Shown here: piece after piece, positions 1 to 64,000 of the stretch
Position numbering within the stretch: position 1 is the stretch's first letter
How the letters are laid out: every line of letters starts with the position of its first letter
DNA from: Thermodesulfobacteriota bacterium
Lineage (GTDB): Bacteria > Desulfobacterota > Desulfarculia > JACQYL01
Length of the DNA stretch: 64,000 nucleotides
NCBI GenBank assembly: GCA_963675595.2
Contig: CAXXLZ010000002.1
Span: 1,472,001 to 1,536,000 of the forward strand
Direction of reading: 5' to 3'
Notes under the pieces: generated by a model
Database searches by the model: none
Seen by the model: only the letters and a program-made list of their open reading frames with translations
Told to the model about the DNA's origin: nothing
Program-made: the position numbers and the translations under genes

Positions 1-81
1 CAGCTCGTAGGTCTTCGGGTCCGCCACATAAATCACGTCTTCGATACCGTCGAAAACCGCTCTCAGAGTCTCGTGTTCCAT
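1..81 (-). CDS. N-terminus of a PAS-domain protein (runs off the window)
   Basis: Manual translation from ATG at 81: MEHETLRAVFDGIEDVIYVADPKTYEL, a typical PAS start. SD-like GAGGTG lies upstream. Confidence 0.7.
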   Translation of the reverse strand, partial: MEHETLRAVFDGIEDVIYVADPKTYEL

Positions 82-256
82 CACTTACGCCACCTCGCTC
101 TTGTGCTCGAGAGTGTTTGCTTCCGGGAACCCGGCATCTGCCCATCGGGTCGATTCCAAATATCGAAAACACGGCGTCGCCGTTGTTGACCGGGATCGCT
201 CCGGCGACGTGCGCTCAAAGCTATATGGCGGAGTTTCGTGCCGTATCCGTTTGTTA

Positions 257-272
257 TGCAATAATCGGGCCG
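257..272 (-). promoter_or_regulatory. Putative sigma-54 (-24/-12) promoter for the PAS gene at 81
   Basis: Minus strand CGGCCCGATTATTGCA fits GG-N10-GC with TTGCA at -12. Confidence 0.5.
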
Positions 273-869
273 GCGCTCCACGCCCGCGCACAAAGGTACC
301 CGCAATTCAAAGGCCCGGAGACAATCCTGAAGACTCAATGGAATGGAGGATGTTTATGGAAAGGACGGGGAGTTGAGGGATACAAGCGAAGCAACAAGGA
401 AGAAGATCCGCACAGAATGCACGCTGCAAGCCGGAAGGAATTCGGGATGATCCATCAACGGCATCATTTGGGCGATGTTGGAAATATGGACGGAAGGCCC
501 TTGAGCCTACGCAAATGCCGACGCCTTCCATTCGCCGGCCGAAATCCATGGCAAGGACCTCCTGAAGTGAAGTCTGCGTGTCCGGTTTCCGTCGGATCGG
601 AACCGGCCTGTCAAAACGGCCGTGAACCAAGACACAACCATTTGAAATAACATAATAAATCTGCGTTTCCTCGAAATCGAACATGTCTGATATAATGGAC
701 GCTACCCTTCGCTGAGCCGCCCGTTCCGGAAGACGATCGGCACATTTGCGGCAAACGGAGCGCCCGGAGCCGGGTCGCAAACGTCGGAAGGATCGGCGGC
801 GGGAACATGACCTATGGTGTACGACAAGCGGTTCCCGCCTTCATCGTGGCTTCCAATAAAAGAAAGCCC

Positions 870-1030
870 ACACACGGTGGACTTATCGAGAAAGATCAGT
901 GGATTTGCGCTTAACTTGGAAACCGGCCCACAACCGAAGATGCCGTGGTCGAGAATAACATCATCGGCATATCCCGACATATAGATGACCCTCAACCGCT
1001 CGGACCACTCGGGCACCTCTTGTCCGCCCC
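870..1030 (-). pseudogene. Relic of a hybrid-kinase receiver domain C-terminus
   Basis: Translation ERLRVIYMSGYADDVILDHGI matches the REC tails of neighbouring kinases (KILFTSGYTADVIAHHGV). Flanks are degenerate and boundaries approximate. Confidence 0.55.
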
Positions 1031-1330
1031 GCCGGAACCGGCCGATGCTTTCTCCGGACTTACGCCGCAAAAAAACCGAAACGATTCCGATCAAGGTTAT
1101 GTTACACTGCGGGGTACTCAAACCGTAGTGCCGTGCTCGTGGTCCACCGGAAGACTTCCAGCGCCTCTCAGCACCTCCGTACTCCCGCTAACAAGAGATT
1201 TTTCCACCATACGGCACGGTCGAACCGGGGCTTCCGTTCGCAATCCGGCCCGACGTCGGGCGACAGGTCTTCGATAGGCATACGCCGACAACCGGATACG
1301 CCTTATCAACCACTCCGAAAGGAACATCAG

Positions 1331-3775
1331 ATGCCCAGAGTCTTGATTGTCGACGACGAAGAGATCATCTGTCGTCTCCTCGCTCGGACCCTTACCGCCA
1401 ACGGGTACGACTGCACTACGGCCACCTCCGCCCGGGGAGGTCGGGCCGCTCTGAAAAAGCAGACTTATGAAGTGGTCCTCTCGGACATCCGAATGCCGGG
1501 GGAATCAGGACTTGATTTCATCGAATTCGTTCTTTCCGAATACCCGGAAACCGCGGCCATCATGGTATCCGTGATGGGCGACCAGGAAATCACGGATAGA
1601 GCGGTGGAAATGGGAGTGTATGGATATATCGTCAAACCGTTCAATTCCGACCAGGTACTGATCAGCGTGGCCAGCGCCCTGCACCGAAGGCGGCTGTTCA
1701 TGGAAAACCGCGCCTATCGAGAAAAGCTTGAAAACTTGGTACTGGAACGCACATCAGCTCTCGAAGCGGCGGTGAAACGCTTGGAACTGATCGAAGACGA
1801 ACTCAGGCAGAGTGAAGAGAAGTACCGCAAGCTCGTGGACAACCTGCCGGCCGTGGTCTACACCAGCCATGCCGACGGTACGATCGACCTGGTGGATAAG
1901 CGAATTGAAGTGTTGACGGGTTATGACCCCGGGCTGTTCCTATCCCATAGGCGGGCATGGTCCAAGATTGTGCACCCCGACGATATTGCCGCATTACGCA
2001 ACGCTTTTCATAACGCCGTGTCTTCCTCGAAAAATTTTGTTCTGGAGTATCGAATTAAGAGGCAGGACGGAACCATTCTTTGGATTCAGGACAGGGGGAG
2101 TATCGTCTGCCGACCGGACGGCGGAATCGACTACGTCAGCGGTGTATTGTTCGATATAACCGACGCAAAGACGGCAAAGGAAGCGCTTGAAAAGGAGAAG
2201 GAGAAATTCCAGTCTCTTGTGGAGAATTTCCCGGTCGGCGTCTCCTTGGTTGGATCCGAGGGATGGTTTCAATACGCAAACCCGAAATTTCATGCCTTGT
2301 TCGGCTATGGGGCGGAAGAAACGGCAAATGAGCAAGCTTGGTTCGAAAACGCCTTTCCCGATTCGAAATGCCGTGAGGCGGCTTTGAAGGCCTGGAACGA
2401 TCGACCGGAGGGAACCGGCACGGAGTGCCCCATCTTGAATACACTGCTTGTAACGAGTGCGGACGGTACGGAAAAGGAGATTCAGTTCAACCGGGTGCCG
2501 CTGGACGACGGAAGTCGCATCGTCATCTATACCGATGTGACCGAACAAAAACGTGCCGAAAACGAATTACGAGAGGCCCACCGGGATGTAGAGCAGTTGC
2601 TTTCCGCGTTCTCGTCGGTACTCATCGGCATCGACGGAGAACAACGCGTCACACGCTGGAACCGGATTGCGGAAGAAGTCCTCGGCGTGCCCGCCGCCGA
2701 GGTGCTCGGAATCCCGTTGCGGGATTGTCCGGTCAACTGGCCCGGGGAAACGATTATGGACGCCGTGTCCAAATGCCGGGACAGAGGGATCCTTATAACT
2801 TTGGACGAAGTCCGATTCACCACCTCGCGCGACGAAGAAAGGTTCCTGAACGTGAGCATCGACCCCATTATGGGGGGAGGCCGTGCTCCCATGGGCGTTC
2901 TTATCGTGGCATCCGATATTACCGAGAAAAAGGTGCTGCAGGCGCAACTGGGTCAAGCCCAGAAACTCGAATCCATCGGACTGCTGGCTGCCGGCATAGC
3001 GCACGAGATCAATACACCCACCCAATATGTGGGGGACAACACCCGATTCCTCCAGGACGCGTTTGACGATCTAATCAAAATCTTGGAGAGTTATCGGGAC
3101 TATATCGCGGCCGTCAAGGCCGGCGGGTCGGAAGAAATCTCCCTGACCGAGATCGAAGATTTGGTGAAAGAGCTCGACCTGGAATACCTCATGGAGGAGG
3201 TGCCCAAGTCCATAGAGGAAAGTCTGCAAGGACTGAGCAGAGTCGCCAAGATCGTCTTGGCTATGAAGGAATTTTCCCATCCGGGGACAAAGGAGAAATC
3301 CCTCGTAGACATCAACAGAGCCATAGAAAGCACGATTACCGTCGCCCGGAACGAATGGAAGTACGTTGCCGATATGGTGACGGATTTCGACACTTCTTTG
3401 CCGCAAGTGCTCTGCCACCCCGGAGATGTCAATCAGGTTATTTTGAATATTATCATCAACGCCGCACACGCCATCAAGGAGATCCTGGGGGAACAGCCTG
3501 AAACCAAAGGGACCATAACGGTGAGAACAAGAAAAGACTCGAACCGCTGTGAAATACGCATTTCGGACACCGGACCGGGAATACCGGAGTCGATCCGAAG
3601 TAAGGTGTTTGATCCTTTCTTCACCACCAAGGATGTGGGAAAAGGAACGGGGCAAGGTCTGGCCTTGTCGCACGACGTGATCGTGGAGAAACATGGAGGA
3701 AGTATCTCTTTTGATACGAGCGAAAAGGGTACAACCTTCATTATCAGACTTCCCATAGAAGACGAGGCAAGGTAG
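1331..3775 (+). CDS. REC-PAS(x3)-histidine kinase (NtrB-like HisKA/HATPase)
   Basis: N-terminal VLIVDDE...SDIRMPG...KPF; PAS/PAC repeats; H-box AHEINTP; N-box NIIINA; DTGPGI, PFFTTK, GTGQGL. ATG at 1331 follows AAAGGAA. Confidence 0.93.
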   Translation: MPRVLIVDDEEIICRLLARTLTANGYDCTTATSARGGRAALKKQTYEVVLSDIRMPGESGLDFIEFVLSEYPETAAIMVSVMGDQEITDRAVEMGVYGYIVKPFNSDQVLISVASALHRRRLFMENRAYREKLENLVLERTSALEAAVKRLELIEDELRQSEEKYRKLVDNLPAVVYTSHADGTIDLVDKRIEVLTGYDPGLFLSHRRAWSKIVHPDDIAALRNAFHNAVSSSKNFVLEYRIKRQDGTILWIQDRGSIVCRPDGGIDYVSGVLFDITDAKTAKEALEKEKEKFQSLVENFPVGVSLVGSEGWFQYANPKFHALFGYGAEETANEQAWFENAFPDSKCREAALKAWNDRPEGTGTECPILNTLLVTSADGTEKEIQFNRVPLDDGSRIVIYTDVTEQKRAENELREAHRDVEQLLSAFSSVLIGIDGEQRVTRWNRIAEEVLGVPAAEVLGIPLRDCPVNWPGETIMDAVSKCRDRGILITLDEVRFTTSRDEERFLNVSIDPIMGGGRAPMGVLIVASDITEKKVLQAQLGQAQKLESIGLLAAGIAHEINTPTQYVGDNTRFLQDAFDDLIKILESYRDYIAAVKAGGSEEISLTEIEDLVKELDLEYLMEEVPKSIEESLQGLSRVAKIVLAMKEFSHPGTKEKSLVDINRAIESTITVARNEWKYVADMVTDFDTSLPQVLCHPGDVNQVILNIIINAAHAIKEILGEQPETKGTITVRTRKDSNRCEIRISDTGPGIPESIRSKVFDPFFTTKDVGKGTGQGLALSHDVIVEKHGGSISFDTSEKGTTFIIRLPIEDEAR

Positions 3776-3784
3776 GGTACCTTT

Positions 3785-4987
3785 ATGAAGAAGCGGATTC
3801 TCTTTGTCGACGACGAAGTCAACATTCTCCGAGGTCTCCAAAGGATGTTGCGGACTATGCGAAATCAGTGGGATATGACTTTCGCAACCAGCGGCCGAGA
3901 AGCATTGGATATCCTCGACCAGGAGCCCTTCGACGTGGTGATCTCAGACATGCGCATGCCGGGGATGGACGGCGCCGAATTCCTGCAAGAGGTCATGCAA
4001 CGGCATTCACAGATGGTTCGGATCGTGCTCTCGGGCCATGCGGAACGCGAAATGGTGTTGAAAAGTGTGAAGGTGGCCCATCAATATCTGGCCAAACCGT
4101 GTGACGCCCGTACGGTGATCTCCACGGTGGAACGTGCCTGCGCACTCCAGGAAATGCTTACCGATGATCGACTGAAACGGGTGATTTCCAAGGTCGATTC
4201 ACTGCCGAGCCTGCCCTCTCTCTACACCGAAATCGTTCAGGAACTCCGGTCCGACAATGCCTCCATTGGTCGAGTCGGAGAAATCATCTCCAAAGATATT
4301 GGAATGACGGCCAAAATTCTCCAACTCGTCAATTCCGCCTTCTTCGGACTCAGCCGCCATGTGTCCAGTCCCGCTCAAGCGGTGAACCTGCTCGGCATTG
4401 AAACCGTCAAAACACTCGTGCTGGCCGTCCAGGTATTTTCCCGGTTTGACGAGAAAAAACTCGCCGGTTTTTCTCTGGATGCCTTGTGGAGCCACAGCAT
4501 GAGCGTGGGGACCTTTGCCAAGACCGTCGTACGCGAAAGGAAAGAGGAGCAGAGTATGGCCGACCACGCGTTCGTTGCCGGGGTGCTCCATGACGTGGGC
4601 AAGCTGATACTGGCGGCAAACTCCGATAAGTACGGACAGTTCGTAAAGAACGCTCACGAATCCGGTGTTGCCGTGTGGCGGGCCGAGCAGTCGGTTCTCG
4701 GAATCACACACGCCGAAGTGGGCGCCTACCTGTTGGGAATCTGGGGGTTGCCGAATCCGGTCATTGAGGCCGTGGCCTTCCACCATCTTCCACAATGCTC
4801 CATGTGCGATCATTTCAATGCCTTGACCGCCGTGCACGTTGCCGATGCGATCGAAAACGAACTCAACGACACCGACGAGCCCGACCCCGGGGACCGTATG
4901 GACTTGTCCTACCTGGCCGAGATCGGACTAGCGGACGCTGTGCCCGGCTGGAGGATCGTTTGCGAAAACTCCCTCGAGCGTGATTAA
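3785..4987 (+). CDS. Response regulator with HDOD output domain
   Basis: REC (ILFVDDE, SDMRMPG) followed by HDOD motifs LPSLP, LVNSAFFG, LWSHS, LHDVGK, THAEVGAYLL.W.LP, FHH. Confidence 0.92.
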   Translation: MKKRILFVDDEVNILRGLQRMLRTMRNQWDMTFATSGREALDILDQEPFDVVISDMRMPGMDGAEFLQEVMQRHSQMVRIVLSGHAEREMVLKSVKVAHQYLAKPCDARTVISTVERACALQEMLTDDRLKRVISKVDSLPSLPSLYTEIVQELRSDNASIGRVGEIISKDIGMTAKILQLVNSAFFGLSRHVSSPAQAVNLLGIETVKTLVLAVQVFSRFDEKKLAGFSLDALWSHSMSVGTFAKTVVRERKEEQSMADHAFVAGVLHDVGKLILAANSDKYGQFVKNAHESGVAVWRAEQSVLGITHAEVGAYLLGIWGLPNPVIEAVAFHHLPQCSMCDHFNALTAVHVADAIENELNDTDEPDPGDRMDLSYLAEIGLADAVPGWRIVCENSLERD

Positions 4988-5023
4988 CTTCGCGGCAACG
5001 GTTTGTCGTGTGGAGGAGTCGAC

Positions 5024-6175
5024 GTGGCCTACAAGATGTTGCTCGTGGATGACGACGAAAACCTGCTTTCCTCATACCGCCGTCAGCTTCGGAAGAAATT
5101 CGAAACGGACACAGCCTTAAGCGGCCCCAAAGGACTCGAGTACATTGCCGAGGGCGGGCCGTATTGCATCGTCATTTCCGATTTCCGTATGCCCGGCATG
5201 GACGGTATCCAGTTCCTGAACCGCGTCCGGGAGGCATCCCCCGACTCCATACGAATCCTGCTCACCGGGTATGCCGACATCGAAACCGCCACCAGGGCCG
5301 TCAACGAAAACAACGTTTTCCGACTACTGACCAAGCCGTGCTCTCCGGATGTATTCTCCAAAGCCCTTCTTGACGGGATTCGTCAATACCGACTCATAAC
5401 GGGCGAACGCGAGCTCCTCGAGAAAACCTTGAACGGCTGCATCAAGATGCTGACGGAAATATTGGCCATGGCCAGACCTGAGGCGTTCAGCCGAGCCTCC
5501 CGTATCACCCGATACGTGAACCTCATGTCGCGTGTCTTGGACGATCCCGCGCCTTGGCAAACGGATATGGCGGCCCGGCTTTCACAGATTGGATTGATCA
5601 TGGTGCCGGACGTCGCCTGGGACAAACTGAATCGAGGCAAGCCGCTGACACCGGAGGAAAAACGGATCCAGAACGAACATCCGGCCCTTGCGTCCAACCT
5701 GTTGGCGAACATACCACGCATGGAAGAAATCGCCGAGATCGTCGCATATCAGAAGAAAAATTATGATGGTACGGGAATTCCAAACGATGGCCGCGCCGGC
5801 GAGATGATTCCCCTCGGGTCACGCATCTTGCGCGTGGCTGTGGATTTCGACTATCTGACAGCGGCCGGAGGATCCAAAGGCGAAGCCTACATCAAGCTCA
5901 AACGCAACGCGAAGAGTTACGACCCAAAGGTGATCCGAGCCCTCGCCTTGGTCTTGGGCGACGAAATCAAGTACAACGTAAAGAGTCTGCCCATTCGAGA
6001 CCTTCGTGAAAGGATGATCCTGGCCGAGGACGTGTTCTTGCGCGACGGCGGGAAACTGGTACTGGCGAGAGGTCACGAGTTGACCGAGCCCATTGTCGAT
6101 CGGTTCCGCAAATATCACAAAACTCTCGGCATCAGGGAACCCGTCAAGGTGCTGTTACCCATCGAGATTGTCTGA
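5024..6175 (+). CDS. Response regulator with degenerate HD-GYP/HD_5-like domain
   Basis: REC (LLVDDD, SDFRMPG). Output has SQIG in place of HDIG and YQKKNYDGTGIP in place of HHERxDGxGYP. GTG start after GGAGGAG. Confidence 0.88.
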   Translation: MAYKMLLVDDDENLLSSYRRQLRKKFETDTALSGPKGLEYIAEGGPYCIVISDFRMPGMDGIQFLNRVREASPDSIRILLTGYADIETATRAVNENNVFRLLTKPCSPDVFSKALLDGIRQYRLITGERELLEKTLNGCIKMLTEILAMARPEAFSRASRITRYVNLMSRVLDDPAPWQTDMAARLSQIGLIMVPDVAWDKLNRGKPLTPEEKRIQNEHPALASNLLANIPRMEEIAEIVAYQKKNYDGTGIPNDGRAGEMIPLGSRILRVAVDFDYLTAAGGSKGEAYIKLKRNAKSYDPKVIRALALVLGDEIKYNVKSLPIRDLRERMILAEDVFLRDGGKLVLARGHELTEPIVDRFRKYHKTLGIREPVKVLLPIEIV

Positions 6176-7002
6176 CTCGGTCGGGAGTGGAGTGGAAGAG
6201 ATCGTCTGCGTGCTCAGCACCTCCCTCACCGAAGCGGCCAACCCTTTGAAGGTAAAAGGCTTCTGAATGAATTTCGTACCCACATCCAACACACCGTGGT
6301 GTGCGATGACGTCCGCGGTATAGCCGGACGTGAACAAGATTTTCAGGTTCGGATACAGAAGTTGGAGCCGATCCGCCAACTCCCGGCCGTTCATTTCGGG
6401 CATCACCACGTCGGTGATGAGAAGATGCAGCTCACCGGAGTGTTTCTCCGCCGCTTGGACGGCGTCTCGGGGTGTGGCGGAGGCCAGGACTCCGTATCCC
6501 AGCCTCTGCAGCATGGTTTTGGCCATATTCAAAATGGCTTCCTCGTCTTCGACCAGGAGAATGGTTTCATGGCCCCGAAGAACCGGCTCCGTCGTCTTTT
6601 CCTTTCGGACTTCTTGGCCCGCGGGCATGTGCCTGGGTAAATGAATACGGAACACGGTTCCTCGACCGGGTTCGCTGTGCACACCGATATACCCGTTATT
6701 CTGCTTCACGATGCCGTAAACCGTGGCCAACCCGAGGCCGGTGCCTTTGCCGGCGCCCTTGGTGGTGAAGAACGGTTCAAAAAGATTGCCCAGCGTCTCT
6801 TGATCCATGCCGCAACCGTTGTCGCTCACCGACAGCAAAACGTATTCTCCCGGCATGAGTCCCGCACGGGTCGAACAATAGTCATCCCCGAAAACGACGT
6901 TCTCCGTCCGAATGGTCACCTTACCTTTATCCGCTATGGCGTCACGCGCGTTGACGCATAGATTGGCCAAAATCTGATCAATCTGAGTGGGGTCCATTTT
7001 GA
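6155..7002 (-). pseudogene. C-terminal half (HATPase + REC) of IS-interrupted hybrid histidine kinase
   Basis: DPTQIDQILANLCVNARDA, GTGLGLA, TDVVMP. Joins in frame to 8834-12340 when the IS and one TSD copy are removed. Confidence 0.92.
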
Positions 7003-8833
7003 CTCATCTTTGACAGTTGGAGGGTGAAAAAGTGGGCCTCTCCCGCCTAACTTACCGAAATGATTAGGCTGGCCTTTTTCCGAGGCTCCAAACGTAGTGC
7101 CAATATGTCCGATTTTTTCCTTGACTCCGCCGACCTGTATTCCGTACAATTTGTTTCATGTTTGCACGCGTCAAAAAGGTCAAAAGCGGCGGATCCGAGC
7201 ATGAATATCTTCAGATCGTGGAGAACTATCGCCAGGATAAGAAGGTAAAACAGAAAGTTATATGTACACTGGGTCGTCTCGACAAGCTCCGTGAATCGGG
7301 TGCCTTGGACGGGGTTCTTACCAGTCTCGCCAAGTTCTCCACCCGGAATCAAGTCATCAATCTTTATAAGGAAGGTAGTGTCAAGGCAGACTGGGCCAAG
7401 TCCTGGGGAACCGTTCTGGTGATCGAGAAACTCTGGAAGACCTTGGGGCTCGATGTGGTACTCCGATCTCTCGCTTCTCGCTCCGATTATCGCTTCGATC
7501 TGGAGCGCGCGGTCTTTGCCTGTGTCTGCCAACGCTTGGTCCGTCCGGGATCCGATCTCGCCGCGAGCCGTTGGATTCAGAACGTCCACGGTGAAGGCTT
7601 CGACGACCTGGAACTTCAGCACCTCTATCGATCCATGGATTTCCTGGCCGAATATCAGCCCGAAATCGAGAAGGAACTTTTCCGTCGGGGGCGCGACCTC
7701 TTCGATTACGGGGTGGATCTCGTTTTCTTCGACACCACCTCGGTCTACTTCGAGGGCCGGGGGCCTGCCGAGTTGGCTCGGTACGGGTTCTCCAAGGACC
7801 ATCGTCCAGACCGCAAACAGGTGTTGGTGGGTGTGGTCATGTCCCGAAAAGGATATCCCCTTTCCTGTCAGTTCTGGGAAGGGAACACGGCGGACGTCAC
7901 CACCATCAAACGCATCATCGCCCTGGTCAAGCGTCGGTTCTCCCTGAACAACGTGGTCCTGGTCTCGGACCGCGGCATGGTCGGCGTCGACAATCTGGTG
8001 GAACTGGAGCGTGCCGGTATCGACTACATCGTGGGCATCCCCATGCGCCGTTACCAGGATGTCCGAGGCCAAGTGGTGGACACTCCGGGCTACTACCAAG
8101 CGCTCACTCCCACCTTGTGGTTCAAGGAGATTCATCTGAACGGATGCCGTTACGTCCTCTGTTACAACCAAGACCAAGCGGCCAAAGACGAGGCCACCCG
8201 ATCGGCCCTTGTGGAAAAACTGAAAACCACCCTGAAAAAACAGGGGCCCCAGTCTCTGGTGGGAAACAAGGGCTTCAGGAAATTCATCAAGCTCGACCGG
8301 GAAACCGTGCGCATCGATCCCGCCAAGGTCAAGGACGACGCCCGCTTCGACGGCAAGTATGTTCTCCTCACCAGTACCGACATTCCCGCCGATGAAGTCG
8401 CGGTCACCTACAAACGCCTGTGGCAGGTGGAAAGAGCCTTCCGGGACCTCAAATCGGCCCTGGAAGTCAGGCCCGTGTTCCACCAACGGTGTCAACGCGT
8501 TCAAGGTCACATCTTCTGCAATTTCCTGGCCCTATACCTGAAGATCGCGCTGCAGAAACAGCTCAAGACCAAAGAAATCGACATCCCCTGGGACCAAGTT
8601 CTCCTGGACCTCGAAGCCTTCAAAGCCATCCATCTACAGGTCACGGAGAAGTCCTACCTCCTCAGAACGGAATTCCAGGGCCGCGCCTACCACATCTTCC
8701 AAGCCGTCGGCCTCAAACCGCCGCCCACTTTGCAGACTCTCCAGGAGCACCAAAACGTAGTGCCATAAACCTTTCCTTTTCGTCTAAGCAGCTGAAATTA
8801 CTGCATTAGTTTTTTTGAACTGTCAAAGATCAG
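7003..8833 (+). mobile_element. IS1634-family insertion sequence, 1831 bp
   Basis: Left IR CTCATCTTTGACAGTT and right IR (revcomp) CTGATCTTTGACAGTT match 15/16. 5-bp TSD TTTGA at 6998-7002 and 8834-8838. One transposase ORF. Confidence 0.92.
7158..8768 (+). CDS. IS1634-family DDE transposase (536 aa)
   Basis: YLQIVENYR...KVKQKVICTLGR N-terminus; FFDTTSVYFEG, GFSKDHRPD, VSDRGM, YKRLWQVERAFRDLK. Confidence 0.92.
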   Translation: MFARVKKVKSGGSEHEYLQIVENYRQDKKVKQKVICTLGRLDKLRESGALDGVLTSLAKFSTRNQVINLYKEGSVKADWAKSWGTVLVIEKLWKTLGLDVVLRSLASRSDYRFDLERAVFACVCQRLVRPGSDLAASRWIQNVHGEGFDDLELQHLYRSMDFLAEYQPEIEKELFRRGRDLFDYGVDLVFFDTTSVYFEGRGPAELARYGFSKDHRPDRKQVLVGVVMSRKGYPLSCQFWEGNTADVTTIKRIIALVKRRFSLNNVVLVSDRGMVGVDNLVELERAGIDYIVGIPMRRYQDVRGQVVDTPGYYQALTPTLWFKEIHLNGCRYVLCYNQDQAAKDEATRSALVEKLKTTLKKQGPQSLVGNKGFRKFIKLDRETVRIDPAKVKDDARFDGKYVLLTSTDIPADEVAVTYKRLWQVERAFRDLKSALEVRPVFHQRCQRVQGHIFCNFLALYLKIALQKQLKTKEIDIPWDQVLLDLEAFKAIHLQVTEKSYLLRTEFQGRAYHIFQAVGLKPPPTLQTLQEHQNVVP

Positions 8834-11800
8834 TTTGACGGACCACAGGTTCTTGCCCGGCAACCATGCCAAGTCAATGTTTTCCCCCATGAGGCGCCGA
8901 AGCATTTTGAGAATCCCTTCCACGGTCCCGTTCAAGTCGAGTACTTTCGGACTGATGGTCTGTTTCCTGGCGAAAGCCAGAAGTTGCCGTGTAAGGTCCG
9001 CGGAGCGCTGGGCCGCTTTTTGGATTTCCTCCAAATCGGCGAAAAGCGCTTCACCCGGCTCCGTCTGTTCGAGGGCCAATTCCGTATGTCCCAAGATGAC
9101 ACCCAGCATGTTGTTGAAATCGTGCGCCACGCCGCCGGCCAAACGACCCACGGATTCCATCTTCTGCGCCTGGTTCAACTGCGCGCGCAGGTTCTCCCGC
9201 TCCTCCTCCGCCAACTTGCGGTCCGTGATGTCGGTGAAGATACACGCAAACCGACCAGGCATCGGCCTGAAAGCCATTACCTCGAAATGCTTTCCCAATT
9301 CCTGCGTGTAACTCTCGAAGAAGGCCGGTTTCCCGGTCAGCGCCACCCGGCCGTAAGTTTCGATCCAATAAGGCTCGATTTCCGGAAAGATTTCCAACAC
9401 GGTTCCACCCACCGCTTGGTCCGCCGTCAATCCGGTCATGCGTTCGAAAGCGGGGTTCACAGCCAAAAAGCGGTAATCGACGGGCGTTCCCGACTTGTCG
9501 CAAATGATTTCATGCAGCGCGAACCCATTGAGCATCTCCCGAAACAGAATTTCGTAATCCTGCTTCAAGCGGCGTTCTTCGGTGATGTCGCGGCTGACGG
9601 CGAGAACCGACCGCACGGTTCCTTGTGCGTCGGTTTCCGGAATCAACCGCCTGTTGAAAACGGTCGGACCCCGCTTGGTCTCGACGGTGCATTCCGCTTC
9701 GAAAGGCGTTGCTCTATCGAAAACCTTCCGGACTGATTCCTCCCAGAAACGACGGTCTTCTTCCGGGAGGCCCGCCTCGCCGTGGGTTTTACCCACCAAC
9801 CCCTCCGCCTTGAACGCGTACCAATCGTCGATGTTTTCCGAAACAAACAGCCGGCGCCCGTCCCGGTCGAAGCGCATCACAATATCCGGCAGTCCCGACA
9901 CCAACGCCCGATACGTCTCTTCCCGCTCCCGGAGGATTTCAGCGGTTTGCCTCTGCACCAAACCGATGGACAGATTCGATGCCAGACGCTCGAACAATCC
10001 GATCTTCGCCTCATCGAAGCGATTCCTACGGGAATCGTTGATTTGCAGCAGACCCAGGCTGCGGGACCCATGACGGAGGGGGATCAAAGCCACGGATTCA
10101 TACCCCTCCCCATGGCAGCGGTTGCGGGTTCTGGCCTGCCGATCCTCCTCAGTGGTGGAAGCCAGGAGTTCGGTTGTGCTGTTGGTCCAGAAGCTTCCGT
10201 TTTCGGTGAAGAAGGGAAGTCCGGCATCGAAACGCCCGCGGATCACGTTACCGCACATACACTCAAGCACCGGATTTCCCTGGGCGTCGCGAATCGGTTC
10301 TCCATGCGAGTCCAGCGCACACAGTCGCGACTCCGCTCGAACGAACTCGGCTGGAAAACCCGAGGTCAAGTAGTAGGGATAGTCTTCACCCTCCAGGAGT
10401 CGAATGCCCACCGCTTCACACCCCGACCAACTCCGCAGCAGGCTCGTCACGTCTCGCATGAGACTCTGCATTCCGTTGGGTTGTGCCAGCAACCGAAGCA
10501 AATTCAAGGTGATCTCACGTTCAGCCTCCACCCTTCTTCGTTCCGTGACGTCTTCTCCCACGGACTGAAAGGCGACGATGTTTCCTCGTTCATCGAACAA
10601 TGCCCGGTCCGTCCGGCGCTGACGGCGAACCTCACTTCCGGGCGCAATCACCGAGTGCTCGGTGGTACGTGTGGGAGATTCGGGGGTCAGAGCCGTCAGA
10701 CTCGCCATGACCCTTTCGCGCTCCTCTCCCGGGATGAGCAGAAGAAAGGAAGAACCGACCAACTCCATGGATGTCTTCCCGAAATAACTGCAATACGCTT
10801 CGTTTACATAGGTGATCTCGCAATCGTGAAGAAACCTGCAGATCATGATGGGTGCATCCTCCGCGATGGCCCGATACCGCTCTTCACTCTCATGCAATGC
10901 TTCGTCGGCCCATCTGCGCTCCAAAGCATTGGTGAAGGTTTCACCCACAAGGCGCAGCAAGGAGAGGTCCTGGTTCGTCCAGACTCGTGGCTTACGCACC
11001 GCATCAAAGCCCAGAAAGCCCACCAGTTGCTCACCCGAGGTCATGGGCACCGCAACCAATGAGCGGATGCCCTGGGCCTCAAAGTGCTCCCGTTCGAGCC
11101 GGGCTTCGTGCGGCATCGCGGATACGTCCGGTTGGTAGAAGACCTCGTGCCTTCTGATACGCTCGGCAAACCACGGCAATTCCTCATCCAGCGGGATGCT
11201 CTTAAGGTTCTCCTTCTCCGGTTCAACGCCTTCGGCGCACCATTCGTGGGTATTGTCCGCCAGTGTTCCATCCTTGTGCATCAAGAAGACGTAGGCACGA
11301 TCCGCCCCGGTAAAAGCACCGATGGAAGCCAGGGCACGCTCGATGGCGACGTCGAGATCATCCACCCCGAGTCCCACGAATTCGGACGAAATTTCACTCA
11401 CCAACCGCTCGAATTCCACTCGACGAGATAGATCTCTTTCCGCACGCCTGCGTTCGGTGATGTCCATATGGGAGCCGAGAACTCGAAACGGGCGGCCGGC
11501 CTCGTCGCGCATAACCGTCCCACGGGCCAAAATATACCGGTACGAACCGTTTTTATGTTTGAAACGAAATTCCGACTCATATTGATTGGAGGACGACTCC
11601 AGCAGCAAACGCAGGGTTTCGAGCGCTTGCGCCGAATCGTCGGGATGGACCCGGTTCTCCCATTCCGAAAAATCGTTCCCGATCTCGTTTTCCTCGTATC
11701 CGATCTGCCGTTTCCACTCGGAAGAGTAATAGACCTTGCCGGTGGCCAGGTCCCAATCCCACAAGCCGACATTTCCCGCTCCAACCGCGGCCTCTTGCTT

Positions 11801-12340
11801 CACGAGAGCTTCTCGGAGCGCCTCCTCCGCCCGCTTGCGATCGGACACATCACTCACGGTGAGGAACAAAGCGGGTTGCGTGTCCGAAGCTTGAGAGTTC
11901 AGCTCCTCCCCCGGGGACGCGTCCAGTTGCGCCCAAAGGGGTCGGCCGTCGGAGAGAAGCTCCGCCTCGAGTCGTCGTCCCATTGGTTTGGCGAAGAGTC
12001 TGTCGTAATCCGTCTGAAAAGAGACTCGATGGGCTTCCCCGAGAAAGGCGAGGAAGGAGTGACCTCGCACGCGATCGATGGATTGTCGGACTAGTTTGCA
12101 GAAGGTTTCATTGGCCTCTTGAATCACACAGGCCCGGTCGAGAACCACATACCCCACGGGGGCGCGATTAAACAAAGCGGCGAAGCGGTCCCGCGACTCT
12201 TTCAGGTCGTCCCGGACACGTCGCAGCTCCTCGTTTCGAAGTTCCAACACGGTCCGGTGCACCTTGAGCTCGTTAAGCAGCTTGTCGGCGTCGATGGAAT
12301 AGTCCTCAGGCCTTACTCCGCGGTCCCTCTCCCGGGTCAT
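8834..12340 (-). pseudogene. N-terminal part (PAS x5, GAF x2, HisKA) of IS-interrupted hybrid histidine kinase
   Basis: Multiple PAS/PAC and GAF domains; H-box AHDFNNML. Truncated at NLWSVK by the IS. Confidence 0.92.
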
Positions 12341-12482
12341 GCCGTTGTCCTTGTCATCGTCAAAGTGGAAAACACGTCATTCCTTTGCGAATTTGTCGAG
12401 GAAGCATGTCGCCCTTGAGCCTTGCGGCTAAGGACAGGCCCTGGTGCGGTGTTTGGCCGAGGACGTTCCAAGTGCGGTGCGT

Positions 12483-15400
12483 TCAGTCCGCCTCCAACAC
12501 CTCCCTGACCTTGGCGGCCAGCGCACGGACGGAAAAGGGTTTCTGGATAAAGTTCAGGCTTTCGTCGAACATGCCCCCTTCACCATCCGCATTCTCCGAG
12601 TAACCCGACATGTAGAGCACCTTGATGCCGGGATAACGACTTAGAATCCGCGCAGATAGATCTCTTCCGCTCATCTCGGGCATGACCACGTCCGTGAGAA
12701 GTAGGTGAATTCGTCCTTCGTGACGCTCCGGAATCGTCAATGCCTCCATACCGTTGCTCGCCGTGAGCACCTCGTAGCCTTGACGATCGAGAATGGCGCG
12801 AGCGAGATTTCTCATCTGTTCGTTGTCTTCCACAAGCAGAATCGTCTCGGAGCCTTTGGCATCCGCAGACCCGGAAGAATGGCTTATCGGCTGTTCATCG
12901 TTGGTGTGAGATGCCGGCAGGCAAACTCTGAATGTTGATCCCTCTCCGGGCTTGCTCTCAACTCGGATATAGCCGCCATGCTGTTTGACGATGCCGTAGC
13001 AGATCGCCAATCCCAGTCCCGTGCCTTTGCCCACCTCTTTGGTGGTGAAAAACGGTTCAAAAAGGCGCTCCATCACGTCGGCATCCATTCCGGACCCCGT
13101 GTCGACCACGTTCAGCCCGACATAGCCTCCCGGCTCGACCTTCTCCCGAGACTCATCACGGCCTTCCTCCGAACGGCATACCACGGTCTCCACGGTCAGC
13201 ACTCCCCCGTCGGGCATGGCGTCCTGAGCATTGACCGCAAGGTTCATGATGACCTGTTCGAGTCGGCCGACATCTCCTCGAATGAAGGGTACGGACGGAG
13301 CCAATTGGAAATGGATGGCAATGTCTTCCCGAATCGTACGCCTGAGCAGTTTTTCGAACCCTTTGACCACCCTGTTTAAATCCACGGGTTTGAATTCAAG
13401 GGTCTGTTTTCGGCTGAAGGCTAGAAGGCGTTGCACCAAATCCCTGGCCCTCAGCCCGGCATTCAATATCTCTTGGGTGAACCCTCGGTTCTTGTCTTCC
13501 CCGCCCAAATCATCGAGAAGCATCTCCGCATACCCGATAATCGGAGCCAACAGATTGTTCAAATCGTGGGCCACGCCGCCGGCCAGTCTGCCCACTGATT
13601 CCATCTTCTGCGCCTGGCTCAACTGCAATTGAAGTCTCTCCCGTTCCTCCTCCGCCCGCCTTTTCTCCGTGATGTCCGTTATGAATCCTTCCAGAAACAA
13701 TAATTGACCTGCTTCCGAGAATACACCTTGCCCTCGTTCCCAAACCCAGCGGGTTTCCCCGTCTTTCGTGACGATAATATATTCATCCTGAAACAACCCT
13801 TTTTCTTCCAGAACTCTTTGCCATTGAGTCCACTTCGTCCGTGACCACATGAGTCCGGCAATCCAGCAGGACGGGGCTCCCATCCGACTGGAAATTGACG
13901 ACTTCGCCCCTCCATTCACCGTTCCGCAGGGTCTCTTGGATGATCATTTCCTGCGTGGCGCCCACTTCGGGGTCATCCCCGTAGACCGAGACGTGTTGCC
14001 CGATGATCTTGTCGCGAGGAACGCCCTGTATCCGACACCCGGCGTCGTTCACGTAGGTAATGCGCCCCTGAAGATCGGTTACCGTGACCAAGTCCTGAAT
14101 CTGGTCGAGCACGCGGGCCTGGAAGCGCAGCCGCTCTTCCGCCCGTTTCCGTTCGGAAATGTCCCGTGTAATGGCGATGATGTGAGGTACGTTCTTTATG
14201 TGGATAATCCTGGCCGACATCAGTGCATTGGACGGGCTGCCGTCCTTTCTGCGAAACAACGCCTCGAAATTCTGGCAGACGCCGTCTTCCTTTAATCTCC
14301 GAATCAGCTCTTCCCGATCGGCAAGATTATCCCAGATATGGATTTCCGGGGCACTTTTTCCGATCACTTCTTCACGCGTGAAACCGGTTGAACGTGTGAA
14401 GCCGTCGTTGATTTCCTGGAAAATCCCATTGTCCAGGCGATTGATGCTGATAGCGTCGGGACCGGCGTCGAAGGTCAGCCTGAATCTTTCCTCACTTTCC
14501 TTCAGCGCCTCTTCCGTCAGCTTTTGATCGGTCACGTCCCGGGCAATCCCCACATAGGCGATCCGGCCGGATTCGTCACGAAGCGGTGAGCCGGTGGATA
14601 CGTGAAAACGCCAAGAACCGTCTACCCGTCGCACACGATATTCGGCGTTGACTTGCCTTTCACCAGTGCTCAGAACCTTTTCCAAGAACCCGCGACATAC
14701 CGGAACGTCTTCAGGATGGACGTAGGCCTCAAAGGAACGGCCCATGGCCTTTTCGGCGGGCTCGCCCATGAAATCGAGCCACTTGGGCGAGACATAGGTA
14801 AAAACCCCGTCGGAGTTCAGTGCGTAGACGATTTCACCGGCGTTCTCCACAAAGGACCGAAAACGATGTTCGTTCTCCCGAAGCTTCGCCTCCGCTCGCC
14901 TGCGTTCCGTGATATCCCTGGAAAAGGCCACGATTTTGCCTTGATCCGATAGGTAGTTTGCACAGACCTCCACGTCGAGGATATCACCGTCTTTGCGACG
15001 GTGACGAGTTTCGAATCGACAGTAGCCGGGACGCACCACCTCCAGTATATGCCGGATCGTTTGTCCCTCTCCTTCGGGCGCCTCAATATCCTCTATCCTC
15101 ATGCCGAACATTTCTTCCCGGGAATAACCCAGCATGTCGGCAAAGGCCTGGTTGACCTCCAGGAAGCGGCCCTCCTGATCCATCACCCAGAATCCGTCCG
15201 CCGTGGTCCGGATGATCGAACGACATTCCGCCTCGCGTTCCGCACGGGCCGCCGCCTCAATCTCAAGCCGCTCGTTCAGTCTGCGCAGTTCCATCAGGTC
15301 CAGAAAACGCGCCCGGGCAACGGTAATCGCCCGGTCCAACTCGCGCACATCGGGAGGCTTAACCAAGAAGGCTCCAACACCGGCCCGCGTTGCATCGTCC

Positions 15401-15678
15401 ACGAACTCCGGAGAATCGTAGGCCGTAAGCACGACAACGGGAGTCGGCCGCACGTTCTGGATGGCACGCGCCGCGTCGAAGCCGTTCATAATCGGTAACT
15501 GCAGATCGAGAAGCACAACGTCCGGAGTCAGGCTTTCCACCATGGCCACGGCCTCTTTTCCGTCTCGGGCAATGCCGGCCACGGCATATCCGCGCGCCTC
15601 CAGCATCTTCCGGACCATCCCCGCCGTCAGGACCTCGTCCTCAACGATCAGAACACGTACTTTCTCGTTGCCGGGCAT
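12483..15678 (-). pseudogene. REC-PAS(x4+)-HK-REC hybrid kinase with internal deletion/frameshift near 13833
   Basis: ORF 13783-15678 (REC + PAS) is coherent to ...RTHVVTDE. ORF 12483-13919 becomes coherent at WTQWQRVLEEK (PAC, AHDLNNLL, HATPase, REC) in another frame. Confidence 0.85.
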
Positions 15679-15962
15679 TGCGTCCTTTCACTGTATCCGG
15701 TTAGTCGTCATATCCGATCAGCCCGAAGCGAACCGCGCCACGACGTCATCTTCCGTCTCGTTCCCGCGCTCCGGTCCGTTCATATCAGCTATAGGGCGAT
15801 CCTGGGGTAAGACCGGCACGGAGCGTCATTCCTCGGTATACGACTCAATCGCCGGCCGATCGACCGTTTTCCCGAAACATTTCATCTCCCGAAAACAAAG
15901 AAGTACCCGCCGGTTTCATCTTCACGATCCGCGATTCCACACGTCCCTGCCCGTCCGCGAAG

Positions 15963-18900
15963 TCATCGAGCACCCGCCTTGGATTCCATCATTTCCTTCA
16001 AATCGGCGAATTGACCTTCCAGCTCGGTCAAACGGGCAGCAGCAGCGTCCAGGTTGCCGGACTTGGCGTCCCGCTCCATGTCGAAGGCCACTTTTCGAAG
16101 TCTTTCACCCCCCACGCCGGCGGACGCCCCCTTGATGCTGTGAGCCTGACGTTCGGACGTGGAGGCGTCTCCACGCTCGAGGGACTCCCTCAGAGCTTTT
16201 ATGAGCCCGGGAATGTCTTCCAAGAAAGCCTCACTCACGGTCTTGAAAAGGTCCTCGTCGCCCATTAACCGCTTCAGCGCACCATCGCGATCGAAAATGG
16301 GCTCGCCTTCTTCAACCGTTTTGATCTCTTCGGTCTTCTCTTCCTCTCCTTTCTCGAGTTCCTTTCCGAGCCATTTCCGGAGCTTGCGTGCCAGCTCCTC
16401 CGAGGTAATCGGTTTGGCGAGATAATCGTCCATGCCCGCCTCCAGACACCTTTCCCGGTCGCCTTTCAACGCCCGAGCGGTCATGGCGATAATCGGGATA
16501 GCGTGATTGGGAATCGCGGACCGGGGATCACGGATTTTGCCGGTGGCCTCGAATCCGTCCATCACGGGCATTTGCACATCCATCAACACAAGGTCGTATT
16601 CCTTGCTTTGCAGGGCTCGAAGCGCTTCGGCGCCATCGCCGACGGCGTCCGCGCGGATCCCGAACTTCTTCAGAATGCCCAAGGCCACCTGTTGATTGGT
16701 CTTATTATCTTCAGCAAGCAGAATCCGCTTGTCCCCGCCGATTAAGAAACGGTCCGTTTCTCGTCCCGAGCGGACCGACCCAACATGATCACGTTGCATC
16801 TCCACGGCACCCCGGTCCGCCAGGACCTGGGACAGAACGGTGAGCAATTCCGCGTGCCTGGCGGGTTTGGTCAGACAAGCGGCAAACTTCGATTTCCCCG
16901 AACCGGACCTACTTCTCCGAGTTCCCAGAGAAGTGAGCATTATCATGCGCGTACCGGACAATCGGTCATCCCTTTTCACGATACCGGCCAACTCCTCGCC
17001 GTCCATACCGGGCATCTCCATGTCCACGACGGCGAGCTTGAAAGGATTTCCTTCGCTCGCAGCCCGCGCCAGAGCCTCGAGCGCCGACGGACCGTTTTCC
17101 GCAGCTGTCGGATGCATTCCCCAAGAGGTCAGTTTCGTGGACAGGATTTCCCTGTTGGCGGCATTGTCGTCCACGACGAGCACTCTCACGTTCTTGAGAT
17201 CCGCGGGTGGATGAGATTCCTCATGCATCCCTTCGGGCTGCTTGATCAAACGGGCGGTGAAGCGAAACTCGGACCCCCGACCTTCTCGGCTCGTAACGTT
17301 GATCTCCCCCCCCATCATTTGAGTCAGTTGTTTGGAAATGGCCAAACCCAGCCCCGTGCCTTCAAAGCGCCGGGTCGTGGAGGAATCTATCTGAGAGAAC
17401 TTGGTGAAAAGCAGGTCGAGCTTGTTCTTGGGAATACCGATACCCGTATCACGGACCGAAAATCGCAGTAAGGCCCCGTCGTAGTCTTGGGATTCCACCG
17501 AAACGCGTACGGACACTTCGCCGCTTTGGGTAAACTTCACGGCGTTCCCGGCCAGATTGGTCAGAATCTGTCGAAGCCTGCCGGGATCGCCTCGTAAGTA
17601 CAAAGGAACATCGGGGTCCACCTTGTTCAGCCACTCCAGCCCCTTTTCCTGAGCACGTAAGGCCATGCCGGCGGAGAAGTCCTCCAACAGATCCCGTAAA
17701 TTGAAATCCACCACTTCCAGGTTCAGTTTTCCGGCCTCGATTTTGGAGAAGTCCAAAATGTCGTTGATCACGGCGAGCAGCGACTCCCCACTGGTCCGAA
17801 CGGCCTCGGCGTAACGCCGTTGTTCCGGGGTCAACTCCGTGTCCAACAGCAGGTCCGTCATACCGATGACTCCGTTCATGGGAGTACGGATCTCGTGGCT
17901 CATGTTCGCGAGGAATTCACTTTTAGCGGCGGAGGCCAATTCCGCCTGAAACGCCATTTCATTGGTTTGTGCGATGGCCTGCTCAAGAGCCAGATTGGTG
18001 TTCTCCAACTCCTCCTTCGAACGAACCAGTTCCAGCTCATTGAGTTTGCGCGCTGTAATATCCGTAACAGCCATCAGCACCTGCCTGGAATCGTCAAGTT
18101 CCACAGGCGTCGCGCTGAGTGAAAAATGCAACTCCTTCTCTTCGCCGTCGACCAGAACATGCATGGGGGCCTCGACGCCGCAGATCGTCTCACCGGTGTC
18201 CAAAACACGTGCAAAAGTCCGTCGAACGGGGCACTCGAGGCACGCCTTCGAATAGCCGCATCCTTCGGGGACTCTCTCGGCATTGATGCAGCTCAGTATG
18301 TGTCCGGGTGGACGATGAAGCAGTTGGGCCGTCTCCTTTCCGATAATTTGGACAACCACTTGGTTGACCCGTGTCACTTTGGCATCGGCGTCGATCAGGA
18401 GCATCCCGACTTGGGCCGCCTCGAAAATGGCCTGAAGATTCGACCGTTCCTTCAATAGTGACTCACGCTGAGCCAGGAGCTCGGCTTCGGCCTTCTTACG
18501 ACTGGTGATATCGGAGACCACGCCTATAATACCCATTATATTACCATAATCATCCAGGACCGTTGCTTTGTTCAAAATAACGTTCTTATGCGTCCCATCC
18601 TTGGAAATAATTTCAGTTTCGTATTGTTGCCTTCCAGGCTCTCCTACAATCGCCTCATCCATCTTGAAATATTCATCGGCGATAGCCTTAACATTCAAGT
18701 CATATACCGTCTTACCTATGATTTCGGTTCGACGTCGACCTGTAAGCTCCTCGAATGACTTGTTACATCCGACATATTTGCCTTGTTTATCCTTATAGAA
18801 TACCGGACTTGGTATGGTTTCCATCAGCGTCTGAAGGACATCCAACTGGTCGCGCAACGCTTCCTCGGAACGCTTTCGTTCTATGATTTCCCACGTTACA

Positions 18901-19904
18901 TCAGCGAGATACGAAACCAGGGACGCATCTTCCGGGCCGTAGTCCGTCCGTTTGTTGCCGACGGCCAGGACCGCAACCACCTTTTCCTTCCGTATGACGG
19001 GCACGACCAGCTCACGAAGAATTTCGGGATGATCACCGGGATTTCCCCATTTGCTCCCCGGAGCTCGATAGTCATTTCGAATCACCGGCTTGCGCTCATG
19101 CACACACTCAGCCCGCAGGCCCGCTTGGTCGATATCATAGTGCAACCCTCTTTCTTCCGTCCTACACATCCGTTCAGGGGTCGCGGTGGACCACTGCTGC
19201 AAGGAGAGGGTCTTTTCGTCAACGGCCACGAAGTGAAAAAAACCGATGGGGCTTTCCACCAGCTCACAGGTACGGTCCAATGCTTCGGTCAGCAGTTCTT
19301 CGGCCGAGTGACCATCGGCGAACTCGATCAAATCGAGGCGCATTTGGTGCATGCGCTCGCACCGTGGGCTTTCGCTGAAATCGTGGATTGCCAGTATCAA
19401 AGCGAACAGAGGTTCCTGATCCGTCGTTACGGTTTGCCTCGACGAGACGACCTCCAAGCGAACCCGCCGCAGATGCTCCCCGGATACGAGCTCCACCTCC
19501 CAACACTTGCCGGGAGGTTGCGTAAGAGGAGACCGGCATTCGTTTCGGAATATCTCTTGCTGTTGTTCTTTTAGGAACGAGGAGAAGGGTCGGCCCTCCA
19601 CCCTTTCCATGGGAAGCCCGACCATTTTGACGAAGGCTGCATTGGTTTCCAGGATCAGACCGGCTTGATCGAGAATCACGTACCCCACCGGGGTGTGGTG
19701 AAAAACGACGTAAAACGGATCCCGCGATTCCATGAGGATTTCGCGGACGCGGCGCGATGCCTCTTTCCGGACCTCAAGTTCATCCCCACAAACTCGAAAT
19801 CCGTGAAGAGATCGTTCGGAATCCCGCTCGTCCGGATGGACACGGTCTTCCTTGCCCGTGTCGCCCCGGTTGTTCTTAAAACCCTCTTCAGATATCTTCT
19901 TCAC
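15963..19904 (-). CDS. BarA-like hybrid sensor kinase: PAS-GAF-PAS-PAS-HisKA-HATPase-REC-REC-Hpt
   Basis: [33 protein letters not shown]; two REC domains (VVDMEMP, LMDVQMP); Hpt AHSIKGAS. Confidence 0.93.
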
Positions 19905-20117
19905 GCCGCCCCCTTTGTCGGTCCCGGACGAACCCGGATCCTGGACGAGCCGTCGGCATACGGCATTTTACGGACCGGCAGTCTTTTCGGCCTTCTTTGG
20001 CCACAATCTGCTTCCCCGTACGAACAACCCGCGGCCATCGCAGCCGAACGGGTGTGAGACGGTTCGTGCGCCGCGAACGGCACGCCGGTTCCGGCATTCC
20101 TTTCCAAATAGCATAGG

Positions 20118-20133
20118 TGCAAACCTTGGGCCA
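20118..20133 (-). promoter_or_regulatory. Putative sigma-54 promoter for the kinase at 19904
   Basis: Minus strand TGGCCCAAGGTTTGCA fits GG-N10-GC. Confidence 0.55.
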
Positions 20134-20612
20134 ACTAGTGACTGCTTCTTCATTTGCCGTTTTCAGCCGCGCGGGCACACTCAACCGCTTACATGTCGAA
20201 GAACCGGCGACATATCACCTCGGACGATAACGGCCATCCGACGGATTCATCACTTCGTTCAGGCGGTTTCCGATGGAAGCACACATGAAGCGGTGAGTGT
20301 CTCGCCTCAGTGCGGCATCTTTCCGCGCAGGATCGCCGATCCGGTCGGATCCGTCCAATACCCGGTCCCCAAGACGACCGGTGTGTCTTTTCCCTGATCC
20401 GATTCGGTTCTTTTCGACCTCTCCTTCTAATTCACCTCTTTCGGGAAGATCAGGGCGATCTGAAGTCCCTCCTTCCCCTCATGCTTGCCGGAAGGCGTCT
20501 TCCTCGTCCGCTCATCAGCCCACTTCACACGTTGACACCGTTGGGCTCGTCGGATTAGCCGGTTCGGATACGCGGCGTCCTTTCCGCAGCCGGTTGTGTG
20601 AGCTATTTTTTC

Positions 20613-20640
20613 GGTCACAAAAAGAATCTGCATTCGTCTA
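20613..20640 (+). promoter_or_regulatory. Putative ECF-type autoregulatory promoter
   Basis: GGTCACA-N15-CGTCTA about 50 bp upstream of the ECF sigma gene. CGTC is a common ECF -10 core. Confidence 0.5.
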
Positions 20641-20688
20641 AATAGGAAACTGCAACCGCAAACGTCACCAAAGATGGAGAAATCAAAC

Positions 20689-21528
20689 ATGGGTTCCGAC
20701 CTCAACCAATTCGTACGAGCGGCCAAGAACGGCGACAGGCGGGCATTGGAGACCATCGTCGCTCAGGTCCAGGACAGAGTCTTCGGCATGGCTCTGCGTA
20801 TGTTGGGACAACCGGCCGATGCGGAGGATGAAACCCAGGAGATTCTCATTAAAATGATCACCCACTTGAGCGACTTCCGAGAAGAAAGCGCTTTCACCTC
20901 ATGGGTCTACCGAATCGCCTGCAATCATCTTCTGAGCACACGGAGAAGAAACACCGAAAGGATGGGCGTGACCTTTGAACTCCTGGAAGAGCTGATCGCC
21001 GAAGCACCCACGGATGACCGTCTTTCTTCCTGTTCGGAGCCCGAGCGAGCGTTCTTTATGGAGGAAACCAAGCTCGACTGCCTCCAGGGCATGTTGACCT
21101 GTCTGGAGAAAGACCTTCGTATCGCGTTTATCCTGGGGGTTGTATTCGGCGTTACGAGTGAAGAAGGGGCCTATATCCTGGACATTAGTTCCGACGCGTT
21201 CCGAAAGAGGGTTTCCCGAGCCAGAGCGTCCCTACAGACATTCATGCTGAAAAACTGTGGGCTGGTCAATGAAAACAATGCCTGCCGGTGTGAGAAAAGA
21301 GCCGGCCGACATCCGAAACCGGGTGCGCATCAACTGAAACGCGCGGCGAGCAGGGAGGGAGGTGCGAAGAAAAGGAAGGAAGCCATGGTGCAACTCAAGG
21401 AGCTGAACGACATTGAACGCATCGCCGTGATGTTCCGAAGCTACCAAGATTATCGGTCGCCGGATTCGTTCGCGTATATTGTGAAAGATCTGATTGATTC
21501 AGGCAAATACGGAATCTTTATGAGGTAG
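20689..21528 (+). CDS. ECF sigma-70 factor with Cys-rich C-terminal extension
   Basis: Region 2 DAEDETQEIL...FTSWVYRIACN; region 4 AFRKRVSRAR; extension CGLVNENNACRC. ATG 20689 follows GGAGA. Confidence 0.9.
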   Translation: MGSDLNQFVRAAKNGDRRALETIVAQVQDRVFGMALRMLGQPADAEDETQEILIKMITHLSDFREESAFTSWVYRIACNHLLSTRRRNTERMGVTFELLEELIAEAPTDDRLSSCSEPERAFFMEETKLDCLQGMLTCLEKDLRIAFILGVVFGVTSEEGAYILDISSDAFRKRVSRARASLQTFMLKNCGLVNENNACRCEKRAGRHPKPGAHQLKRAASREGGAKKRKEAMVQLKELNDIERIAVMFRSYQDYRSPDSFAYIVKDLIDSGKYGIFMR

Positions 21529-21593
21529 TCGTTCAAAATCGCCGAATCGAGCTTTCTCGATTCCAATCTCACTTGCAGATAAGGAGAAGTCTA

Positions 21594-21878
21594 ATGGCCG
21601 ACGTCACGTATCCCAAAATTGGTCACAAAGTAACCGCAAAAGTACTCGACATGCAGAACAACTGCACCATCGGCATGAAACCCGGCGACGAGTTCGACCT
21701 CAGCATTCATCAGTGCGGCTCTTTTTGCGGATTGTTCTATCACAACATCCAGGGATGGATTTCGACGCTGCAATTCGGAGGCACATTTCCCATGGGCGAC
21801 AATCCCGACGTCCAAGTTTGGGACTGTCCAAATCCCATGAATCGCGTGAGAGTCGAACTACGCAGAACCAAAGAATAG
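21594..21878 (+). CDS. Small Cys-containing protein, TIGR04076-like family
   Basis: Pattern C..GMKPGDEF ... FC ... L.FGG.FP ... CPNP.N.V..ELRR. ATG follows AAGGAG. Confidence 0.75.
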   Translation: MADVTYPKIGHKVTAKVLDMQNNCTIGMKPGDEFDLSIHQCGSFCGLFYHNIQGWISTLQFGGTFPMGDNPDVQVWDCPNPMNRVRVELRRTKE

Positions 21879-22610
21879 ACGCGCTCCGCGGCGCGAATTC
21901 CACCAACCGAATAGGGCCGACGATAGGGAAATCGGCCGCATTCAAAGGCCGTTAAGGGAAAGAGCCGGCAAGGGGCCAAGCCTCCCTCGATACCGGCGCT
22001 TTTCCCGGAGCGGCCTTTCTTCGCGCAGGATATCTCGATACGCAGTGCCGCTGCACACCTCCGACCTCCGTCTTCCGACGATGATTGTTGTTACTTTGAA
22101 GAGCGGCCCGAGCCCACTCTTTGCGATTCTTCGGAGGGCACTTCGAAAGCCCCACCTTTTTCCATAGGATCCGATACCCCCGCCCCCCTGAAAACGCAGT
22201 CGCCCCTACTTCTCTTCCCATGCGGCTCTCAACCATCCAAACCTTCGCCGGTAGGAGATATTGCGTCCCTAAGTTCGCTCTTCCACCGACACCGCGTCGT
22301 ATCCACTCCAAATGCGTCGCGGCGATAGAAGGTCGATAGGGAAACCTCCAGACATGAAGTGTAACCGCATCCGGCTTTGTGATATCTTTTGAGTCTACAC
22401 GGATTCTTCACATTGGGAAAAACGGATAGCGAAACAACGAAGTCTGAAGGGCCTACCCTTTCGGAAGCATCCTTCGTATTTCAATACCGTTTAATGGCGG
22501 TAAGCCGCGATGGATCATCAAAGATATCCATCGGATTGTCGAATATCCACTTTTTTTAATTGTAGATTCGTTTTCCGCAAACAGGTCCCTTCGTATCGGG
22601 AGCACGGTTG

Positions 22611-25600
22611 ATGACTCATGAAGTGCGAGACAAAGATTTTTGTGATTTCCAAAGATTAATAGACCAATCCCCGGACGGGATATTTCATTACGATATCGCA
22701 TCACGCAAGTTCTCGTTCTGCAACAAAGCATTCCGGAAGATCTTCGGATCGGATGATCCTCACCAAGTCCTGAGCTCAAAAACGGTAGCGTCGCGCATAC
22801 ACCCGGAAGATATCGCAGGCGTCAGGAAAGCACAGCATGAATCCCTCAAGGCCGGCCTCACCACGGGAGAGGTTGAATATAGGCTGCTGAACGACGATGG
22901 TTCCATTCAATGGGTGCATGACAGATGGGTGGTCCTACGCGACGAGTCCGAGCGCCCCATTGCCGTGGAAGGAATCGTTCGCGATTTCACGCGCCAAAAA
23001 GAAACCGAACTGGCCCTGAAGCAAAGCGAGGAGAAGTACCGCCAGACCTTTCACACCATGCCGGACGCCATTGTCATAACGGAATTGGAAACGAGCCGTT
23101 ACGTCGAGGTGAACGAAGCCTTCTGCAGGATGATCGGGTGTTCCCGCGAACAAGTATTGGGACGAACCTTTTCCGATCTCGGAATATTGATCAATCCCGA
23201 AATCCGCCGTTCGATACAGGAAATGCTGGAAAAACAAGGCGAAGTCCAGGGGCTGGAAGTCGAATTCCGCATGATGGACGGCAGGCGCATGCATACGATT
23301 CTTGCCGTGAGACCCATCCACTATGAAGGAAAAGACTGCGTCATTTCCGTGCTGAAGGACATTAACCGCCTCAAACAGGTGGAGCGATCGCTCAGGAAAA
23401 GTGAGGAGCGGCTCAAGCTGGCCCTCGATGGGGCGGAAGGAGGTCTTTGGGATTGGGACATCGAGACCAACGACCTCTATTTCAGCTCGGAGTGGCTCAA
23501 GGTTCTGGGCTATGAAGTCGACGAGGTCCGATCCCGCATGAGCTTCTGGGAAGGCTTGGTTCATTCCCACGATCGTCCGATCGTCAAAAAGGCCTTGATC
23601 GATCTCCTCACCGGGAGAGCCGAATTCTATCAAAACGAGCATCGAGTAAAGACAAAAAGCGGTGAATGGAAGTGGGTGTTGGACCGTGGAAAAGTAGTCA
23701 AAAGAAACGAACAGGGAAGAGCGCTGCGCGCAACGGGAACTCAGATAGACATTACCGAACGCAAACACGCTCAGGAAGCACTCGAGCTGAGTGAGGCCCA
23801 TTTGCGGACCCTCATCGACACGATTCCCGATCTGGTCTGGTGGAAGGACACGGAGGGCGTATATCTGCACTGCAACAAGCGATTCGAAGGGTTCTTCGGC
23901 GCCAAGGAGGAAGACATTGTAGGGAGGACGGACTACGATTTCCTGAGCGACGAGCTGGCCGACTTTTTCCGGAAGCATGACAACATCGCCATGATCGCCG
24001 GAAAACCCACGATGAACGAGGAACGAATCACTTTCGCCGACGACGGCCATGAAGAGTTTCTGGAGACCATTAAAACGCCCGTGCGTGGAGGCGATGGTCG
24101 ACTCATCGGGGTCCTGGGCGTCGGCCGAGACATCACCGAACGGAAGCGCGCGGAGGAAGCGCTTCGGGAAAGCGAAGGTCGTGTGCGTGCCAAGCTCGAA
24201 GCCGTTCTCTCTCCCGAGGGAGGCATCGGAGAGCTGGAACTCGCCGACATTATCGATGTTCAGGCAATTCAGGCCATCATGGACGATTTCTATAGAATCA
24301 CTCACCTCGGTGCCGGGCTTGTAGACACAAAAGGCAATATGCTCGTTTCCACAGGCTGGCAGGACATATGCGCGTATTTCCATCGAACAAATCCGGAAAC
24401 TCTCAAAAACTGTCTGGAAAGCGATGTCACACTGTCTTCCGGTGTCGAACCGGGCTCCTTCAAACTCTATAAATGCAAGAACAACATGTGGGATGTAGTG
24501 ACTCCGATCACCCTGGGCGGAAGCCACAAAGGCAACCTGTTTCTCGGCCAATTTTTCTTCGAAGACGAAGAACCGGACTATGCCGCTTTCCGAACCGCGG
24601 CTGAAAAGCACGGCTTCGATGTGAAGGCATACCTTGCCTCGCTGGATCGCGTGCCTCGTTTAGGCCGTGAGTCGGTCGAGGCGGTCATGTCCTTCTACAG
24701 CCGGTTCGCCGATCTGGTGGCAAGGCTCAGCTACGGCAGTTTGAAGCTCGCCCGCGCTTTGGAGGATCGTAAACGTGCGGAGGAGGAGCGAGAAAAACTC
24801 ACGGCGCAGCTTATCCAAGCCCAGAAGATGGAATCCGTGGGTCGTTTGGCCGGAGGCGTGGCCCACGATTTCAACAACATGCTCGGCGTAATCCTCGGCC
24901 GCACCGAGATGGCCTTGGAGCAGGTGAACTCAGGGCAGCCGTTGTTCGCCGGATTACTGGAAATCCGTGCGGCCGCGGAGCGTTCCGCGGAGCTGACGCG
25001 CCAATTGCTCGGTTTCGCACGCCGGCAAACCATCAAGCCCAGAGTGCTCGATTTGAACGACACGGTGGAAAGCATGCTCAAGATGCTGCGACGTCTCATA
25101 GGCGAAGATATTGAGTTGGATTGGCTGCCCTACGAGAAACTTTGCCCGGTCAAGATAGACCCGAGCCAGATCAATCAGATTCTGGCCAACCTGTGCGTCA
25201 ACGCCCGCGATGCCATTGAGGGAGTGGGCAAGGTCACCCTGGAAACGGGACACGCAAGTCTGGACCAAATTTACCGTGACGCACATCCGGGTTTCGCGCC
25301 CGGCGATTTCGTGCTGCTGGCGATCAGCGATAACGGCTGCGGCATGGACAAAGAAACCATGGACAAGATTTTCGAGCCGTTCTTCACCACCAAGGGCATG
25401 GCCGAGGGAACCGGCTTGGGGCTCGCCACGGTCTACGGCATCGTCAAACAGAACAACGGCTTCATCAACGTCTACAGCGAACCGAAGCGGGGAACGACTT
25501 TCAAAATCTACCTGCCCAAACACGGAACCAACGCGGACCAGGTTCAACAAGAGGTCAAAGCCACGACCCTTCAAACAGGCGACGAAACCATCCTCCTGGT

Positions 25601-25733
25601 GGAGGACGAACGCGCCACGCTGAACGTCACCAATGCGATGCTCGACAGGCTCGGATACCGGGTCCTGGCCGCCGCCACGCCTCAGGAAGCCATCCCTGGT
25701 CATGCCCGGAATGAACGGTCGACAATTGGCTGA
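22611..25733 (+). CDS. PAS(x4)-PocR-HK hybrid kinase; REC domain broken by a deletion frameshift at about 25695
   Basis: PAS repeats; PocR (GWQDICAYFHR...CLESD...YKCKNNM...LGQFF); AHDFNNML; HATPase. REC begins ILLVEDE and leaves frame after ATPQEAI. Confidence 0.88.
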   Translation: MTHEVRDKDFCDFQRLIDQSPDGIFHYDIASRKFSFCNKAFRKIFGSDDPHQVLSSKTVASRIHPEDIAGVRKAQHESLKAGLTTGEVEYRLLNDDGSIQWVHDRWVVLRDESERPIAVEGIVRDFTRQKETELALKQSEEKYRQTFHTMPDAIVITELETSRYVEVNEAFCRMIGCSREQVLGRTFSDLGILINPEIRRSIQEMLEKQGEVQGLEVEFRMMDGRRMHTILAVRPIHYEGKDCVISVLKDINRLKQVERSLRKSEERLKLALDGAEGGLWDWDIETNDLYFSSEWLKVLGYEVDEVRSRMSFWEGLVHSHDRPIVKKALIDLLTGRAEFYQNEHRVKTKSGEWKWVLDRGKVVKRNEQGRALRATGTQIDITERKHAQEALELSEAHLRTLIDTIPDLVWWKDTEGVYLHCNKRFEGFFGAKEEDIVGRTDYDFLSDELADFFRKHDNIAMIAGKPTMNEERITFADDGHEEFLETIKTPVRGGDGRLIGVLGVGRDITERKRAEEALRESEGRVRAKLEAVLSPEGGIGELELADIIDVQAIQAIMDDFYRITHLGAGLVDTKGNMLVSTGWQDICAYFHRTNPETLKNCLESDVTLSSGVEPGSFKLYKCKNNMWDVVTPITLGGSHKGNLFLGQFFFEDEEPDYAAFRTAAEKHGFDVKAYLASLDRVPRLGRESVEAVMSFYSRFADLVARLSYGSLKLARALEDRKRAEEEREKLTAQLIQAQKMESVGRLAGGVAHDFNNMLGVILGRTEMALEQVNSGQPLFAGLLEIRAAAERSAELTRQLLGFARRQTIKPRVLDLNDTVESMLKMLRRLIGEDIELDWLPYEKLCPVKIDPSQINQILANLCVNARDAIEGVGKVTLETGHASLDQIYRDAHPGFAPGDFVLLAISDNGCGMDKETMDKIFEPFFTTKGMAEGTGLGLATVYGIVKQNNGFINVYSEPKRGTTFKIYLPKHGTNADQVQQEVKATTLQTGDETILLVEDERATLNVTNAMLDRLGYRVLAAATPQEAIPGHARNERSTIG

Positions 25734-25941
25734 AAAGCTCCTGGGCCTGGTTCCCGAACTGAAGATACTTTTCACTTCCGGCTACACGGCCAACGTCATC
25801 GTGCACCACGGCGTTCTCGACGAAGGCCTGAACTTCATTCCAAAGCCCTTCTCCCTGCAGGACCTGGCCGCGAAGATACGAGAAGCGCTGTCTTCAAACA
25901 ACTCATCATCCTCGGCGCTCAGAGCGCAGGTGACCCCCTGA
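25699..25941 (+). pseudogene. Out-of-frame remainder of the REC domain of the upstream kinase
   Basis: VMPGMNGRQLAEKL...KILFTSGYTANVIVHHGVLDEGLNFIPKPF in a different frame. Confidence 0.88.
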
Positions 25942-26167
25942 AAGCGGATACAAGCCGGAACCTCGGCACCGCCAAAGGCCGTGTGATGTAATCGGACGGA
26001 GGACCGTCGGATCGACAGGGGAGCCTCGAGAGGAACCGGACATCTCTTCTCGAATCCCGGTTTCAGTCTCCGCTTGAGGCCCACTGTATTCACTCCACCG
26101 GATATTTCCCGGTCGTCGGTTCAAGCTCCCGCCTGAGCCGCGCCCCCATCAGGCATTTCGCGCCCTC

Positions 26168-28804
26168 TCATTTGTCGCCGTCCTGTTTCTTATCCTGCTC
26201 GGAGGCCGGAAAACGGCTCTGCGCCCTCTGCTCCATTTCTTTCGCGCGCGCTCTCAGCCCCGCATAAGCCGCTTCGAGGGATTTGTCCATGACCGCGACG
26301 TGGCCTTCGGTCATCACCACGCGTTGCAGCTCCGGTATGGTTCGACGCGTCTTCGCCTCAAGGAAGATGGGTTGGATGTAAATCACCGTGTTGTTGACCG
26401 GTAGAATCACCATTTTGCCGCGCTGGATCCTCGATCCGGACATATCCCAAAGGTTGAACTGCTCGGCGATGGTGGGCTCGGCGTTGATGATGGCCGCCAT
26501 CTGAACGGGACTGTAAACCACCTCTCCTTTGGGAAAAGAATAGATGATGATCTTCCCGTAGTTTTCACCGTCGCAACCGCCCACCGCCAGAGCCCGCAAA
26601 TTGTCCACCCCCAGCGGAGTCATAGGTTGCATGATCAGGAATTCAAGTGTTCCGGGTTCGAACAGATCGAGGGTCAGGTAATACGGCTGGACCCTCAGAG
26701 AGTTCTTTCCCTGCAGTGTCTTGGCGAATTCCCAAACGTCCTCCTGCTCGAAAAATGTGACGGGATCGGTCTGGTGATATTTCCGATACATGCTCATTTG
26801 AATCTCAAAAAAGTCCTTCGGATAGCGGACGTGCTTCTTCAAAGCGTCGGGCATTTCGTCCCTGTCCTTGAACAGGCCCGGATAGATCCTGTTGTAGGCC
26901 CGGACGATGGGGTCCTTGGGATCGAAGATGTAGAAATCGACGCTGCCGTCATAAGCGTCCACAACGATTTTGACGGAGTTGCGGATGTAGTTGAAGTGGT
27001 GTCCCTGAAAATCCATCGGCTGAGAGGCGGGATAACGATCAGAGATGGTATAGGCGTCCTGAATCCAATAGAGCCCGTCCGGCGTTATCACCGGATAGAT
27101 TTTCCCGTCCGGAAGCAGATACGGAGCCAGGGTCCGTATGCGCTCAAGGACGTTGCGGCGGAACAGAATTCGACTTTCATCCGTCAACAACGTGGATACG
27201 AGGATGTTCTTGTCCTTGAAATGATAGGCGAAAACGGCACGCGTCGGAAGCGACGACAATTTCACTCCGCCGTGTCCTCCGTAATGCGAGGTGACGAATT
27301 GGTCTTCCCGGGCATAATCGAACTCACCGGATTCATTGGGAGCGATCACAAATTGATTGAATTGACCCACACCAAAGTAGATTTCAGGACGGTTGGTTAA
27401 GATCCCGAATTGGGATTCCAAAGGAATTCCGTGCACGAACCAGACAAAAGGGTCGGCGCCGGTCTGACTCGCCGGACTCATGACGAGCCCGTATCCGTGG
27501 GTATAGTCGAGGTGTTTATTGACCCAGGTCCGGGCGGTTCCCGGAAGGAGGTCATAATTGAGCTCACGGGCGGCCAAGAACACCTGCTGGTAATCCCGTT
27601 CCACCGTATAGCGTCCCACGCCGATGTCCGGAAAATCATAGTACGTACGAAGTACCTGCAGTTCATCATAAACCGCCTTCAATTCACCTTCTTCCCATAA
27701 CGGGACGTTTCGCAACACCTTCCCAACCGACGGCGCATCAATACCCGCGGAAAGAAGTCCCGGCCTGAAATCCCGCACCTCCACTCGATCGAGACCATAA
27801 CCGTGTAACGTGGCCCGGACGTTCTTATCGATGTACGGTTTCTCCCTCACAAGGCGGTCGGGATCGACCCAGTATCGAGCGATTTCCTTTCCCACGAAAT
27901 CGACGTGCCGCAATCCCACCACCAGGAGGAAACAGGCAACCAGAATCCCCCCGATCACAAATCCCCGCCGCCGAATGACGGCCACCATGGCGAGGATGCC
28001 GATTCCGGCCAAGAGCAGCATTTGAGCCCAAATCAGAACGAGCTCATATTTCACTTCCAGGTACCCCGGTCCGAAAAAGAGCGGTTCATGCTTGGTCACA
28101 TACACGAGGCCGTATCGTTGGAGGCTGAAATTCCATATCGCCGCAAGCGTGATAAGTCCCGCCATCACGGCGAGATGCCACGCCGCCAGTCTTCGAAACC
28201 CTTTCTTCTCCTTGACTCGAGTGTAATGCTCCAATCCGTAGAGAATCGCCAGGCCGACAAACAAGATCAACAATGCAATAAACACACGACTCTGTACCAA
28301 AGTGTATACGGGGTAGGAGAACAGGTAATAGGAGATGTCTCTACCAAAAACCGTGTCCGGTATTCCGGATGACGGCCCAAAAATATAGAATATAAACTCT
28401 TCCCAATGTTGAAACAAAGGAATGGCGACAATGATAGATAAGAACATCGACAATGGAATATAAACAAATCGCGATCCTGTCTTAAGGGATCTGCCCAATC
28501 TGCCTAATCGAAACTTACTCTCGGAAGGAGTGGTTGTCTTTCTTAGATATCTGGTAGCAAGGCGAAAGTTCAAGAAGAATATACTGAAGAATACTATCGT
28601 CACTATAGTGAATACGGCGTATCGGTAGAGAAGCCTTAGCCAGAAATATAATGAGTATCCAACCGAGTCGAACCACCACATATCAATAAGAAAATTCGAC
28701 ATGTACAAAGCCGATATCAAAATAATCACCGCAATACCGATCATGCTTCCGAAGACGACCCAAGATATCCTCTTCCAAGATCGGCGTTGCTCATTATCGT
28801 GCAT
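26168..28804 (-). CDS. UPF0182 family membrane protein
   Basis: DMWWFDSVGY, D.VFGRDISYYLF, YTHGYG, FNYIRNSVKIVVDAYDG, RYPKDFF; multiple N-terminal TM segments. Confidence 0.92.
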   Translation of the reverse strand: MHDNEQRRSWKRISWVVFGSMIGIAVIILISALYMSNFLIDMWWFDSVGYSLYFWLRLLYRYAVFTIVTIVFFSIFFLNFRLATRYLRKTTTPSESKFRLGRLGRSLKTGSRFVYIPLSMFLSIIVAIPLFQHWEEFIFYIFGPSSGIPDTVFGRDISYYLFSYPVYTLVQSRVFIALLILFVGLAILYGLEHYTRVKEKKGFRRLAAWHLAVMAGLITLAAIWNFSLQRYGLVYVTKHEPLFFGPGYLEVKYELVLIWAQMLLLAGIGILAMVAVIRRRGFVIGGILVACFLLVVGLRHVDFVGKEIARYWVDPDRLVREKPYIDKNVRATLHGYGLDRVEVRDFRPGLLSAGIDAPSVGKVLRNVPLWEEGELKAVYDELQVLRTYYDFPDIGVGRYTVERDYQQVFLAARELNYDLLPGTARTWVNKHLDYTHGYGLVMSPASQTGADPFVWFVHGIPLESQFGILTNRPEIYFGVGQFNQFVIAPNESGEFDYAREDQFVTSHYGGHGGVKLSSLPTRAVFAYHFKDKNILVSTLLTDESRILFRRNVLERIRTLAPYLLPDGKIYPVITPDGLYWIQDAYTISDRYPASQPMDFQGHHFNYIRNSVKIVVDAYDGSVDFYIFDPKDPIVRAYNRIYPGLFKDRDEMPDALKKHVRYPKDFFEIQMSMYRKYHQTDPVTFFEQEDVWEFAKTLQGKNSLRVQPYYLTLDLFEPGTLEFLIMQPMTPLGVDNLRALAVGGCDGENYGKIIIYSFPKGEVVYSPVQMAAIINAEPTIAEQFNLWDMSGSRIQRGKMVILPVNNTVIYIQPIFLEAKTRRTIPELQRVVMTEGHVAVMDKSLEAAYAGLRARAKEMEQRAQSRFPASEQDKKQDGDK

Positions 28805-29444
28805 TGGCTTCTCCTCTTCCCACGATCTGTAAATGATGATCCTTCTTCTCCCGCCGCTCTGAAAAAATCAGGGCCGAGGCGGAATTATTCCTGAAATTCA
28901 CGAATAGGGTGAATAGTCTGTGTTATGTATTTTCTCACGGATTGAAATGTATACGTCGCCGCCTGCCGCGGCCGCGAATCGGATATTTCGGGGAGCCCGG
29001 CATCGGCGACGGTGTTTACGTTGAAAAGGAATTACGTGGACGGAGAATTCCGGGTATCGCCTTTCCGCTCTCCCGGCGAACAGGTGTCGACAAATGCTCC
29101 GGCCCACAATAGGGGCTTTCGTGGGGAAAATCTGAAGTGCGTTCCGGACGACCTGGAGGAGAGTTCGCCGCGTCATAGGGGTTGGGTTCTTCGGAACGCC
29201 CCTTCCGGCTCCGGGAACGGATCGCAGCCGTCTTGAAAGAAAAAATGAGCTTCGAAAAAGCTCCGTTTCGACGAAAGGTGATCGAAATCTCTTGCAGCCG
29301 CACAACCCGGGAACACCGAGACGGCGTTTCGGGATTTCCTTCCCCGACATGCCGGAGCCGACGCCTTCCACAAGGTCCCCGCAGGGAAGACCGGGAGAGG
29401 CTCTCTTTAAACGGACCGACGCCGCAGCCCCTTAGTCGGAAGCC

Positions 29445-29687
29445 CTATTCCACGGGAATTTCTTCGCCCTTTGCCCTGTCGGGCCATTCTATTTCCAACA
29501 AGCCTTTCTCCACAAACCGGACCTTGATATCGCTTTTTTCAACCCCTTTGCCGATATAGAGTCGTAATAGGTGAGAATCGGCAGTTCGGGTATGTTTCAC
29601 CTTAAAAGGTCTTGGTCCCAGAAATGCTCCCACTCCGAAAGGACCTATTCTGATATCAAACAAATCGTCCCAGTCATCATATTTCAT
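29445..29687 (-). CDS. Small Hsp20/alpha-crystallin-like protein (80 aa, shortened domain)
   Basis: GVEKSDIKVRFVEKGLLEI resembles sHSP PGV.K.DI.V....L.I; C-terminal IPV (IxI/V) motif; GGGAG SD before ATG 29687. Confidence 0.55.
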   Translation of the reverse strand: MKYDDWDDLFDIRIGPFGVGAFLGPRPFKVKHTRTADSHLLRLYIGKGVEKSDIKVRFVEKGLLEIEWPDRAKGEEIPVE

Positions 29688-30016
29688 GCGATCTCTCCCA
29701 AGAAATAGCTTAAACATATATCGGTTACCTCTTTCCACGCAGTCTGCCATTACTATATAAACAAGTCAATTTATTCCTAATTAAGAGACTATTGGGCGTT
29801 TCCGGAACTTCTTTCTCCGTTTTCAACATGACTCAAACCGAATAGATGAGCAGGATGGTTTATTGGATGCCTGAAAGGACGTATACAGAGCTCACTTTGC
29901 TTCCTCTGCGTCAATACGTGGAGCCCCTCGTTGACTCCGAAGGGAAAAATTGCTAACCCGTGCGTGCGGACGGCCCGAAACCGCTTACCATTTCGAAATG
30001 CGAAGGAGATTCGGCT

Positions 30017-30718
30017 GTGAAGGACTTTCAGGTCAAAAAGATGTTCGAAAACATAGCCTTCTCCTACGATCTCCAGAACAGTGTCCTATCTCTGGGCCGG
30101 GACATTCACTGGAGGCGGGTTCTGTCGAAATCAACGCACCTCGGAAGAGGTGGGAGGATACTCGATCTGGCCACAGGGACCTGCGAGGTGGCCATGGACA
30201 TTTGTAGGCGCCATCCGCGGGCACGGGTCGTGGGGGTGGATTTTTCACCCGGCATGTTGGCCATCGGCAGGAAAAAGGTGGAGTCCGGGGGCCTGCAAGC
30301 GAGGATTCTTCTGCTGCTCGGTGACGGACGCCGACTGCCGCTCCGGGATGCCTCATTCGATTGCGTGACCATGGCCTTCGGCATTCGCAACATCGAAAAC
30401 CGCCGCTCCGTGCTCGACGAGATGCATCGCGTCCTGAAGGAGAACGGCCGGCTCCTCATCATGGAGTTCGATTATCCCGAACCCTCCTTCCTGAAGCGTC
30501 TCTACAGCCTGTACTTTCATCATGTTCTGCCTCCGCTGGGGAATTGGCTTTCGCGGACCGACTACGCTTATACTTATCTCGTCGAATCCATCCGCGGCTT
30601 TCCCTCGGAAGAGGGATTTCGGAATGAAATCGCCGAGGCCGGCTTTGAACGCGTTGAAAGTCGGAGCTTGACCTTCGGTATTGCCAAAATTTACAGCGCA
30701 ACCAAGAAATCGGTGTAG
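30017..30718 (+). CDS. ubiE: UbiE/MenG-family quinone C-methyltransferase
   Basis: VKKMFENIAFSYDLQNSVLSLG...WRR, LDLATGT, MAFGIRN, AYTYLVESIRGFP, LTFGIA. GTG follows AAGGAG. Confidence 0.85.
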   Translation: MKDFQVKKMFENIAFSYDLQNSVLSLGRDIHWRRVLSKSTHLGRGGRILDLATGTCEVAMDICRRHPRARVVGVDFSPGMLAIGRKKVESGGLQARILLLLGDGRRLPLRDASFDCVTMAFGIRNIENRRSVLDEMHRVLKENGRLLIMEFDYPEPSFLKRLYSLYFHHVLPPLGNWLSRTDYAYTYLVESIRGFPSEEGFRNEIAEAGFERVESRSLTFGIAKIYSATKKSV

Positions 30719-30724
30719 AAGCTT

Positions 30725-31318
30725 ATGGAAGTCAACTGGCCGGAACGAGTTTGGGTGAACAGCCCGGTACGCAAATTCGTGCAGATGAGGGAGGTAGCCT
30801 GGTTCAAAAGGACGCGCCCTCTGAAGCCGGGCGGTACGGTTCTGGAAATCGGATGCGGATGCGGCACGGGTGCCCGCATGGTTTGGACGACTTTTGCTCC
30901 TAAACGGATCGAAGCCATCGATATCGATCCGGAAATGATCAAACTGGCCCTGCGAAAGTATCCCCCCTCAGACAGGAACCCCATCCGTTTCTCGGTGGCC
31001 GACGCGCAGGAACTCCCTCACGAAAACGCCTCTTTCCAAGCCGTTTTCAATTTCGGAATCATACATCATCTGGAGGACTGGAGGCGTGGAATCGGAGAAA
31101 TCGCCCGCGTCCTGGTCAAGGGCGGCGCCTTCTATTTCGAAGAAATCTACCCTCCCCTTTACGCCAATCGCCTGTTCCGACGCCTGCTGGCGCACCCCAC
31201 GAAAGACCGCTTCCACGGCCCCGAGTTCCGTGCCGCCTTGGCGAATGTGGGATTGAGGCTCATTCCTTCGTACAGGGAAAGCCGTTTCGGCATTCTAGGG
31301 ATCGCGGAAAAGGAATAA
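30725..31318 (+). CDS. Class I SAM-dependent methyltransferase
   Basis: VLEIGCGCG motif I, DAQELP, FGIIHH, EIARVLVKGG. Confidence 0.88.
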   Translation: MEVNWPERVWVNSPVRKFVQMREVAWFKRTRPLKPGGTVLEIGCGCGTGARMVWTTFAPKRIEAIDIDPEMIKLALRKYPPSDRNPIRFSVADAQELPHENASFQAVFNFGIIHHLEDWRRGIGEIARVLVKGGAFYFEEIYPPLYANRLFRRLLAHPTKDRFHGPEFRAALANVGLRLIPSYRESRFGILGIAEKE

Positions 31319-31325
31319 ACGTTCA

Positions 31326-31383
31326 ACAGGCTGGTACGGAGCGCGATCCGCGGCGTACTCCACGCACACCTCATTCCTTGCGA
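31326..31383 (+). repeat. Repeat family A (MITE/REPIN-like), truncated copy
   Basis: ACAGGCTGG...CGCGATCCGCGGCGTACTCCA...CCTCATTCCT aligns with the revcomp of 39147-39297 and 46645-46766. Confidence 0.7.
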
Positions 31384-31410
31384 CCGGATTTTGTCGCTGT
31401 TCACAGGGTA

Positions 31411-31463
31411 GGTGGTGAAACCTTTTGGAAAAGGTTTCACCAGCCCCCTTCCAAAACTTCCTG
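31411..31463 (-). repeat. Repeat family B (REP-like), partial reverse copy with 14-bp hairpin
   Basis: TGGTGAAACCTTTT-GG-AAAAGGTTTCACCA (31413-31442) followed by GCCCCCTTCCAAAACTT. Confidence 0.65.
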
Positions 31464-31583
31464 AGCTGGTTGCTCGCTTCCGCGTCGCAACCGGGGTGAG
31501 GGGTTCTTGGGAGACCGATTGCCGGACGTATTAGGGTATTAGGAACGGAGCCTTCGACAAAGGCGTCCGAGTCCGGAAATCCA

Positions 31584-31680
31584 CTCACCGCATGGAGCCC
31601 TTCCGCCGGAGGCGGTGAGGCCTAGTTGAAATTTTTGAGGGGGGGTACCGGGGGGGAACTTTTTAAAAAGTTCCCCCCCG
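31584..31680 (+). repeat. Repeat family B copy ending in a perfect 32-bp palindrome
   Basis: CTCACCGC...GCGGTGAG stem, then CGGGGGGGAACTTTTTAAAAAGTTCCCCCCCG (31649-31680). Confidence 0.8.
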
Positions 31681-31756
31681 TGAATGCTTACCGGATTTTT
31701 TCACGGGCCGGCGGGGAAAGACGGACAAGGGGCATCTTCGAGGACGGTGTAGGGGT

Positions 31757-33492
31757 TCAGAGCCGACCCCGGCGAAAGATGGAAAGAATCAACCAAAGTC
31801 CCAGGACCGAAGCGATGACGTACCCGGCAACGCCCAGGACGGAGGTTAGAGACAGCGTTTGATCGCCCAAAAAACCGACTTTGAATTCAAGGACCTTTTC
31901 GGAGGAATTCAGAATCAGAGCGCCCCCGATTACGGAAGCGCAAATAATCATGCCCACCGTGAGTCGATTGACCCCTTTTTCGATCTGCGCGTCCAGACCG
32001 CCGAATCCCCCATGGACAAGCTCAACGCGCTGCTTCCCTTCGGCCGTCTTTCTGAGAATCTCATGCACGAACTTCGGCACGGCTTTGACGTGGCCGCCCA
32101 TGTCCAGCGCCTCCCGGCGCATCCTTGCGAAGGCTTTCTTGGGATCGCGCTCACGCTCGATCAGTCGGATCGCGTAGGGCCGAGTCACTTCGAGAATGCT
32201 CGCGTCACTTTTCAATATCTTGCCGAGCGCTTCCGTCTGCATAAACGTCTTCAGGAGCAGCAGGAGGTTCCTCGGAAGGCGAACGCGATATTTCAGAACG
32301 AGCCGCATAATCTGCTCGTACATATCCTTGAACGAAATATTACTCAATGATCTACCATAGAAAATCTCGCTCATTTCAATCAAATCACGTCTAAACTTAC
32401 CGCCTGCCGTCAGTTCTTCATTGATGATTCCGGAGTTCAGGAGTGAGTCCATTACAAGATCATAGTCATGTTCCGCATAGCCCAGGAAGAGATTCGCGAT
32501 CTGCTCCATGGCATGCTCATCCAGGTATCCCGTAATGCCGAAATCCACCAGGGAAACTCGTCCGTCACGCATTATAAGCGTATTCCCAGGGTGAGGATCC
32601 GCGTGAAAGAATCCAAACTCCATTAGTTGCTTGGAAAAAGACCGCAAACCAATCAATGCAATCTCTTTGGATCGATGCCGAGAGACACGATTTCGTCGAC
32701 GCGATCCATTTTGACGCCGTCGATATGCTCCATTACGAGGACCGACTTGGTTGTATATTCCCAGTAGACCTTTGGAATATAGATCTCACTGCTTCGCCTG
32801 AAGTTCTTTCTGAATTTTTCTATGCTTCCTCCCTCGATAAACATATCGAGTTCTTTTTGAATCACGCGTTCAAATTCTTTCACCAAGTCTACAAGGCCGA
32901 TAATACGGGCCATTTCAAACTTCTTCTCTAATTTCACGGCCAAATGGTACATCAACCGAATGTCTTCCCGTATTTTCCGATCAATGCCGGGGCGAATGAT
33001 CTTTACGGCCACTCGTTCCTTATTCGGGGTTTCGGCCAAGTGGACCTGAGCCACGGAGGCCGCAGCCAAAGGTTCGGGACTGAAATCCGAAAAAACCTCG
33101 AGAAGGGGCCGTCCCCACTGGGCCTCGATCAGATTTCTGATATCGGCGAATGGGGCGGGAGGGACCCGGTCCTGGAGTTTCTCGAATTCCTCGATATATT
33201 CGGGAGGGAAAATGTCCGCCCGGGTGCTCATCAGTTGCCCCAATTTGACGAAGGTGGGACCCAGTTCCTGAAGAGCCATCCGGATTCTTCTTGGGGTGGG
33301 AAATCCGCGGCCGGGTCGACCATTGTCGTCACCGGCCCGTTTGCCGTTCTTCGCTTTTCTCAGAAACCGGTCGGTCAGGCCTCCGAAACCGTGTTTCATC
33401 ACGAGCACCGAGATGGCTCCGGCCCTTCGCAAAGGTATCCGGCCGTAGGGACCCCATAGAGGCTTCAATATCTTCTCCCCGGCGGAGGACAA
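31757..33492 (-). pseudogene. ubiB: UbiB/AarF (ABC1) atypical kinase, single-base frameshift at about 32667
   Basis: LGPTFVKLGQ, AAASVAQVH, VAVKI in the 5' ORF; FFHADPHPGN, VDFG in the 3' ORF. One extra A in CCAAAGAG restores GIDPKEIALIGLRS. Confidence 0.85.
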
Positions 33493-33902
33493 GCCCGGAC
33501 GAGCGCCCCCGCGGGCTCACCGACGATTGATGGACGGGAAGTCATCGAGCTGTCTCCTCGAAAACTACCGTATAAGGCTTCCTGCAACGAAATAGCGGCA
33601 CGATAAGAATACGCTTCAACAGGTTGCTTGTAAAGGTGGAGTTTGTCGATCCTATGGTGATGCTTCGAAATGAATGTTAAGACCATCTACATTGTTTGGG
33701 GTATTTTGATTGGAAAAGCACCTTTTTTCTTTTCATCAAGCTCACGATGTATTGATCCGATTTGATTCCCCGGCTCCAATAATATATTATTCCATACAGC
33801 TATATTATTATCTTTTTCTCTCCGGTTTCCAAAGAGAAAATACGATCATGGATATCGTTTCCGGAGATGTCCCCCTGCAAGGATTGAGGTGTCGTCATTA
33901 TT

Positions 33903-34853
33903 ATGGAAAACCCCGACGTTTTGCTTGATCGCAGAGAACCGGCGGGGCTGTCCCGCCTGAAGCTTCTCTTGGCGCTTTCCAGAACACCGCACCTGCTTCT
34001 GGATCTGGCGACACCGGCCGTTGCGGCGCTCTTTTGGCTGCAGGCTTTCCCTCCGGCCCACGTCGTCATTTTGGGACTCATCACCGCATTCGCGGGATAC
34101 ACGACCGTATACGCTCTGAATGATCTCGTGGACCTGCGAACGGATCGAGAAAAACTCCGGCAGGGAGGATTCCAGGGAACCGAAAACTACTTGGACGCGG
34201 CCATCGTCAGACATCCTATGGCGCAAGGACTCTTGAGCTTTCGTGAAGGCGTCTTATGGGCGGCCGGATGGGCGGGCGTGTGCCTCACCTGCGCCTACCT
34301 GTTGAATCCGGTCTGCATCCTCTTTTTCCTCGCGGGCGCGGTTCTCGAGGTCGTCTATTGCCTCCTGTGGCGAATCAGCCCTTTCCGAACCCTGATGAGC
34401 GGTGCGGTGAAAACCTGCGGCGCCGTTGCCGCCGTCTACGCGGTGGATCCCAATCCTTCTTTTCCCTATGTGCTTACGCTTTTTGCCTGGCTTTTCTTCT
34501 GGGAGATCGGCGGCCAGAACATTCCCAACGACTGGGCCGAGCTCGAGGAAGACACGCGTTTCAATGCCAAAACCGTTTTGGTTCGTTTCGGTCCCCAATG
34601 GGCCGCCATGATCACCTTCGCCTGTTTGTCGGTTGCGGTCTTCATACATATGATATTGCCGTTTTCGGCGACGCGGCATGTTCCCCTAACATACATATCG
34701 GCATCCGTCTTAGTAGGCATTTATTTATTATTGCTCCCCTCATTCCGCCTGCTTCGCACCAAAGATCGTTCCGACGCCTTGACCCTATTCAGGAAATCAA
34801 GCTATTACCCCCTATCATTATTAATCACATTGGCAATTACCATAATCATATAA
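33903..34853 (+). CDS. UbiA-superfamily membrane prenyltransferase
   Basis: NDLVDLRTD Asp-rich motif, RHPMAQG, second motif NDWAELEED, about 8-9 TM segments. Confidence 0.88.
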   Translation: MENPDVLLDRREPAGLSRLKLLLALSRTPHLLLDLATPAVAALFWLQAFPPAHVVILGLITAFAGYTTVYALNDLVDLRTDREKLRQGGFQGTENYLDAAIVRHPMAQGLLSFREGVLWAAGWAGVCLTCAYLLNPVCILFFLAGAVLEVVYCLLWRISPFRTLMSGAVKTCGAVAAVYAVDPNPSFPYVLTLFAWLFFWEIGGQNIPNDWAELEEDTRFNAKTVLVRFGPQWAAMITFACLSVAVFIHMILPFSATRHVPLTYISASVLVGIYLLLLPSFRLLRTKDRSDALTLFRKSSYYPLSLLITLAITIII

Positions 34854-35002
34854 ACTGCCGTTAACCGGCAGCCCCTGTTCCGACCCATGAGACTCAACAC
34901 AGAGGCACCAACTATGCTTTCCTGATAGTCCTTTGGAGGGAATTCCTTCGCCGATTCAGGAGATGCAGGGAACGCTGGAAATCACCGAAGAAACCTATTT
35001 CT

Positions 35003-35088
35003 CCCTCAGCCGCTCCGCCGAAGACGGTGAGGCCTGCTTGAAGCTTTACAAGGGGGGCGCACGGTGGGAATCTTTTTAGAACTTCCCT
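35003..35088 (+). repeat. Repeat family B copy
   Basis: CCTCAGCCGCTCCGCCGAAGACGGTGAGGCC...AGCTTT..AAGGGGGG...GGGAA...TTCCC aligns with 31584-31680 and 36539-36622. Confidence 0.7.
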
Positions 35089-35142
35089 GGTGAACGCGTA
35101 CCCGAAATCTCTGTTTACATCCAACATGAAGAGTTCTTGCGA

Positions 35143-36267
35143 ATGAGATTCAACAGCTTTCTGCTCTACCGAGACATCATTCTGACTCCTCGTTTTCTCT
35201 CGTGCCTGTGGCGGACAAGAAAAAACATCATTACGGACCGGAAAGGTCTGCCGCCTCAGTGGGGACCGTTCATGGCCGAATTGGACGTGACCTACCGATG
35301 TGATTGCCGTTGTCGCATGTGCCGACGCTGGACGGATGGTCGTCGTGGAGAAATGACCCTCCCCGAATATGAACGGCTCGCAGCGGTTTTCGACCGAATG
35401 GGAGTGCAACTCGTGAGCATCGCCGGGGGCGAGCCTTTGACCCGCAAGGATATTCACGAACTCATCGGTTGCTTCGCGAAATACGGCATGTCCGTCAACC
35501 TGTGCACCAACGGGTTGTCTCTGGAAAAACATGCGCAAGCCCTGTCACGAAGCGGTGCTTCCTGCGTTACCGTGAGCGTCGACGGGGCGGAAGCGACGAC
35601 TCACGATATGATTCGGGGCGTTCAAGGTTCCCACGAAAAAACCGAAAACGGAATCCGGGCGTTGGCGGCTTTTCCTCGCAGCAGCAGGCCTCTAATTCGT
35701 GTAAGAATGACCGTGTCCGATCACAATGCGCGTGAGGTGAAATCCTATTATGAAAAGTGGCGCCGCAGAGTCGACGACGTGTTGCTTCAGCCCACGCACT
35801 ACTGCACCGGGGCTTTCTACACCGGAGAAGACGAGAAGACCTTCGGATTCGATACGGAAGAGCTCGCACGCCAGATATCCGGAACCCCCTTTGAAAGAGA
35901 TCGGTACCTGACGACTCTGATTCAAAGTCTGAAAGAAAACGGCGGTTATCCGAAACAACGCTGTTACGCGGGAACACTCATGGTTCGCATCGATCCTTGG
36001 GGGAATGTCTACCCTTGCCTGGAACAACGCGTACGTGTCGGATCGGTGCGAGAGGAGAGTTTTCCGACCGTCTGGCAATCCGACTACTTCAACCGCGTCC
36101 GCAAAGACATAGCAACCGCCGATGATTGCAGGTGCTGGTACAACAACACGGCCATGATCAGCCACTATGCCGGACACCTCCGTCGCACCACAGTCCTCCC
36201 CTTTCGACCCGTTTCGGCTCTTCCCATCGATTCGGGGATGGACGTTCGGCGCATCCCCGGCCGGTGA
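35143..36267 (+). CDS. Radical SAM protein with SPASM/Twitch domain
   Basis: CDCRCRMC (CxxxCxxC), GGEP, TNG, SVDG; C-terminal RCYAG...IDPWGNVYPC...CRCW. Confidence 0.9.
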   Translation: MRFNSFLLYRDIILTPRFLSCLWRTRKNIITDRKGLPPQWGPFMAELDVTYRCDCRCRMCRRWTDGRRGEMTLPEYERLAAVFDRMGVQLVSIAGGEPLTRKDIHELIGCFAKYGMSVNLCTNGLSLEKHAQALSRSGASCVTVSVDGAEATTHDMIRGVQGSHEKTENGIRALAAFPRSSRPLIRVRMTVSDHNAREVKSYYEKWRRRVDDVLLQPTHYCTGAFYTGEDEKTFGFDTEELARQISGTPFERDRYLTTLIQSLKENGGYPKQRCYAGTLMVRIDPWGNVYPCLEQRVRVGSVREESFPTVWQSDYFNRVRKDIATADDCRCWYNNTAMISHYAGHLRRTTVLPFRPVSALPIDSGMDVRRIPGR

Positions 36268-36328
36268 CGGCCGCCGCCTTGAAGGAAGACCGTTCTTGGG
36301 AAGAGAACCGGAGCCCATCATGCATTCC

Positions 36329-36442
36329 GGTCCGTTGGAAAAGTCGGATTATTGCAGGTTGTTGAGAAACGATGAGATGCGAGGCGCCCAAATCCGGGGA
36401 CCCGGCGTATGCGGCCTGCGCCGCGGATCGCGTTTCTCGACG
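36329..36442 (-). repeat. Repeat family A, internally shortened copy
   Basis: CAGGTTGTTGAGAAACGATGAGATGCGAGGCGCCCAAATCC...GGATCGCGTTTCTCGAC matches 39172-39290. Confidence 0.78.
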
Positions 36443-36538
36443 CTCCGATACGCCTTTTCCGAAGCGAAAATACAGGATTGCCCTACTTCTCAGCGACCCT
36501 TTCCAGGGATTAATCTAACGAGGTAACACTGTTTCGCT

Positions 36539-36622
36539 CTCAACCTCTCCGCCGAAGGCGTTGAGGCCCGCTCGAAAAGCTTTGAACGGGGCGGGGGAAC
36601 CTTGAACGAAAGCTTCCCCCCG
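36539..36622 (+). repeat. Repeat family B copy
   Basis: CTCAAC...TCCGCCGAAGGCGTTGAGGCC...AGCTTTGAACGGGG.CGGGGGAA...TTCCCCCCG. Confidence 0.72.
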
Positions 36623-36693
36623 TAATTGATTGCAGTCTTTGATTTGATTATTAAGATCACTTCTCTCGTTTTCCCACGCCGGGGGCAATTTTC

Positions 36694-38040
36694 ATGGAAG
36701 TCCTGTTTGATCCGGTCATGCTGTCCAGGCTTCAGTTCGCCTTTACGGCCATGTTTCATATCATCTGGCCGGTCCTCACCATAGGCTTGAGCCTGTTTAT
36801 CGTGTTCATGGAAACGATGTGGGTCAAAACCGGGAATGAAGTCTACTATCGACACGCCCGGTTCTGGACCCGGTTGTTTATCTTGAACTTCGCCGTGGGC
36901 GTGCTTTCCGGCATCCCCATGGAATTTCAGTTCGGAACCAACTGGAGCGTTTTTTCACGAGCCGGCGGGGATATTTTCGGGCATCTACTGGGATTCGAGG
37001 CCACCACGGCGTTCATGCTTGAGGCGGCCTTTCTCGGGATCATGGTATGGGGATGGAAGAGAGTCTCACCAAAGGTGCATCTGTTCTCCGCTTCCATGGT
37101 CGCCTTCGGCTCCTCCCTCTCCGCCTTTTGGATCATGACGGCCAACGCCTGGATGCAAACGCCTTCGGGAGGCGATTTTCTGAACGGCCGCTTCATTGCG
37201 ACGAGCAACCTGGGGGCCATTCTGAATCCCGATATGCCTTGGGCGGTTTCGCATATGTGGGTGGCCTGCCTGGAAGTAAGCGTTTTCGTGGTGGGCGCGG
37301 TTAGCGCCTACTATCTGCTGAAGGGGCGTCAGGTGGACTTCTTCCTGAAGTCATTCAAGGTCGTCCTGGTGGCCGCAATTGTCATTACGCCGCTACAAAT
37401 CTATTTGGGCGACGGCTCCGGCCAAGAGGTCGCGAAAACCCAACCCACAAAACTGGGCGCCATGGAAGCACACTGGGAAACGAACCCGGAAGGTGAAGGT
37501 GCTTCGTGGAACTTCCTCGCCTGGCCGAATCAGGCCGAACAGAAAAATGATTGGGCTATTTCCGTGCCCAATGCCCTGAGCATGGTGGTCACGCGAACCT
37601 TCACCGGCCGGGTTCGGGGATTGCGCGAGTTTCCTCCGGAAGACCAGCCCCCTATCTGGCTGCCGTTCTATTGCTTCCGAATCATGATCGGTCTGGGATT
37701 CCTCTTCTTCTTCCTCATGCTTTGGACTCTATGGGCTTGGCGCAAGGGAAAACTGAAACCGGCGGTCGTTGCATCCCAAAAGAAGCTCCTGTTTGCATGG
37801 ATTGCGGCCATGCCCTTGAGCTATGTGGCTGTGGAAGCGGGGTGGGTGACACGGGAAGTGGGACGCCAACCCTGGATCATCTATGGAGTGCTGCGAACGA
37901 ACGAGGGCGTCAGTCCCATCCAGGCATACTCGGTGGGGGGTTCCCTGCTCGTCATCGCGGGGCTCTATCTCGTGTTGTTTATCGCCTTCCTGATCTTTGC
38001 CTCCTTTCTTGTCCATAAAGGACCGGAAGCCATAGAATAA
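36694..38040 (+). CDS. cydA: Cytochrome bd quinol oxidase subunit I (short Q-loop, CioA-like)
   Basis: SRLQFAFTAMFH, EFQFGTNW, QPTKLGAMEAHW, FRIM, REVGRQPW. Confidence 0.95.
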   Translation: MEVLFDPVMLSRLQFAFTAMFHIIWPVLTIGLSLFIVFMETMWVKTGNEVYYRHARFWTRLFILNFAVGVLSGIPMEFQFGTNWSVFSRAGGDIFGHLLGFEATTAFMLEAAFLGIMVWGWKRVSPKVHLFSASMVAFGSSLSAFWIMTANAWMQTPSGGDFLNGRFIATSNLGAILNPDMPWAVSHMWVACLEVSVFVVGAVSAYYLLKGRQVDFFLKSFKVVLVAAIVITPLQIYLGDGSGQEVAKTQPTKLGAMEAHWETNPEGEGASWNFLAWPNQAEQKNDWAISVPNALSMVVTRTFTGRVRGLREFPPEDQPPIWLPFYCFRIMIGLGFLFFFLMLWTLWAWRKGKLKPAVVASQKKLLFAWIAAMPLSYVAVEAGWVTREVGRQPWIIYGVLRTNEGVSPIQAYSVGGSLLVIAGLYLVLFIAFLIFASFLVHKGPEAIE

Positions 38041-38065
38041 ACCATAATAACTCGGTAAAGCCAGG

Positions 38066-39073
38066 ATGCTTATGGAAAATCCACTTACTTTGATATGGCT
38101 GTCGATCATAGGATTCTTTCTGTTATATTACGTAATAAACGATGGTTCCGGACTCGGTGTCGGCATACTCTGCTTATTTTCGGGCAGGTATGAAGACCAA
38201 AGAGCAATGATGGAAAGTGTGGGCTACGTCTGGCATACGAACCAGACCTGGTTGGTCATCGTCGGCGGCCTGTTGTTCGGAGCTTTTCCCCTCTGCTACA
38301 GTATTTTGTTCTCAGCCCTCTATATACCCGCGATGTTCATGCTCGTCGGCCTGATCCTCAGAGGCGTGGCCGTTGATTTCCATGAACATTCCCGGAGCGG
38401 GCGTTTTTGGGCCAAGCTTTTCGGACTGGGAAGTCTATGGACCGCGGTGACGCAAGGCCTGTTGGCCGGCGGACTTCTTTCCGGGATTGCCGTTAAGGAC
38501 GGGCAGTTTGCGGGCGGCATGTGGGACTGGTTCAATCCGTTATCCATATTCATCGCCGTCGGCGTGGTACCGGCCTACCTGATGCTGGGCTCCAACTATC
38601 TCATCAAAAAGACGGAGGGCGATCTTCAACAACGGGTTTTCCGCTGGTCCCGAATCAGTTCGGCAACGACATTGCTGATATCGTTGGTCGCATTTCTGTG
38701 GATCAACGCAAAATATCCCTATGCTTCCGCCAAATGGTCCACGCCTCGGGAATCATCCTATGTCGTGTACGGCGCCGTTGCGACCGCACTGGGGTTTGCC
38801 ATGCTGTTCCGAAGCCTTTGGAAAAAACGGGAGCGCGGTCCTCTGTTCTGGAACGCCGTTGTAGCGACTTTCGGGTTCGTGACCTTGGGCATGAACCTGT
38901 ATCCGAACATGATTCCACATGTCGTCTCTCCCGTCACGGCGGCCGAGGCGTCCGCCTCGCCCCGCACGTTGATCTTCATGCTCGTGGTCACGGGCATCCT
39001 CATTCCCGTCCTGGTATTCTACACCTCGTACACGCACCGGGTCTTCAGAGGGAAAGTCAAAGCCGAAGAGTAG
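38066..39073 (+). CDS. cydB: Cytochrome bd quinol oxidase subunit II
   Basis: DG..LGVG, W..NQTWLV..GG.LFGAFP..Y, LILRGVA, VFRGKV; directly downstream of cydA. Confidence 0.93.
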   Translation: MLMENPLTLIWLSIIGFFLLYYVINDGSGLGVGILCLFSGRYEDQRAMMESVGYVWHTNQTWLVIVGGLLFGAFPLCYSILFSALYIPAMFMLVGLILRGVAVDFHEHSRSGRFWAKLFGLGSLWTAVTQGLLAGGLLSGIAVKDGQFAGGMWDWFNPLSIFIAVGVVPAYLMLGSNYLIKKTEGDLQQRVFRWSRISSATTLLISLVAFLWINAKYPYASAKWSTPRESSYVVYGAVATALGFAMLFRSLWKKRERGPLFWNAVVATFGFVTLGMNLYPNMIPHVVSPVTAAEASASPRTLIFMLVVTGILIPVLVFYTSYTHRVFRGKVKAEE

Positions 39074-39146
39074 GGATTGGCCGGCATCTTCAGAGCGTCG
39101 CCGGGGGAACCGTATTCCTCCATGCCCCTCTATGCCCCTCTATGCC

Positions 39147-39297
39147 GACCCGTTGAAAACGGCCGGTTGCTACAGGTTGGCGAAAAACGATGAGATGCAA
39201 GGCGCGCAAATCCCGAGGAACGAGGCGTACATGGAGTACGTCGCAGTGACGAGGGATGAAGCGCAACGAAGCGGATCGCGTTTTTCGCCGGCCTGTC
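39147..39297 (-). repeat. Repeat family A, full-length copy (about 150 bp)
   Basis: Arms ACAGGTTGGCGAAAAACG / CGTTTTTCGCCGGCCTGT; internal hairpin CGTAC-N5-GTACG; abuts the nuoN stop codon. Confidence 0.85.
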
Positions 39298-40717
39298 AGG
39301 CCACGAGGGCCTTTGCCGCCGACAGGGCCAGAGAATAGAGGAAGTCCGGATAGAATCCCCCCACGACGATCACCGTTAGAATCGCCAGGATCATCACTTT
39401 GGTGGGAAAAGAAAGGCGAATGGCCGGCAGGGACTCCTCGGGCTCGCTAAAGTAGGCCGCTTTCACCACGAGCACATAGTAGTAGAGTGAGATGAGCACG
39501 TTGATCATGCCGATCAAAACGAGGGAGAAGTAACCCTTTTCCATGGCCGCCGTGAAAACCAGGAACTTGCCGGTGAAACCGATGGTGGGTGGGAGGCCCC
39601 CCAGGCTGAACACGCCCGCCATCATGGAAACGGCCAGTATGGGAGAGCGACGGTGCAGCCCCGCCAGTTCGACGACCTCCAAGTTTCCCCCTTGATCGGC
39701 CACTTTCACCAGCACCAGGAAGCAGATGAAATTCATGGTCAGATAGGCCGCCGCATAAAAAATGGCCGCCGCAAACCCGTTCTCGCTCATACAGAGAATT
39801 CCAATGAGCACATACCCTGCGTGAGCCACTGCGGAATAGGCCAGAAGACGTTTCAAATCTTTTTGGACAACGGCCGCCAGGTTGCCGAGAGTCATTGAAA
39901 CCACGGCCAGCACCACCAGCAGATGAACGAAGTACGTGCTTTCCGCACCCAGGGTTGCGAACCTGAGCACCAGGGCGATGGCCCCGGCCTTTGTGGCCGT
40001 GGCGATATAGGCCGTCACCTGATTCGCCGCCCCTTCGTACACGTTGGGCGCCCAGAAATGGAAAGGAAAGAGAGCCAGCTTGAAAAAGAATCCGGATAGA
40101 GTCAGCACCAGGCCCACCATCAGCATGGGCGAATGGGCGTTGGTGGAAACGGCGTTGAGGATGGCCGGCAGGTTGGTTTCTCCGCAGGCTCCATAGATCG
40201 AGGCCATGCCGAAAAGCGTCACGGCCGACGCTGCGGCCCCGAGGAGGAAGTACTTGATGCCCGCCTCGAAATGCCGCCCCTCGCCTCTTCTCAAAGCCAC
40301 CAGAATGTAGAGGGAATAACTGCTCAATTCCAGGGCGATGTAGATGGTGAGCAACTCGACGCTGCTTACCAGCATCATCATGCCGAGGGTGCAAACGGAG
40401 AGGAGCAAATAGAACTCCGGCCGGCGTTTCGGCTCGATGCCGGGCAGCTCGGGACAGATACAGATGACCAGGAAATAGCCCATGGCCAAAAATGCTTTGA
40501 ACACCTGTGAAAATAGATCGACTCGGTAGATGGTGGAAAAAGATCCTTGTAAGCAGCCGCAGGCCGTACTCACCACGACCGCCCCCAGGGCCAGACCCAG
40601 CGCCGTGAGGTAGAGACCGTCCTGCTTGGCTTCGGGTCTTGCCGTCATTCCGAACGTGAAAAACACGGCGGCCATGAAGCAGAAATAGAGTTCGGGCGCA
40701 ATAAGCATCCAGGTCAT
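39296..40717 (-). CDS. nuoN: NADH:quinone oxidoreductase subunit N
   Basis: ALELSS, EAGIKYFLLG, FKLALFPFHFWAPNVYEGA, KRLLAYS; last gene of the nuo operon. Confidence 0.93.
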   Translation of the reverse strand: MTWMLIAPELYFCFMAAVFFTFGMTARPEAKQDGLYLTALGLALGAVVVSTACGCLQGSFSTIYRVDLFSQVFKAFLAMGYFLVICICPELPGIEPKRRPEFYLLLSVCTLGMMMLVSSVELLTIYIALELSSYSLYILVALRRGEGRHFEAGIKYFLLGAAASAVTLFGMASIYGACGETNLPAILNAVSTNAHSPMLMVGLVLTLSGFFFKLALFPFHFWAPNVYEGAANQVTAYIATATKAGAIALVLRFATLGAESTYFVHLLVVLAVVSMTLGNLAAVVQKDLKRLLAYSAVAHAGYVLIGILCMSENGFAAAIFYAAAYLTMNFICFLVLVKVADQGGNLEVVELAGLHRRSPILAVSMMAGVFSLGGLPPTIGFTGKFLVFTAAMEKGYFSLVLIGMINVLISLYYYVLVVKAAYFSEPEESLPAIRLSFPTKVMILAILTVIVVGGFYPDFLYSLALSAAKALVA

Positions 40718-42195
40718 TTCGGCAAACCCTCCATAAAAGCGAATACGGACGGTTGAATCACATCCAGCATCAGCGAAGGGAAAAACCCGAACAGGACCAA
40801 AGTCGCAATCAAGACCATTCTGGGAAAACCCAGGGCCGGCGACACGTCGGGCAGGCCGGCGAAACGCTGATTCTTTTCGCCGTAAAAAGTCTTCTGCACC
40901 ACCCGAAGCATGAACAGGGCGCTGATCACGAGCGCTGAGACGGCCGCCACCCCGCTCACCGGGTAGACCTTGAACGCGGAGAGGATCACGGTCAGTTCGG
41001 CCCAGAAGTTGGCGAAGCCCGGAACCCCCATACCGGCGAAAGCCCCCACGATGAAGTAGGCGGAAGCCACGGGCATGATTCGGCTCATCCCCCCGAGTTC
41101 GGGTATGGATTTCGTATCCGTCTTATCGTGCAGATACCCCACCGAGGAAAAAAGCAGGGCCGTCATGATGCCGTGGGCAAACATCTGGTACACGGCCCCG
41201 GTCAGACCCTGCGCCGTGACCGTGGCCAAGCCGAGCCCGACGATGCCCATATGGGAGACGCTGGAATACGCCACCACGTACTTGAGGTCCGTCTGGGTCA
41301 AACCGACCAGAACTCCATAAACGATTCCGATGGTGGCCAGGACGGCCATCCAGGGAGCCCAGTATTGCCAGCCCTCGGGGCAAAGAAAGATGGCGACTCG
41401 CAGCACGCCGAAAGCTCCCAGCTTCATCAGCACGCCGGCATGAAGCATGCTCACCGAGGTGGGTGCGGCCACGTGACCGGAAGGAGACCAGGTATGGAAA
41501 GGCCAGACGCCCGCCAAAATGCCGAAGCCCAGGTAGAGGAACAGGAATGCGAATTTCTGCTGAAAAGGGCTGAAGGTTCCCGGTTGCATCATGCCGAACA
41601 AATCAAATCCGACCCCTCCCGACTGCACGAAAAGATAGATCATGGCCGGGAGAATGAGCGCACTTCCGGCAAGGAGATAGAGGAAGAGCTTCATGGCCCC
41701 GTATTCCTTGCGGGTGGAGCCCCAGATCACAATGAGCGGATACATGGGAAAGAGAGAAACGTCGTACCAAACGAACAGGAAAAACAGGTCCATGCTCATG
41801 AAGAAGCCGAACACTCCGGTGACGAGGACGAAGTATAAGGCGAAGAATTCCTTAACCCGCTCCTCCAACTCCCACATGGTCAGCACTCCGGTGAAATGAA
41901 CGATTCCGGTGAGCAGCAGGAGAGGAAGATTGAATCCGTCGACAGCGTTGAAATAATGAATCCCCAAGGATTTCATCCACACGATCTTTTCCACGAACTG
42001 GAGGCCCCCTTGGGTCCTGTCGTAGGCCGCGAAGAGGAAAATGCCGAGGATCAGGGACAGACCGGAAGAAAAGGCGCTCACCCAACGGATCAGGCCCTTT
42101 TGTCGCCCGGGGATCACCAGGATGGCTACCAGTCCCAGGATGCAACTGAGCATGATGGCGGACAGAAAGGGAAAATCGGAAAGCGTTGGATTCAT
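40714..42195 (-). CDS. nuoM: NADH:quinone oxidoreductase subunit M
   Basis: PFHTW...HVAAPT..SMLHAGVLMKLG, AYSSVSHMG, QMFAHG. Confidence 0.93.
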   Translation of the reverse strand: MNPTLSDFPFLSAIMLSCILGLVAILVIPGRQKGLIRWVSAFSSGLSLILGIFLFAAYDRTQGGLQFVEKIVWMKSLGIHYFNAVDGFNLPLLLLTGIVHFTGVLTMWELEERVKEFFALYFVLVTGVFGFFMSMDLFFLFVWYDVSLFPMYPLIVIWGSTRKEYGAMKLFLYLLAGSALILPAMIYLFVQSGGVGFDLFGMMQPGTFSPFQQKFAFLFLYLGFGILAGVWPFHTWSPSGHVAAPTSVSMLHAGVLMKLGAFGVLRVAIFLCPEGWQYWAPWMAVLATIGIVYGVLVGLTQTDLKYVVAYSSVSHMGIVGLGLATVTAQGLTGAVYQMFAHGIMTALLFSSVGYLHDKTDTKSIPELGGMSRIMPVASAYFIVGAFAGMGVPGFANFWAELTVILSAFKVYPVSGVAAVSALVISALFMLRVVQKTFYGEKNQRFAGLPDVSPALGFPRMVLIATLVLFGFFPSLMLDVIQPSVFAFMEGLPK

Positions 42196-42279
42196 AAGTC
42201 GATCATTCCATTCGTGTCGATCCGTCGAACAAGGCTTCCCGCAGAAGCGGGCCGGAGGCGCTCCAACCGAAGCGACGGA

Positions 42280-44142
42280 TTAGAGCAGGAAAAAATAAAG
42301 GCCCATCAATACGACGACGAGTAACATTACCATCAGGTTGAGGCGCAGGAGCCCCGACTGTATGTAGGAGCATATCCTGCCGCTTCCCACCGCCAAGCGA
42401 GCGATCCCTTCAATCCCTCCGTCGATGACCCGCTGGTCGTTCTGTGTAAAAGACCGTGCAAGCAATCGATAGACCACCTGTTTCAACAGGAAGGCATAGA
42501 GGTCATCCAGGAACCAGCGCCTCAGGAAGAAGGTTTTCAACGGCCGGATTCGTTCCACGAAACCCATTTGCGGAGCGGTTCGGCGGCCGAACTCGAACCA
42601 TGTCAGGAAAACTCCCAGGAAGGCCACGGAGACGCTCACCGGGGTGAGCCAAGCGTGTTCCCCGGGCGGGGCCATGCCGAGGAAACTCTCAAGGGAGCGC
42701 TCAAACCAGCCGATCCCCAGGGTCAAACCCGCGAGCACCAGCAGTGGCAAAGCCATGGCCAGGTAGGGTGCTCCTCCCCGATGCTCCTCGTCTTGAGGAT
42801 CCAGGTTTCGAGGGAAGAGAATAATGAAGACCGGTCGAAAGGCGTAGTAGGCCGTCATAAACACGCCCAACAGGGCGGCGGCGAACCAGATCGGATCGGG
42901 ACGGTCGAGCAACGACGCCAAGATCGTTTCCTTGCTGAAAAAACCCGCGAGAGGAGGCAATCCCGAGAGGCTCGCCGCGGCCAGAACGGTGCACACGAGA
43001 GGAGTCTTCAAGCTCCGACCGTTCTTCCGGGCGATCTCATACATATCGTTGGTTTCGAAGTAGTGGATCCAAACCCCGGAACACAGGAACAGGAGGGCCT
43101 TGAAAAGCGCATGGGTGGTCAGGTGAAAATAGCCCGCGAAGGAACTACCCGCCGCAAGCCCCATGACCATGTATCCCAGTTGACTGATGGTGGAGTAGGC
43201 CCAGACTTTCTTGATGTCCCTGTCCACCATGGCCATGGTGCTTGCCATGAGCATGCTGATCGTGCCCACCGTGAGGCAGACCGTCATGGCGGTCTCGGAA
43301 CGGCTGAAGAAAGGAAAAAGTCGTACGAAAAGGAAGACACCGGCCGCAACCATGGTGGCCGAGTGCAGTAACGCGCTGACCGGAGTGGGCCCTTCCATGG
43401 CGTCCGGAAGCCAGGTCATGAGAGGAAACTGCGCGCTCTTCCCGATGATCCCGCCGAACACGAGCAACACGCAAAGAGTCAGGAAGCCCGGAGAGAGACG
43501 GGCCGCTGTCGACGCATCGTTCAGCTCCATGATGCTCAAGTCGCCCAAGTGCACCAGTAGGAGGAGAACGCCCACGAAGAAGGAAGCGTCCCCAAGACGG
43601 GTCATGACGAACGCCTTTTTCCCGGCCTGCGTGGCGCTGAAACGCTCATACCAGAATCCGATGAGCAGGTACGAGCACAGGCCCACGACTTCCCAGAAGA
43701 TGTAGAGCTGCAGCAGGGAAGTGGACACGGCGAGAGAAAGCATGGCCCAGGCGAAGAGAGACTGAAACGCATAGTAACGGGAAAAACCGGGATCGCCCTC
43801 CATGTAACCCAGGGAATAGACCTGTACCAGAAGGCAGATCACGGCCACCAGGGAGAACATGAGCAGACTCGACGGATCCAGCAGGAACCCGAAAAACAGA
43901 GAAAAATCGTGGCCGCCGTACCAAAGGGTGGAATATTCCAGGGGTTTCTCCAGGGGCCACAATCGGAAAAGAAGCGAAAGGGCGGAGAGCATGGAGATGC
44001 TCACCGCACTAATGGACAGACCGGCCGACAAACGAGGATGGGCTCTCGTGAACAGGGTGATCACCACGAATGAAGCGAAAGGCATCCCCAAGGTGATGGC
44101 CGTGGCCGCGAAACCGAACTCTTTGAGCAAAGGAGAAATCAT
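42280..44142 (-). CDS. nuoL: NADH:quinone oxidoreductase subunit L
   Basis: WEVVGLCSYLLIGFW, GKSAQFPLMTWLPDAMEGPTPVSALLHSATMV. Start reassigned to ATG 44142. Confidence 0.94.
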   Translation of the reverse strand: MISPLLKEFGFAATAITLGMPFASFVVITLFTRAHPRLSAGLSISAVSISMLSALSLLFRLWPLEKPLEYSTLWYGGHDFSLFFGFLLDPSSLLMFSLVAVICLLVQVYSLGYMEGDPGFSRYYAFQSLFAWAMLSLAVSTSLLQLYIFWEVVGLCSYLLIGFWYERFSATQAGKKAFVMTRLGDASFFVGVLLLLVHLGDLSIMELNDASTAARLSPGFLTLCVLLVFGGIIGKSAQFPLMTWLPDAMEGPTPVSALLHSATMVAAGVFLFVRLFPFFSRSETAMTVCLTVGTISMLMASTMAMVDRDIKKVWAYSTISQLGYMVMGLAAGSSFAGYFHLTTHALFKALLFLCSGVWIHYFETNDMYEIARKNGRSLKTPLVCTVLAAASLSGLPPLAGFFSKETILASLLDRPDPIWFAAALLGVFMTAYYAFRPVFIILFPRNLDPQDEEHRGGAPYLAMALPLLVLAGLTLGIGWFERSLESFLGMAPPGEHAWLTPVSVSVAFLGVFLTWFEFGRRTAPQMGFVERIRPLKTFFLRRWFLDDLYAFLLKQVVYRLLARSFTQNDQRVIDGGIEGIARLAVGSGRICSYIQSGLLRLNLMVMLLVVVLMGLYFFLL

Positions 44143-44150
44143 TTGGACGC

Positions 44151-44456
44151 TTACCGTCTCAAGAGGTTGTAGCGATCGGGATCGACGGAGCCGGTGACCC
44201 GGTGAGCCGCCACCACGAGGGCGAGCCCCACCGCCACTTCCGTGGCGGCGACCCCTAGAATGAAGAGAACGAAAGCCTGCCCGTCGAGTCGTCCCCAGTG
44301 CAGGGCCCCACCCACAAAGGCGATAGCCGCCGCGTTCATCATGATCTCGATGCCGATGAGGATCATGATCAGATTCCGTCTCGCCAAGACACACGCCAGA
44401 CCGATGAAAAAGACGGCCGCCGCAAGAATGAAAACGTGGCTGAAAGGAACGATCAT
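44151..44456 (-). CDS. nuoK: NADH:quinone oxidoreductase subunit K
   Basis: RRNLIMILIGIEIMMNAA, VAATEVAVGLAL. Confidence 0.93.
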   Translation of the reverse strand: MIVPFSHVFILAAAVFFIGLACVLARRNLIMILIGIEIMMNAAAIAFVGGALHWGRLDGQAFVLFILGVAATEVAVGLALVVAAHRVTGSVDPDRYNLLRR

Positions 44457-44989
44457 GATTCCGCTCCCGTCTTGGTTTCGGTCCCATTCCCCTTCGGAGT
44501 CCCCTTTATTCCCAACTGCACGGCCGCCAGGAGCCCCAGCAAAAGGAGCACGGAGATGATTTCCACCGCCAACCAGTAACGCTCGAAGACATATCGCCCG
44601 AACACCCTCGGCGCGACTGTGGCGGATTTCAGCACTTCCGCCCCGCCGGGTTCCCTCATGGCCGTTAAGGCCGCCAGAGCGACAAACAAAAGGCCGACCA
44701 CCAAGGGCGGAATCCAACGGCGCAGAGAGAGGCTCGCTTGATCGGCACTCTCCGCCTTGAGCATCATGACCACGAAAAGAAAAAGGATCATGACGGCGCC
44801 GGCGTATATGATGACTTCAAGGGCGGCAAGAAACGGAGCTCCCAGCAGAAAAAAGAGCATGGCGCTCCCCACGAAGGAGAAGATGAGATACACCACGGCG
44901 TGCACCGGGTTCCTGCGGGTCACCGCCAGCCCCGCGGACCCCAGGATAAGCGCCCCGAGCAGATAAAATATGGCCGCGTGCAGACTCAA
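44453..44989 (-). CDS. nuoJ: NADH:quinone oxidoreductase subunit J
   Basis: NPVHAVVYL, APFLAALEVIIYAGAVMILFLFVVMML. Confidence 0.93.
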   Translation of the reverse strand: MSLHAAIFYLLGALILGSAGLAVTRRNPVHAVVYLIFSFVGSAMLFFLLGAPFLAALEVIIYAGAVMILFLFVVMMLKAESADQASLSLRRWIPPLVVGLLFVALAALTAMREPGGAEVLKSATVAPRVFGRYVFERYWLAVEIISVLLLLGLLAAVQLGIKGTPKGNGTETKTGAES

Positions 44990-45003
44990 GCTCCACTCTC
45001 CCC

Positions 45004-45600
45004 TTACGGTAAATTGCTTTTAACGTTGACGGGTTCGTCTTCGTCGATGTGCGAGCCTTTGCCGCTCGTCATGGCGACCCCGGCATGGCGATAGAAGTTG
45101 TAATCCTTGTTTTTTCCGCCGTGATTCACCAGAAGGTCTTCTTTTTCGGCCACAAGGTTCAGGATGCTCCTGTCGCAGAATTCAAAATGGGACGTCAGCT
45201 GAAGGGCCAGGGTCGGACAGGCCTCCTCGCACAAGCCGCAGTAGATGCAACGTGCGAAATTGATGCGAAACCATCGGGCCCACCGGCGGCCGTCCTCGCG
45301 CTCCTCTCCCTCCATGGAGATACAACTCACCGGACAGGCCGCGGCACAAAGAAAGCAGGCCACGCAGCGCTCTTCACCTTCCGGGTCTCGAGTGAGGATG
45401 ATTCTCGCTCTTGTGCGCTCCGGCAGGGGGCGTTTGTATTCGGGATACTCTTCCGTGATTTTCCGACGAAACGTATGAACGAACGTCGTGCCCAAGCCTT
45501 GGGCCAAACCCTGGAAAATCTCCATGGTTTGTTGCAGGTATCCGTCCTTCTTCTTCGTGTCCTTCATGTTTTGTCCGTCCGATTCTTCGGTTCGTTTCAT
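45004..45600 (-). CDS. nuoI: NADH:quinone oxidoreductase subunit I
   Basis: Two 4Fe-4S motifs CVACFLCAAACP and CIYCGLCEEACP. Start could be 45567. Confidence 0.94.
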   Translation of the reverse strand: MKRTEESDGQNMKDTKKKDGYLQQTMEIFQGLAQGLGTTFVHTFRRKITEEYPEYKRPLPERTRARIILTRDPEGEERCVACFLCAAACPVSCISMEGEEREDGRRWARWFRINFARCIYCGLCEEACPTLALQLTSHFEFCDRSILNLVAEKEDLLVNHGGKNKDYNFYRHAGVAMTSGKGSHIDEDEPVNVKSNLP

Positions 45601-45633
45601 GTGCGAAGTCCCGGCTGCCGCCTTCCGCGGCCG

Positions 45634-46626
45634 TCATCCGTTCATGAGTAACAATAGTCCACCCGTGAGCACGATGTTGAGCAGCGACGCCGGAACCAGG
45701 ACCTTCCATCCCAAATGCATCAACTGGTCGTAACGAAGCCTGGGAAGGGTACCCCTGATCCAAATCAATACGAACACCACGGCGGTCACCTTCAGAAGGA
45801 ACCACAGCAGAGGGGGCAACAAAGGACCTCGCCAGCCTCCGAGGAAAAGAGCCGCCGTCAACGCGCCCAAAACGATCATGGTCGCGTACTCCCCCAGAAA
45901 ATAGAGACCGAAACGCATGCCGCTGTACTCCGTGTGGTAGCCGGCCACCAATTCGTTCTCCGCTTCCGGTATGTCGAAGGGGATTCGTTTGGTTTCCGCC
46001 ACCGCACTGATGAAAAAAATCAGAAAGGCGAGCGGTTGAACCAGAATGAAAGGATACCGGGCCTGGGCCGCTACGATGTCCACCAGGCTGAATGAGTGTG
46101 CCAGCATGACGACGGGCACCAAGGAAAGCCCGAGGGAGAGTTCATAACTGATCATCTGGGCGGCGGATCGGATACCGCCCAAGAGGCTGAACTTGGAATT
46201 GGACGCCCAGCCGCCGAGCGCCACCCCGTAGACACTGAGGGAGGAAAGAGCCAAAACGAAGAGCAACCCCACGTTGATGTCGGTAACGACCAGAGGAATT
46301 CGTCGGCCGAACAGGGTCCAGTCGTCCCCAAAGGGCACCACGGCAAAGGTCAGAAGCGCCGTCACTGCAACCACGGCGGGTGCGTAAAGGAAGATCCAAC
46401 GATCCGCGCCTTCGGGTACCAGGTCCTCCTTGGCCAGAAGTTTGACCAGGTCCGCCACGGGTTGAAGAAGACCCCATGGGCCGGCACGATTCGGACCTAC
46501 ACGAAGCTGCATCCAGCCCAAGAGCTTTCGTTCTCCCAAGATGAGCCAGCCCGCTCCGGTCAGGAGTCCCAGGACCACGAGGACCAGTTTCAGAATAAGC
46601 AGGATGATGCCCAAAGCAGGATTCAT
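45634..46626 (-). CDS. nuoH: NADH:quinone oxidoreductase subunit H
   Basis: ERK...Q.RVGPNR.GP.GLLQP.AD..KL..KED, AQMISYE, PFDIPEAENELVAGYHTEYSG. Confidence 0.95.
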   Translation of the reverse strand: MNPALGIILLILKLVLVVLGLLTGAGWLILGERKLLGWMQLRVGPNRAGPWGLLQPVADLVKLLAKEDLVPEGADRWIFLYAPAVVAVTALLTFAVVPFGDDWTLFGRRIPLVVTDINVGLLFVLALSSLSVYGVALGGWASNSKFSLLGGIRSAAQMISYELSLGLSLVPVVMLAHSFSLVDIVAAQARYPFILVQPLAFLIFFISAVAETKRIPFDIPEAENELVAGYHTEYSGMRFGLYFLGEYATMIVLGALTAALFLGGWRGPLLPPLLWFLLKVTAVVFVLIWIRGTLPRLRYDQLMHLGWKVLVPASLLNIVLTGGLLLLMNG

Positions 46627-46644
46627 CACGCAAGACCCTTCACC

Positions 46645-46766
46645 GACCATGGGAAAAAGCCGGTTACTACAAGTTGGTGAAAGATGATAAGATCCATGGC
46701 GCGCGAATCACGAGGAACGAGGCGTAACTAAAGTCCGCCGCGGATCGCGTTCTTCAACGGCCTGTC
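46645..46766 (-). repeat. Repeat family A copy inside the nuo operon (nuoG-nuoH spacer)
   Basis: GGCGCGCGAATCACGAGGAACGAGGCGTA...CGGATCGCGTTCTTCAACGGCCTGT; abuts the nuoG stop codon. Confidence 0.8.
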
Positions 46767-49246
46767 TAAATCTTTCGAATACGGTTGTCCGGCACGATGG
46801 TCGGCTGCTGCGCCGACACTTGCCGTTCCAGCAAACGATGCCCGGGCACGACGATCACGCCGGACGCCATGTTCGTTGCGATCCCCACCTCCAAAATCGT
46901 TTCCCCGGCATCGAACTGAAGAGCCGCTTTGTCTCCTTCCACCAGACCCAACCGGGCGGCATCGTCGGCATGCAGCACGAGTTTCGGGACGCTTTCACCC
47001 TTCTGCGCGACGCGGGAATAGCCGGAAAGCTCCTCCGTCCCGAAGGTCCAATCCACGGACAGGACCTCCATCCCCTTTTCCCGAGGTTCGGTGGGGGTGA
47101 TCTTCGAGGAGAAGAGTTTGTCGGGCGCATCCTTGGAAAACACTCGGTCTCCGACGAAAACCAGGGAGGAATCCTCCAAAGCGGAACGGTTTTCCGCCTT
47201 CCAATCCCCGAATTCCGCCGTCAATGGCTTGCGCTCATGACTCCCAAGAGAGCGGTACAGCTCGTCCAGCACCTCGTGGGCCGCCTTGGGATCCCCGCCC
47301 GGCACATGGTCCTCGAAGGTTCTCGGCGGCCGGCTTCCGCAGCCGACCTGTGAAATGGGCGTGCCTCCCCGGTGAACGGGTGTCGCTTGCTGAAGCCTTC
47401 CCTCCTGATTTACGAATGTGGAAGGCGTGCGTTCGAAGAGCGGTGTCGTCGGCAGGACGAGATCGGCCTTCTCCACCGAAGGAGAAGGAAGGTAATCGAG
47501 GACAATGAGACAATCCAGGTTTTGCAGGGCCCGATCGAGCCGTTCTTGATCGAATTGGGAACGGAAAAGGTCCTGTTCCACCAGGAGCAAGGCTTTGATT
47601 TTCCCGCCTTCCAGAGTCTCCAGCACGGAGATTGGATCGTCGGTGGAGGACTGAAGACCCGCTCCAAAGGCGTTGGGACCGGGCAAGAGGTAGAAGAGAC
47701 CCGCCTTTTTAGCGGTCCGGCCCAAAAGATGGGCAAGATCGCCCGCCAAGCCGGGCGTACTTTCTCCAACGATGTTCGTGCCGCACACGATCACGGGCCG
47801 CTCACTGCGCTCCAGCGCTTGGGCGATTCCGTCCATGCGCGAGTGTAGTTCCGGATCGAACGGGTACCCCGAAGGCAGCGATTCAAGGAACCCGGCCGCT
47901 TCTCCGCTTAAGGTCGCCGTGTTGTCGCCGGATAAAGCGCGTTTCACGATCACCGCGGCGCAAAGGTCCATCCGATCCGGCGTTACGGTTAGGTGGTCGA
48001 AAGGAAAGGGAAGAAACACCGGTCTGGGGTCCACCACGGCGACGGCGGCGCCCTTGCGTTGAGCCTGCCGCACCGCCAGGGCCGACATGGGAGCCTCGTT
48101 TACCGGATCGGCGCCCAACAGGAGGACGAAGTCCGCATCCTCGATCCTCCGCATGGACACGGCCGTTCCCTCGTCCAGCTTGGAGACCGCGCTTCTCACC
48201 TTGCGCGACGTGGAGGATTCAAGAAAAAAGCGAGGAGCGGACCACCCGGAAACCCGACAAAGCTCTCGCAGCGAGACCTGGGTTTCCAGACTACAGCGGG
48301 GCGATCCCACACATAGAACGGCATCCGGGCCCGCTTCCCGCACGATCGCGCCGAGCCGTTCCGCGGCGGTTTCGATCCCTCGCTCCCAGGAAACCTCTTC
48401 TCCCGCCGACCGCGCGTTGCGAGGACGATGGGGATGGTTGGCGAAATCGAACCCGAATCGCCCCCGGTCACAAATGAAGTAGCCGTTCACGTCCTCGTTC
48501 AGGCGAGCTTCCTGCCGCACCATCTCCCGGTAGCGTGCGCTGCCGGTGGTGTTGCAGCCCAGGGAGCAATGAGGACACAGCGAGGGCCCTCTTTCGAAGT
48601 TCCATCGGCGGCCTTTGAAGCGAGCGGGTTTGTCCGTATAAACGCCCGTGGGGCAGAGATCGATGAGATTGCCGGAAAACGGATTCTCGAGCCTGCCGCT
48701 TTCGAACCGGCCGAAATAGGTTCGGTTGGCGATCTGCAAAGCTCCCAGATCGCGATACCCTGAAAAATCTTGGTAGAACCGCCTGCATCTCCAGCAGTGG
48801 ATGCATCGATTCATCTCGTGCCGCACGAAAGGTCCCAGGTCCTGATCGACGTAGGTGCGCTTCTTTCCCTGGTAACGCCTGATTCCATGGCCCCCCGACA
48901 CGGTTTCGTCCTGCAGGAGACAGTGCCCTCCCTCGTCGCACACCGGGCAGTCGTGCGGATGATTCAACATGAGGCATTCAATGATCCATTTGCGGAAGGA
49001 GACGGCGTCCGGGTCGGTAGTGGAAACCACCATGCCGTCCCGAGCTTCGACCATGCAACTCATTTCGATGCCTTTGACCGGACCTTCTTTGAACTTCACG
49101 GCGCACAGGCGGCAGGCGCCCAAAGACCCGAGAGCCTCATGGAAGCAGAAACGGGGAATCATGATCCCGAGTCGCTCGGCGGCCTGAATCACTTTGGTAC
49201 CGGCGGGAACCTCTATTTCACGGTCATCGATGATCAGCTTCGGCAC
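46766..49246 (-). CDS. nuoG: NADH:quinone oxidoreductase subunit G (long form with N7 cluster motif)
   Basis: IPRFC, GACRLC, NHPHDCPVCDEGGHCLLQD, RCIHCWRC, CPTG, CPHCSLGC...CDRGRF. Confidence 0.95.
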   Translation of the reverse strand: MPKLIIDDREIEVPAGTKVIQAAERLGIMIPRFCFHEALGSLGACRLCAVKFKEGPVKGIEMSCMVEARDGMVVSTTDPDAVSFRKWIIECLMLNHPHDCPVCDEGGHCLLQDETVSGGHGIRRYQGKKRTYVDQDLGPFVRHEMNRCIHCWRCRRFYQDFSGYRDLGALQIANRTYFGRFESGRLENPFSGNLIDLCPTGVYTDKPARFKGRRWNFERGPSLCPHCSLGCNTTGSARYREMVRQEARLNEDVNGYFICDRGRFGFDFANHPHRPRNARSAGEEVSWERGIETAAERLGAIVREAGPDAVLCVGSPRCSLETQVSLRELCRVSGWSAPRFFLESSTSRKVRSAVSKLDEGTAVSMRRIEDADFVLLLGADPVNEAPMSALAVRQAQRKGAAVAVVDPRPVFLPFPFDHLTVTPDRMDLCAAVIVKRALSGDNTATLSGEAAGFLESLPSGYPFDPELHSRMDGIAQALERSERPVIVCGTNIVGESTPGLAGDLAHLLGRTAKKAGLFYLLPGPNAFGAGLQSSTDDPISVLETLEGGKIKALLLVEQDLFRSQFDQERLDRALQNLDCLIVLDYLPSPSVEKADLVLPTTPLFERTPSTFVNQEGRLQQATPVHRGGTPISQVGCGSRPPRTFEDHVPGGDPKAAHEVLDELYRSLGSHERKPLTAEFGDWKAENRSALEDSSLVFVGDRVFSKDAPDKLFSSKITPTEPREKGMEVLSVDWTFGTEELSGYSRVAQKGESVPKLVLHADDAARLGLVEGDKAALQFDAGETILEVGIATNMASGVIVVPGHRLLERQVSAQQPTIVPDNRIRKI

Positions 49247-49252
49247 GGGATT

Positions 49253-50560
49253 TCACCCTCTTCCTTGTTCCGCTTTTCCATTGCCGGCTTTGAAAGGACA
49301 CTGCTTCCGGGCGATGTGTTCCCGTATTTCGTCCGTGAAAAAATCCAGGAGACCCTGCAGCGGGGCGGCGGCTCCGGGCGCAAAGGCGCAGTAGGCGTGT
49401 CTCATGTTCGCCGCCATCTGGTGAAGCATGGGGATGAATTCTTCCTTGCCTTCCCCCTCCTCGATACGCCTCAAGAGGTCCCGGACAAAGGGCAAACCTT
49501 CCCGGCAGGGGGTGCAGAAGCCGCAGGATTCGCGAGCGAAAAATTCGATCAGATTGAGGGTCACCGCCACCAGACAGGTATTTTGATCGAAAACCACGAC
49601 GGCGCCCGTGCCCAGTCGTTGCCCCACCTTTTTCATGGGATCGAAATCCAATTCGAGGTCGTAGAATTTCCTCGGCAGGAAACCCGTGGAAGCTCCTCCC
49701 GGCAGACAAGCCTTGAATTCGGTTCCCGGCGGCATCCCCCCGCCGCAATCCTCGAGGATTTCGCTCAGGCGTGTTCCGATGGGCAACTCGTAGCAGCCGG
49801 GCCGACGAATCCGCCCCGAAACGGTATAGAGTTTCGTCCCCGCCCCGGTTTCCGTCTTGGCGAGCCCTTTGAACCAGTCGGCCCCGTTTCTCAATATGTG
49901 GGGAATACACGAAAGGGTTTCCACATTGTTTACCAGGGTGGGCCGTTTCCACAGTCCCTCTTCCGTCATGTGCGGACCACCTTTGACGGGGTGCGGCCGT
50001 TGACCTTGAACGGCGTTGATCTGAGCGGTGGCCTCTCCGCAGATATATCGGCCGGCGCTCCGATGAACGGCCATGTCGAAGGAAAAGTCCCCGCCCAATA
50101 TGTGATCGCCTAAAAAGCCGGCGTCTCTGGCCACCTGGAGTTCCCTCTCGATGAGTTCCGCGTCCATCTCATAGGACGGCCGCACGAAGAAGATCCCTTT
50201 TTGCGCCGAAACGGCAAAGGCGGCCAGCACAATGCCCTCGATGACCAAATGAGGGTCCGCGTTCACCAGAACACGATCCTTGAAGGTTCCCGGTTCCATC
50301 TCATCCGTATTGGGAACCACATATCTTGGAAACGGCGCGTCTTCCGGAACGCCGGACCATTTGACGCCCGTGGGGAATCCGGCGCCCCCGCGACCGCGCA
50401 GTCCGGAGTCTTTGATCAGTTCGATTACGTCCCCGGGTTTCATTTCCCGGACCGCTTTGGTCAGAGCCTCATATCCCCCGCTTTGCCGATACTCATCGAT
50501 GGTTGCGGGCCGGTCCGGCCGGAAGTTTTTCAAAAGCACCTGTTCGCCCATGGGAGTCAC
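49253..50560 (-). CDS. nuoF: NADH:quinone oxidoreductase subunit F
   Basis: SGLRGRGGAGFPTGVKW, DEMEPGTFKD, YICGE, ESCGFCTPCREG. Confidence 0.95.
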   Translation of the reverse strand: MTPMGEQVLLKNFRPDRPATIDEYRQSGGYEALTKAVREMKPGDVIELIKDSGLRGRGGAGFPTGVKWSGVPEDAPFPRYVVPNTDEMEPGTFKDRVLVNADPHLVIEGIVLAAFAVSAQKGIFFVRPSYEMDAELIERELQVARDAGFLGDHILGGDFSFDMAVHRSAGRYICGEATAQINAVQGQRPHPVKGGPHMTEEGLWKRPTLVNNVETLSCIPHILRNGADWFKGLAKTETGAGTKLYTVSGRIRRPGCYELPIGTRLSEILEDCGGGMPPGTEFKACLPGGASTGFLPRKFYDLELDFDPMKKVGQRLGTGAVVVFDQNTCLVAVTLNLIEFFARESCGFCTPCREGLPFVRDLLRRIEEGEGKEEFIPMLHQMAANMRHAYCAFAPGAAAPLQGLLDFFTDEIREHIARKQCPFKAGNGKAEQGRG

Positions 50561-51051
50561 CGATCCCGAACCAAAGCACAGTGGCTTTTTCTCAGGTCAT
50601 CGAGGATATCGTCGATCCTGGAAGGAGTGAGCGAGCCGTAAAACTCCCCGTTGATCAGGATGGCGGGAGCATGATCGCAATATCCGATGCAAACGGACGG
50701 CAGTACGGTGAACAGACCGTCCTTGGTTGTTTCACCGATGCGGATGTTCAGTTTGCGGCAAAGGTAATCCACCACCGACTCCTCCCCGAACATCCAGCAC
50801 ACCAGGCCGTCGCAGGCATGGATGACGAACCTTCCCACCGGTTCCCGATAAATGAAGTCGTAAAACGTGGCGAGTTCATCAACTTCCAGAGAAGTCATGC
50901 CGAGAAGAGCGGCCGTTTCATGGACGGCCTCGTCGCACATATACCCATAGTGATTTTGGACGGCGTACATCACGTTGATGACCTCCTCACGGGGATGGTC
51001 GCTCTCCTCGATGCGTTTACGCAACTCCTGTTCCAGTTCCTTCGGCAGCAT
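50557..51051 (-). CDS. nuoE: NADH:quinone oxidoreductase subunit E
   Basis: ATFY, CDGLVC ... CIGYCDHAP 2Fe-2S ligands. Start ATG 51051. Confidence 0.93.
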   Translation of the reverse strand: MLPKELEQELRKRIEESDHPREEVINVMYAVQNHYGYMCDEAVHETAALLGMTSLEVDELATFYDFIYREPVGRFVIHACDGLVCWMFGEESVVDYLCRKLNIRIGETTKDGLFTVLPSVCIGYCDHAPAILINGEFYGSLTPSRIDDILDDLRKSHCALVRDR

Positions 51052-51061
51052 AACCCACTTC

Positions 51062-53455
51062 CTACCTGTCCGTGTCGGGCATGACGTAATCCACCGAGCC
51101 GATGACGGCGATGAAATTCGCAATGGGCTCTCCCACGGCCATCAAGGGCATGGCCTGAATGTGGGCGAAATCCGGCGTGCGAATCCGCATGCGATAAGCC
51201 GTGCCGAGGCCGTCGCTCACCACGTAGTAGCCCTGTTCGCCTCGAGCGCTTTCCGTGGTGAGATAAGCCTCGCCTTCGGGAATTCTGGGCCCCCGGGTCA
51301 CATTGATGAAATGATGAATCAACGTCTCGATGTTCTTCAGCGTCTCGTCCTTGCGGGGAATCGCATAACGATAATCGTCGGTCACATATCTTCCCGGAGG
51401 CATTTGGTTGGCGGCTTGCTCGATAATCCTGACGCTTTGTCGCATTTCTTCCATCCGGACCAGATATCGGGCGTAGCAGTCTCCCTCCGAGAAGTAGGGA
51501 ACGTCGAAATCGAACGCTTCATATCCCGAGTAAGGCATCTTCTTCCGAACATCCCATTCCACGCCGCTCCCGCGCAGAACCGGACCCGTAATTCCCCAGT
51601 CCACGGCGTTGTCCCTTGAGAGAACACCCACTTCCCGGGTTCGACGCTCAAAGATCACATTGTGCGTCAGCAGAGACTCGTAGGTCTTGATCCGACCCGG
51701 AAAGACGCGGAGAAAATCGTCCACGGCCTCCTTCCATCCCTCCGGAAGGTCGGCGGCCAATCCCCCCAGACGAAACCAGGCCGGGTGCAGCCGGGCGCCC
51801 GTGATCAGCTCCACAATGTCCATGATTCTTTCGCGGTCGCTTACCGTGTAAAAGATCGGTGTCATGGCGCCCGTGTCGTGGGCGAGTTCTCCAAGCCACA
51901 TGAGATGATTGCTGATGCGAAAGAATTCCGACAGCATCACCCGCACGAATTTCGCGCGATCCGGAACCTCGATACCCGCCAGGGTTTCCACGGAGTTCAC
52001 GTACGACATGTTGTTGGCCACACCGCTCAAATAATCCACCCGATCGGTATAGGGCATGAACTGGTACCAGGACTGACGCTCCCCGATCTTTTCGACGCCT
52101 CGGTGGTGGTAGCCGATGTCCATGTCCATTTCCAAAATCTCTTCGCCCTCGACCCTCAGAATAAAGCGCATCAGGCCGTGAGTGCTCACGTGATGGGGTC
52201 CGATGTTGATCAGGTATTCCTCCTCGTTCCGCGGAGTAAGATACTCGGAAGCATCGAGCGGCTGAAGACTCTCGGCGTCCGCACGCGTGTAGGGCGGCAT
52301 CTCGGTGGCCCGGCCCGGATAGCTCTTACGTAGAGGATGTCCTTCCCAGGCCGGAGGCAGAATCAATCGACGCAGTCGCGGATGGCCTTGGAATCGAATG
52401 CCGAAAAGATCGAACACCTCCCGTTCATACCAGTTCGCGGAAGGCCAAATATCCGTAATGCTCGAGGCGACGGGGTCTTTGCCGGAGAGGGGAACCTTCA
52501 ATCGTACCCTGGAGGCGGAATCGTAGGAGAGCAGATGGTATACCAGTGTGTAGTCCGCATATTTTTCCGGATTGCGGCGGGTTGACTCGTCGATGGCGGT
52601 CAAATCATCGAGGCGGTGAAACCGAGGCGCGGATTCCGTTTTCAGAAAGTGCAGGACTTGTTTGAGCGACGCCTGGTCCACCTGCAGGGTGAGCATGTCG
52701 GACGTGTGCGGCGTGGGTCGTACGGACGACCCGAATTTCTCCTCCAGAGCGCCGGTCAGGCCTCGATCCCGTTCATTGAGCTCGATGCGACGTGCCGGGG
52801 GCGTCCACATCAGTTCGGAGCGGTTCTCCCGGAACAGCGGAGGAGTCACCGCAGTGCCGCGGGGCGGCGTTCCGTAATAACCGGGGCCTCGGGGTTCCCG
52901 CGACTTGGAGACCCCCTCCACAAGAATCTCTTTCCGGCTCCCTTGAGTTCCCCCGGGGAAACGAAGGATGGATCGAAGCGGCCTTTCCTCCTTGATCTTT
53001 TCCTGGAGCAATATCAACCCCTGTTGAAACGCCTCGGGGCGGGGCGGGCATCCCGGGATGTAGACATCCACGGGAAGGATTTGGTCGATTCCCTGGACAA
53101 CGCTGTAGACATCGTACATGCCGCCGCAGTTGGAGCAGGACCCCATGGACATAACCCACTTGGGTTCCGGCATCTGCTCGTAAAGTCGCACAATTACAGG
53201 CGCCATTTTTTTGAAAATGGTGCCCGAAGTGACGAGCAAATCGGCCTCGCGGGGGGTGCCTCGCAGTACCTCGGCTCCGAACCGGCTGATATCGTAACGT
53301 GACGTGTACGTTACCATCTGTTCGATGAAGCAGCAGGAGAGCCCGAAGAACATGGGCCAGAGGCTGTATTTGCGGCACCAGTTGATGAGGTCGTCGATCC
53401 TACGCTCGACGAAATCCTCAACGTTTTCCGTAGGTTTCAGTTCGCCTTCTTCCAA
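51062..53455 (-). CDS. nuoBCD: Fused NADH:quinone oxidoreductase subunit B/C/D
   Basis: NuoB ([27 protein letters not shown]), NuoC ([20 protein letters not shown]) and NuoD (GPHH.STHG, GYHHRG, YTDRVDY, final DR) in one ORF. TTG start after AAGGAG. Confidence 0.93.
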
Positions 53456-53823
53456 TCGAGCGCTCCTTTTCTCCAAACATAGAAAAGGCTGAACAACAAC
53501 ACGACAATGAACAAGGTTATCCTGAGATAACCCAACAGACCCAGCTCATCGAAAGCGACGGCCCAGGAAAAAATGAACGCGGCTTCCACATCGAAAATAA
53601 GGAAGAAAATAGCGGTCAAATAAAAGGGAACGGGGTAGCGAAACCAAGCGGAACCCGTCGGAATGACTCCGCATTCGTAGGCACGCCCCTTTTCGAGGCT
53701 GCTGCGCTTCTCGCCGATTCGGCTACAGAGGAAGAGAAGAACCCCCGTTACGGCAACCACCAGAAAAGCATAGGCTGAGAGAGCGAAAACTCCCGGCTCC
53801 CAGGGTGTGAAGGCTCCGGTCAT
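53437..53823 (-). CDS. nuoA: NADH:quinone oxidoreductase subunit A
   Basis: [25 protein letters not shown]. Confidence 0.95.
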
Positions 53824-54092
53824 GCTTCATTTCCTCTATTTGCCGCCTGGCCCGAGGGCTCTTGAGAAAATACCCGTCAGGGACCTATATGTGGCCGACG
53901 ATTGATTTCATTGATCACTGGAAAGCATCTTATTCAGTCAGCATATACCAAGACCGAAGAATGGAAATGCAGTGAATCGCCTATTTCAGCACCCTGAGTC
54001 CTGTATTCAAATTTGACGAATGCGAACGCATTCCCCATCGGTCTCTCTCAATATCTCCGCGGCCCTCTCCTCCGCCTCCATCACCTTCCGCG

Positions 54093-54238
54093 GCGGGCCG
54101 CCCAAAAACAAGACCTGCGGTCTTGCGCTTCATCACTCGTTACCGCGACATACTCACTGTACGACTCGTTCCCCGGGATTCACGCGCATGCAACTCGTTG
54201 TTTTTCAGCAGCCCGCGGCAACCGGCTTTTCTCAAGGG
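54093..54238 (+). repeat. Repeat family A, diverged full-length copy
   Basis: TTGCGCTTCATCACTCGTTACCGCGACATACTCACTGTACGACTCGTTCCCCGGGATT...GCAACCGGC aligns end to end with the revcomp of 39147-39297. Confidence 0.8.
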
Positions 54239-54385
54239 ATTGCCGGGCGTCGGTATCGCCCTAAAACAATACACGGTCGGTTGAAGGATTACATGATGAA
54301 CCCTATTCTACTGGAAGTCGATTCGTAGCATGAAAACCTGGAAGAAGAACCGCCGCCGATTCACTCAAGGTTCGGGAGAAGAGAA

Positions 54386-56194
54386 ATGAAAGACTCACCC
54401 TATCCGCCCATCGGCGATTACGGCTACATCGGAGATTGCCACTCCGCCGCCTTGATCTCCAAGTCCGGATCCATCGATTGGTGCTGCATGCCGAGGATCG
54501 ATTCGTCCAGTTGCTTCGGCCGACTCCTCGATTGGGAAAAAGGGGGATACTGTCAAATCTCCGTCAAAGGGAATTTGACGATATCTCGCAGGTATCTACC
54601 CCGAACCCTGATCCTGGAGACCACCTTTCACGGTGATCATGGTGAAGCTCGCCTGCTTGACTGCTTTACCATGCGGCAAGGAGGAGAACACCATCCTCAC
54701 AAACAAATCCTGAGAATTGTCGAAGGCGTGCAAGGCAGAGTGGAATTCCACCTCAATGTGGTCCCTCGTTTTGATTACGGCGCGGTGAAACCATGGATCC
54801 AGCGATACGGTGAGGAATACTTCAGCGCCATTGGCGGCAGCAACGGCCTTCTGTTCTGCGGCGATTTTCCCATCCACACGACACATCGGCACGATCTGTC
54901 CGGTTCCTGCGTCGTGGAAGAGGGCGAAAGACGTCGCTTCTCCTTTCTTTTCCGAAGGCCGGAAGAACTGGACGAGGGCCTTGTTGAGGTCCCCGACAAG
55001 GAAGAGCTCGACCGCTCCATGGAAGAAACCGTCGCTTGGTGGCACAACTGGTCTTCCCGAACTCGGGCGCAGGGTCCCTTTGCCGAAGCGGCCGCTCGAT
55101 CCGCGATTGTGCTCAAAGGCCTTTCCAACGCCCCAACCGGGGCCATCGCAGCAGCGCCCACCACCTCCCTCCCCGAGGCCATGGGCGGAACAAGAAACTG
55201 GGACTACCGTTTCACCTGGATCCGAGATTCCGCATTCACGGTTCGGTCCCTGGTGGAACTCGGTCATGACCATGAAGCGGACGGTTTTCGGCGTTTTGTG
55301 GAACGAAGCGCCGCCGGCAATGCCGACGAAATCCAGGTGCTTTTCGGCGTGGGAGGCGAACGACGGCTTCAGGAGATGGAAATTGAGTCTCTGGAGGGCT
55401 ACCGGGGTTCCTCCCCGGTCCGTGTGGGTAATGCGGCGGAGAAACAGATTCAGTTGGATGTATATGGCGAGCTTCTGGACCTCGCCTGGCTTTGGCACCG
55501 CAGAGGCCGACGCCCTGACGAGGACTATTGGGATTTCCTGGTCGATCTGGTCAACGCGGCTTCCCGACAGTGGCGACAACCGGACTGCGGTATATGGGAA
55601 ATCCGGTCCGAGCCGAGGCATTTCGTGCAGTCCAAAGCCATGTGCTGGTCGGCGCTGGACAGAGGCATCAGACTGGCGGAAGAACTCGATTTGAGTGCGC
55701 CTGTGGAAGACTGGAAATCCGCCCGCCGTGAGCTTAGACGGGTCATCGATGAAAAAGGCTACAACAAAGAACGAGGGGTGTATATTCAGGCCTTCGACGT
55801 TCCCAAAATGGACTCCGCGCTCTTACTCCTGCCGATTATCGAGTTCATAGACTACAACGACGAACGGATGGTCCGCACCACCGACGCCGTGATGAAAGAC
55901 CTCATGGAAGACGGACTCCTGCGTCGATACCCGCCTGGTGAGGACGGGCTCGAGGGAACGGAAGGCACGTTCCTGGCCTGCTCCTTCTGGCTGGCGGAGT
56001 GTCTGGCGCGTCAGGGGCGTTCCGAAGAAGCCCGCCGGGTCTTCGAACGCGTGCTCTCCGTTGGAAACGATCTCGGCCTCTTTTCGGAGGAGTGCGACCC
56101 CCGGACCGGGGAAATGCTGGGCAATTTCCCCCAAGGGCTGACCCACCTGTCCCTCATTTCAGCCGCACAGACCCTCAATGAAACGTGTCAATGA
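54386..56194 (+). CDS. Glycoside hydrolase family 15 (trehalase/glucoamylase-like)
   Basis: IGDYGYIGD, AAPTTSLPE..GG.RNWDYRFTWIRD, QLDVYGE, GIWE.R, LGNFPQ..TH. Confidence 0.94.
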   Translation: MKDSPYPPIGDYGYIGDCHSAALISKSGSIDWCCMPRIDSSSCFGRLLDWEKGGYCQISVKGNLTISRRYLPRTLILETTFHGDHGEARLLDCFTMRQGGEHHPHKQILRIVEGVQGRVEFHLNVVPRFDYGAVKPWIQRYGEEYFSAIGGSNGLLFCGDFPIHTTHRHDLSGSCVVEEGERRRFSFLFRRPEELDEGLVEVPDKEELDRSMEETVAWWHNWSSRTRAQGPFAEAAARSAIVLKGLSNAPTGAIAAAPTTSLPEAMGGTRNWDYRFTWIRDSAFTVRSLVELGHDHEADGFRRFVERSAAGNADEIQVLFGVGGERRLQEMEIESLEGYRGSSPVRVGNAAEKQIQLDVYGELLDLAWLWHRRGRRPDEDYWDFLVDLVNAASRQWRQPDCGIWEIRSEPRHFVQSKAMCWSALDRGIRLAEELDLSAPVEDWKSARRELRRVIDEKGYNKERGVYIQAFDVPKMDSALLLLPIIEFIDYNDERMVRTTDAVMKDLMEDGLLRRYPPGEDGLEGTEGTFLACSFWLAECLARQGRSEEARRVFERVLSVGNDLGLFSEECDPRTGEMLGNFPQGLTHLSLISAAQTLNETCQ

Positions 56195-56211
56195 AGGGTT
56201 TGAAGACACGC

Positions 56212-56232
56212 TCCGCCCCTCACCGGGGCGGA
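56212..56232. terminator. Hairpin between the convergent GH15 and gnd genes (probable terminator)
   Basis: TCCGCCCC-TCACC-GGGGCGGA 8-bp stem followed by TGTTT. Confidence 0.5.
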
Positions 56233-56236
56233 TGTT

Positions 56237-57652
56237 TCATGAGTTCCATTCCGTGTGAAAGGTCCCTTCGTCGTCGATCCGCTCGTACCTGTGGGCGCCG
56301 AAATAGTCCCTCTGAGCCATGATCAGATTGGCCGGCAGTCGAAGGCTTCGGTAGGCGTCATAGTACGCGAGGGCGGACATGTGTCCCGGCACCGGGATGC
56401 CGAGTTCGACTCCGGCCGACACCACGCCGCGGAGGTCTTGTTGACAAGCAGAGAGCTTCTCGACCACATGAGGCGACAGGACCATGTTATCCAGGCCCGG
56501 TTGGGCTCGGAAGGCTTCCCGAATATCTTCCAGCACGCCCGCACGTATGATGCAGCCTCCTCTCCAAATTCGCGCCACCGCCTCCATGTCCAAACCGTAT
56601 TCGTACCTGAGTGAAGCCTGTCTCAGCAGGCTCATTCCCTGGGCATAGGTAAGGAGCACGGCCGCGAACAACCCTTTTTGAAGGCCGTCCGGCAAACTCT
56701 CCGGATGCGCGATCGAGGTCCGAGAAGGCCCTTGGAGAACCTCGGAAGCCTTACGTCGGTCGGCTTGGTAATCCGACAGGTTTCGCATGGTTACCGCGGC
56801 GTCGATGGTGGGCACGGGATTCTGCAGCTCCATGGCGTCCATGGAGGCCCATTTCCCCGTACCCTTCTGTCGCGCCCGATCCATGATCATGTCGACCAGA
56901 GGCCTGCCGGTTCGATCGTCCTTGCGAGCCAACACCTGCGCCGTGATCTCGATGAGGTATCCTTGAAGCTCACCCCGGTTCCATTTCTCATAAATGGAAC
57001 TCAGGCGCTCCGCATCAAAGCCCGGACCCCGACTGAGAAGATCGTAGGTCTCGGCAATAAGCTGCATGATCCCGTATTCTATACCGTTGTGAACCATCTT
57101 GACATAGTGGCCGGCGGATCGGGGACCAAGATAGGCGACACAGGGTTCTCCATTCACCCGTGCCGCGGAAGCTTCGAGAATCGAGCGTATCCGAGTATAC
57201 CCTTCCTCCGATCCGCCCGGCATCAAGCTGGGACCGTGGCGAGCGCCGGACTCCCCTCCCGAGACACCCATACCGAGAAATAGGATTCCTTTTTCCCGCA
57301 GCCTTTCTTCCCTTCTATCGGTGTCTTTGAAATGGGAATTGCCGCAATCGACGACCAGGTCCCCGGGACCGATTACGTCCGGCAGTTCACCGATCACCTC
57401 ATCCACCGCATCGCCCGCGGGGACAAAGATCAGAACGGTCTTCGGACTTTTCAGGGTGTCTGCAAACTCCTTTATGGAATATCCCGGTGTAATTGGGCGG
57501 CCGTTCACCTCTTCCCGGATGAATCGCCGGGTCTTCTCGGTGGTTCTATTGTAGACCCCCACCCGAACGCCTTTGTCGGCCATGTTGAGGGCGAAGTTCT
57601 TGCCCATTACCCCCAGCCCCACCAAGCCGACGTCGCACAAACTGTCGGTCAT
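56237..57652 (-). CDS. gndA: 6-phosphogluconate dehydrogenase, NADP-dependent
   Basis: GLGVMG, YNRT, VSGGE.GA, GHYVKMVHNGIEYG, QKGTGKW, AQRDYFGAH. Confidence 0.96.
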   Translation of the reverse strand: MTDSLCDVGLVGLGVMGKNFALNMADKGVRVGVYNRTTEKTRRFIREEVNGRPITPGYSIKEFADTLKSPKTVLIFVPAGDAVDEVIGELPDVIGPGDLVVDCGNSHFKDTDRREERLREKGILFLGMGVSGGESGARHGPSLMPGGSEEGYTRIRSILEASAARVNGEPCVAYLGPRSAGHYVKMVHNGIEYGIMQLIAETYDLLSRGPGFDAERLSSIYEKWNRGELQGYLIEITAQVLARKDDRTGRPLVDMIMDRARQKGTGKWASMDAMELQNPVPTIDAAVTMRNLSDYQADRRKASEVLQGPSRTSIAHPESLPDGLQKGLFAAVLLTYAQGMSLLRQASLRYEYGLDMEAVARIWRGGCIIRAGVLEDIREAFRAQPGLDNMVLSPHVVEKLSACQQDLRGVVSAGVELGIPVPGHMSALAYYDAYRSLRLPANLIMAQRDYFGAHRYERIDDEGTFHTEWNS

Positions 57653-57695
57653 ATTTTCCCCTTTGTCTTTCGTGCACGGTAAAAAGGCCGCTTCT

Positions 57696-60533
57696 TCACG
57701 AAGGCCTACCACCGGCGAACGCTTGTCCTATCGCTTGATTCAGTCGGGCCAATCCCAACCCCACATCGTTTCCCAGGTCGATTCGGAGTATCCGGCGACC
57801 GCGTTTCCGCAACGCCTGAAAATCACCTTGAGCCTGCGCTCGGTTGAAAGCGGAGAACCCGTAAGCCCTTCCCGAAATGGCGCGATCCGATCCGTGTTCC
57901 GCCGTCAGCAGTACAAAGAGACCGGTGTCCGGGCCGCCCTTGTGATATTGGCCGGTGGAATGAAGATATCTCGGGCCATAACCCACCGTGGTCGCGACAT
58001 GGAGATGTTCCTGCAGGTCCCGACAAAGGCATCGAAGGGCGTTTTCCGTGGCCCGCTCTTCGGTGAGATACGCAAGGAACGCCACATAGTCTCCCCGGCG
58101 GGCCTGTGAGAAGAAATGAAAGAGACTCGTCCCGACGCTCGACTCACCGGACCCGCCGTAAAGCGCCAGGGGAGGTTCCGTCAGGGAAGGTTGCTCTTCG
58201 GGAAGGCGTCCCGTCTCTGAAACGACGCGTAGAAGTTCGTTCGTGTTTTCCTTGCTTTCGCGGACGTTGGGCTGGTCGAAAGGATTGATGGTCAGAATGG
58301 CGCCGGCGACGGCAACCGCCGTTTCCCAACGGAAGAATTCTTGACCCAGGTCCTCCCGATCTTCCAGATCGATGGTCACAACCGGCTGGTCGGACTCACG
58401 GATTCGAGACACGGTGCGTTCCAAGATTTCGTCCGGTTCCCGCTTCAATCGCATGTGGACGAATACGCGATCGCTTCCATAGATGGAAGGCCGGGCCGCA
58501 AGCTCGCCCGCCACGGGCAACATACCCTTGCCCTCTTTTCCCGTGCTTTCCGCCAGCAACTGTTCGATCCACATGCCCAGCGGGGACAGGGCATCAGGCA
58601 GCAACAAGGTGATCTTGTCTCTCCCTTGCCGGGCAAGGTGTCCGAGCACCGCCCCCAGGACCAATCCCGGGTTGTCTTCGGCTCTTGCACCCGACCGGCA
58701 CGCGTGCGCCATTCTGAGGGCTCTCAACAGCAGGCCTTCCACATCCAGACCATAAAGGGCGGCGGGCACGAGCCCAAAATAAGACAACGCCGAATAGCGC
58801 CCTCCGATGTCCGGATAGTTCAAAAAAATGCGGCGAAAACTTCGTTCTTGGGCTCGATTCGCGAGAGGACTGGACGGATCCGTGATCACAACAAAATTTT
58901 CTCCCGCCTTGTCGCCCTTGATCTCCTCGACCTTGGAATAGAAAAAATCTCCGAAAGCCAGAGGTTCCGCCGTCGTACCGGACTTGCTGGCTACGATGAA
59001 AAGCGTTTTTTCCAGAGGCGCTTGATCTTCCATTTCCCGGACCGTGGCGGGGTCCGTGGTGTCGAGCACGGAAAGAGGAAGACCATCGGCCCCTTGAGGA
59101 AAAATTCGCTTGAATGCCAACGGCGCCAGGCTGCTCCCACCCATTCCCATGTGTACGACGTGCTGGAACCCGGCATCTTTCACGTCTTTTGCGAAGGCCT
59201 TTAATTCCTTCACATTTCTTGCCATCTTCCCGGCCACATGAAGCCAACCCAAAGCGCCGCGAATCGCGTCACCGGTTTTGGAATCGGCGCTCCACAGTGT
59301 GGGATCCTTTTTCCAAAGGCGTTTACCAAAAGCGCTGGTTTCCAATTGCATCAGCGTTTCGTGAACCCCGTCTCCCAACTCCCCGAGTTCGAGGCTTTGC
59401 GTATTCGGTGCTTCCCGCAAGGCCTCCGCGCGCTTCTCTTCGAGATTCGACATGAGATCGTCATAGGGTTTGTTGAACTTCTCGATTCCTTCGTCTTCCA
59501 GTTGCTGCGTCACCTGATCGAGGTCGATCCCCAGTTCGTCCAGTCGGTCGAGGACTTGGCGGGCTTCCGCAAGGCCCCGCTCCAGCCTGGGAGCCGGATC
59601 ACCGTGGTCCCGATACGCATCGAGCGTTTCCTGAGGCACGGTATTGACCGTCTCCGGACCGATGAGCGCCTCCACATACTTGACGTCGGAGTAATCCGGA
59701 TTCTTGGTGCTCGTGCTGGCCCACAATACTCTCTGCGGCCGAGCTCCCGCCTCACGCAAGGCAAGAAAGCGCTTGCCGCCGAAAATTTCCTTATAAATCG
59801 CGTAAGCCTGTTTGGCTGAGGCGACGGCCACACTGCCGAGCAGGCCCCGCGCCGCCGTCGCTCCGGCCTCGTCTTGTTCGATCGTTTTTTGCAGGAGGGA
59901 ATCCACGAGCACATCGATACGGCTGAGAAAGAAACTGGCCACCGATGCGATGCCCTCAACGGGGACTCCCTTTTCCAGTCCGTCCTCCAAACCCAGGATA
60001 TAGGCTTCCGCAACCTCACGATACCTGGGAAGCCCGAACAGTAACGTCACATTGACGTTGATCCCCTCGCTGATAAGCCGACGGATGCAGGTCAGTCCCT
60101 CTTTGGTGGCGGGGACCTTGATGAACACGTTGGGTCGATCCAATTCGTTCCATAGGCGACGGGCCTCGACGAGAGTTCCTTCCACGTCGCGGGCGAGATG
60201 GGGATTGACTTCGAGACTGACAAATCCCGTCGCTCTCTGCGATTGGTCATAGAACGGCCTTAGGAGATCGGAAGCATCCCGGATGTCCTCGATGGTTAGA
60301 TCGTCATAGATTTCTTCTTTGCTCTTCCCCTGCAAAGCGAGCGCTTTGACGGCGTTGTCATAGTCATGACTTCCCGTGATGGCCTTATCGAAGATACTGG
60401 GATTTGAAGTGATTCCACGGATTCCGTCCCGCTCGATCAGGTCCTTCAATTCACCGGAGGTGATGATCCCGCGACGCAGGTCATCCAACCAGATATTCTG
60501 GCCCAGCTCTCCCAACTTAAGTAACGGATTCAT
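57696..60533 (-). CDS. Bifunctional transaldolase / glucose-6-phosphate isomerase
   Basis: Tal (TSNPSIF, IKVPAT, NVTLLF, WASTSTK) fused to PGI-like domain (GMGGSSL, SKSGTT.E, GGRYS, EQLLAESTGK, NPFDQPNV). Confidence 0.93.
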   Translation of the reverse strand: MNPLLKLGELGQNIWLDDLRRGIITSGELKDLIERDGIRGITSNPSIFDKAITGSHDYDNAVKALALQGKSKEEIYDDLTIEDIRDASDLLRPFYDQSQRATGFVSLEVNPHLARDVEGTLVEARRLWNELDRPNVFIKVPATKEGLTCIRRLISEGINVNVTLLFGLPRYREVAEAYILGLEDGLEKGVPVEGIASVASFFLSRIDVLVDSLLQKTIEQDEAGATAARGLLGSVAVASAKQAYAIYKEIFGGKRFLALREAGARPQRVLWASTSTKNPDYSDVKYVEALIGPETVNTVPQETLDAYRDHGDPAPRLERGLAEARQVLDRLDELGIDLDQVTQQLEDEGIEKFNKPYDDLMSNLEEKRAEALREAPNTQSLELGELGDGVHETLMQLETSAFGKRLWKKDPTLWSADSKTGDAIRGALGWLHVAGKMARNVKELKAFAKDVKDAGFQHVVHMGMGGSSLAPLAFKRIFPQGADGLPLSVLDTTDPATVREMEDQAPLEKTLFIVASKSGTTAEPLAFGDFFYSKVEEIKGDKAGENFVVITDPSSPLANRAQERSFRRIFLNYPDIGGRYSALSYFGLVPAALYGLDVEGLLLRALRMAHACRSGARAEDNPGLVLGAVLGHLARQGRDKITLLLPDALSPLGMWIEQLLAESTGKEGKGMLPVAGELAARPSIYGSDRVFVHMRLKREPDEILERTVSRIRESDQPVVTIDLEDREDLGQEFFRWETAVAVAGAILTINPFDQPNVRESKENTNELLRVVSETGRLPEEQPSLTEPPLALYGGSGESSVGTSLFHFFSQARRGDYVAFLAYLTEERATENALRCLCRDLQEHLHVATTVGYGPRYLHSTGQYHKGGPDTGLFVLLTAEHGSDRAISGRAYGFSAFNRAQAQGDFQALRKRGRRILRIDLGNDVGLGLARLNQAIGQAFAGGRPS

Positions 60534-61165
60534 ATTCGGGACTTCCTTTCCTCTTCAAGGATGACGCCTCGGAGCATCATCCGAGTGTCGCCATCCTGGT
60601 GGGTATGTCACCTATTAGATTAGTCCATCCGGATTTTTCCGACATACGTCTCAGGCTGTATTTGAGGGCTGTGCTTGCGGTAGAGCCCTACAGGTTGAAC
60701 GAGCGGGTCGCGAGAGGAAGGTGCGTCCCAATGAGGCGGGCGACGGGTCACGCAGAGACGGACCGGGGCGTCACGATCGGGTCTCGCTCCAAGGAATGTG
60801 CGCGTCGACCTTCAGAGTCGGGTCACGCGAAAGTTGCCTTCAGGCCCGCAAATGGGACTCCCGCGTCAATCCGCTCACACCGCGTGGGACATCCGAGGAA
60901 TACTCCGGGTTTGTTCACCGGATGCACGATAGACCCGATTAACGTTGTCGGCCCGCCGCGATAAAAGAAGCTGATACTCGAGGCATCCGTTCGCCGCCTC
61001 GGTGCGATGAGGAATGCGATCCATTCTCCGTTATCCTGAATGATCCGGATTCCGGAAGGCGGGCTTGCGGTCTTTCACAAAGCGGTAGGTTCTACTCGCC
61101 GTCTGAAGCAAAGACCGCGGAGGCGGATGCGCCGGTACGGCAAGATCACGAAAAGGAGTCAGGCC

Positions 61166-62722
61166 ATGAAATCGAATGTACATCCCGATCCTGCAATTCT
61201 CGTCATTTTCGGCGCTGCAGGGGACCTCGCGCAACGTTATCTCGTACCTGCGCTCCACAGTCTATTTATCGAAGGATTGCTGCCCCGGCAGTTCGAAGTC
61301 CTTGGAATCGGACACGGAGACATGAGCGAAGAGGATTTCCGAGAACATCTGCGTCACGGCGTGGAACGATTCTCCAGGCGCGGCAAGACCGATTCGGAAA
61401 CATGGGACGACTTTGCCGCTCACTTGAACTTCATGAGCGCCGATCTGGACAAAAAGAAAGCCTATACCGACCTGGCCAGAAAACTCTCTTCGCAGGACAA
61501 GTCGTGGAGAACCCAAGGAAACAGAATTTTTTACCTCGCGCTGCCGCCCCGGATGATCGAACCGGTAACTCAGCGACTCGCGGAAGCCGGCCTGAACCGG
61601 GACCGAGCGCGCAGTCGCATTGTGGTGGAAAAGCCTTTTGGACGCGATTTGGCCTCGGCGCGGGAATTGAATCGAATTCTCGCCGAGGTATTCGACGAAT
61701 CACAAATCTTCCGTATTGATCATTACCTGGGGAAGGAAACCGTCCAGAACATCCTCGCCTTCCGGTTCGGCAACACCCTGTTCGAGCCCGTATGGAACAG
61801 ACGCTACATCGATCATGTGCAGATCACCGTTGCGGAGCAGATCGGCGTGGAACACCGGGGCCACTATTACGAAAGCGCCGGAGCGCTTCGGGACATGATC
61901 CAGAGCCATTTGCTCCAGATTCTGTGTCTGGTGGCCATGGAAGCGCCGGTATCCTTGGGGGACGACGAGATTCGGAACAAGAAAGTGGATGTGCTCCATG
62001 CCGTTCGCCCCATTGCATCGGAGCAGATTCATCAGTTTGCGGTGAGCGGGCAATACGGTTCGGGCTGGATCGAAGGTGAGCAGGTACGCTCCTACCGAGA
62101 GGAGCCGAATGTGGATCCTCGCTCCTTCACCGAAACCTTTGCGGCGATTCGGCTCTTTGTCGACACTTGGCGGTGGCAGGGCGTGCCGTTCTACCTAAGG
62201 ACCGGCAAACGTCTGCCGGCCAGAGTCTCGGAAATATCCATTCAGTTCCGTACCGTTCCGCACCAGACGTTCCCACCCACCACGGTCCTGGACCTGCATC
62301 CCAACCGCCTGATCATTGCGATTCAACCGGAGGAAGGCATTCTCCTTCGGTTCGAAACCAAATATCCGGGAGCGACCATGCAGTTGTCCCCCGTGACCAT
62401 GAGGTTCTTTTATAACGAAGTCTTCAAAACGGCTTCGCCGGACGCTTACGAGACACTGCTTCTGGATGTGATGCTGGGGGATCGCACCCTGTTCATGCGG
62501 GGAGACGAAACCGAAGCGGCATGGTCGGTAATTATGCCCATTCTCGAAGTCTGGGAAAGGATGAAGATCACCGACTTTCCGAATTATCAGGCGGGCACGT
62601 GGGGACCGGAGGAAGCGGAGGTACTCATCGCCCAGGACGGGTTCAGTTGGGTCACGCCCACTTTGCTGCGCTGCGACGGCCATGCCGCCTGCGGGGTCAG
62701 CGCGGAACCGGAGACGCTTTAG
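61166..62722 (+). CDS. zwf: Glucose-6-phosphate 1-dehydrogenase
   Basis: IFGAAGDL, VEKPFG, RIDHYLGKETVQN, GVPFYLRTGK. ATG follows AAGGAG. Confidence 0.96.
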   Translation: MKSNVHPDPAILVIFGAAGDLAQRYLVPALHSLFIEGLLPRQFEVLGIGHGDMSEEDFREHLRHGVERFSRRGKTDSETWDDFAAHLNFMSADLDKKKAYTDLARKLSSQDKSWRTQGNRIFYLALPPRMIEPVTQRLAEAGLNRDRARSRIVVEKPFGRDLASARELNRILAEVFDESQIFRIDHYLGKETVQNILAFRFGNTLFEPVWNRRYIDHVQITVAEQIGVEHRGHYYESAGALRDMIQSHLLQILCLVAMEAPVSLGDDEIRNKKVDVLHAVRPIASEQIHQFAVSGQYGSGWIEGEQVRSYREEPNVDPRSFTETFAAIRLFVDTWRWQGVPFYLRTGKRLPARVSEISIQFRTVPHQTFPPTTVLDLHPNRLIIAIQPEEGILLRFETKYPGATMQLSPVTMRFFYNEVFKTASPDAYETLLLDVMLGDRTLFMRGDETEAAWSVIMPILEVWERMKITDFPNYQAGTWGPEEAEVLIAQDGFSWVTPTLLRCDGHAACGVSAEPETL

Positions 62723-62986
62723 CTCGATCCTGCAATGGAAACGACGAGATTCGGGAGGTCCGTACCGTGTCGAATGGACCCGGAAGGCCCCAAAATATAA
62801 TTTATTATCTATTTCCGGATAGTTATACATCTAAACGCCCTACATTTGTTTCCGTCCGCAAATACCCGTTCGACACTATTTTATCCTTTCAGCCGGCTCG
62901 TTATGATCGGAAATTGACATCGTGCCCTCGCCTTCGACCTAGTGTCGAACGGATCACGATTTGTTAAACGAACAGGAGGCGTAATC

Positions 62987-63544
62987 ATGAATAGAATCCG
63001 ATTTGGCTCGTTCGTTTGGGCTTTGGCCCTCATCCTACCTACACTTCTGTGCTCCATGGGCCATGCCGGCGATATGCGGGGCGCGGAGGCGACCGGCAAG
63101 GCCATTGCGGTCCTGCATCCCACGGAAGGGAACAAGGCGGCCGGTACGGTAACCTTTGTGTGCAAATCCGACGGGGTTCACGTGACGGCGGACATTCAAG
63201 GGTTGACGCCGGGCAAGCACGGCTTCCATGTTCATGAATACGGCGATTGCAGCGCCGCGGACGGCACCTCCGCCGGCGGGCATTTCAACCCGGAAGGCGA
63301 GCGCCACGGCGCTCCCACGGATAAAGAACGGCATATGGGCGACCTCGGCAACATCACGGCCGGCTCCGACGGCAAAGCTCATTTCGAGTGGACCGATCAG
63401 GTCATCTCCCTGAAAGGCCCTCACTCGATCATCGGCCGTGCGGTCATCGTGCACATGGGCGAAGACGACCTGAAATCCCAGCCCACGGGGAATGCGGGTC
63501 CTCGGGCGGCTTGCGGCGTGATCGGAATCGCCAAGAGCGAATAA
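62987..63544 (+). CDS. sodC: Periplasmic Cu/Zn superoxide dismutase
   Basis: Signal peptide; [34 protein letters not shown]. Confidence 0.94.
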
Positions 63545-63673
63545 CTCGACGGTCTTTGGAACCGCAGGCATGCTTTCACCCTATCCAGATAATACGCGTT
63601 TTGTTATTGTCGATCCGGTAAACAGGTCGAACCTGTACCATTAACTTATTCGAGGAGACGGAGGAGGATAACC

Positions 63674-64000
63674 ATGGAAGATGTGAAACGCATTCTCGTT
63701 GTGGCCAAATCGACCAAACATTGCCGGAAGGCCGTGAGCTGCGGCATCACGCTGGCCAAATGCCATGGAGCCGAACTGTTTGTCCTGCATGCCGTTCACA
63801 ATCCGTTCAACCTGAAAGGATGGAATCTGCCCCTCGTATCCCTGCCCTCCCTGGAGGAAGAATACGCGAAGATACTGAAGGACGCCAAGGCGGATATCGA
63901 CGGTTTGATTGCGGATGAAAAGGCAAAGGGGCTGAGCATCAAGGAGTTGATCGTCGAGGGAGAGCCCACGAAAGAGATACTGAGCACCATCGAGCGGGAA
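63674..64000 (+). CDS. Universal stress protein (partial, runs off the window)
   Basis: Manual translation MEDVKRILVV...LAKCHGAELFVLHAV...IVEGEPTKEILSTIERE; strong SD GGAGGAGG. Confidence 0.88.
   Translation, partial: MEDVKRILVVAKSTKHCRKAVSCGITLAKCHGAELFVLHAVHNPFNLKGWNLPLVSLPSLEEEYAKILKDAKADIDGLIADEKAKGLSIKELIVEGEPTKEILSTIERE

Follow-up and report, generated by a model that had tools for sequence, protein, structure and literature searches.

A methyl-plastoquinone (mPQ) pathway involving MpqA, MpqB, MpqE and other proteins has been described for the Nitrospirota (Elling et al. 2025, PMC11874023). For the Desulfobacterota, another study portrays the phylum as consisting mostly of menaquinone producers and reports an O2-independent UbiT/U/V route to ubiquinone in the class GWC2-55-46 (PMC13386864). 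In the ebo cluster, according to a preprint, EboD or Ino1 alternate in the company of EboE and the UbiA-like protein EboC (bioRxiv 10.64898/2026.05.21.724671). The region analysed here, a stretch of 64,000 nucleotides from a Thermodesulfobacteriota bacterium of sulfate-reducer type, which we will refer to as the window, contains a prenyl-quinone-like gene set located beside cytochrome bd oxidase genes and apart from the normal menaquinone genes of its host. It comprises the following features:

29445..29750, minus strand: small conserved ORF of 101 aa, function not assigned, upstream of and divergent from UbiE
29960-30718, plus strand: UbiE/MenG-family C-methyltransferase, the window-type paralogue (PF01209, 202 bits)
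30725-31318, plus strand: MT2, a small class-I SAM methyltransferase of 197 aa (Methyltransf_11/25 domains)
31757-33492, minus strand: UbiB/ABC1 atypical kinase-like gene (PF03109 on both halves)
33903-34853, plus strand: UbiA-X, a divergent UbiA-superfamily prenyltransferase (PF01040, 90.5 bits)
35143-36267, plus strand: radical SAM enzyme with a partial SPASM/twitch-like C-terminal domain (PF04055, 67 bits; PF13186, 36 bits)
36694-38040, plus strand: cydA of the cytochrome bd oxidase (PF01654, 533 bits)
38066-39073, plus strand: cydB of the cytochrome bd oxidase (PF02322, 260 bits)
39296..53823, minus strand: complete nuo operon (nuoA, fused nuoBCD, E, F, G, H, I, J, K, L, M, N)

An initial annotation of this DNA described five genes directly upstream of cydAB. 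All five gene types are present, close to where they had been placed, but they do not form one co-directional unit, because UbiB, which follows the plus-strand pair of UbiE and MT2 and precedes UbiA-X, the radical SAM gene and cydAB, is encoded on the minus strand, so that it converges with MT2 and diverges from UbiA-X. The UbiE gene may have an internal GTG or ATG as its true start, and MT2, separated from it by a 6-nt spacer, is probably co-transcribed with it. Gaps of some 290–430 nt precede the UbiA-X and radical SAM genes, the one between the two being 289 nt, and a further 426 nt separate the radical SAM gene from cydA; this spacing and the strand switches argue against a single transcription unit. 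A scan for promoter- and terminator-like sites gave no excess over the shuffled-sequence background. The nuo operon is complete, as had been noted, but its orientation has to be corrected: it runs on the minus strand, towards cydAB. The window also contains a Cu/Zn superoxide dismutase gene. The full arrangement, with cydAB and nuo as part of it, is kept in a genome from another genus of the same family (G256), with protein identities of 67-79%, and likewise in a metagenome locus (L099); synteny with cydAB is retained in both, and adjacency to nuo is seen only within the family. The 101-aa ORF, for which a Pfam search gave zero matches, shows 74% identity to its counterpart at the syntenic G256 locus.

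In the assembly, UbiB is divided by a 1-nt shift into two ORFs (32653-33492 and 31757-32656). However, Logan contigs of the runs X1 (depth 15.8), which may come from the very sample assembled here, and X6 (depth 8.7) contain one additional G behind plus-strand position 32668, and the related strain X3 has an additional C behind 32664; since these carry the base missing from the assembly, UbiB is intact in the run contigs. In alignments the two halves match intact orthologues end to end, and the orthologues in L099, L063, G206 and G256 are single ORFs. This is the sole UbiB of the genome. The idea that it marks a ubiquinone- or plastoquinone-type pathway has to be given up: of the 251 genomes sampled from the phylum, 120 contain PF03109, and hence UbiB is not diagnostic. 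It is common regardless of UbiA-X, being present in 16 of 25 genomes with UbiA-X and in 104 of 226 genomes without it.

The UbiA-X protein scores below every NCBIfam equivalog cut-off, including that for UbiA, its best match being TIGR01475 (65.8 against a cut-off of 180.8), and it is not an ordinary MqnP or MenA, as had been proposed, nor an ordinary UbiA. The unusual insertion noted earlier after the first Asp-rich motif was also observed; it adds about 14 residues when UbiA-X is compared with E. coli UbiA or the genome's own MqnP, and all 14 family members in the alignment share it. An AF2 model (pLDDT 84.3) has the UbiA fold, with a TM score of 0.76 to 4od4/6m31. As judged from sequence matches, UbiA-X is a large family, mostly from the Desulfobacterota: among the matches listed for species-representative genomes, relatives are encoded in at least 545 of 590 pattern-matched stretches, the titles of which are mostly Desulfobacterales, Syntrophobacterales or 'delta proteobacterium'. 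Within the phylum sample UbiA-X was found in 25/251 genomes. The distribution among relatives is patchy (4/21), which indicates that the module is dispensable.

The host genome, which is 98% complete, has four UbiA-family genes, of which UbiA-X is one, and a futalosine set separate from the window that consists of MqnA/D, a second MenG, MqnL and MqnP. This second UbiE/MenG paralogue is found together with MqnL (TIGR03701, 640.9 bits) and MqnP at C2:3.51 Mb, and a MenA-like gene is also present. The window UbiE exceeds the NCBIfam cut-offs for TIGR01934 (245.8 against 158) and NF001244 (234.2 against 216), whereas the MqnL/MqnP-associated paralogue satisfies the subfamily model alone; MT2 reached no NCBIfam equivalog cut-off. 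The earlier remark that the window lacks a known ring hydroxylase holds genome-wide: no U32 protein (UbiU/V) and no Coq7 were found in the genome, and no UbiH/F/I at cut-off (best 27 bits against 224.65). A UbiG-like gene, DUF2231, and the sugar-phosphate cyclase and TIM-barrel genes that accompany UbiA-X elsewhere were likewise not found in the host genome, and no source of the head group or ring oxygens is evident in it. Without UbiG or known ring hydroxylases, any quinone made by this host cannot follow the known ubiquinone route.

The neighbours of UbiA-X were counted in 80 loci centred on this gene, many of them on short contigs. The commonest partner, adjoining UbiA-X in 48/80 loci, is a DUF2231 membrane protein that carries a cytochrome b5 or c haem domain as a fusion; DUF2231 is encoded in 21/25 genomes with UbiA-X versus 43/226 other genomes of the phylum. 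UbiE adjoins UbiA-X in 34 loci and MT2 in 19, and either DUF2231 or a methyltransferase is a partner in 63/80. Less frequent neighbours include a xylose-isomerase-like TIM barrel (10/80), a MIPS-like cyclase (6/80), a UbiG-like gene (6/80; TIGR01983, 255.8 bits against a cut-off of 103), ACIII-like genes (5/80), cbb3 CcoN (4/80), UbiB (3/80) and cydA (3/80); in G206, genes for cydBA, the TIM barrel, a DHQS-like cyclase, a UbiG-like protein, UbiA-X, UbiB and cbb3 are combined. Five other genomes with UbiA-X all carry MqnP- or MenA-like genes as well. Named carriers of the module include Desulfosarcina widdelii PP31 (locus L065) and strain NaphS2 (L020). The expectation that the genes co-occur elsewhere is therefore borne out for UbiA-X, with its methyltransferases and sometimes with cydAB, cbb3/ACIII or UbiB. 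The divergence of UbiA-X, the separate menaquinone locus, the recurring methyltransferase neighbours and the arrangement kept in G256 together leave standing the earlier proposal that these genes differ from an ordinary menaquinone set.

The radical SAM protein has a CX3CX2C motif, five conserved C-terminal Cys and a conserved 45-residue N-terminal helix region. Its nearest fold is that of the decarboxylase BlsE (7vob; TM 0.76, E 1e-15), and its close folds (BlsE, SkfB, MoaA, DesII and BtrN) are of decarboxylase, dehydrogenase and peptide-maturase types, which lends no support to the suggestion that it carries out a ring step. Nor is it generally part of the module, as had been supposed: the gene occurs in only 3/80 UbiA-X-centred loci and 2/251 sampled genomes of the phylum. 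In 80 loci centred on the radical SAM gene itself, it is tied to the module in six; the commonest neighbour is a ComB-like phosphatase (30/80), versus UbiA-X in 4/80. The radical SAM gene thus joins the UbiA-X module in a few lineages only.

The reading that we tentatively favour, and regard as having not quite an even chance of being correct, is that a widespread accessory module is built around UbiA-X, mostly in Desulfobacterota, and that the window contains a lineage-specific version of it that makes a second prenylated quinone-like lipid. UbiA-X would put a polyprenyl chain onto a hydroxylated aromatic head group, and the UbiE-type enzyme would then C-methylate the ring. MT2 may contribute a second methyl, probably on oxygen, a place that would be filled in other genomes by a true UbiG-like enzyme, while UbiB would have its customary role as an accessory ATPase acting on prenyl-quinone intermediates. 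The host would thereby make, beside its futalosine-derived menaquinone, another prenylated lipid of the membrane, a quinone or a quinol-like compound. In the host family, the radical SAM enzyme with a BlsE/AhbD-like fold, encoded directly after UbiA-X in place of DUF2231, may supply or tailor the head group by decarboxylation-type chemistry, or it may act on the lipid. The siting of these genes before cydAB here, and beside cydAB or cbb3/ACIII in other genomes, suggests a use in electron transport for oxygen reduction or oxygen defence. We regard the set as a real prenylated, methylated quinone-like module that is apparently undescribed, and its product as probably an undescribed membrane lipid.

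We regard it as rather unlikely that the locus represents menaquinone housekeeping together with bystanders, in which case the window UbiE would be a working demethylmenaquinone methyltransferase, UbiB a general quinone factor, and UbiA-X and MT2 would make or modify a menaquinone variant rather than a new quinone class (e.g. by alternative prenylation of the futalosine-pathway naphthoate, or as an O-methylated or esterified derivative). That the window UbiE, and not the paralogue beside MqnL/MqnP, passes the UbiE/MenG equivalog cut-off is consistent with this. Additionally, based upon the tree and genome inventory, G252, G253 and G255 each have a single UbiE, from the clade that neighbours UbiA-X and in G255 adjoining it; this enzyme probably serves menaquinone, and the adjacency of UbiE and UbiA-X may reflect a general clustering of quinone genes. 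A naphthoquinol head group can be made without a hydroxylase, in keeping with none being found, the weak best NCBIfam matches of UbiA-X are to UbiA/MqnP-type aromatic-acid prenyltransferases, and bd oxidases and ACIII use menaquinol. However, MqnP and a MenA-like gene exist in the genome already, UbiA-X is limited to 25/251 genomes of a mostly menaquinone-producing phylum, and the UbiG-like O-methyltransferases, sugar-phosphate cyclase and TIM barrel beside UbiA-X elsewhere point to a de novo benzenoid ring. These ring-building genes would also suit a non-respiratory product like that of the ebo cluster, which combines a sugar-phosphate cyclase or inositol-phosphate synthase with a xylose-isomerase-like protein and EboC. 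It would be an aromatic or cyclitol-derived compound, prenylated and methylated, that serves as a secondary metabolite, antioxidant or signal, and the proximity to oxidases would be due to oxygen defence or chance. The pairing of a MIPS-like or DHQS-like cyclase with a xylose-isomerase-like TIM barrel at UbiA-X loci parallels the alternation between EboD and Ino1, in company with EboE and EboC, described for ebo (bioRxiv 10.64898/2026.05.21.724671), and the patchy, accessory distribution and the superoxide dismutase gene in the window agree with such a role. We nevertheless consider it unlikely, as TatD-like (EboB) and alkaline-phosphatase-family (EboF) genes are not among the recurrent UbiA-X neighbours, UbiA-X matched no EboC-named NCBIfam model, the UbiE, UbiG-like and UbiB partners are typical of respiratory quinone pathways, and respiratory complexes and TCA-cycle genes neighbour UbiA-X.

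In a specific version of the proposal in the initial annotation, the radical SAM/SPASM enzyme would carry out a ring step without O2, be it a hydroxylation or another reaction, and so yield a higher-potential quinone dedicated to a complex I–cytochrome bd chain. The gene does lie between UbiA-X and cydAB here, in G256 and in L099, is linked to UbiA-X, UbiG-like or MT2 genes in eight further loci (L100, L120, L134, L137, L153, L031, L075 and L097), and fills the slot of DUF2231, which is missing from the host genome as are the known hydroxylases. Against this, most loci of the radical SAM family have no link to the module, the family is far rarer in the phylum than UbiA-X, its nearest folds belong to other reaction types, and we know of no precedent for a radical SAM aromatic hydroxylase. 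Adjacency to nuo has been seen only within the family, and sequence cannot give a redox potential. This proposal appears improbable.

Of the known systems, BlsE and AhbD share with the window enzyme a radical SAM core and a C-terminal auxiliary-cluster domain, BlsE being the best fold and AhbD the best HMM, but its scores are far below their cut-offs (AhbD 103.6 against 500; BlsE 67.9 against 400), and it differs in having only five conserved C-terminal cysteines, the N-terminal extension and a different genomic context. The late futalosine steps (MqnP, MqnL and MenG) likewise pair UbiA-superfamily and UbiE-family enzymes in a menaquinone-producing anaerobe; however, the host's own MenG-MqnL-MqnP locus lies elsewhere, and UbiA-X, besides its loop insertion, scores 22.7 bits on the MqnP model (cut-off 420). 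With the ubiquinone pathway the module shares the logic of prenyltransferase, C-methyltransferase, O-methyltransferase and UbiB, and in some genomes true UbiG-like genes beside UbiA-X, whereas the host has no UbiG, UbiH/F/I, UbiU/V or Coq7, UbiA-X is far under the UbiA equivalog (TIGR01474, 43.4 against 275), and its DUF2231, MT2 and cyclase/TIM-barrel partners are not ubi genes. The ebo cluster resembles those UbiA-X loci in which a xylose-isomerase-like TIM barrel accompanies a cyclase of DHQS-like or inositol-phosphate-synthase-like type, with the same ring-building for prenylation, but UbiA-X is accompanied by methyltransferases, UbiB and DUF2231 instead of EboA, EboB and EboF, and the host genome has neither the cyclase nor the TIM-barrel gene. 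The mPQ pathway differs in that UbiA-X does not attain any model for 4-hydroxybenzoate prenyltransferases, the window UbiE is below the MpqE cut-off (205.8 against 335), no linkage to UbiC, PlqQ/MpqQ or UbiD/X was seen at the window locus, and the host retains its menaquinone pathway. The Leptospirillum mPQ cluster also includes a radical SAM gene (PMC11874023), described as encoding a cobalamin-binding methyltransferase, in contrast to the SPASM/twitch type of the window. Like the window, the mPQ pathway brings together, outside the Pseudomonadota and Cyanobacteriota, a prenyltransferase of the UbiA family with a UbiE-like methyltransferase and a kinase resembling UbiB.

The genes that the initial annotation had described as a five-gene prenyl-quinone cluster (UbiE, methyltransferase, UbiB, UbiA and radical SAM/SPASM) upstream of cydAB and nuo are arranged in the window as follows (ORFs assigned by Pfam/NCBIfam scan).

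29960-30718, + strand: UbiE/MenG-family methyltransferase
30725-31318, + strand: MT2, a 197-residue class-I methyltransferase without specific family, 6 nt 3' of UbiE
31757-33492, - strand: UbiB/ABC1, two ORFs as assembled
33903-34853, + strand: UbiA-X, a divergent UbiA-superfamily prenyltransferase of 316 residues (PF01040, 90.5 bits)
35143-36267, + strand: radical SAM protein of 374 residues with a SPASM-type C-terminus
36694-39073, + strand: cydA and cydB
39296-53823, - strand: complete nuo operon (A, fused BCD, E, F, G, H, I, J, K, L, M, N), convergent with cydAB

The observation itself is real, and the genes and the completeness of nuo were correctly recognized, but strand, operon structure and the integrity of UbiB were mis-described. 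Because UbiB is inverted, and the radical SAM gene lies 289 nt from UbiA-X and 426 nt from cydA, the five genes do not form one operon. A consensus scan for promoter- and terminator-like sites gave a count not above the shuffled-sequence background, and it thus carries no information on operon structure. The order and orientation (small ORF, UbiE, MT2, UbiB, UbiA-X, radical SAM, cydA, cydB) are retained in G256, a genome from another genus of the same family, where UbiB is inverted and intact, nuoN and nuoM follow on the opposite strand, and the proteins of the syntenic genes are 67-86% identical to those of the window. The metagenome locus L099 agrees with the window over its whole reach. MT2, UbiA-X and DUF2231, a haem-domain membrane protein, are present in G258 from the same order, and in G059, from the same class, UbiA-X occurs with MT2 and UbiE about 6 kb off; neither DUF2231 nor the radical SAM gene was found in the latter genome, where genes for a transketolase, a HAD hydrolase and 6-phosphogluconate dehydrogenase come after UbiA-X.

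The window contains several other features of note. The nuoB, nuoC and nuoD genes are fused in a single 804-aa ORF (51062-53476, - strand; Oxidored_q6, Complex1_30kDa and Complex1_49kDa), and past the nuoA end (54386-63544) there are genes for a GH15 glucoamylase-like protein, 6-phosphogluconate dehydrogenase, a transaldolase-PGI fusion (945 aa), glucose-6-phosphate dehydrogenase and a Cu/Zn superoxide dismutase. A DDE_Tnp_1 transposase (7158-8768, + strand) lies between a 280-aa HATPase_c+REC protein (6155-6997, - strand) and a 1180-aa PAS/GAF/HisKA protein without ATPase domain (8798-12340, - strand), so that the region 6155-12340 looks like one large hybrid histidine kinase split by an insertion sequence.

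The two UbiB ORFs overlap by 4 nt. When Logan contigs from four sequencing runs (X1, X3, X6 and X8) were compared with positions 32300-33000, those of X1 (depth 15.8, near-identical and possibly the source sample) and X6 (depth 8.7) had an extra G behind + strand position 32668, that of X3 (a related strain with 7 substitutions) had an extra C behind 32664, and the X8 contig did not reach the indel site. Either extra base returns UbiB to a single frame. The two halves match residues 1-270 and 272-570 of the intact L099 protein end to end and span PF03109 positions 1-171 and 176-242; scored apart on TIGR01982 they reach 257.5 and 133.2 bits, the cut-off of 487.55 being that of the full-length equivalog. 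The orthologues and run contigs thus place UbiB in the UbiB/ABC1 family as one continuous ABC1 protein of about 550 residues. A pseudogene is rejected in view of the intact frame in the run contigs and in the orthologues of L099 and G256, and the split is best read as the effect of a short homopolymer in which the assembly has a single-base error or variant. This 3-contig assembly may contain further homopolymer indels; the overlapping ORFs at 12483-13919 (response regulator-PAS x4) and 13783-15678 (PAS-HisKA-HATPase-REC) could be a second case.

The presence of UbiB had earlier been taken to signal a quinone other than menaquinone. This use as a marker is ruled out in the phylum, since PF03109 (E<=1e-20) was found in 120 of 251 of its genomes, 16 of the 25 with UbiA-X and 104 of the 226 without it, and the accessible part of a 2026 survey of 26,264 bacterial genomes describes the Desulfobacterota as mostly menaquinone producers (PMC13386864). 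The window's genome contains a single UbiB. In the accessible part of a 2026 preprint, UbiB is reported to support ATP-dependent decarboxylation in ubiquinone synthesis, and by analogy a UbiB-aided decarboxylation would suit a pathway that begins with a prenylated aromatic acid.

The genome to which the window belongs (6.79 Mb, 3 contigs, 98% complete) possesses the futalosine pathway. It contains two PF02621 genes (MqnA/D) and, at 3.51 Mb of contig C2, a tight locus of a MenG paralogue, MqnL (TIGR03701, 640.9 bits) and MqnP (TIGR01475, 320.9 bits). Three UbiD-family genes are present, MqnL being one of them, and four of the UbiA family, viz. MqnP, a MenA-like gene (TIGR00751, 108.2 vs cut-off 102.15), an IspH-UbiA fusion and UbiA-X. 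The UbiE and UbiA-X of the window are extra to an apparently complete late menaquinone gene set, and the housekeeping MenG could be either UbiE paralogue. Genome-wide, no UbiG exceeded the cut-off (best 49.2 bits vs 102.95) and no UbiH/F/I-type hydroxylase was detected (best 27.1 bits vs 224.65); UbiU/V were absent, Peptidase_U32 not being found in this genome, and Coq7/COQ7 was found neither here nor in 8 relatives. The earlier statement that known ring hydroxylases are missing from the window hence holds for the whole genome, and the canonical ubiquinone route is absent from it. Searches of this genome also found no DUF2231 and no cyclase or TIM-barrel orthologue. The sole match in it to the N-terminal domain of the DUF2231 partner is a frame of 766 aa (C2:3932127-3934427, + strand) with a cytochrome b5-like segment and, by eye, many CxxCH motifs. 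The IspH-UbiA frame (C2:3924587-3926350, + strand; 587 residues) has an N-terminal half that is IspH (LytB)-like by eye and a weak C-terminal UbiA domain (PF01040, 44 bits), and frames of like length (579-652 aa) with weak PF01040 matches occur in the comparison genomes G251, G252, G254 and G255.

By motifs and fold, UbiA-X is a member of the UbiA prenyltransferase superfamily (PF01040 cut-off 34.2), with the conserved Asp-rich motifs NDLVDLRTD and NDWAELEED. Its placement within the superfamily rests on HMM scores, which were below every NCBIfam equivalog cut-off: the best was TIGR01475 (65.8 vs 180.8), those for 4-hydroxybenzoate polyprenyltransferase UbiA (TIGR01474, 43.4 vs 275), MqnP (NF041584, 22.7 vs 420) and haem O synthase (TIGR01473 CyoE/CtaB, 24.3 vs 210) were lower, and no MenA model was among the NCBIfam matches listed. 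The best 120 homologues listed in a protein search share 54-69% identity and are mostly of 298-333 residues. The motifs NDxxDxxxD and NDWxExEED are common to all 14 members that were aligned, and the unusual insertion that the initial annotation had noted after the first Asp motif was likewise seen in all of them; alignment with E. coli UbiA and the genome's own MqnP places it, at about 14 residues, in the loop after that motif, N-terminal to a conserved R-H-P-x-A-Q-G. An AF2 model (pLDDT 84.3, with low confidence at the insertion) has the UbiA fold, with a TM-score of 0.76 to both ApUbiA (4od4) and DGGGP synthase (6m31); the sole match in a PDB sequence search was AfUbiA (4tq3, E 0.005). At least 545 of 590 pattern-matched stretches from species-representative genomes encode a relative of UbiA-X. 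The 80 loci that were kept came almost entirely from Desulfobacterales, Syntrophobacterales, Desulfatiglandales or "delta proteobacterium" records and include the cultured Desulfosarcina widdelii PP31 (L065) and strain NaphS2 (L020). In an even sample of the phylum UbiA-X (E<=1e-40) was found in 25 of 251 genomes, and it was present in 4 of 21 close relatives, indicating that it is an accessory gene of patchy distribution. MqnP- or MenA-like genes were found in each of five other genomes with UbiA-X.

The proteins that recur beside UbiA-X were determined by calling and clustering the ORFs of these 80 loci, annotating the representatives and counting partners by tblastn (coverage >=50%).

Partners of UbiA-X (number of the 80 UbiA-X loci)
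DUF2231 membrane protein fused to a cytochrome b5 or c domain: 48
UbiE: 34
Class II fumarase: 22
MT2: 19
Xylose-isomerase-like TIM barrel: 10
UbiG-like methyltransferase (TIGR01983, 255.8 bits, cut-off 103): 6
myo-Inositol-phosphate-synthase-like (MIPS-like) protein: 6
ACIII-like ActB: 5
cbb3 CcoN: 4
UbiB: 3
Radical SAM gene: 3
cydA: 3

A DUF2231 or methyltransferase partner was present in 63 of the 80 loci, the median locus being only 14.3 kb. At the genome level DUF2231 (PF09990) was found in 21/25 genomes with UbiA-X vs 43/226 others, counts in which related genomes are not independent and the positives span at least 9 families. Complex I (nuo), which the earlier interpretation had made the partner of the cluster, is not supported in this role. 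In seven loci (L088, L097, L047, L044, L079, L069 and L197) UbiA-X directly adjoins ACIII-like genes (ActB-like molybdopterin/FeS and NrfD-like), and in several of the loci so linked cbb3 oxidase genes (COX1, FixO) and a copper P-type ATPase also adjoin it. In another set (L033, L077, L084 and L195) UbiA-X is near a true UbiG-like protein, a xylose-isomerase-like TIM barrel and a cyclase that is either MIPS-like or DHQS-like, and some of these neighbourhoods share a run with cydAB. Both L033 and L077 have a single co-directional run of MIPS-like, TIM-barrel, UbiG-like and UbiE genes that faces UbiA-X, and in L033 this run also includes cydAB. The order in the comparison genome G206 is cydBA, TIM barrel, DHQS-like cyclase, UbiG-like, UbiA-X, UbiB and cbb3 genes. 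The neighbourhoods of the L033 set suggest that a sugar phosphate is the source of a quinone-like ring, and a ring bearing its oxygens from the start would explain the lack of hydroxylases.

The window's UbiE is a member of the UbiE/MenG/COQ5 C-methyltransferases, with a full-length match to PF01209 (202.1 bits, cut-off 20.1) and scores above the cut-offs of TIGR01934 (245.8 vs 158.35) and NF001244 (234.2 vs 216); for MT2, a PDB sequence search matched generic class-I methyltransferases only. A quick UbiE tree was constructed with SH-aLRT support only, and having E. coli UbiE as its sole outside reference and several long branches, it resolves groups of paralogues and not function. In this tree the UbiE of the window grouped with those of L099, L019, L040 and L088, and this clade had the second UbiE of each of G251 and G254 as its sister group. 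The UbiE adjoining UbiA-X in most Desulfobacterales formed a separate large clade.

The radical SAM protein belongs to its superfamily (PF04055, 67.2 bits), with CX3CX2C invariant in 13 of 13 aligned members and a conserved 45-residue N-terminal region in this family. SPASM domains are defined by a seven-cysteine motif and bind two auxiliary clusters. The C-terminal domain matches PF13186 (36.4 bits, cut-off 21.5), and only five of its cysteines are invariant or nearly so, comprising a lone Cys, a C-x12-G-x4-C element and a C-x-C pair; this pattern suggests that the domain is a partial SPASM or twitch-like one. Identity with AhbD (the best model, 103.6 bits vs 500), MftC (90.9 vs 265), BlsE (67.9 vs 400), PqqE (75 vs 381), HpnH or MoaA is rejected, all scores being far below the NCBIfam cut-offs. 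The class C menaquinone methyltransferases MenK/MqnK are HemN-like radical SAM proteins with a HemN_C domain. Our protein is not assigned to this class: its Pfam scan gave Radical_SAM, SPASM and Fer4_12 only, and no HemN-type model was among the best 25 of the 53 NCBIfam families matching it. Its AF2 model (pLDDT 83.9) best matched BlsE (7vob, TM 0.76, E 1e-15), followed by SkfB, MoaA, SuiB, DesII, PqqE and BtrN, and the fold and Atlas searches yielded nothing beyond generic radical SAM relatives.

In 80 metagenome loci centred on the radical SAM family, the usual upstream neighbour (30/80) was a gene of the ComB-like 2-phosphosulfolactate-phosphatase family; five of the loci also have DAHP synthase and chorismate mutase/prephenate dehydratase nearby, and four of these dehydroquinase II. 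Among L104-L152 the ComB-like gene usually lies before the radical SAM gene, a pair without assigned function. UbiA-X adjoins the radical SAM gene in four of the 80 loci (L099, L100, L120 and L134), the module methyltransferases occur in six (the same four, L137 and L153) and cydA in three. The gene is present in at least 2 of the 251 phylum genomes (7 candidates per genome scored) and in 2 of the 21 relatives. These low numbers indicate that it is a lineage-specific addition to the module, and the earlier proposal that it acts on the quinone ring finds no support in a family mostly unlinked to UbiA-X. In L100, MT2, UbiA-X, DUF2231 and the radical SAM gene occur in a row; the radical SAM gene occupies the place held elsewhere by DUF2231. 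Its role may be to replace DUF2231, to supply a head group, to act on the lipid tail, to remove the carboxyl group of a prenylated acid or to serve cytochrome bd.

UbiA-X combined with a UbiE-type C-methyltransferase, with UbiG-like or MT2 as putative O-methyltransferase, in some cases with UbiB, and with a position beside oxygen reductase and TCA-cycle genes, resembles a respiratory prenyl-quinone pathway. Our leading interpretation, to which we give slightly less than an even chance, is that of a conserved, apparently undescribed module, separate from the menaquinone genes, whose most likely product would be a prenylated, methylated quinone-like lipid linked to O2-reducing respiration. According to a more ordinary reading, the adjacency of UbiE and UbiA-X may in part reflect a general clustering of quinone genes. 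In keeping with this, the large UbiE clade includes the sole UbiE of G252 and of G253, and the single UbiE of G255 adjoins UbiA-X, so that the UbiE of this clade probably methylates menaquinone too; the 120 genomes with UbiB, whether or not they carry UbiA-X, point the same way.

Within the interpretation of a separate quinone-like lipid, a specific scheme can be formulated, which we consider improbable in its entirety. The Desulfobacterota would make a methoxy-methyl-polyprenyl benzoquinone similar to demethoxy-ubiquinone by a route that needs neither hydroxylases nor O2. The pre-oxygenated ring would come from a MIPS-like or DHQS-like sugar-phosphate cyclase acting with a TIM-barrel dehydratase; it would be prenylated by UbiA-X and methylated by UbiG-like or MT2 and by UbiE, and a DUF2231-haem protein, as the dedicated redox partner of the product, would feed the bd and cbb3 oxidases. 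In the window's family, the radical SAM protein (with its decarboxylase-type fold) and UbiB would take the place of the cyclitol and DUF2231 parts and draw the head group from another aromatic precursor.

The conserved module adjoins oxygen reductases in hundreds of genomes of anaerobes, without a ring hydroxylase of known type. Should it make a second redox lipid, O2 respiration and defence in sulfate reducers and syntrophs would be understood differently, one new route would be added to the known set for quinone biosynthesis, and the way quinones serve as markers in chemotaxonomy and geochemistry would change. Our literature search found no description of a UbiA-X/DUF2231/MT2 module, the supplements of PMC13386864 and PMC11874023, which may list such genes, being outside its scope; it found DUF2231 mentioned solely in an unrelated database paper and returned nothing on DUF2231 with cytochrome b5. 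The accessible part of the genome survey states that further quinones may await discovery (PMC13386864).

Of the pathways described, the canonical ubiquinone route is reported, in the accessible part of the same survey, only for the class GWC2-55-46 within the Desulfobacterota, where it uses the canonical ubi genes (ubiA to ubiX plus ubiTUV) (PMC13386864); this gene set has no counterpart in the window's genome, which lacks the UbiG and ring hydroxylases of that pathway. In the ebo system, as described in the accessible part of a preprint (bioRxiv 10.64898/2026.05.21.724671), the UbiA-like EboC receives a ring that is derived from a cyclitol and supplied by EboE in combination with EboD or an inositol-phosphate synthase. 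This is paralleled by the alternating cyclase (MIPS-like or DHQS-like) and the xylose-isomerase-like protein beside UbiA-X. The ebo core (eboB, eboC, eboE and eboF) is not reproduced here, TatD-like and alkaline-phosphatase genes not being among the recurrent neighbours of UbiA-X. The closest described parallel is the mPQ set of the Nitrospirota, which in the accessible part of its description also comprises ubiA-family, ubiE-like and ubiB-like genes (PMC11874023). The window's UbiE scores below the cut-off for MpqE (NF052510, 205.8 bits vs 335), and whereas the mPQ gene set of Leptospirillum includes a cobalamin radical SAM methyltransferase (PMC11874023), the radical SAM protein of the window is of a different class.
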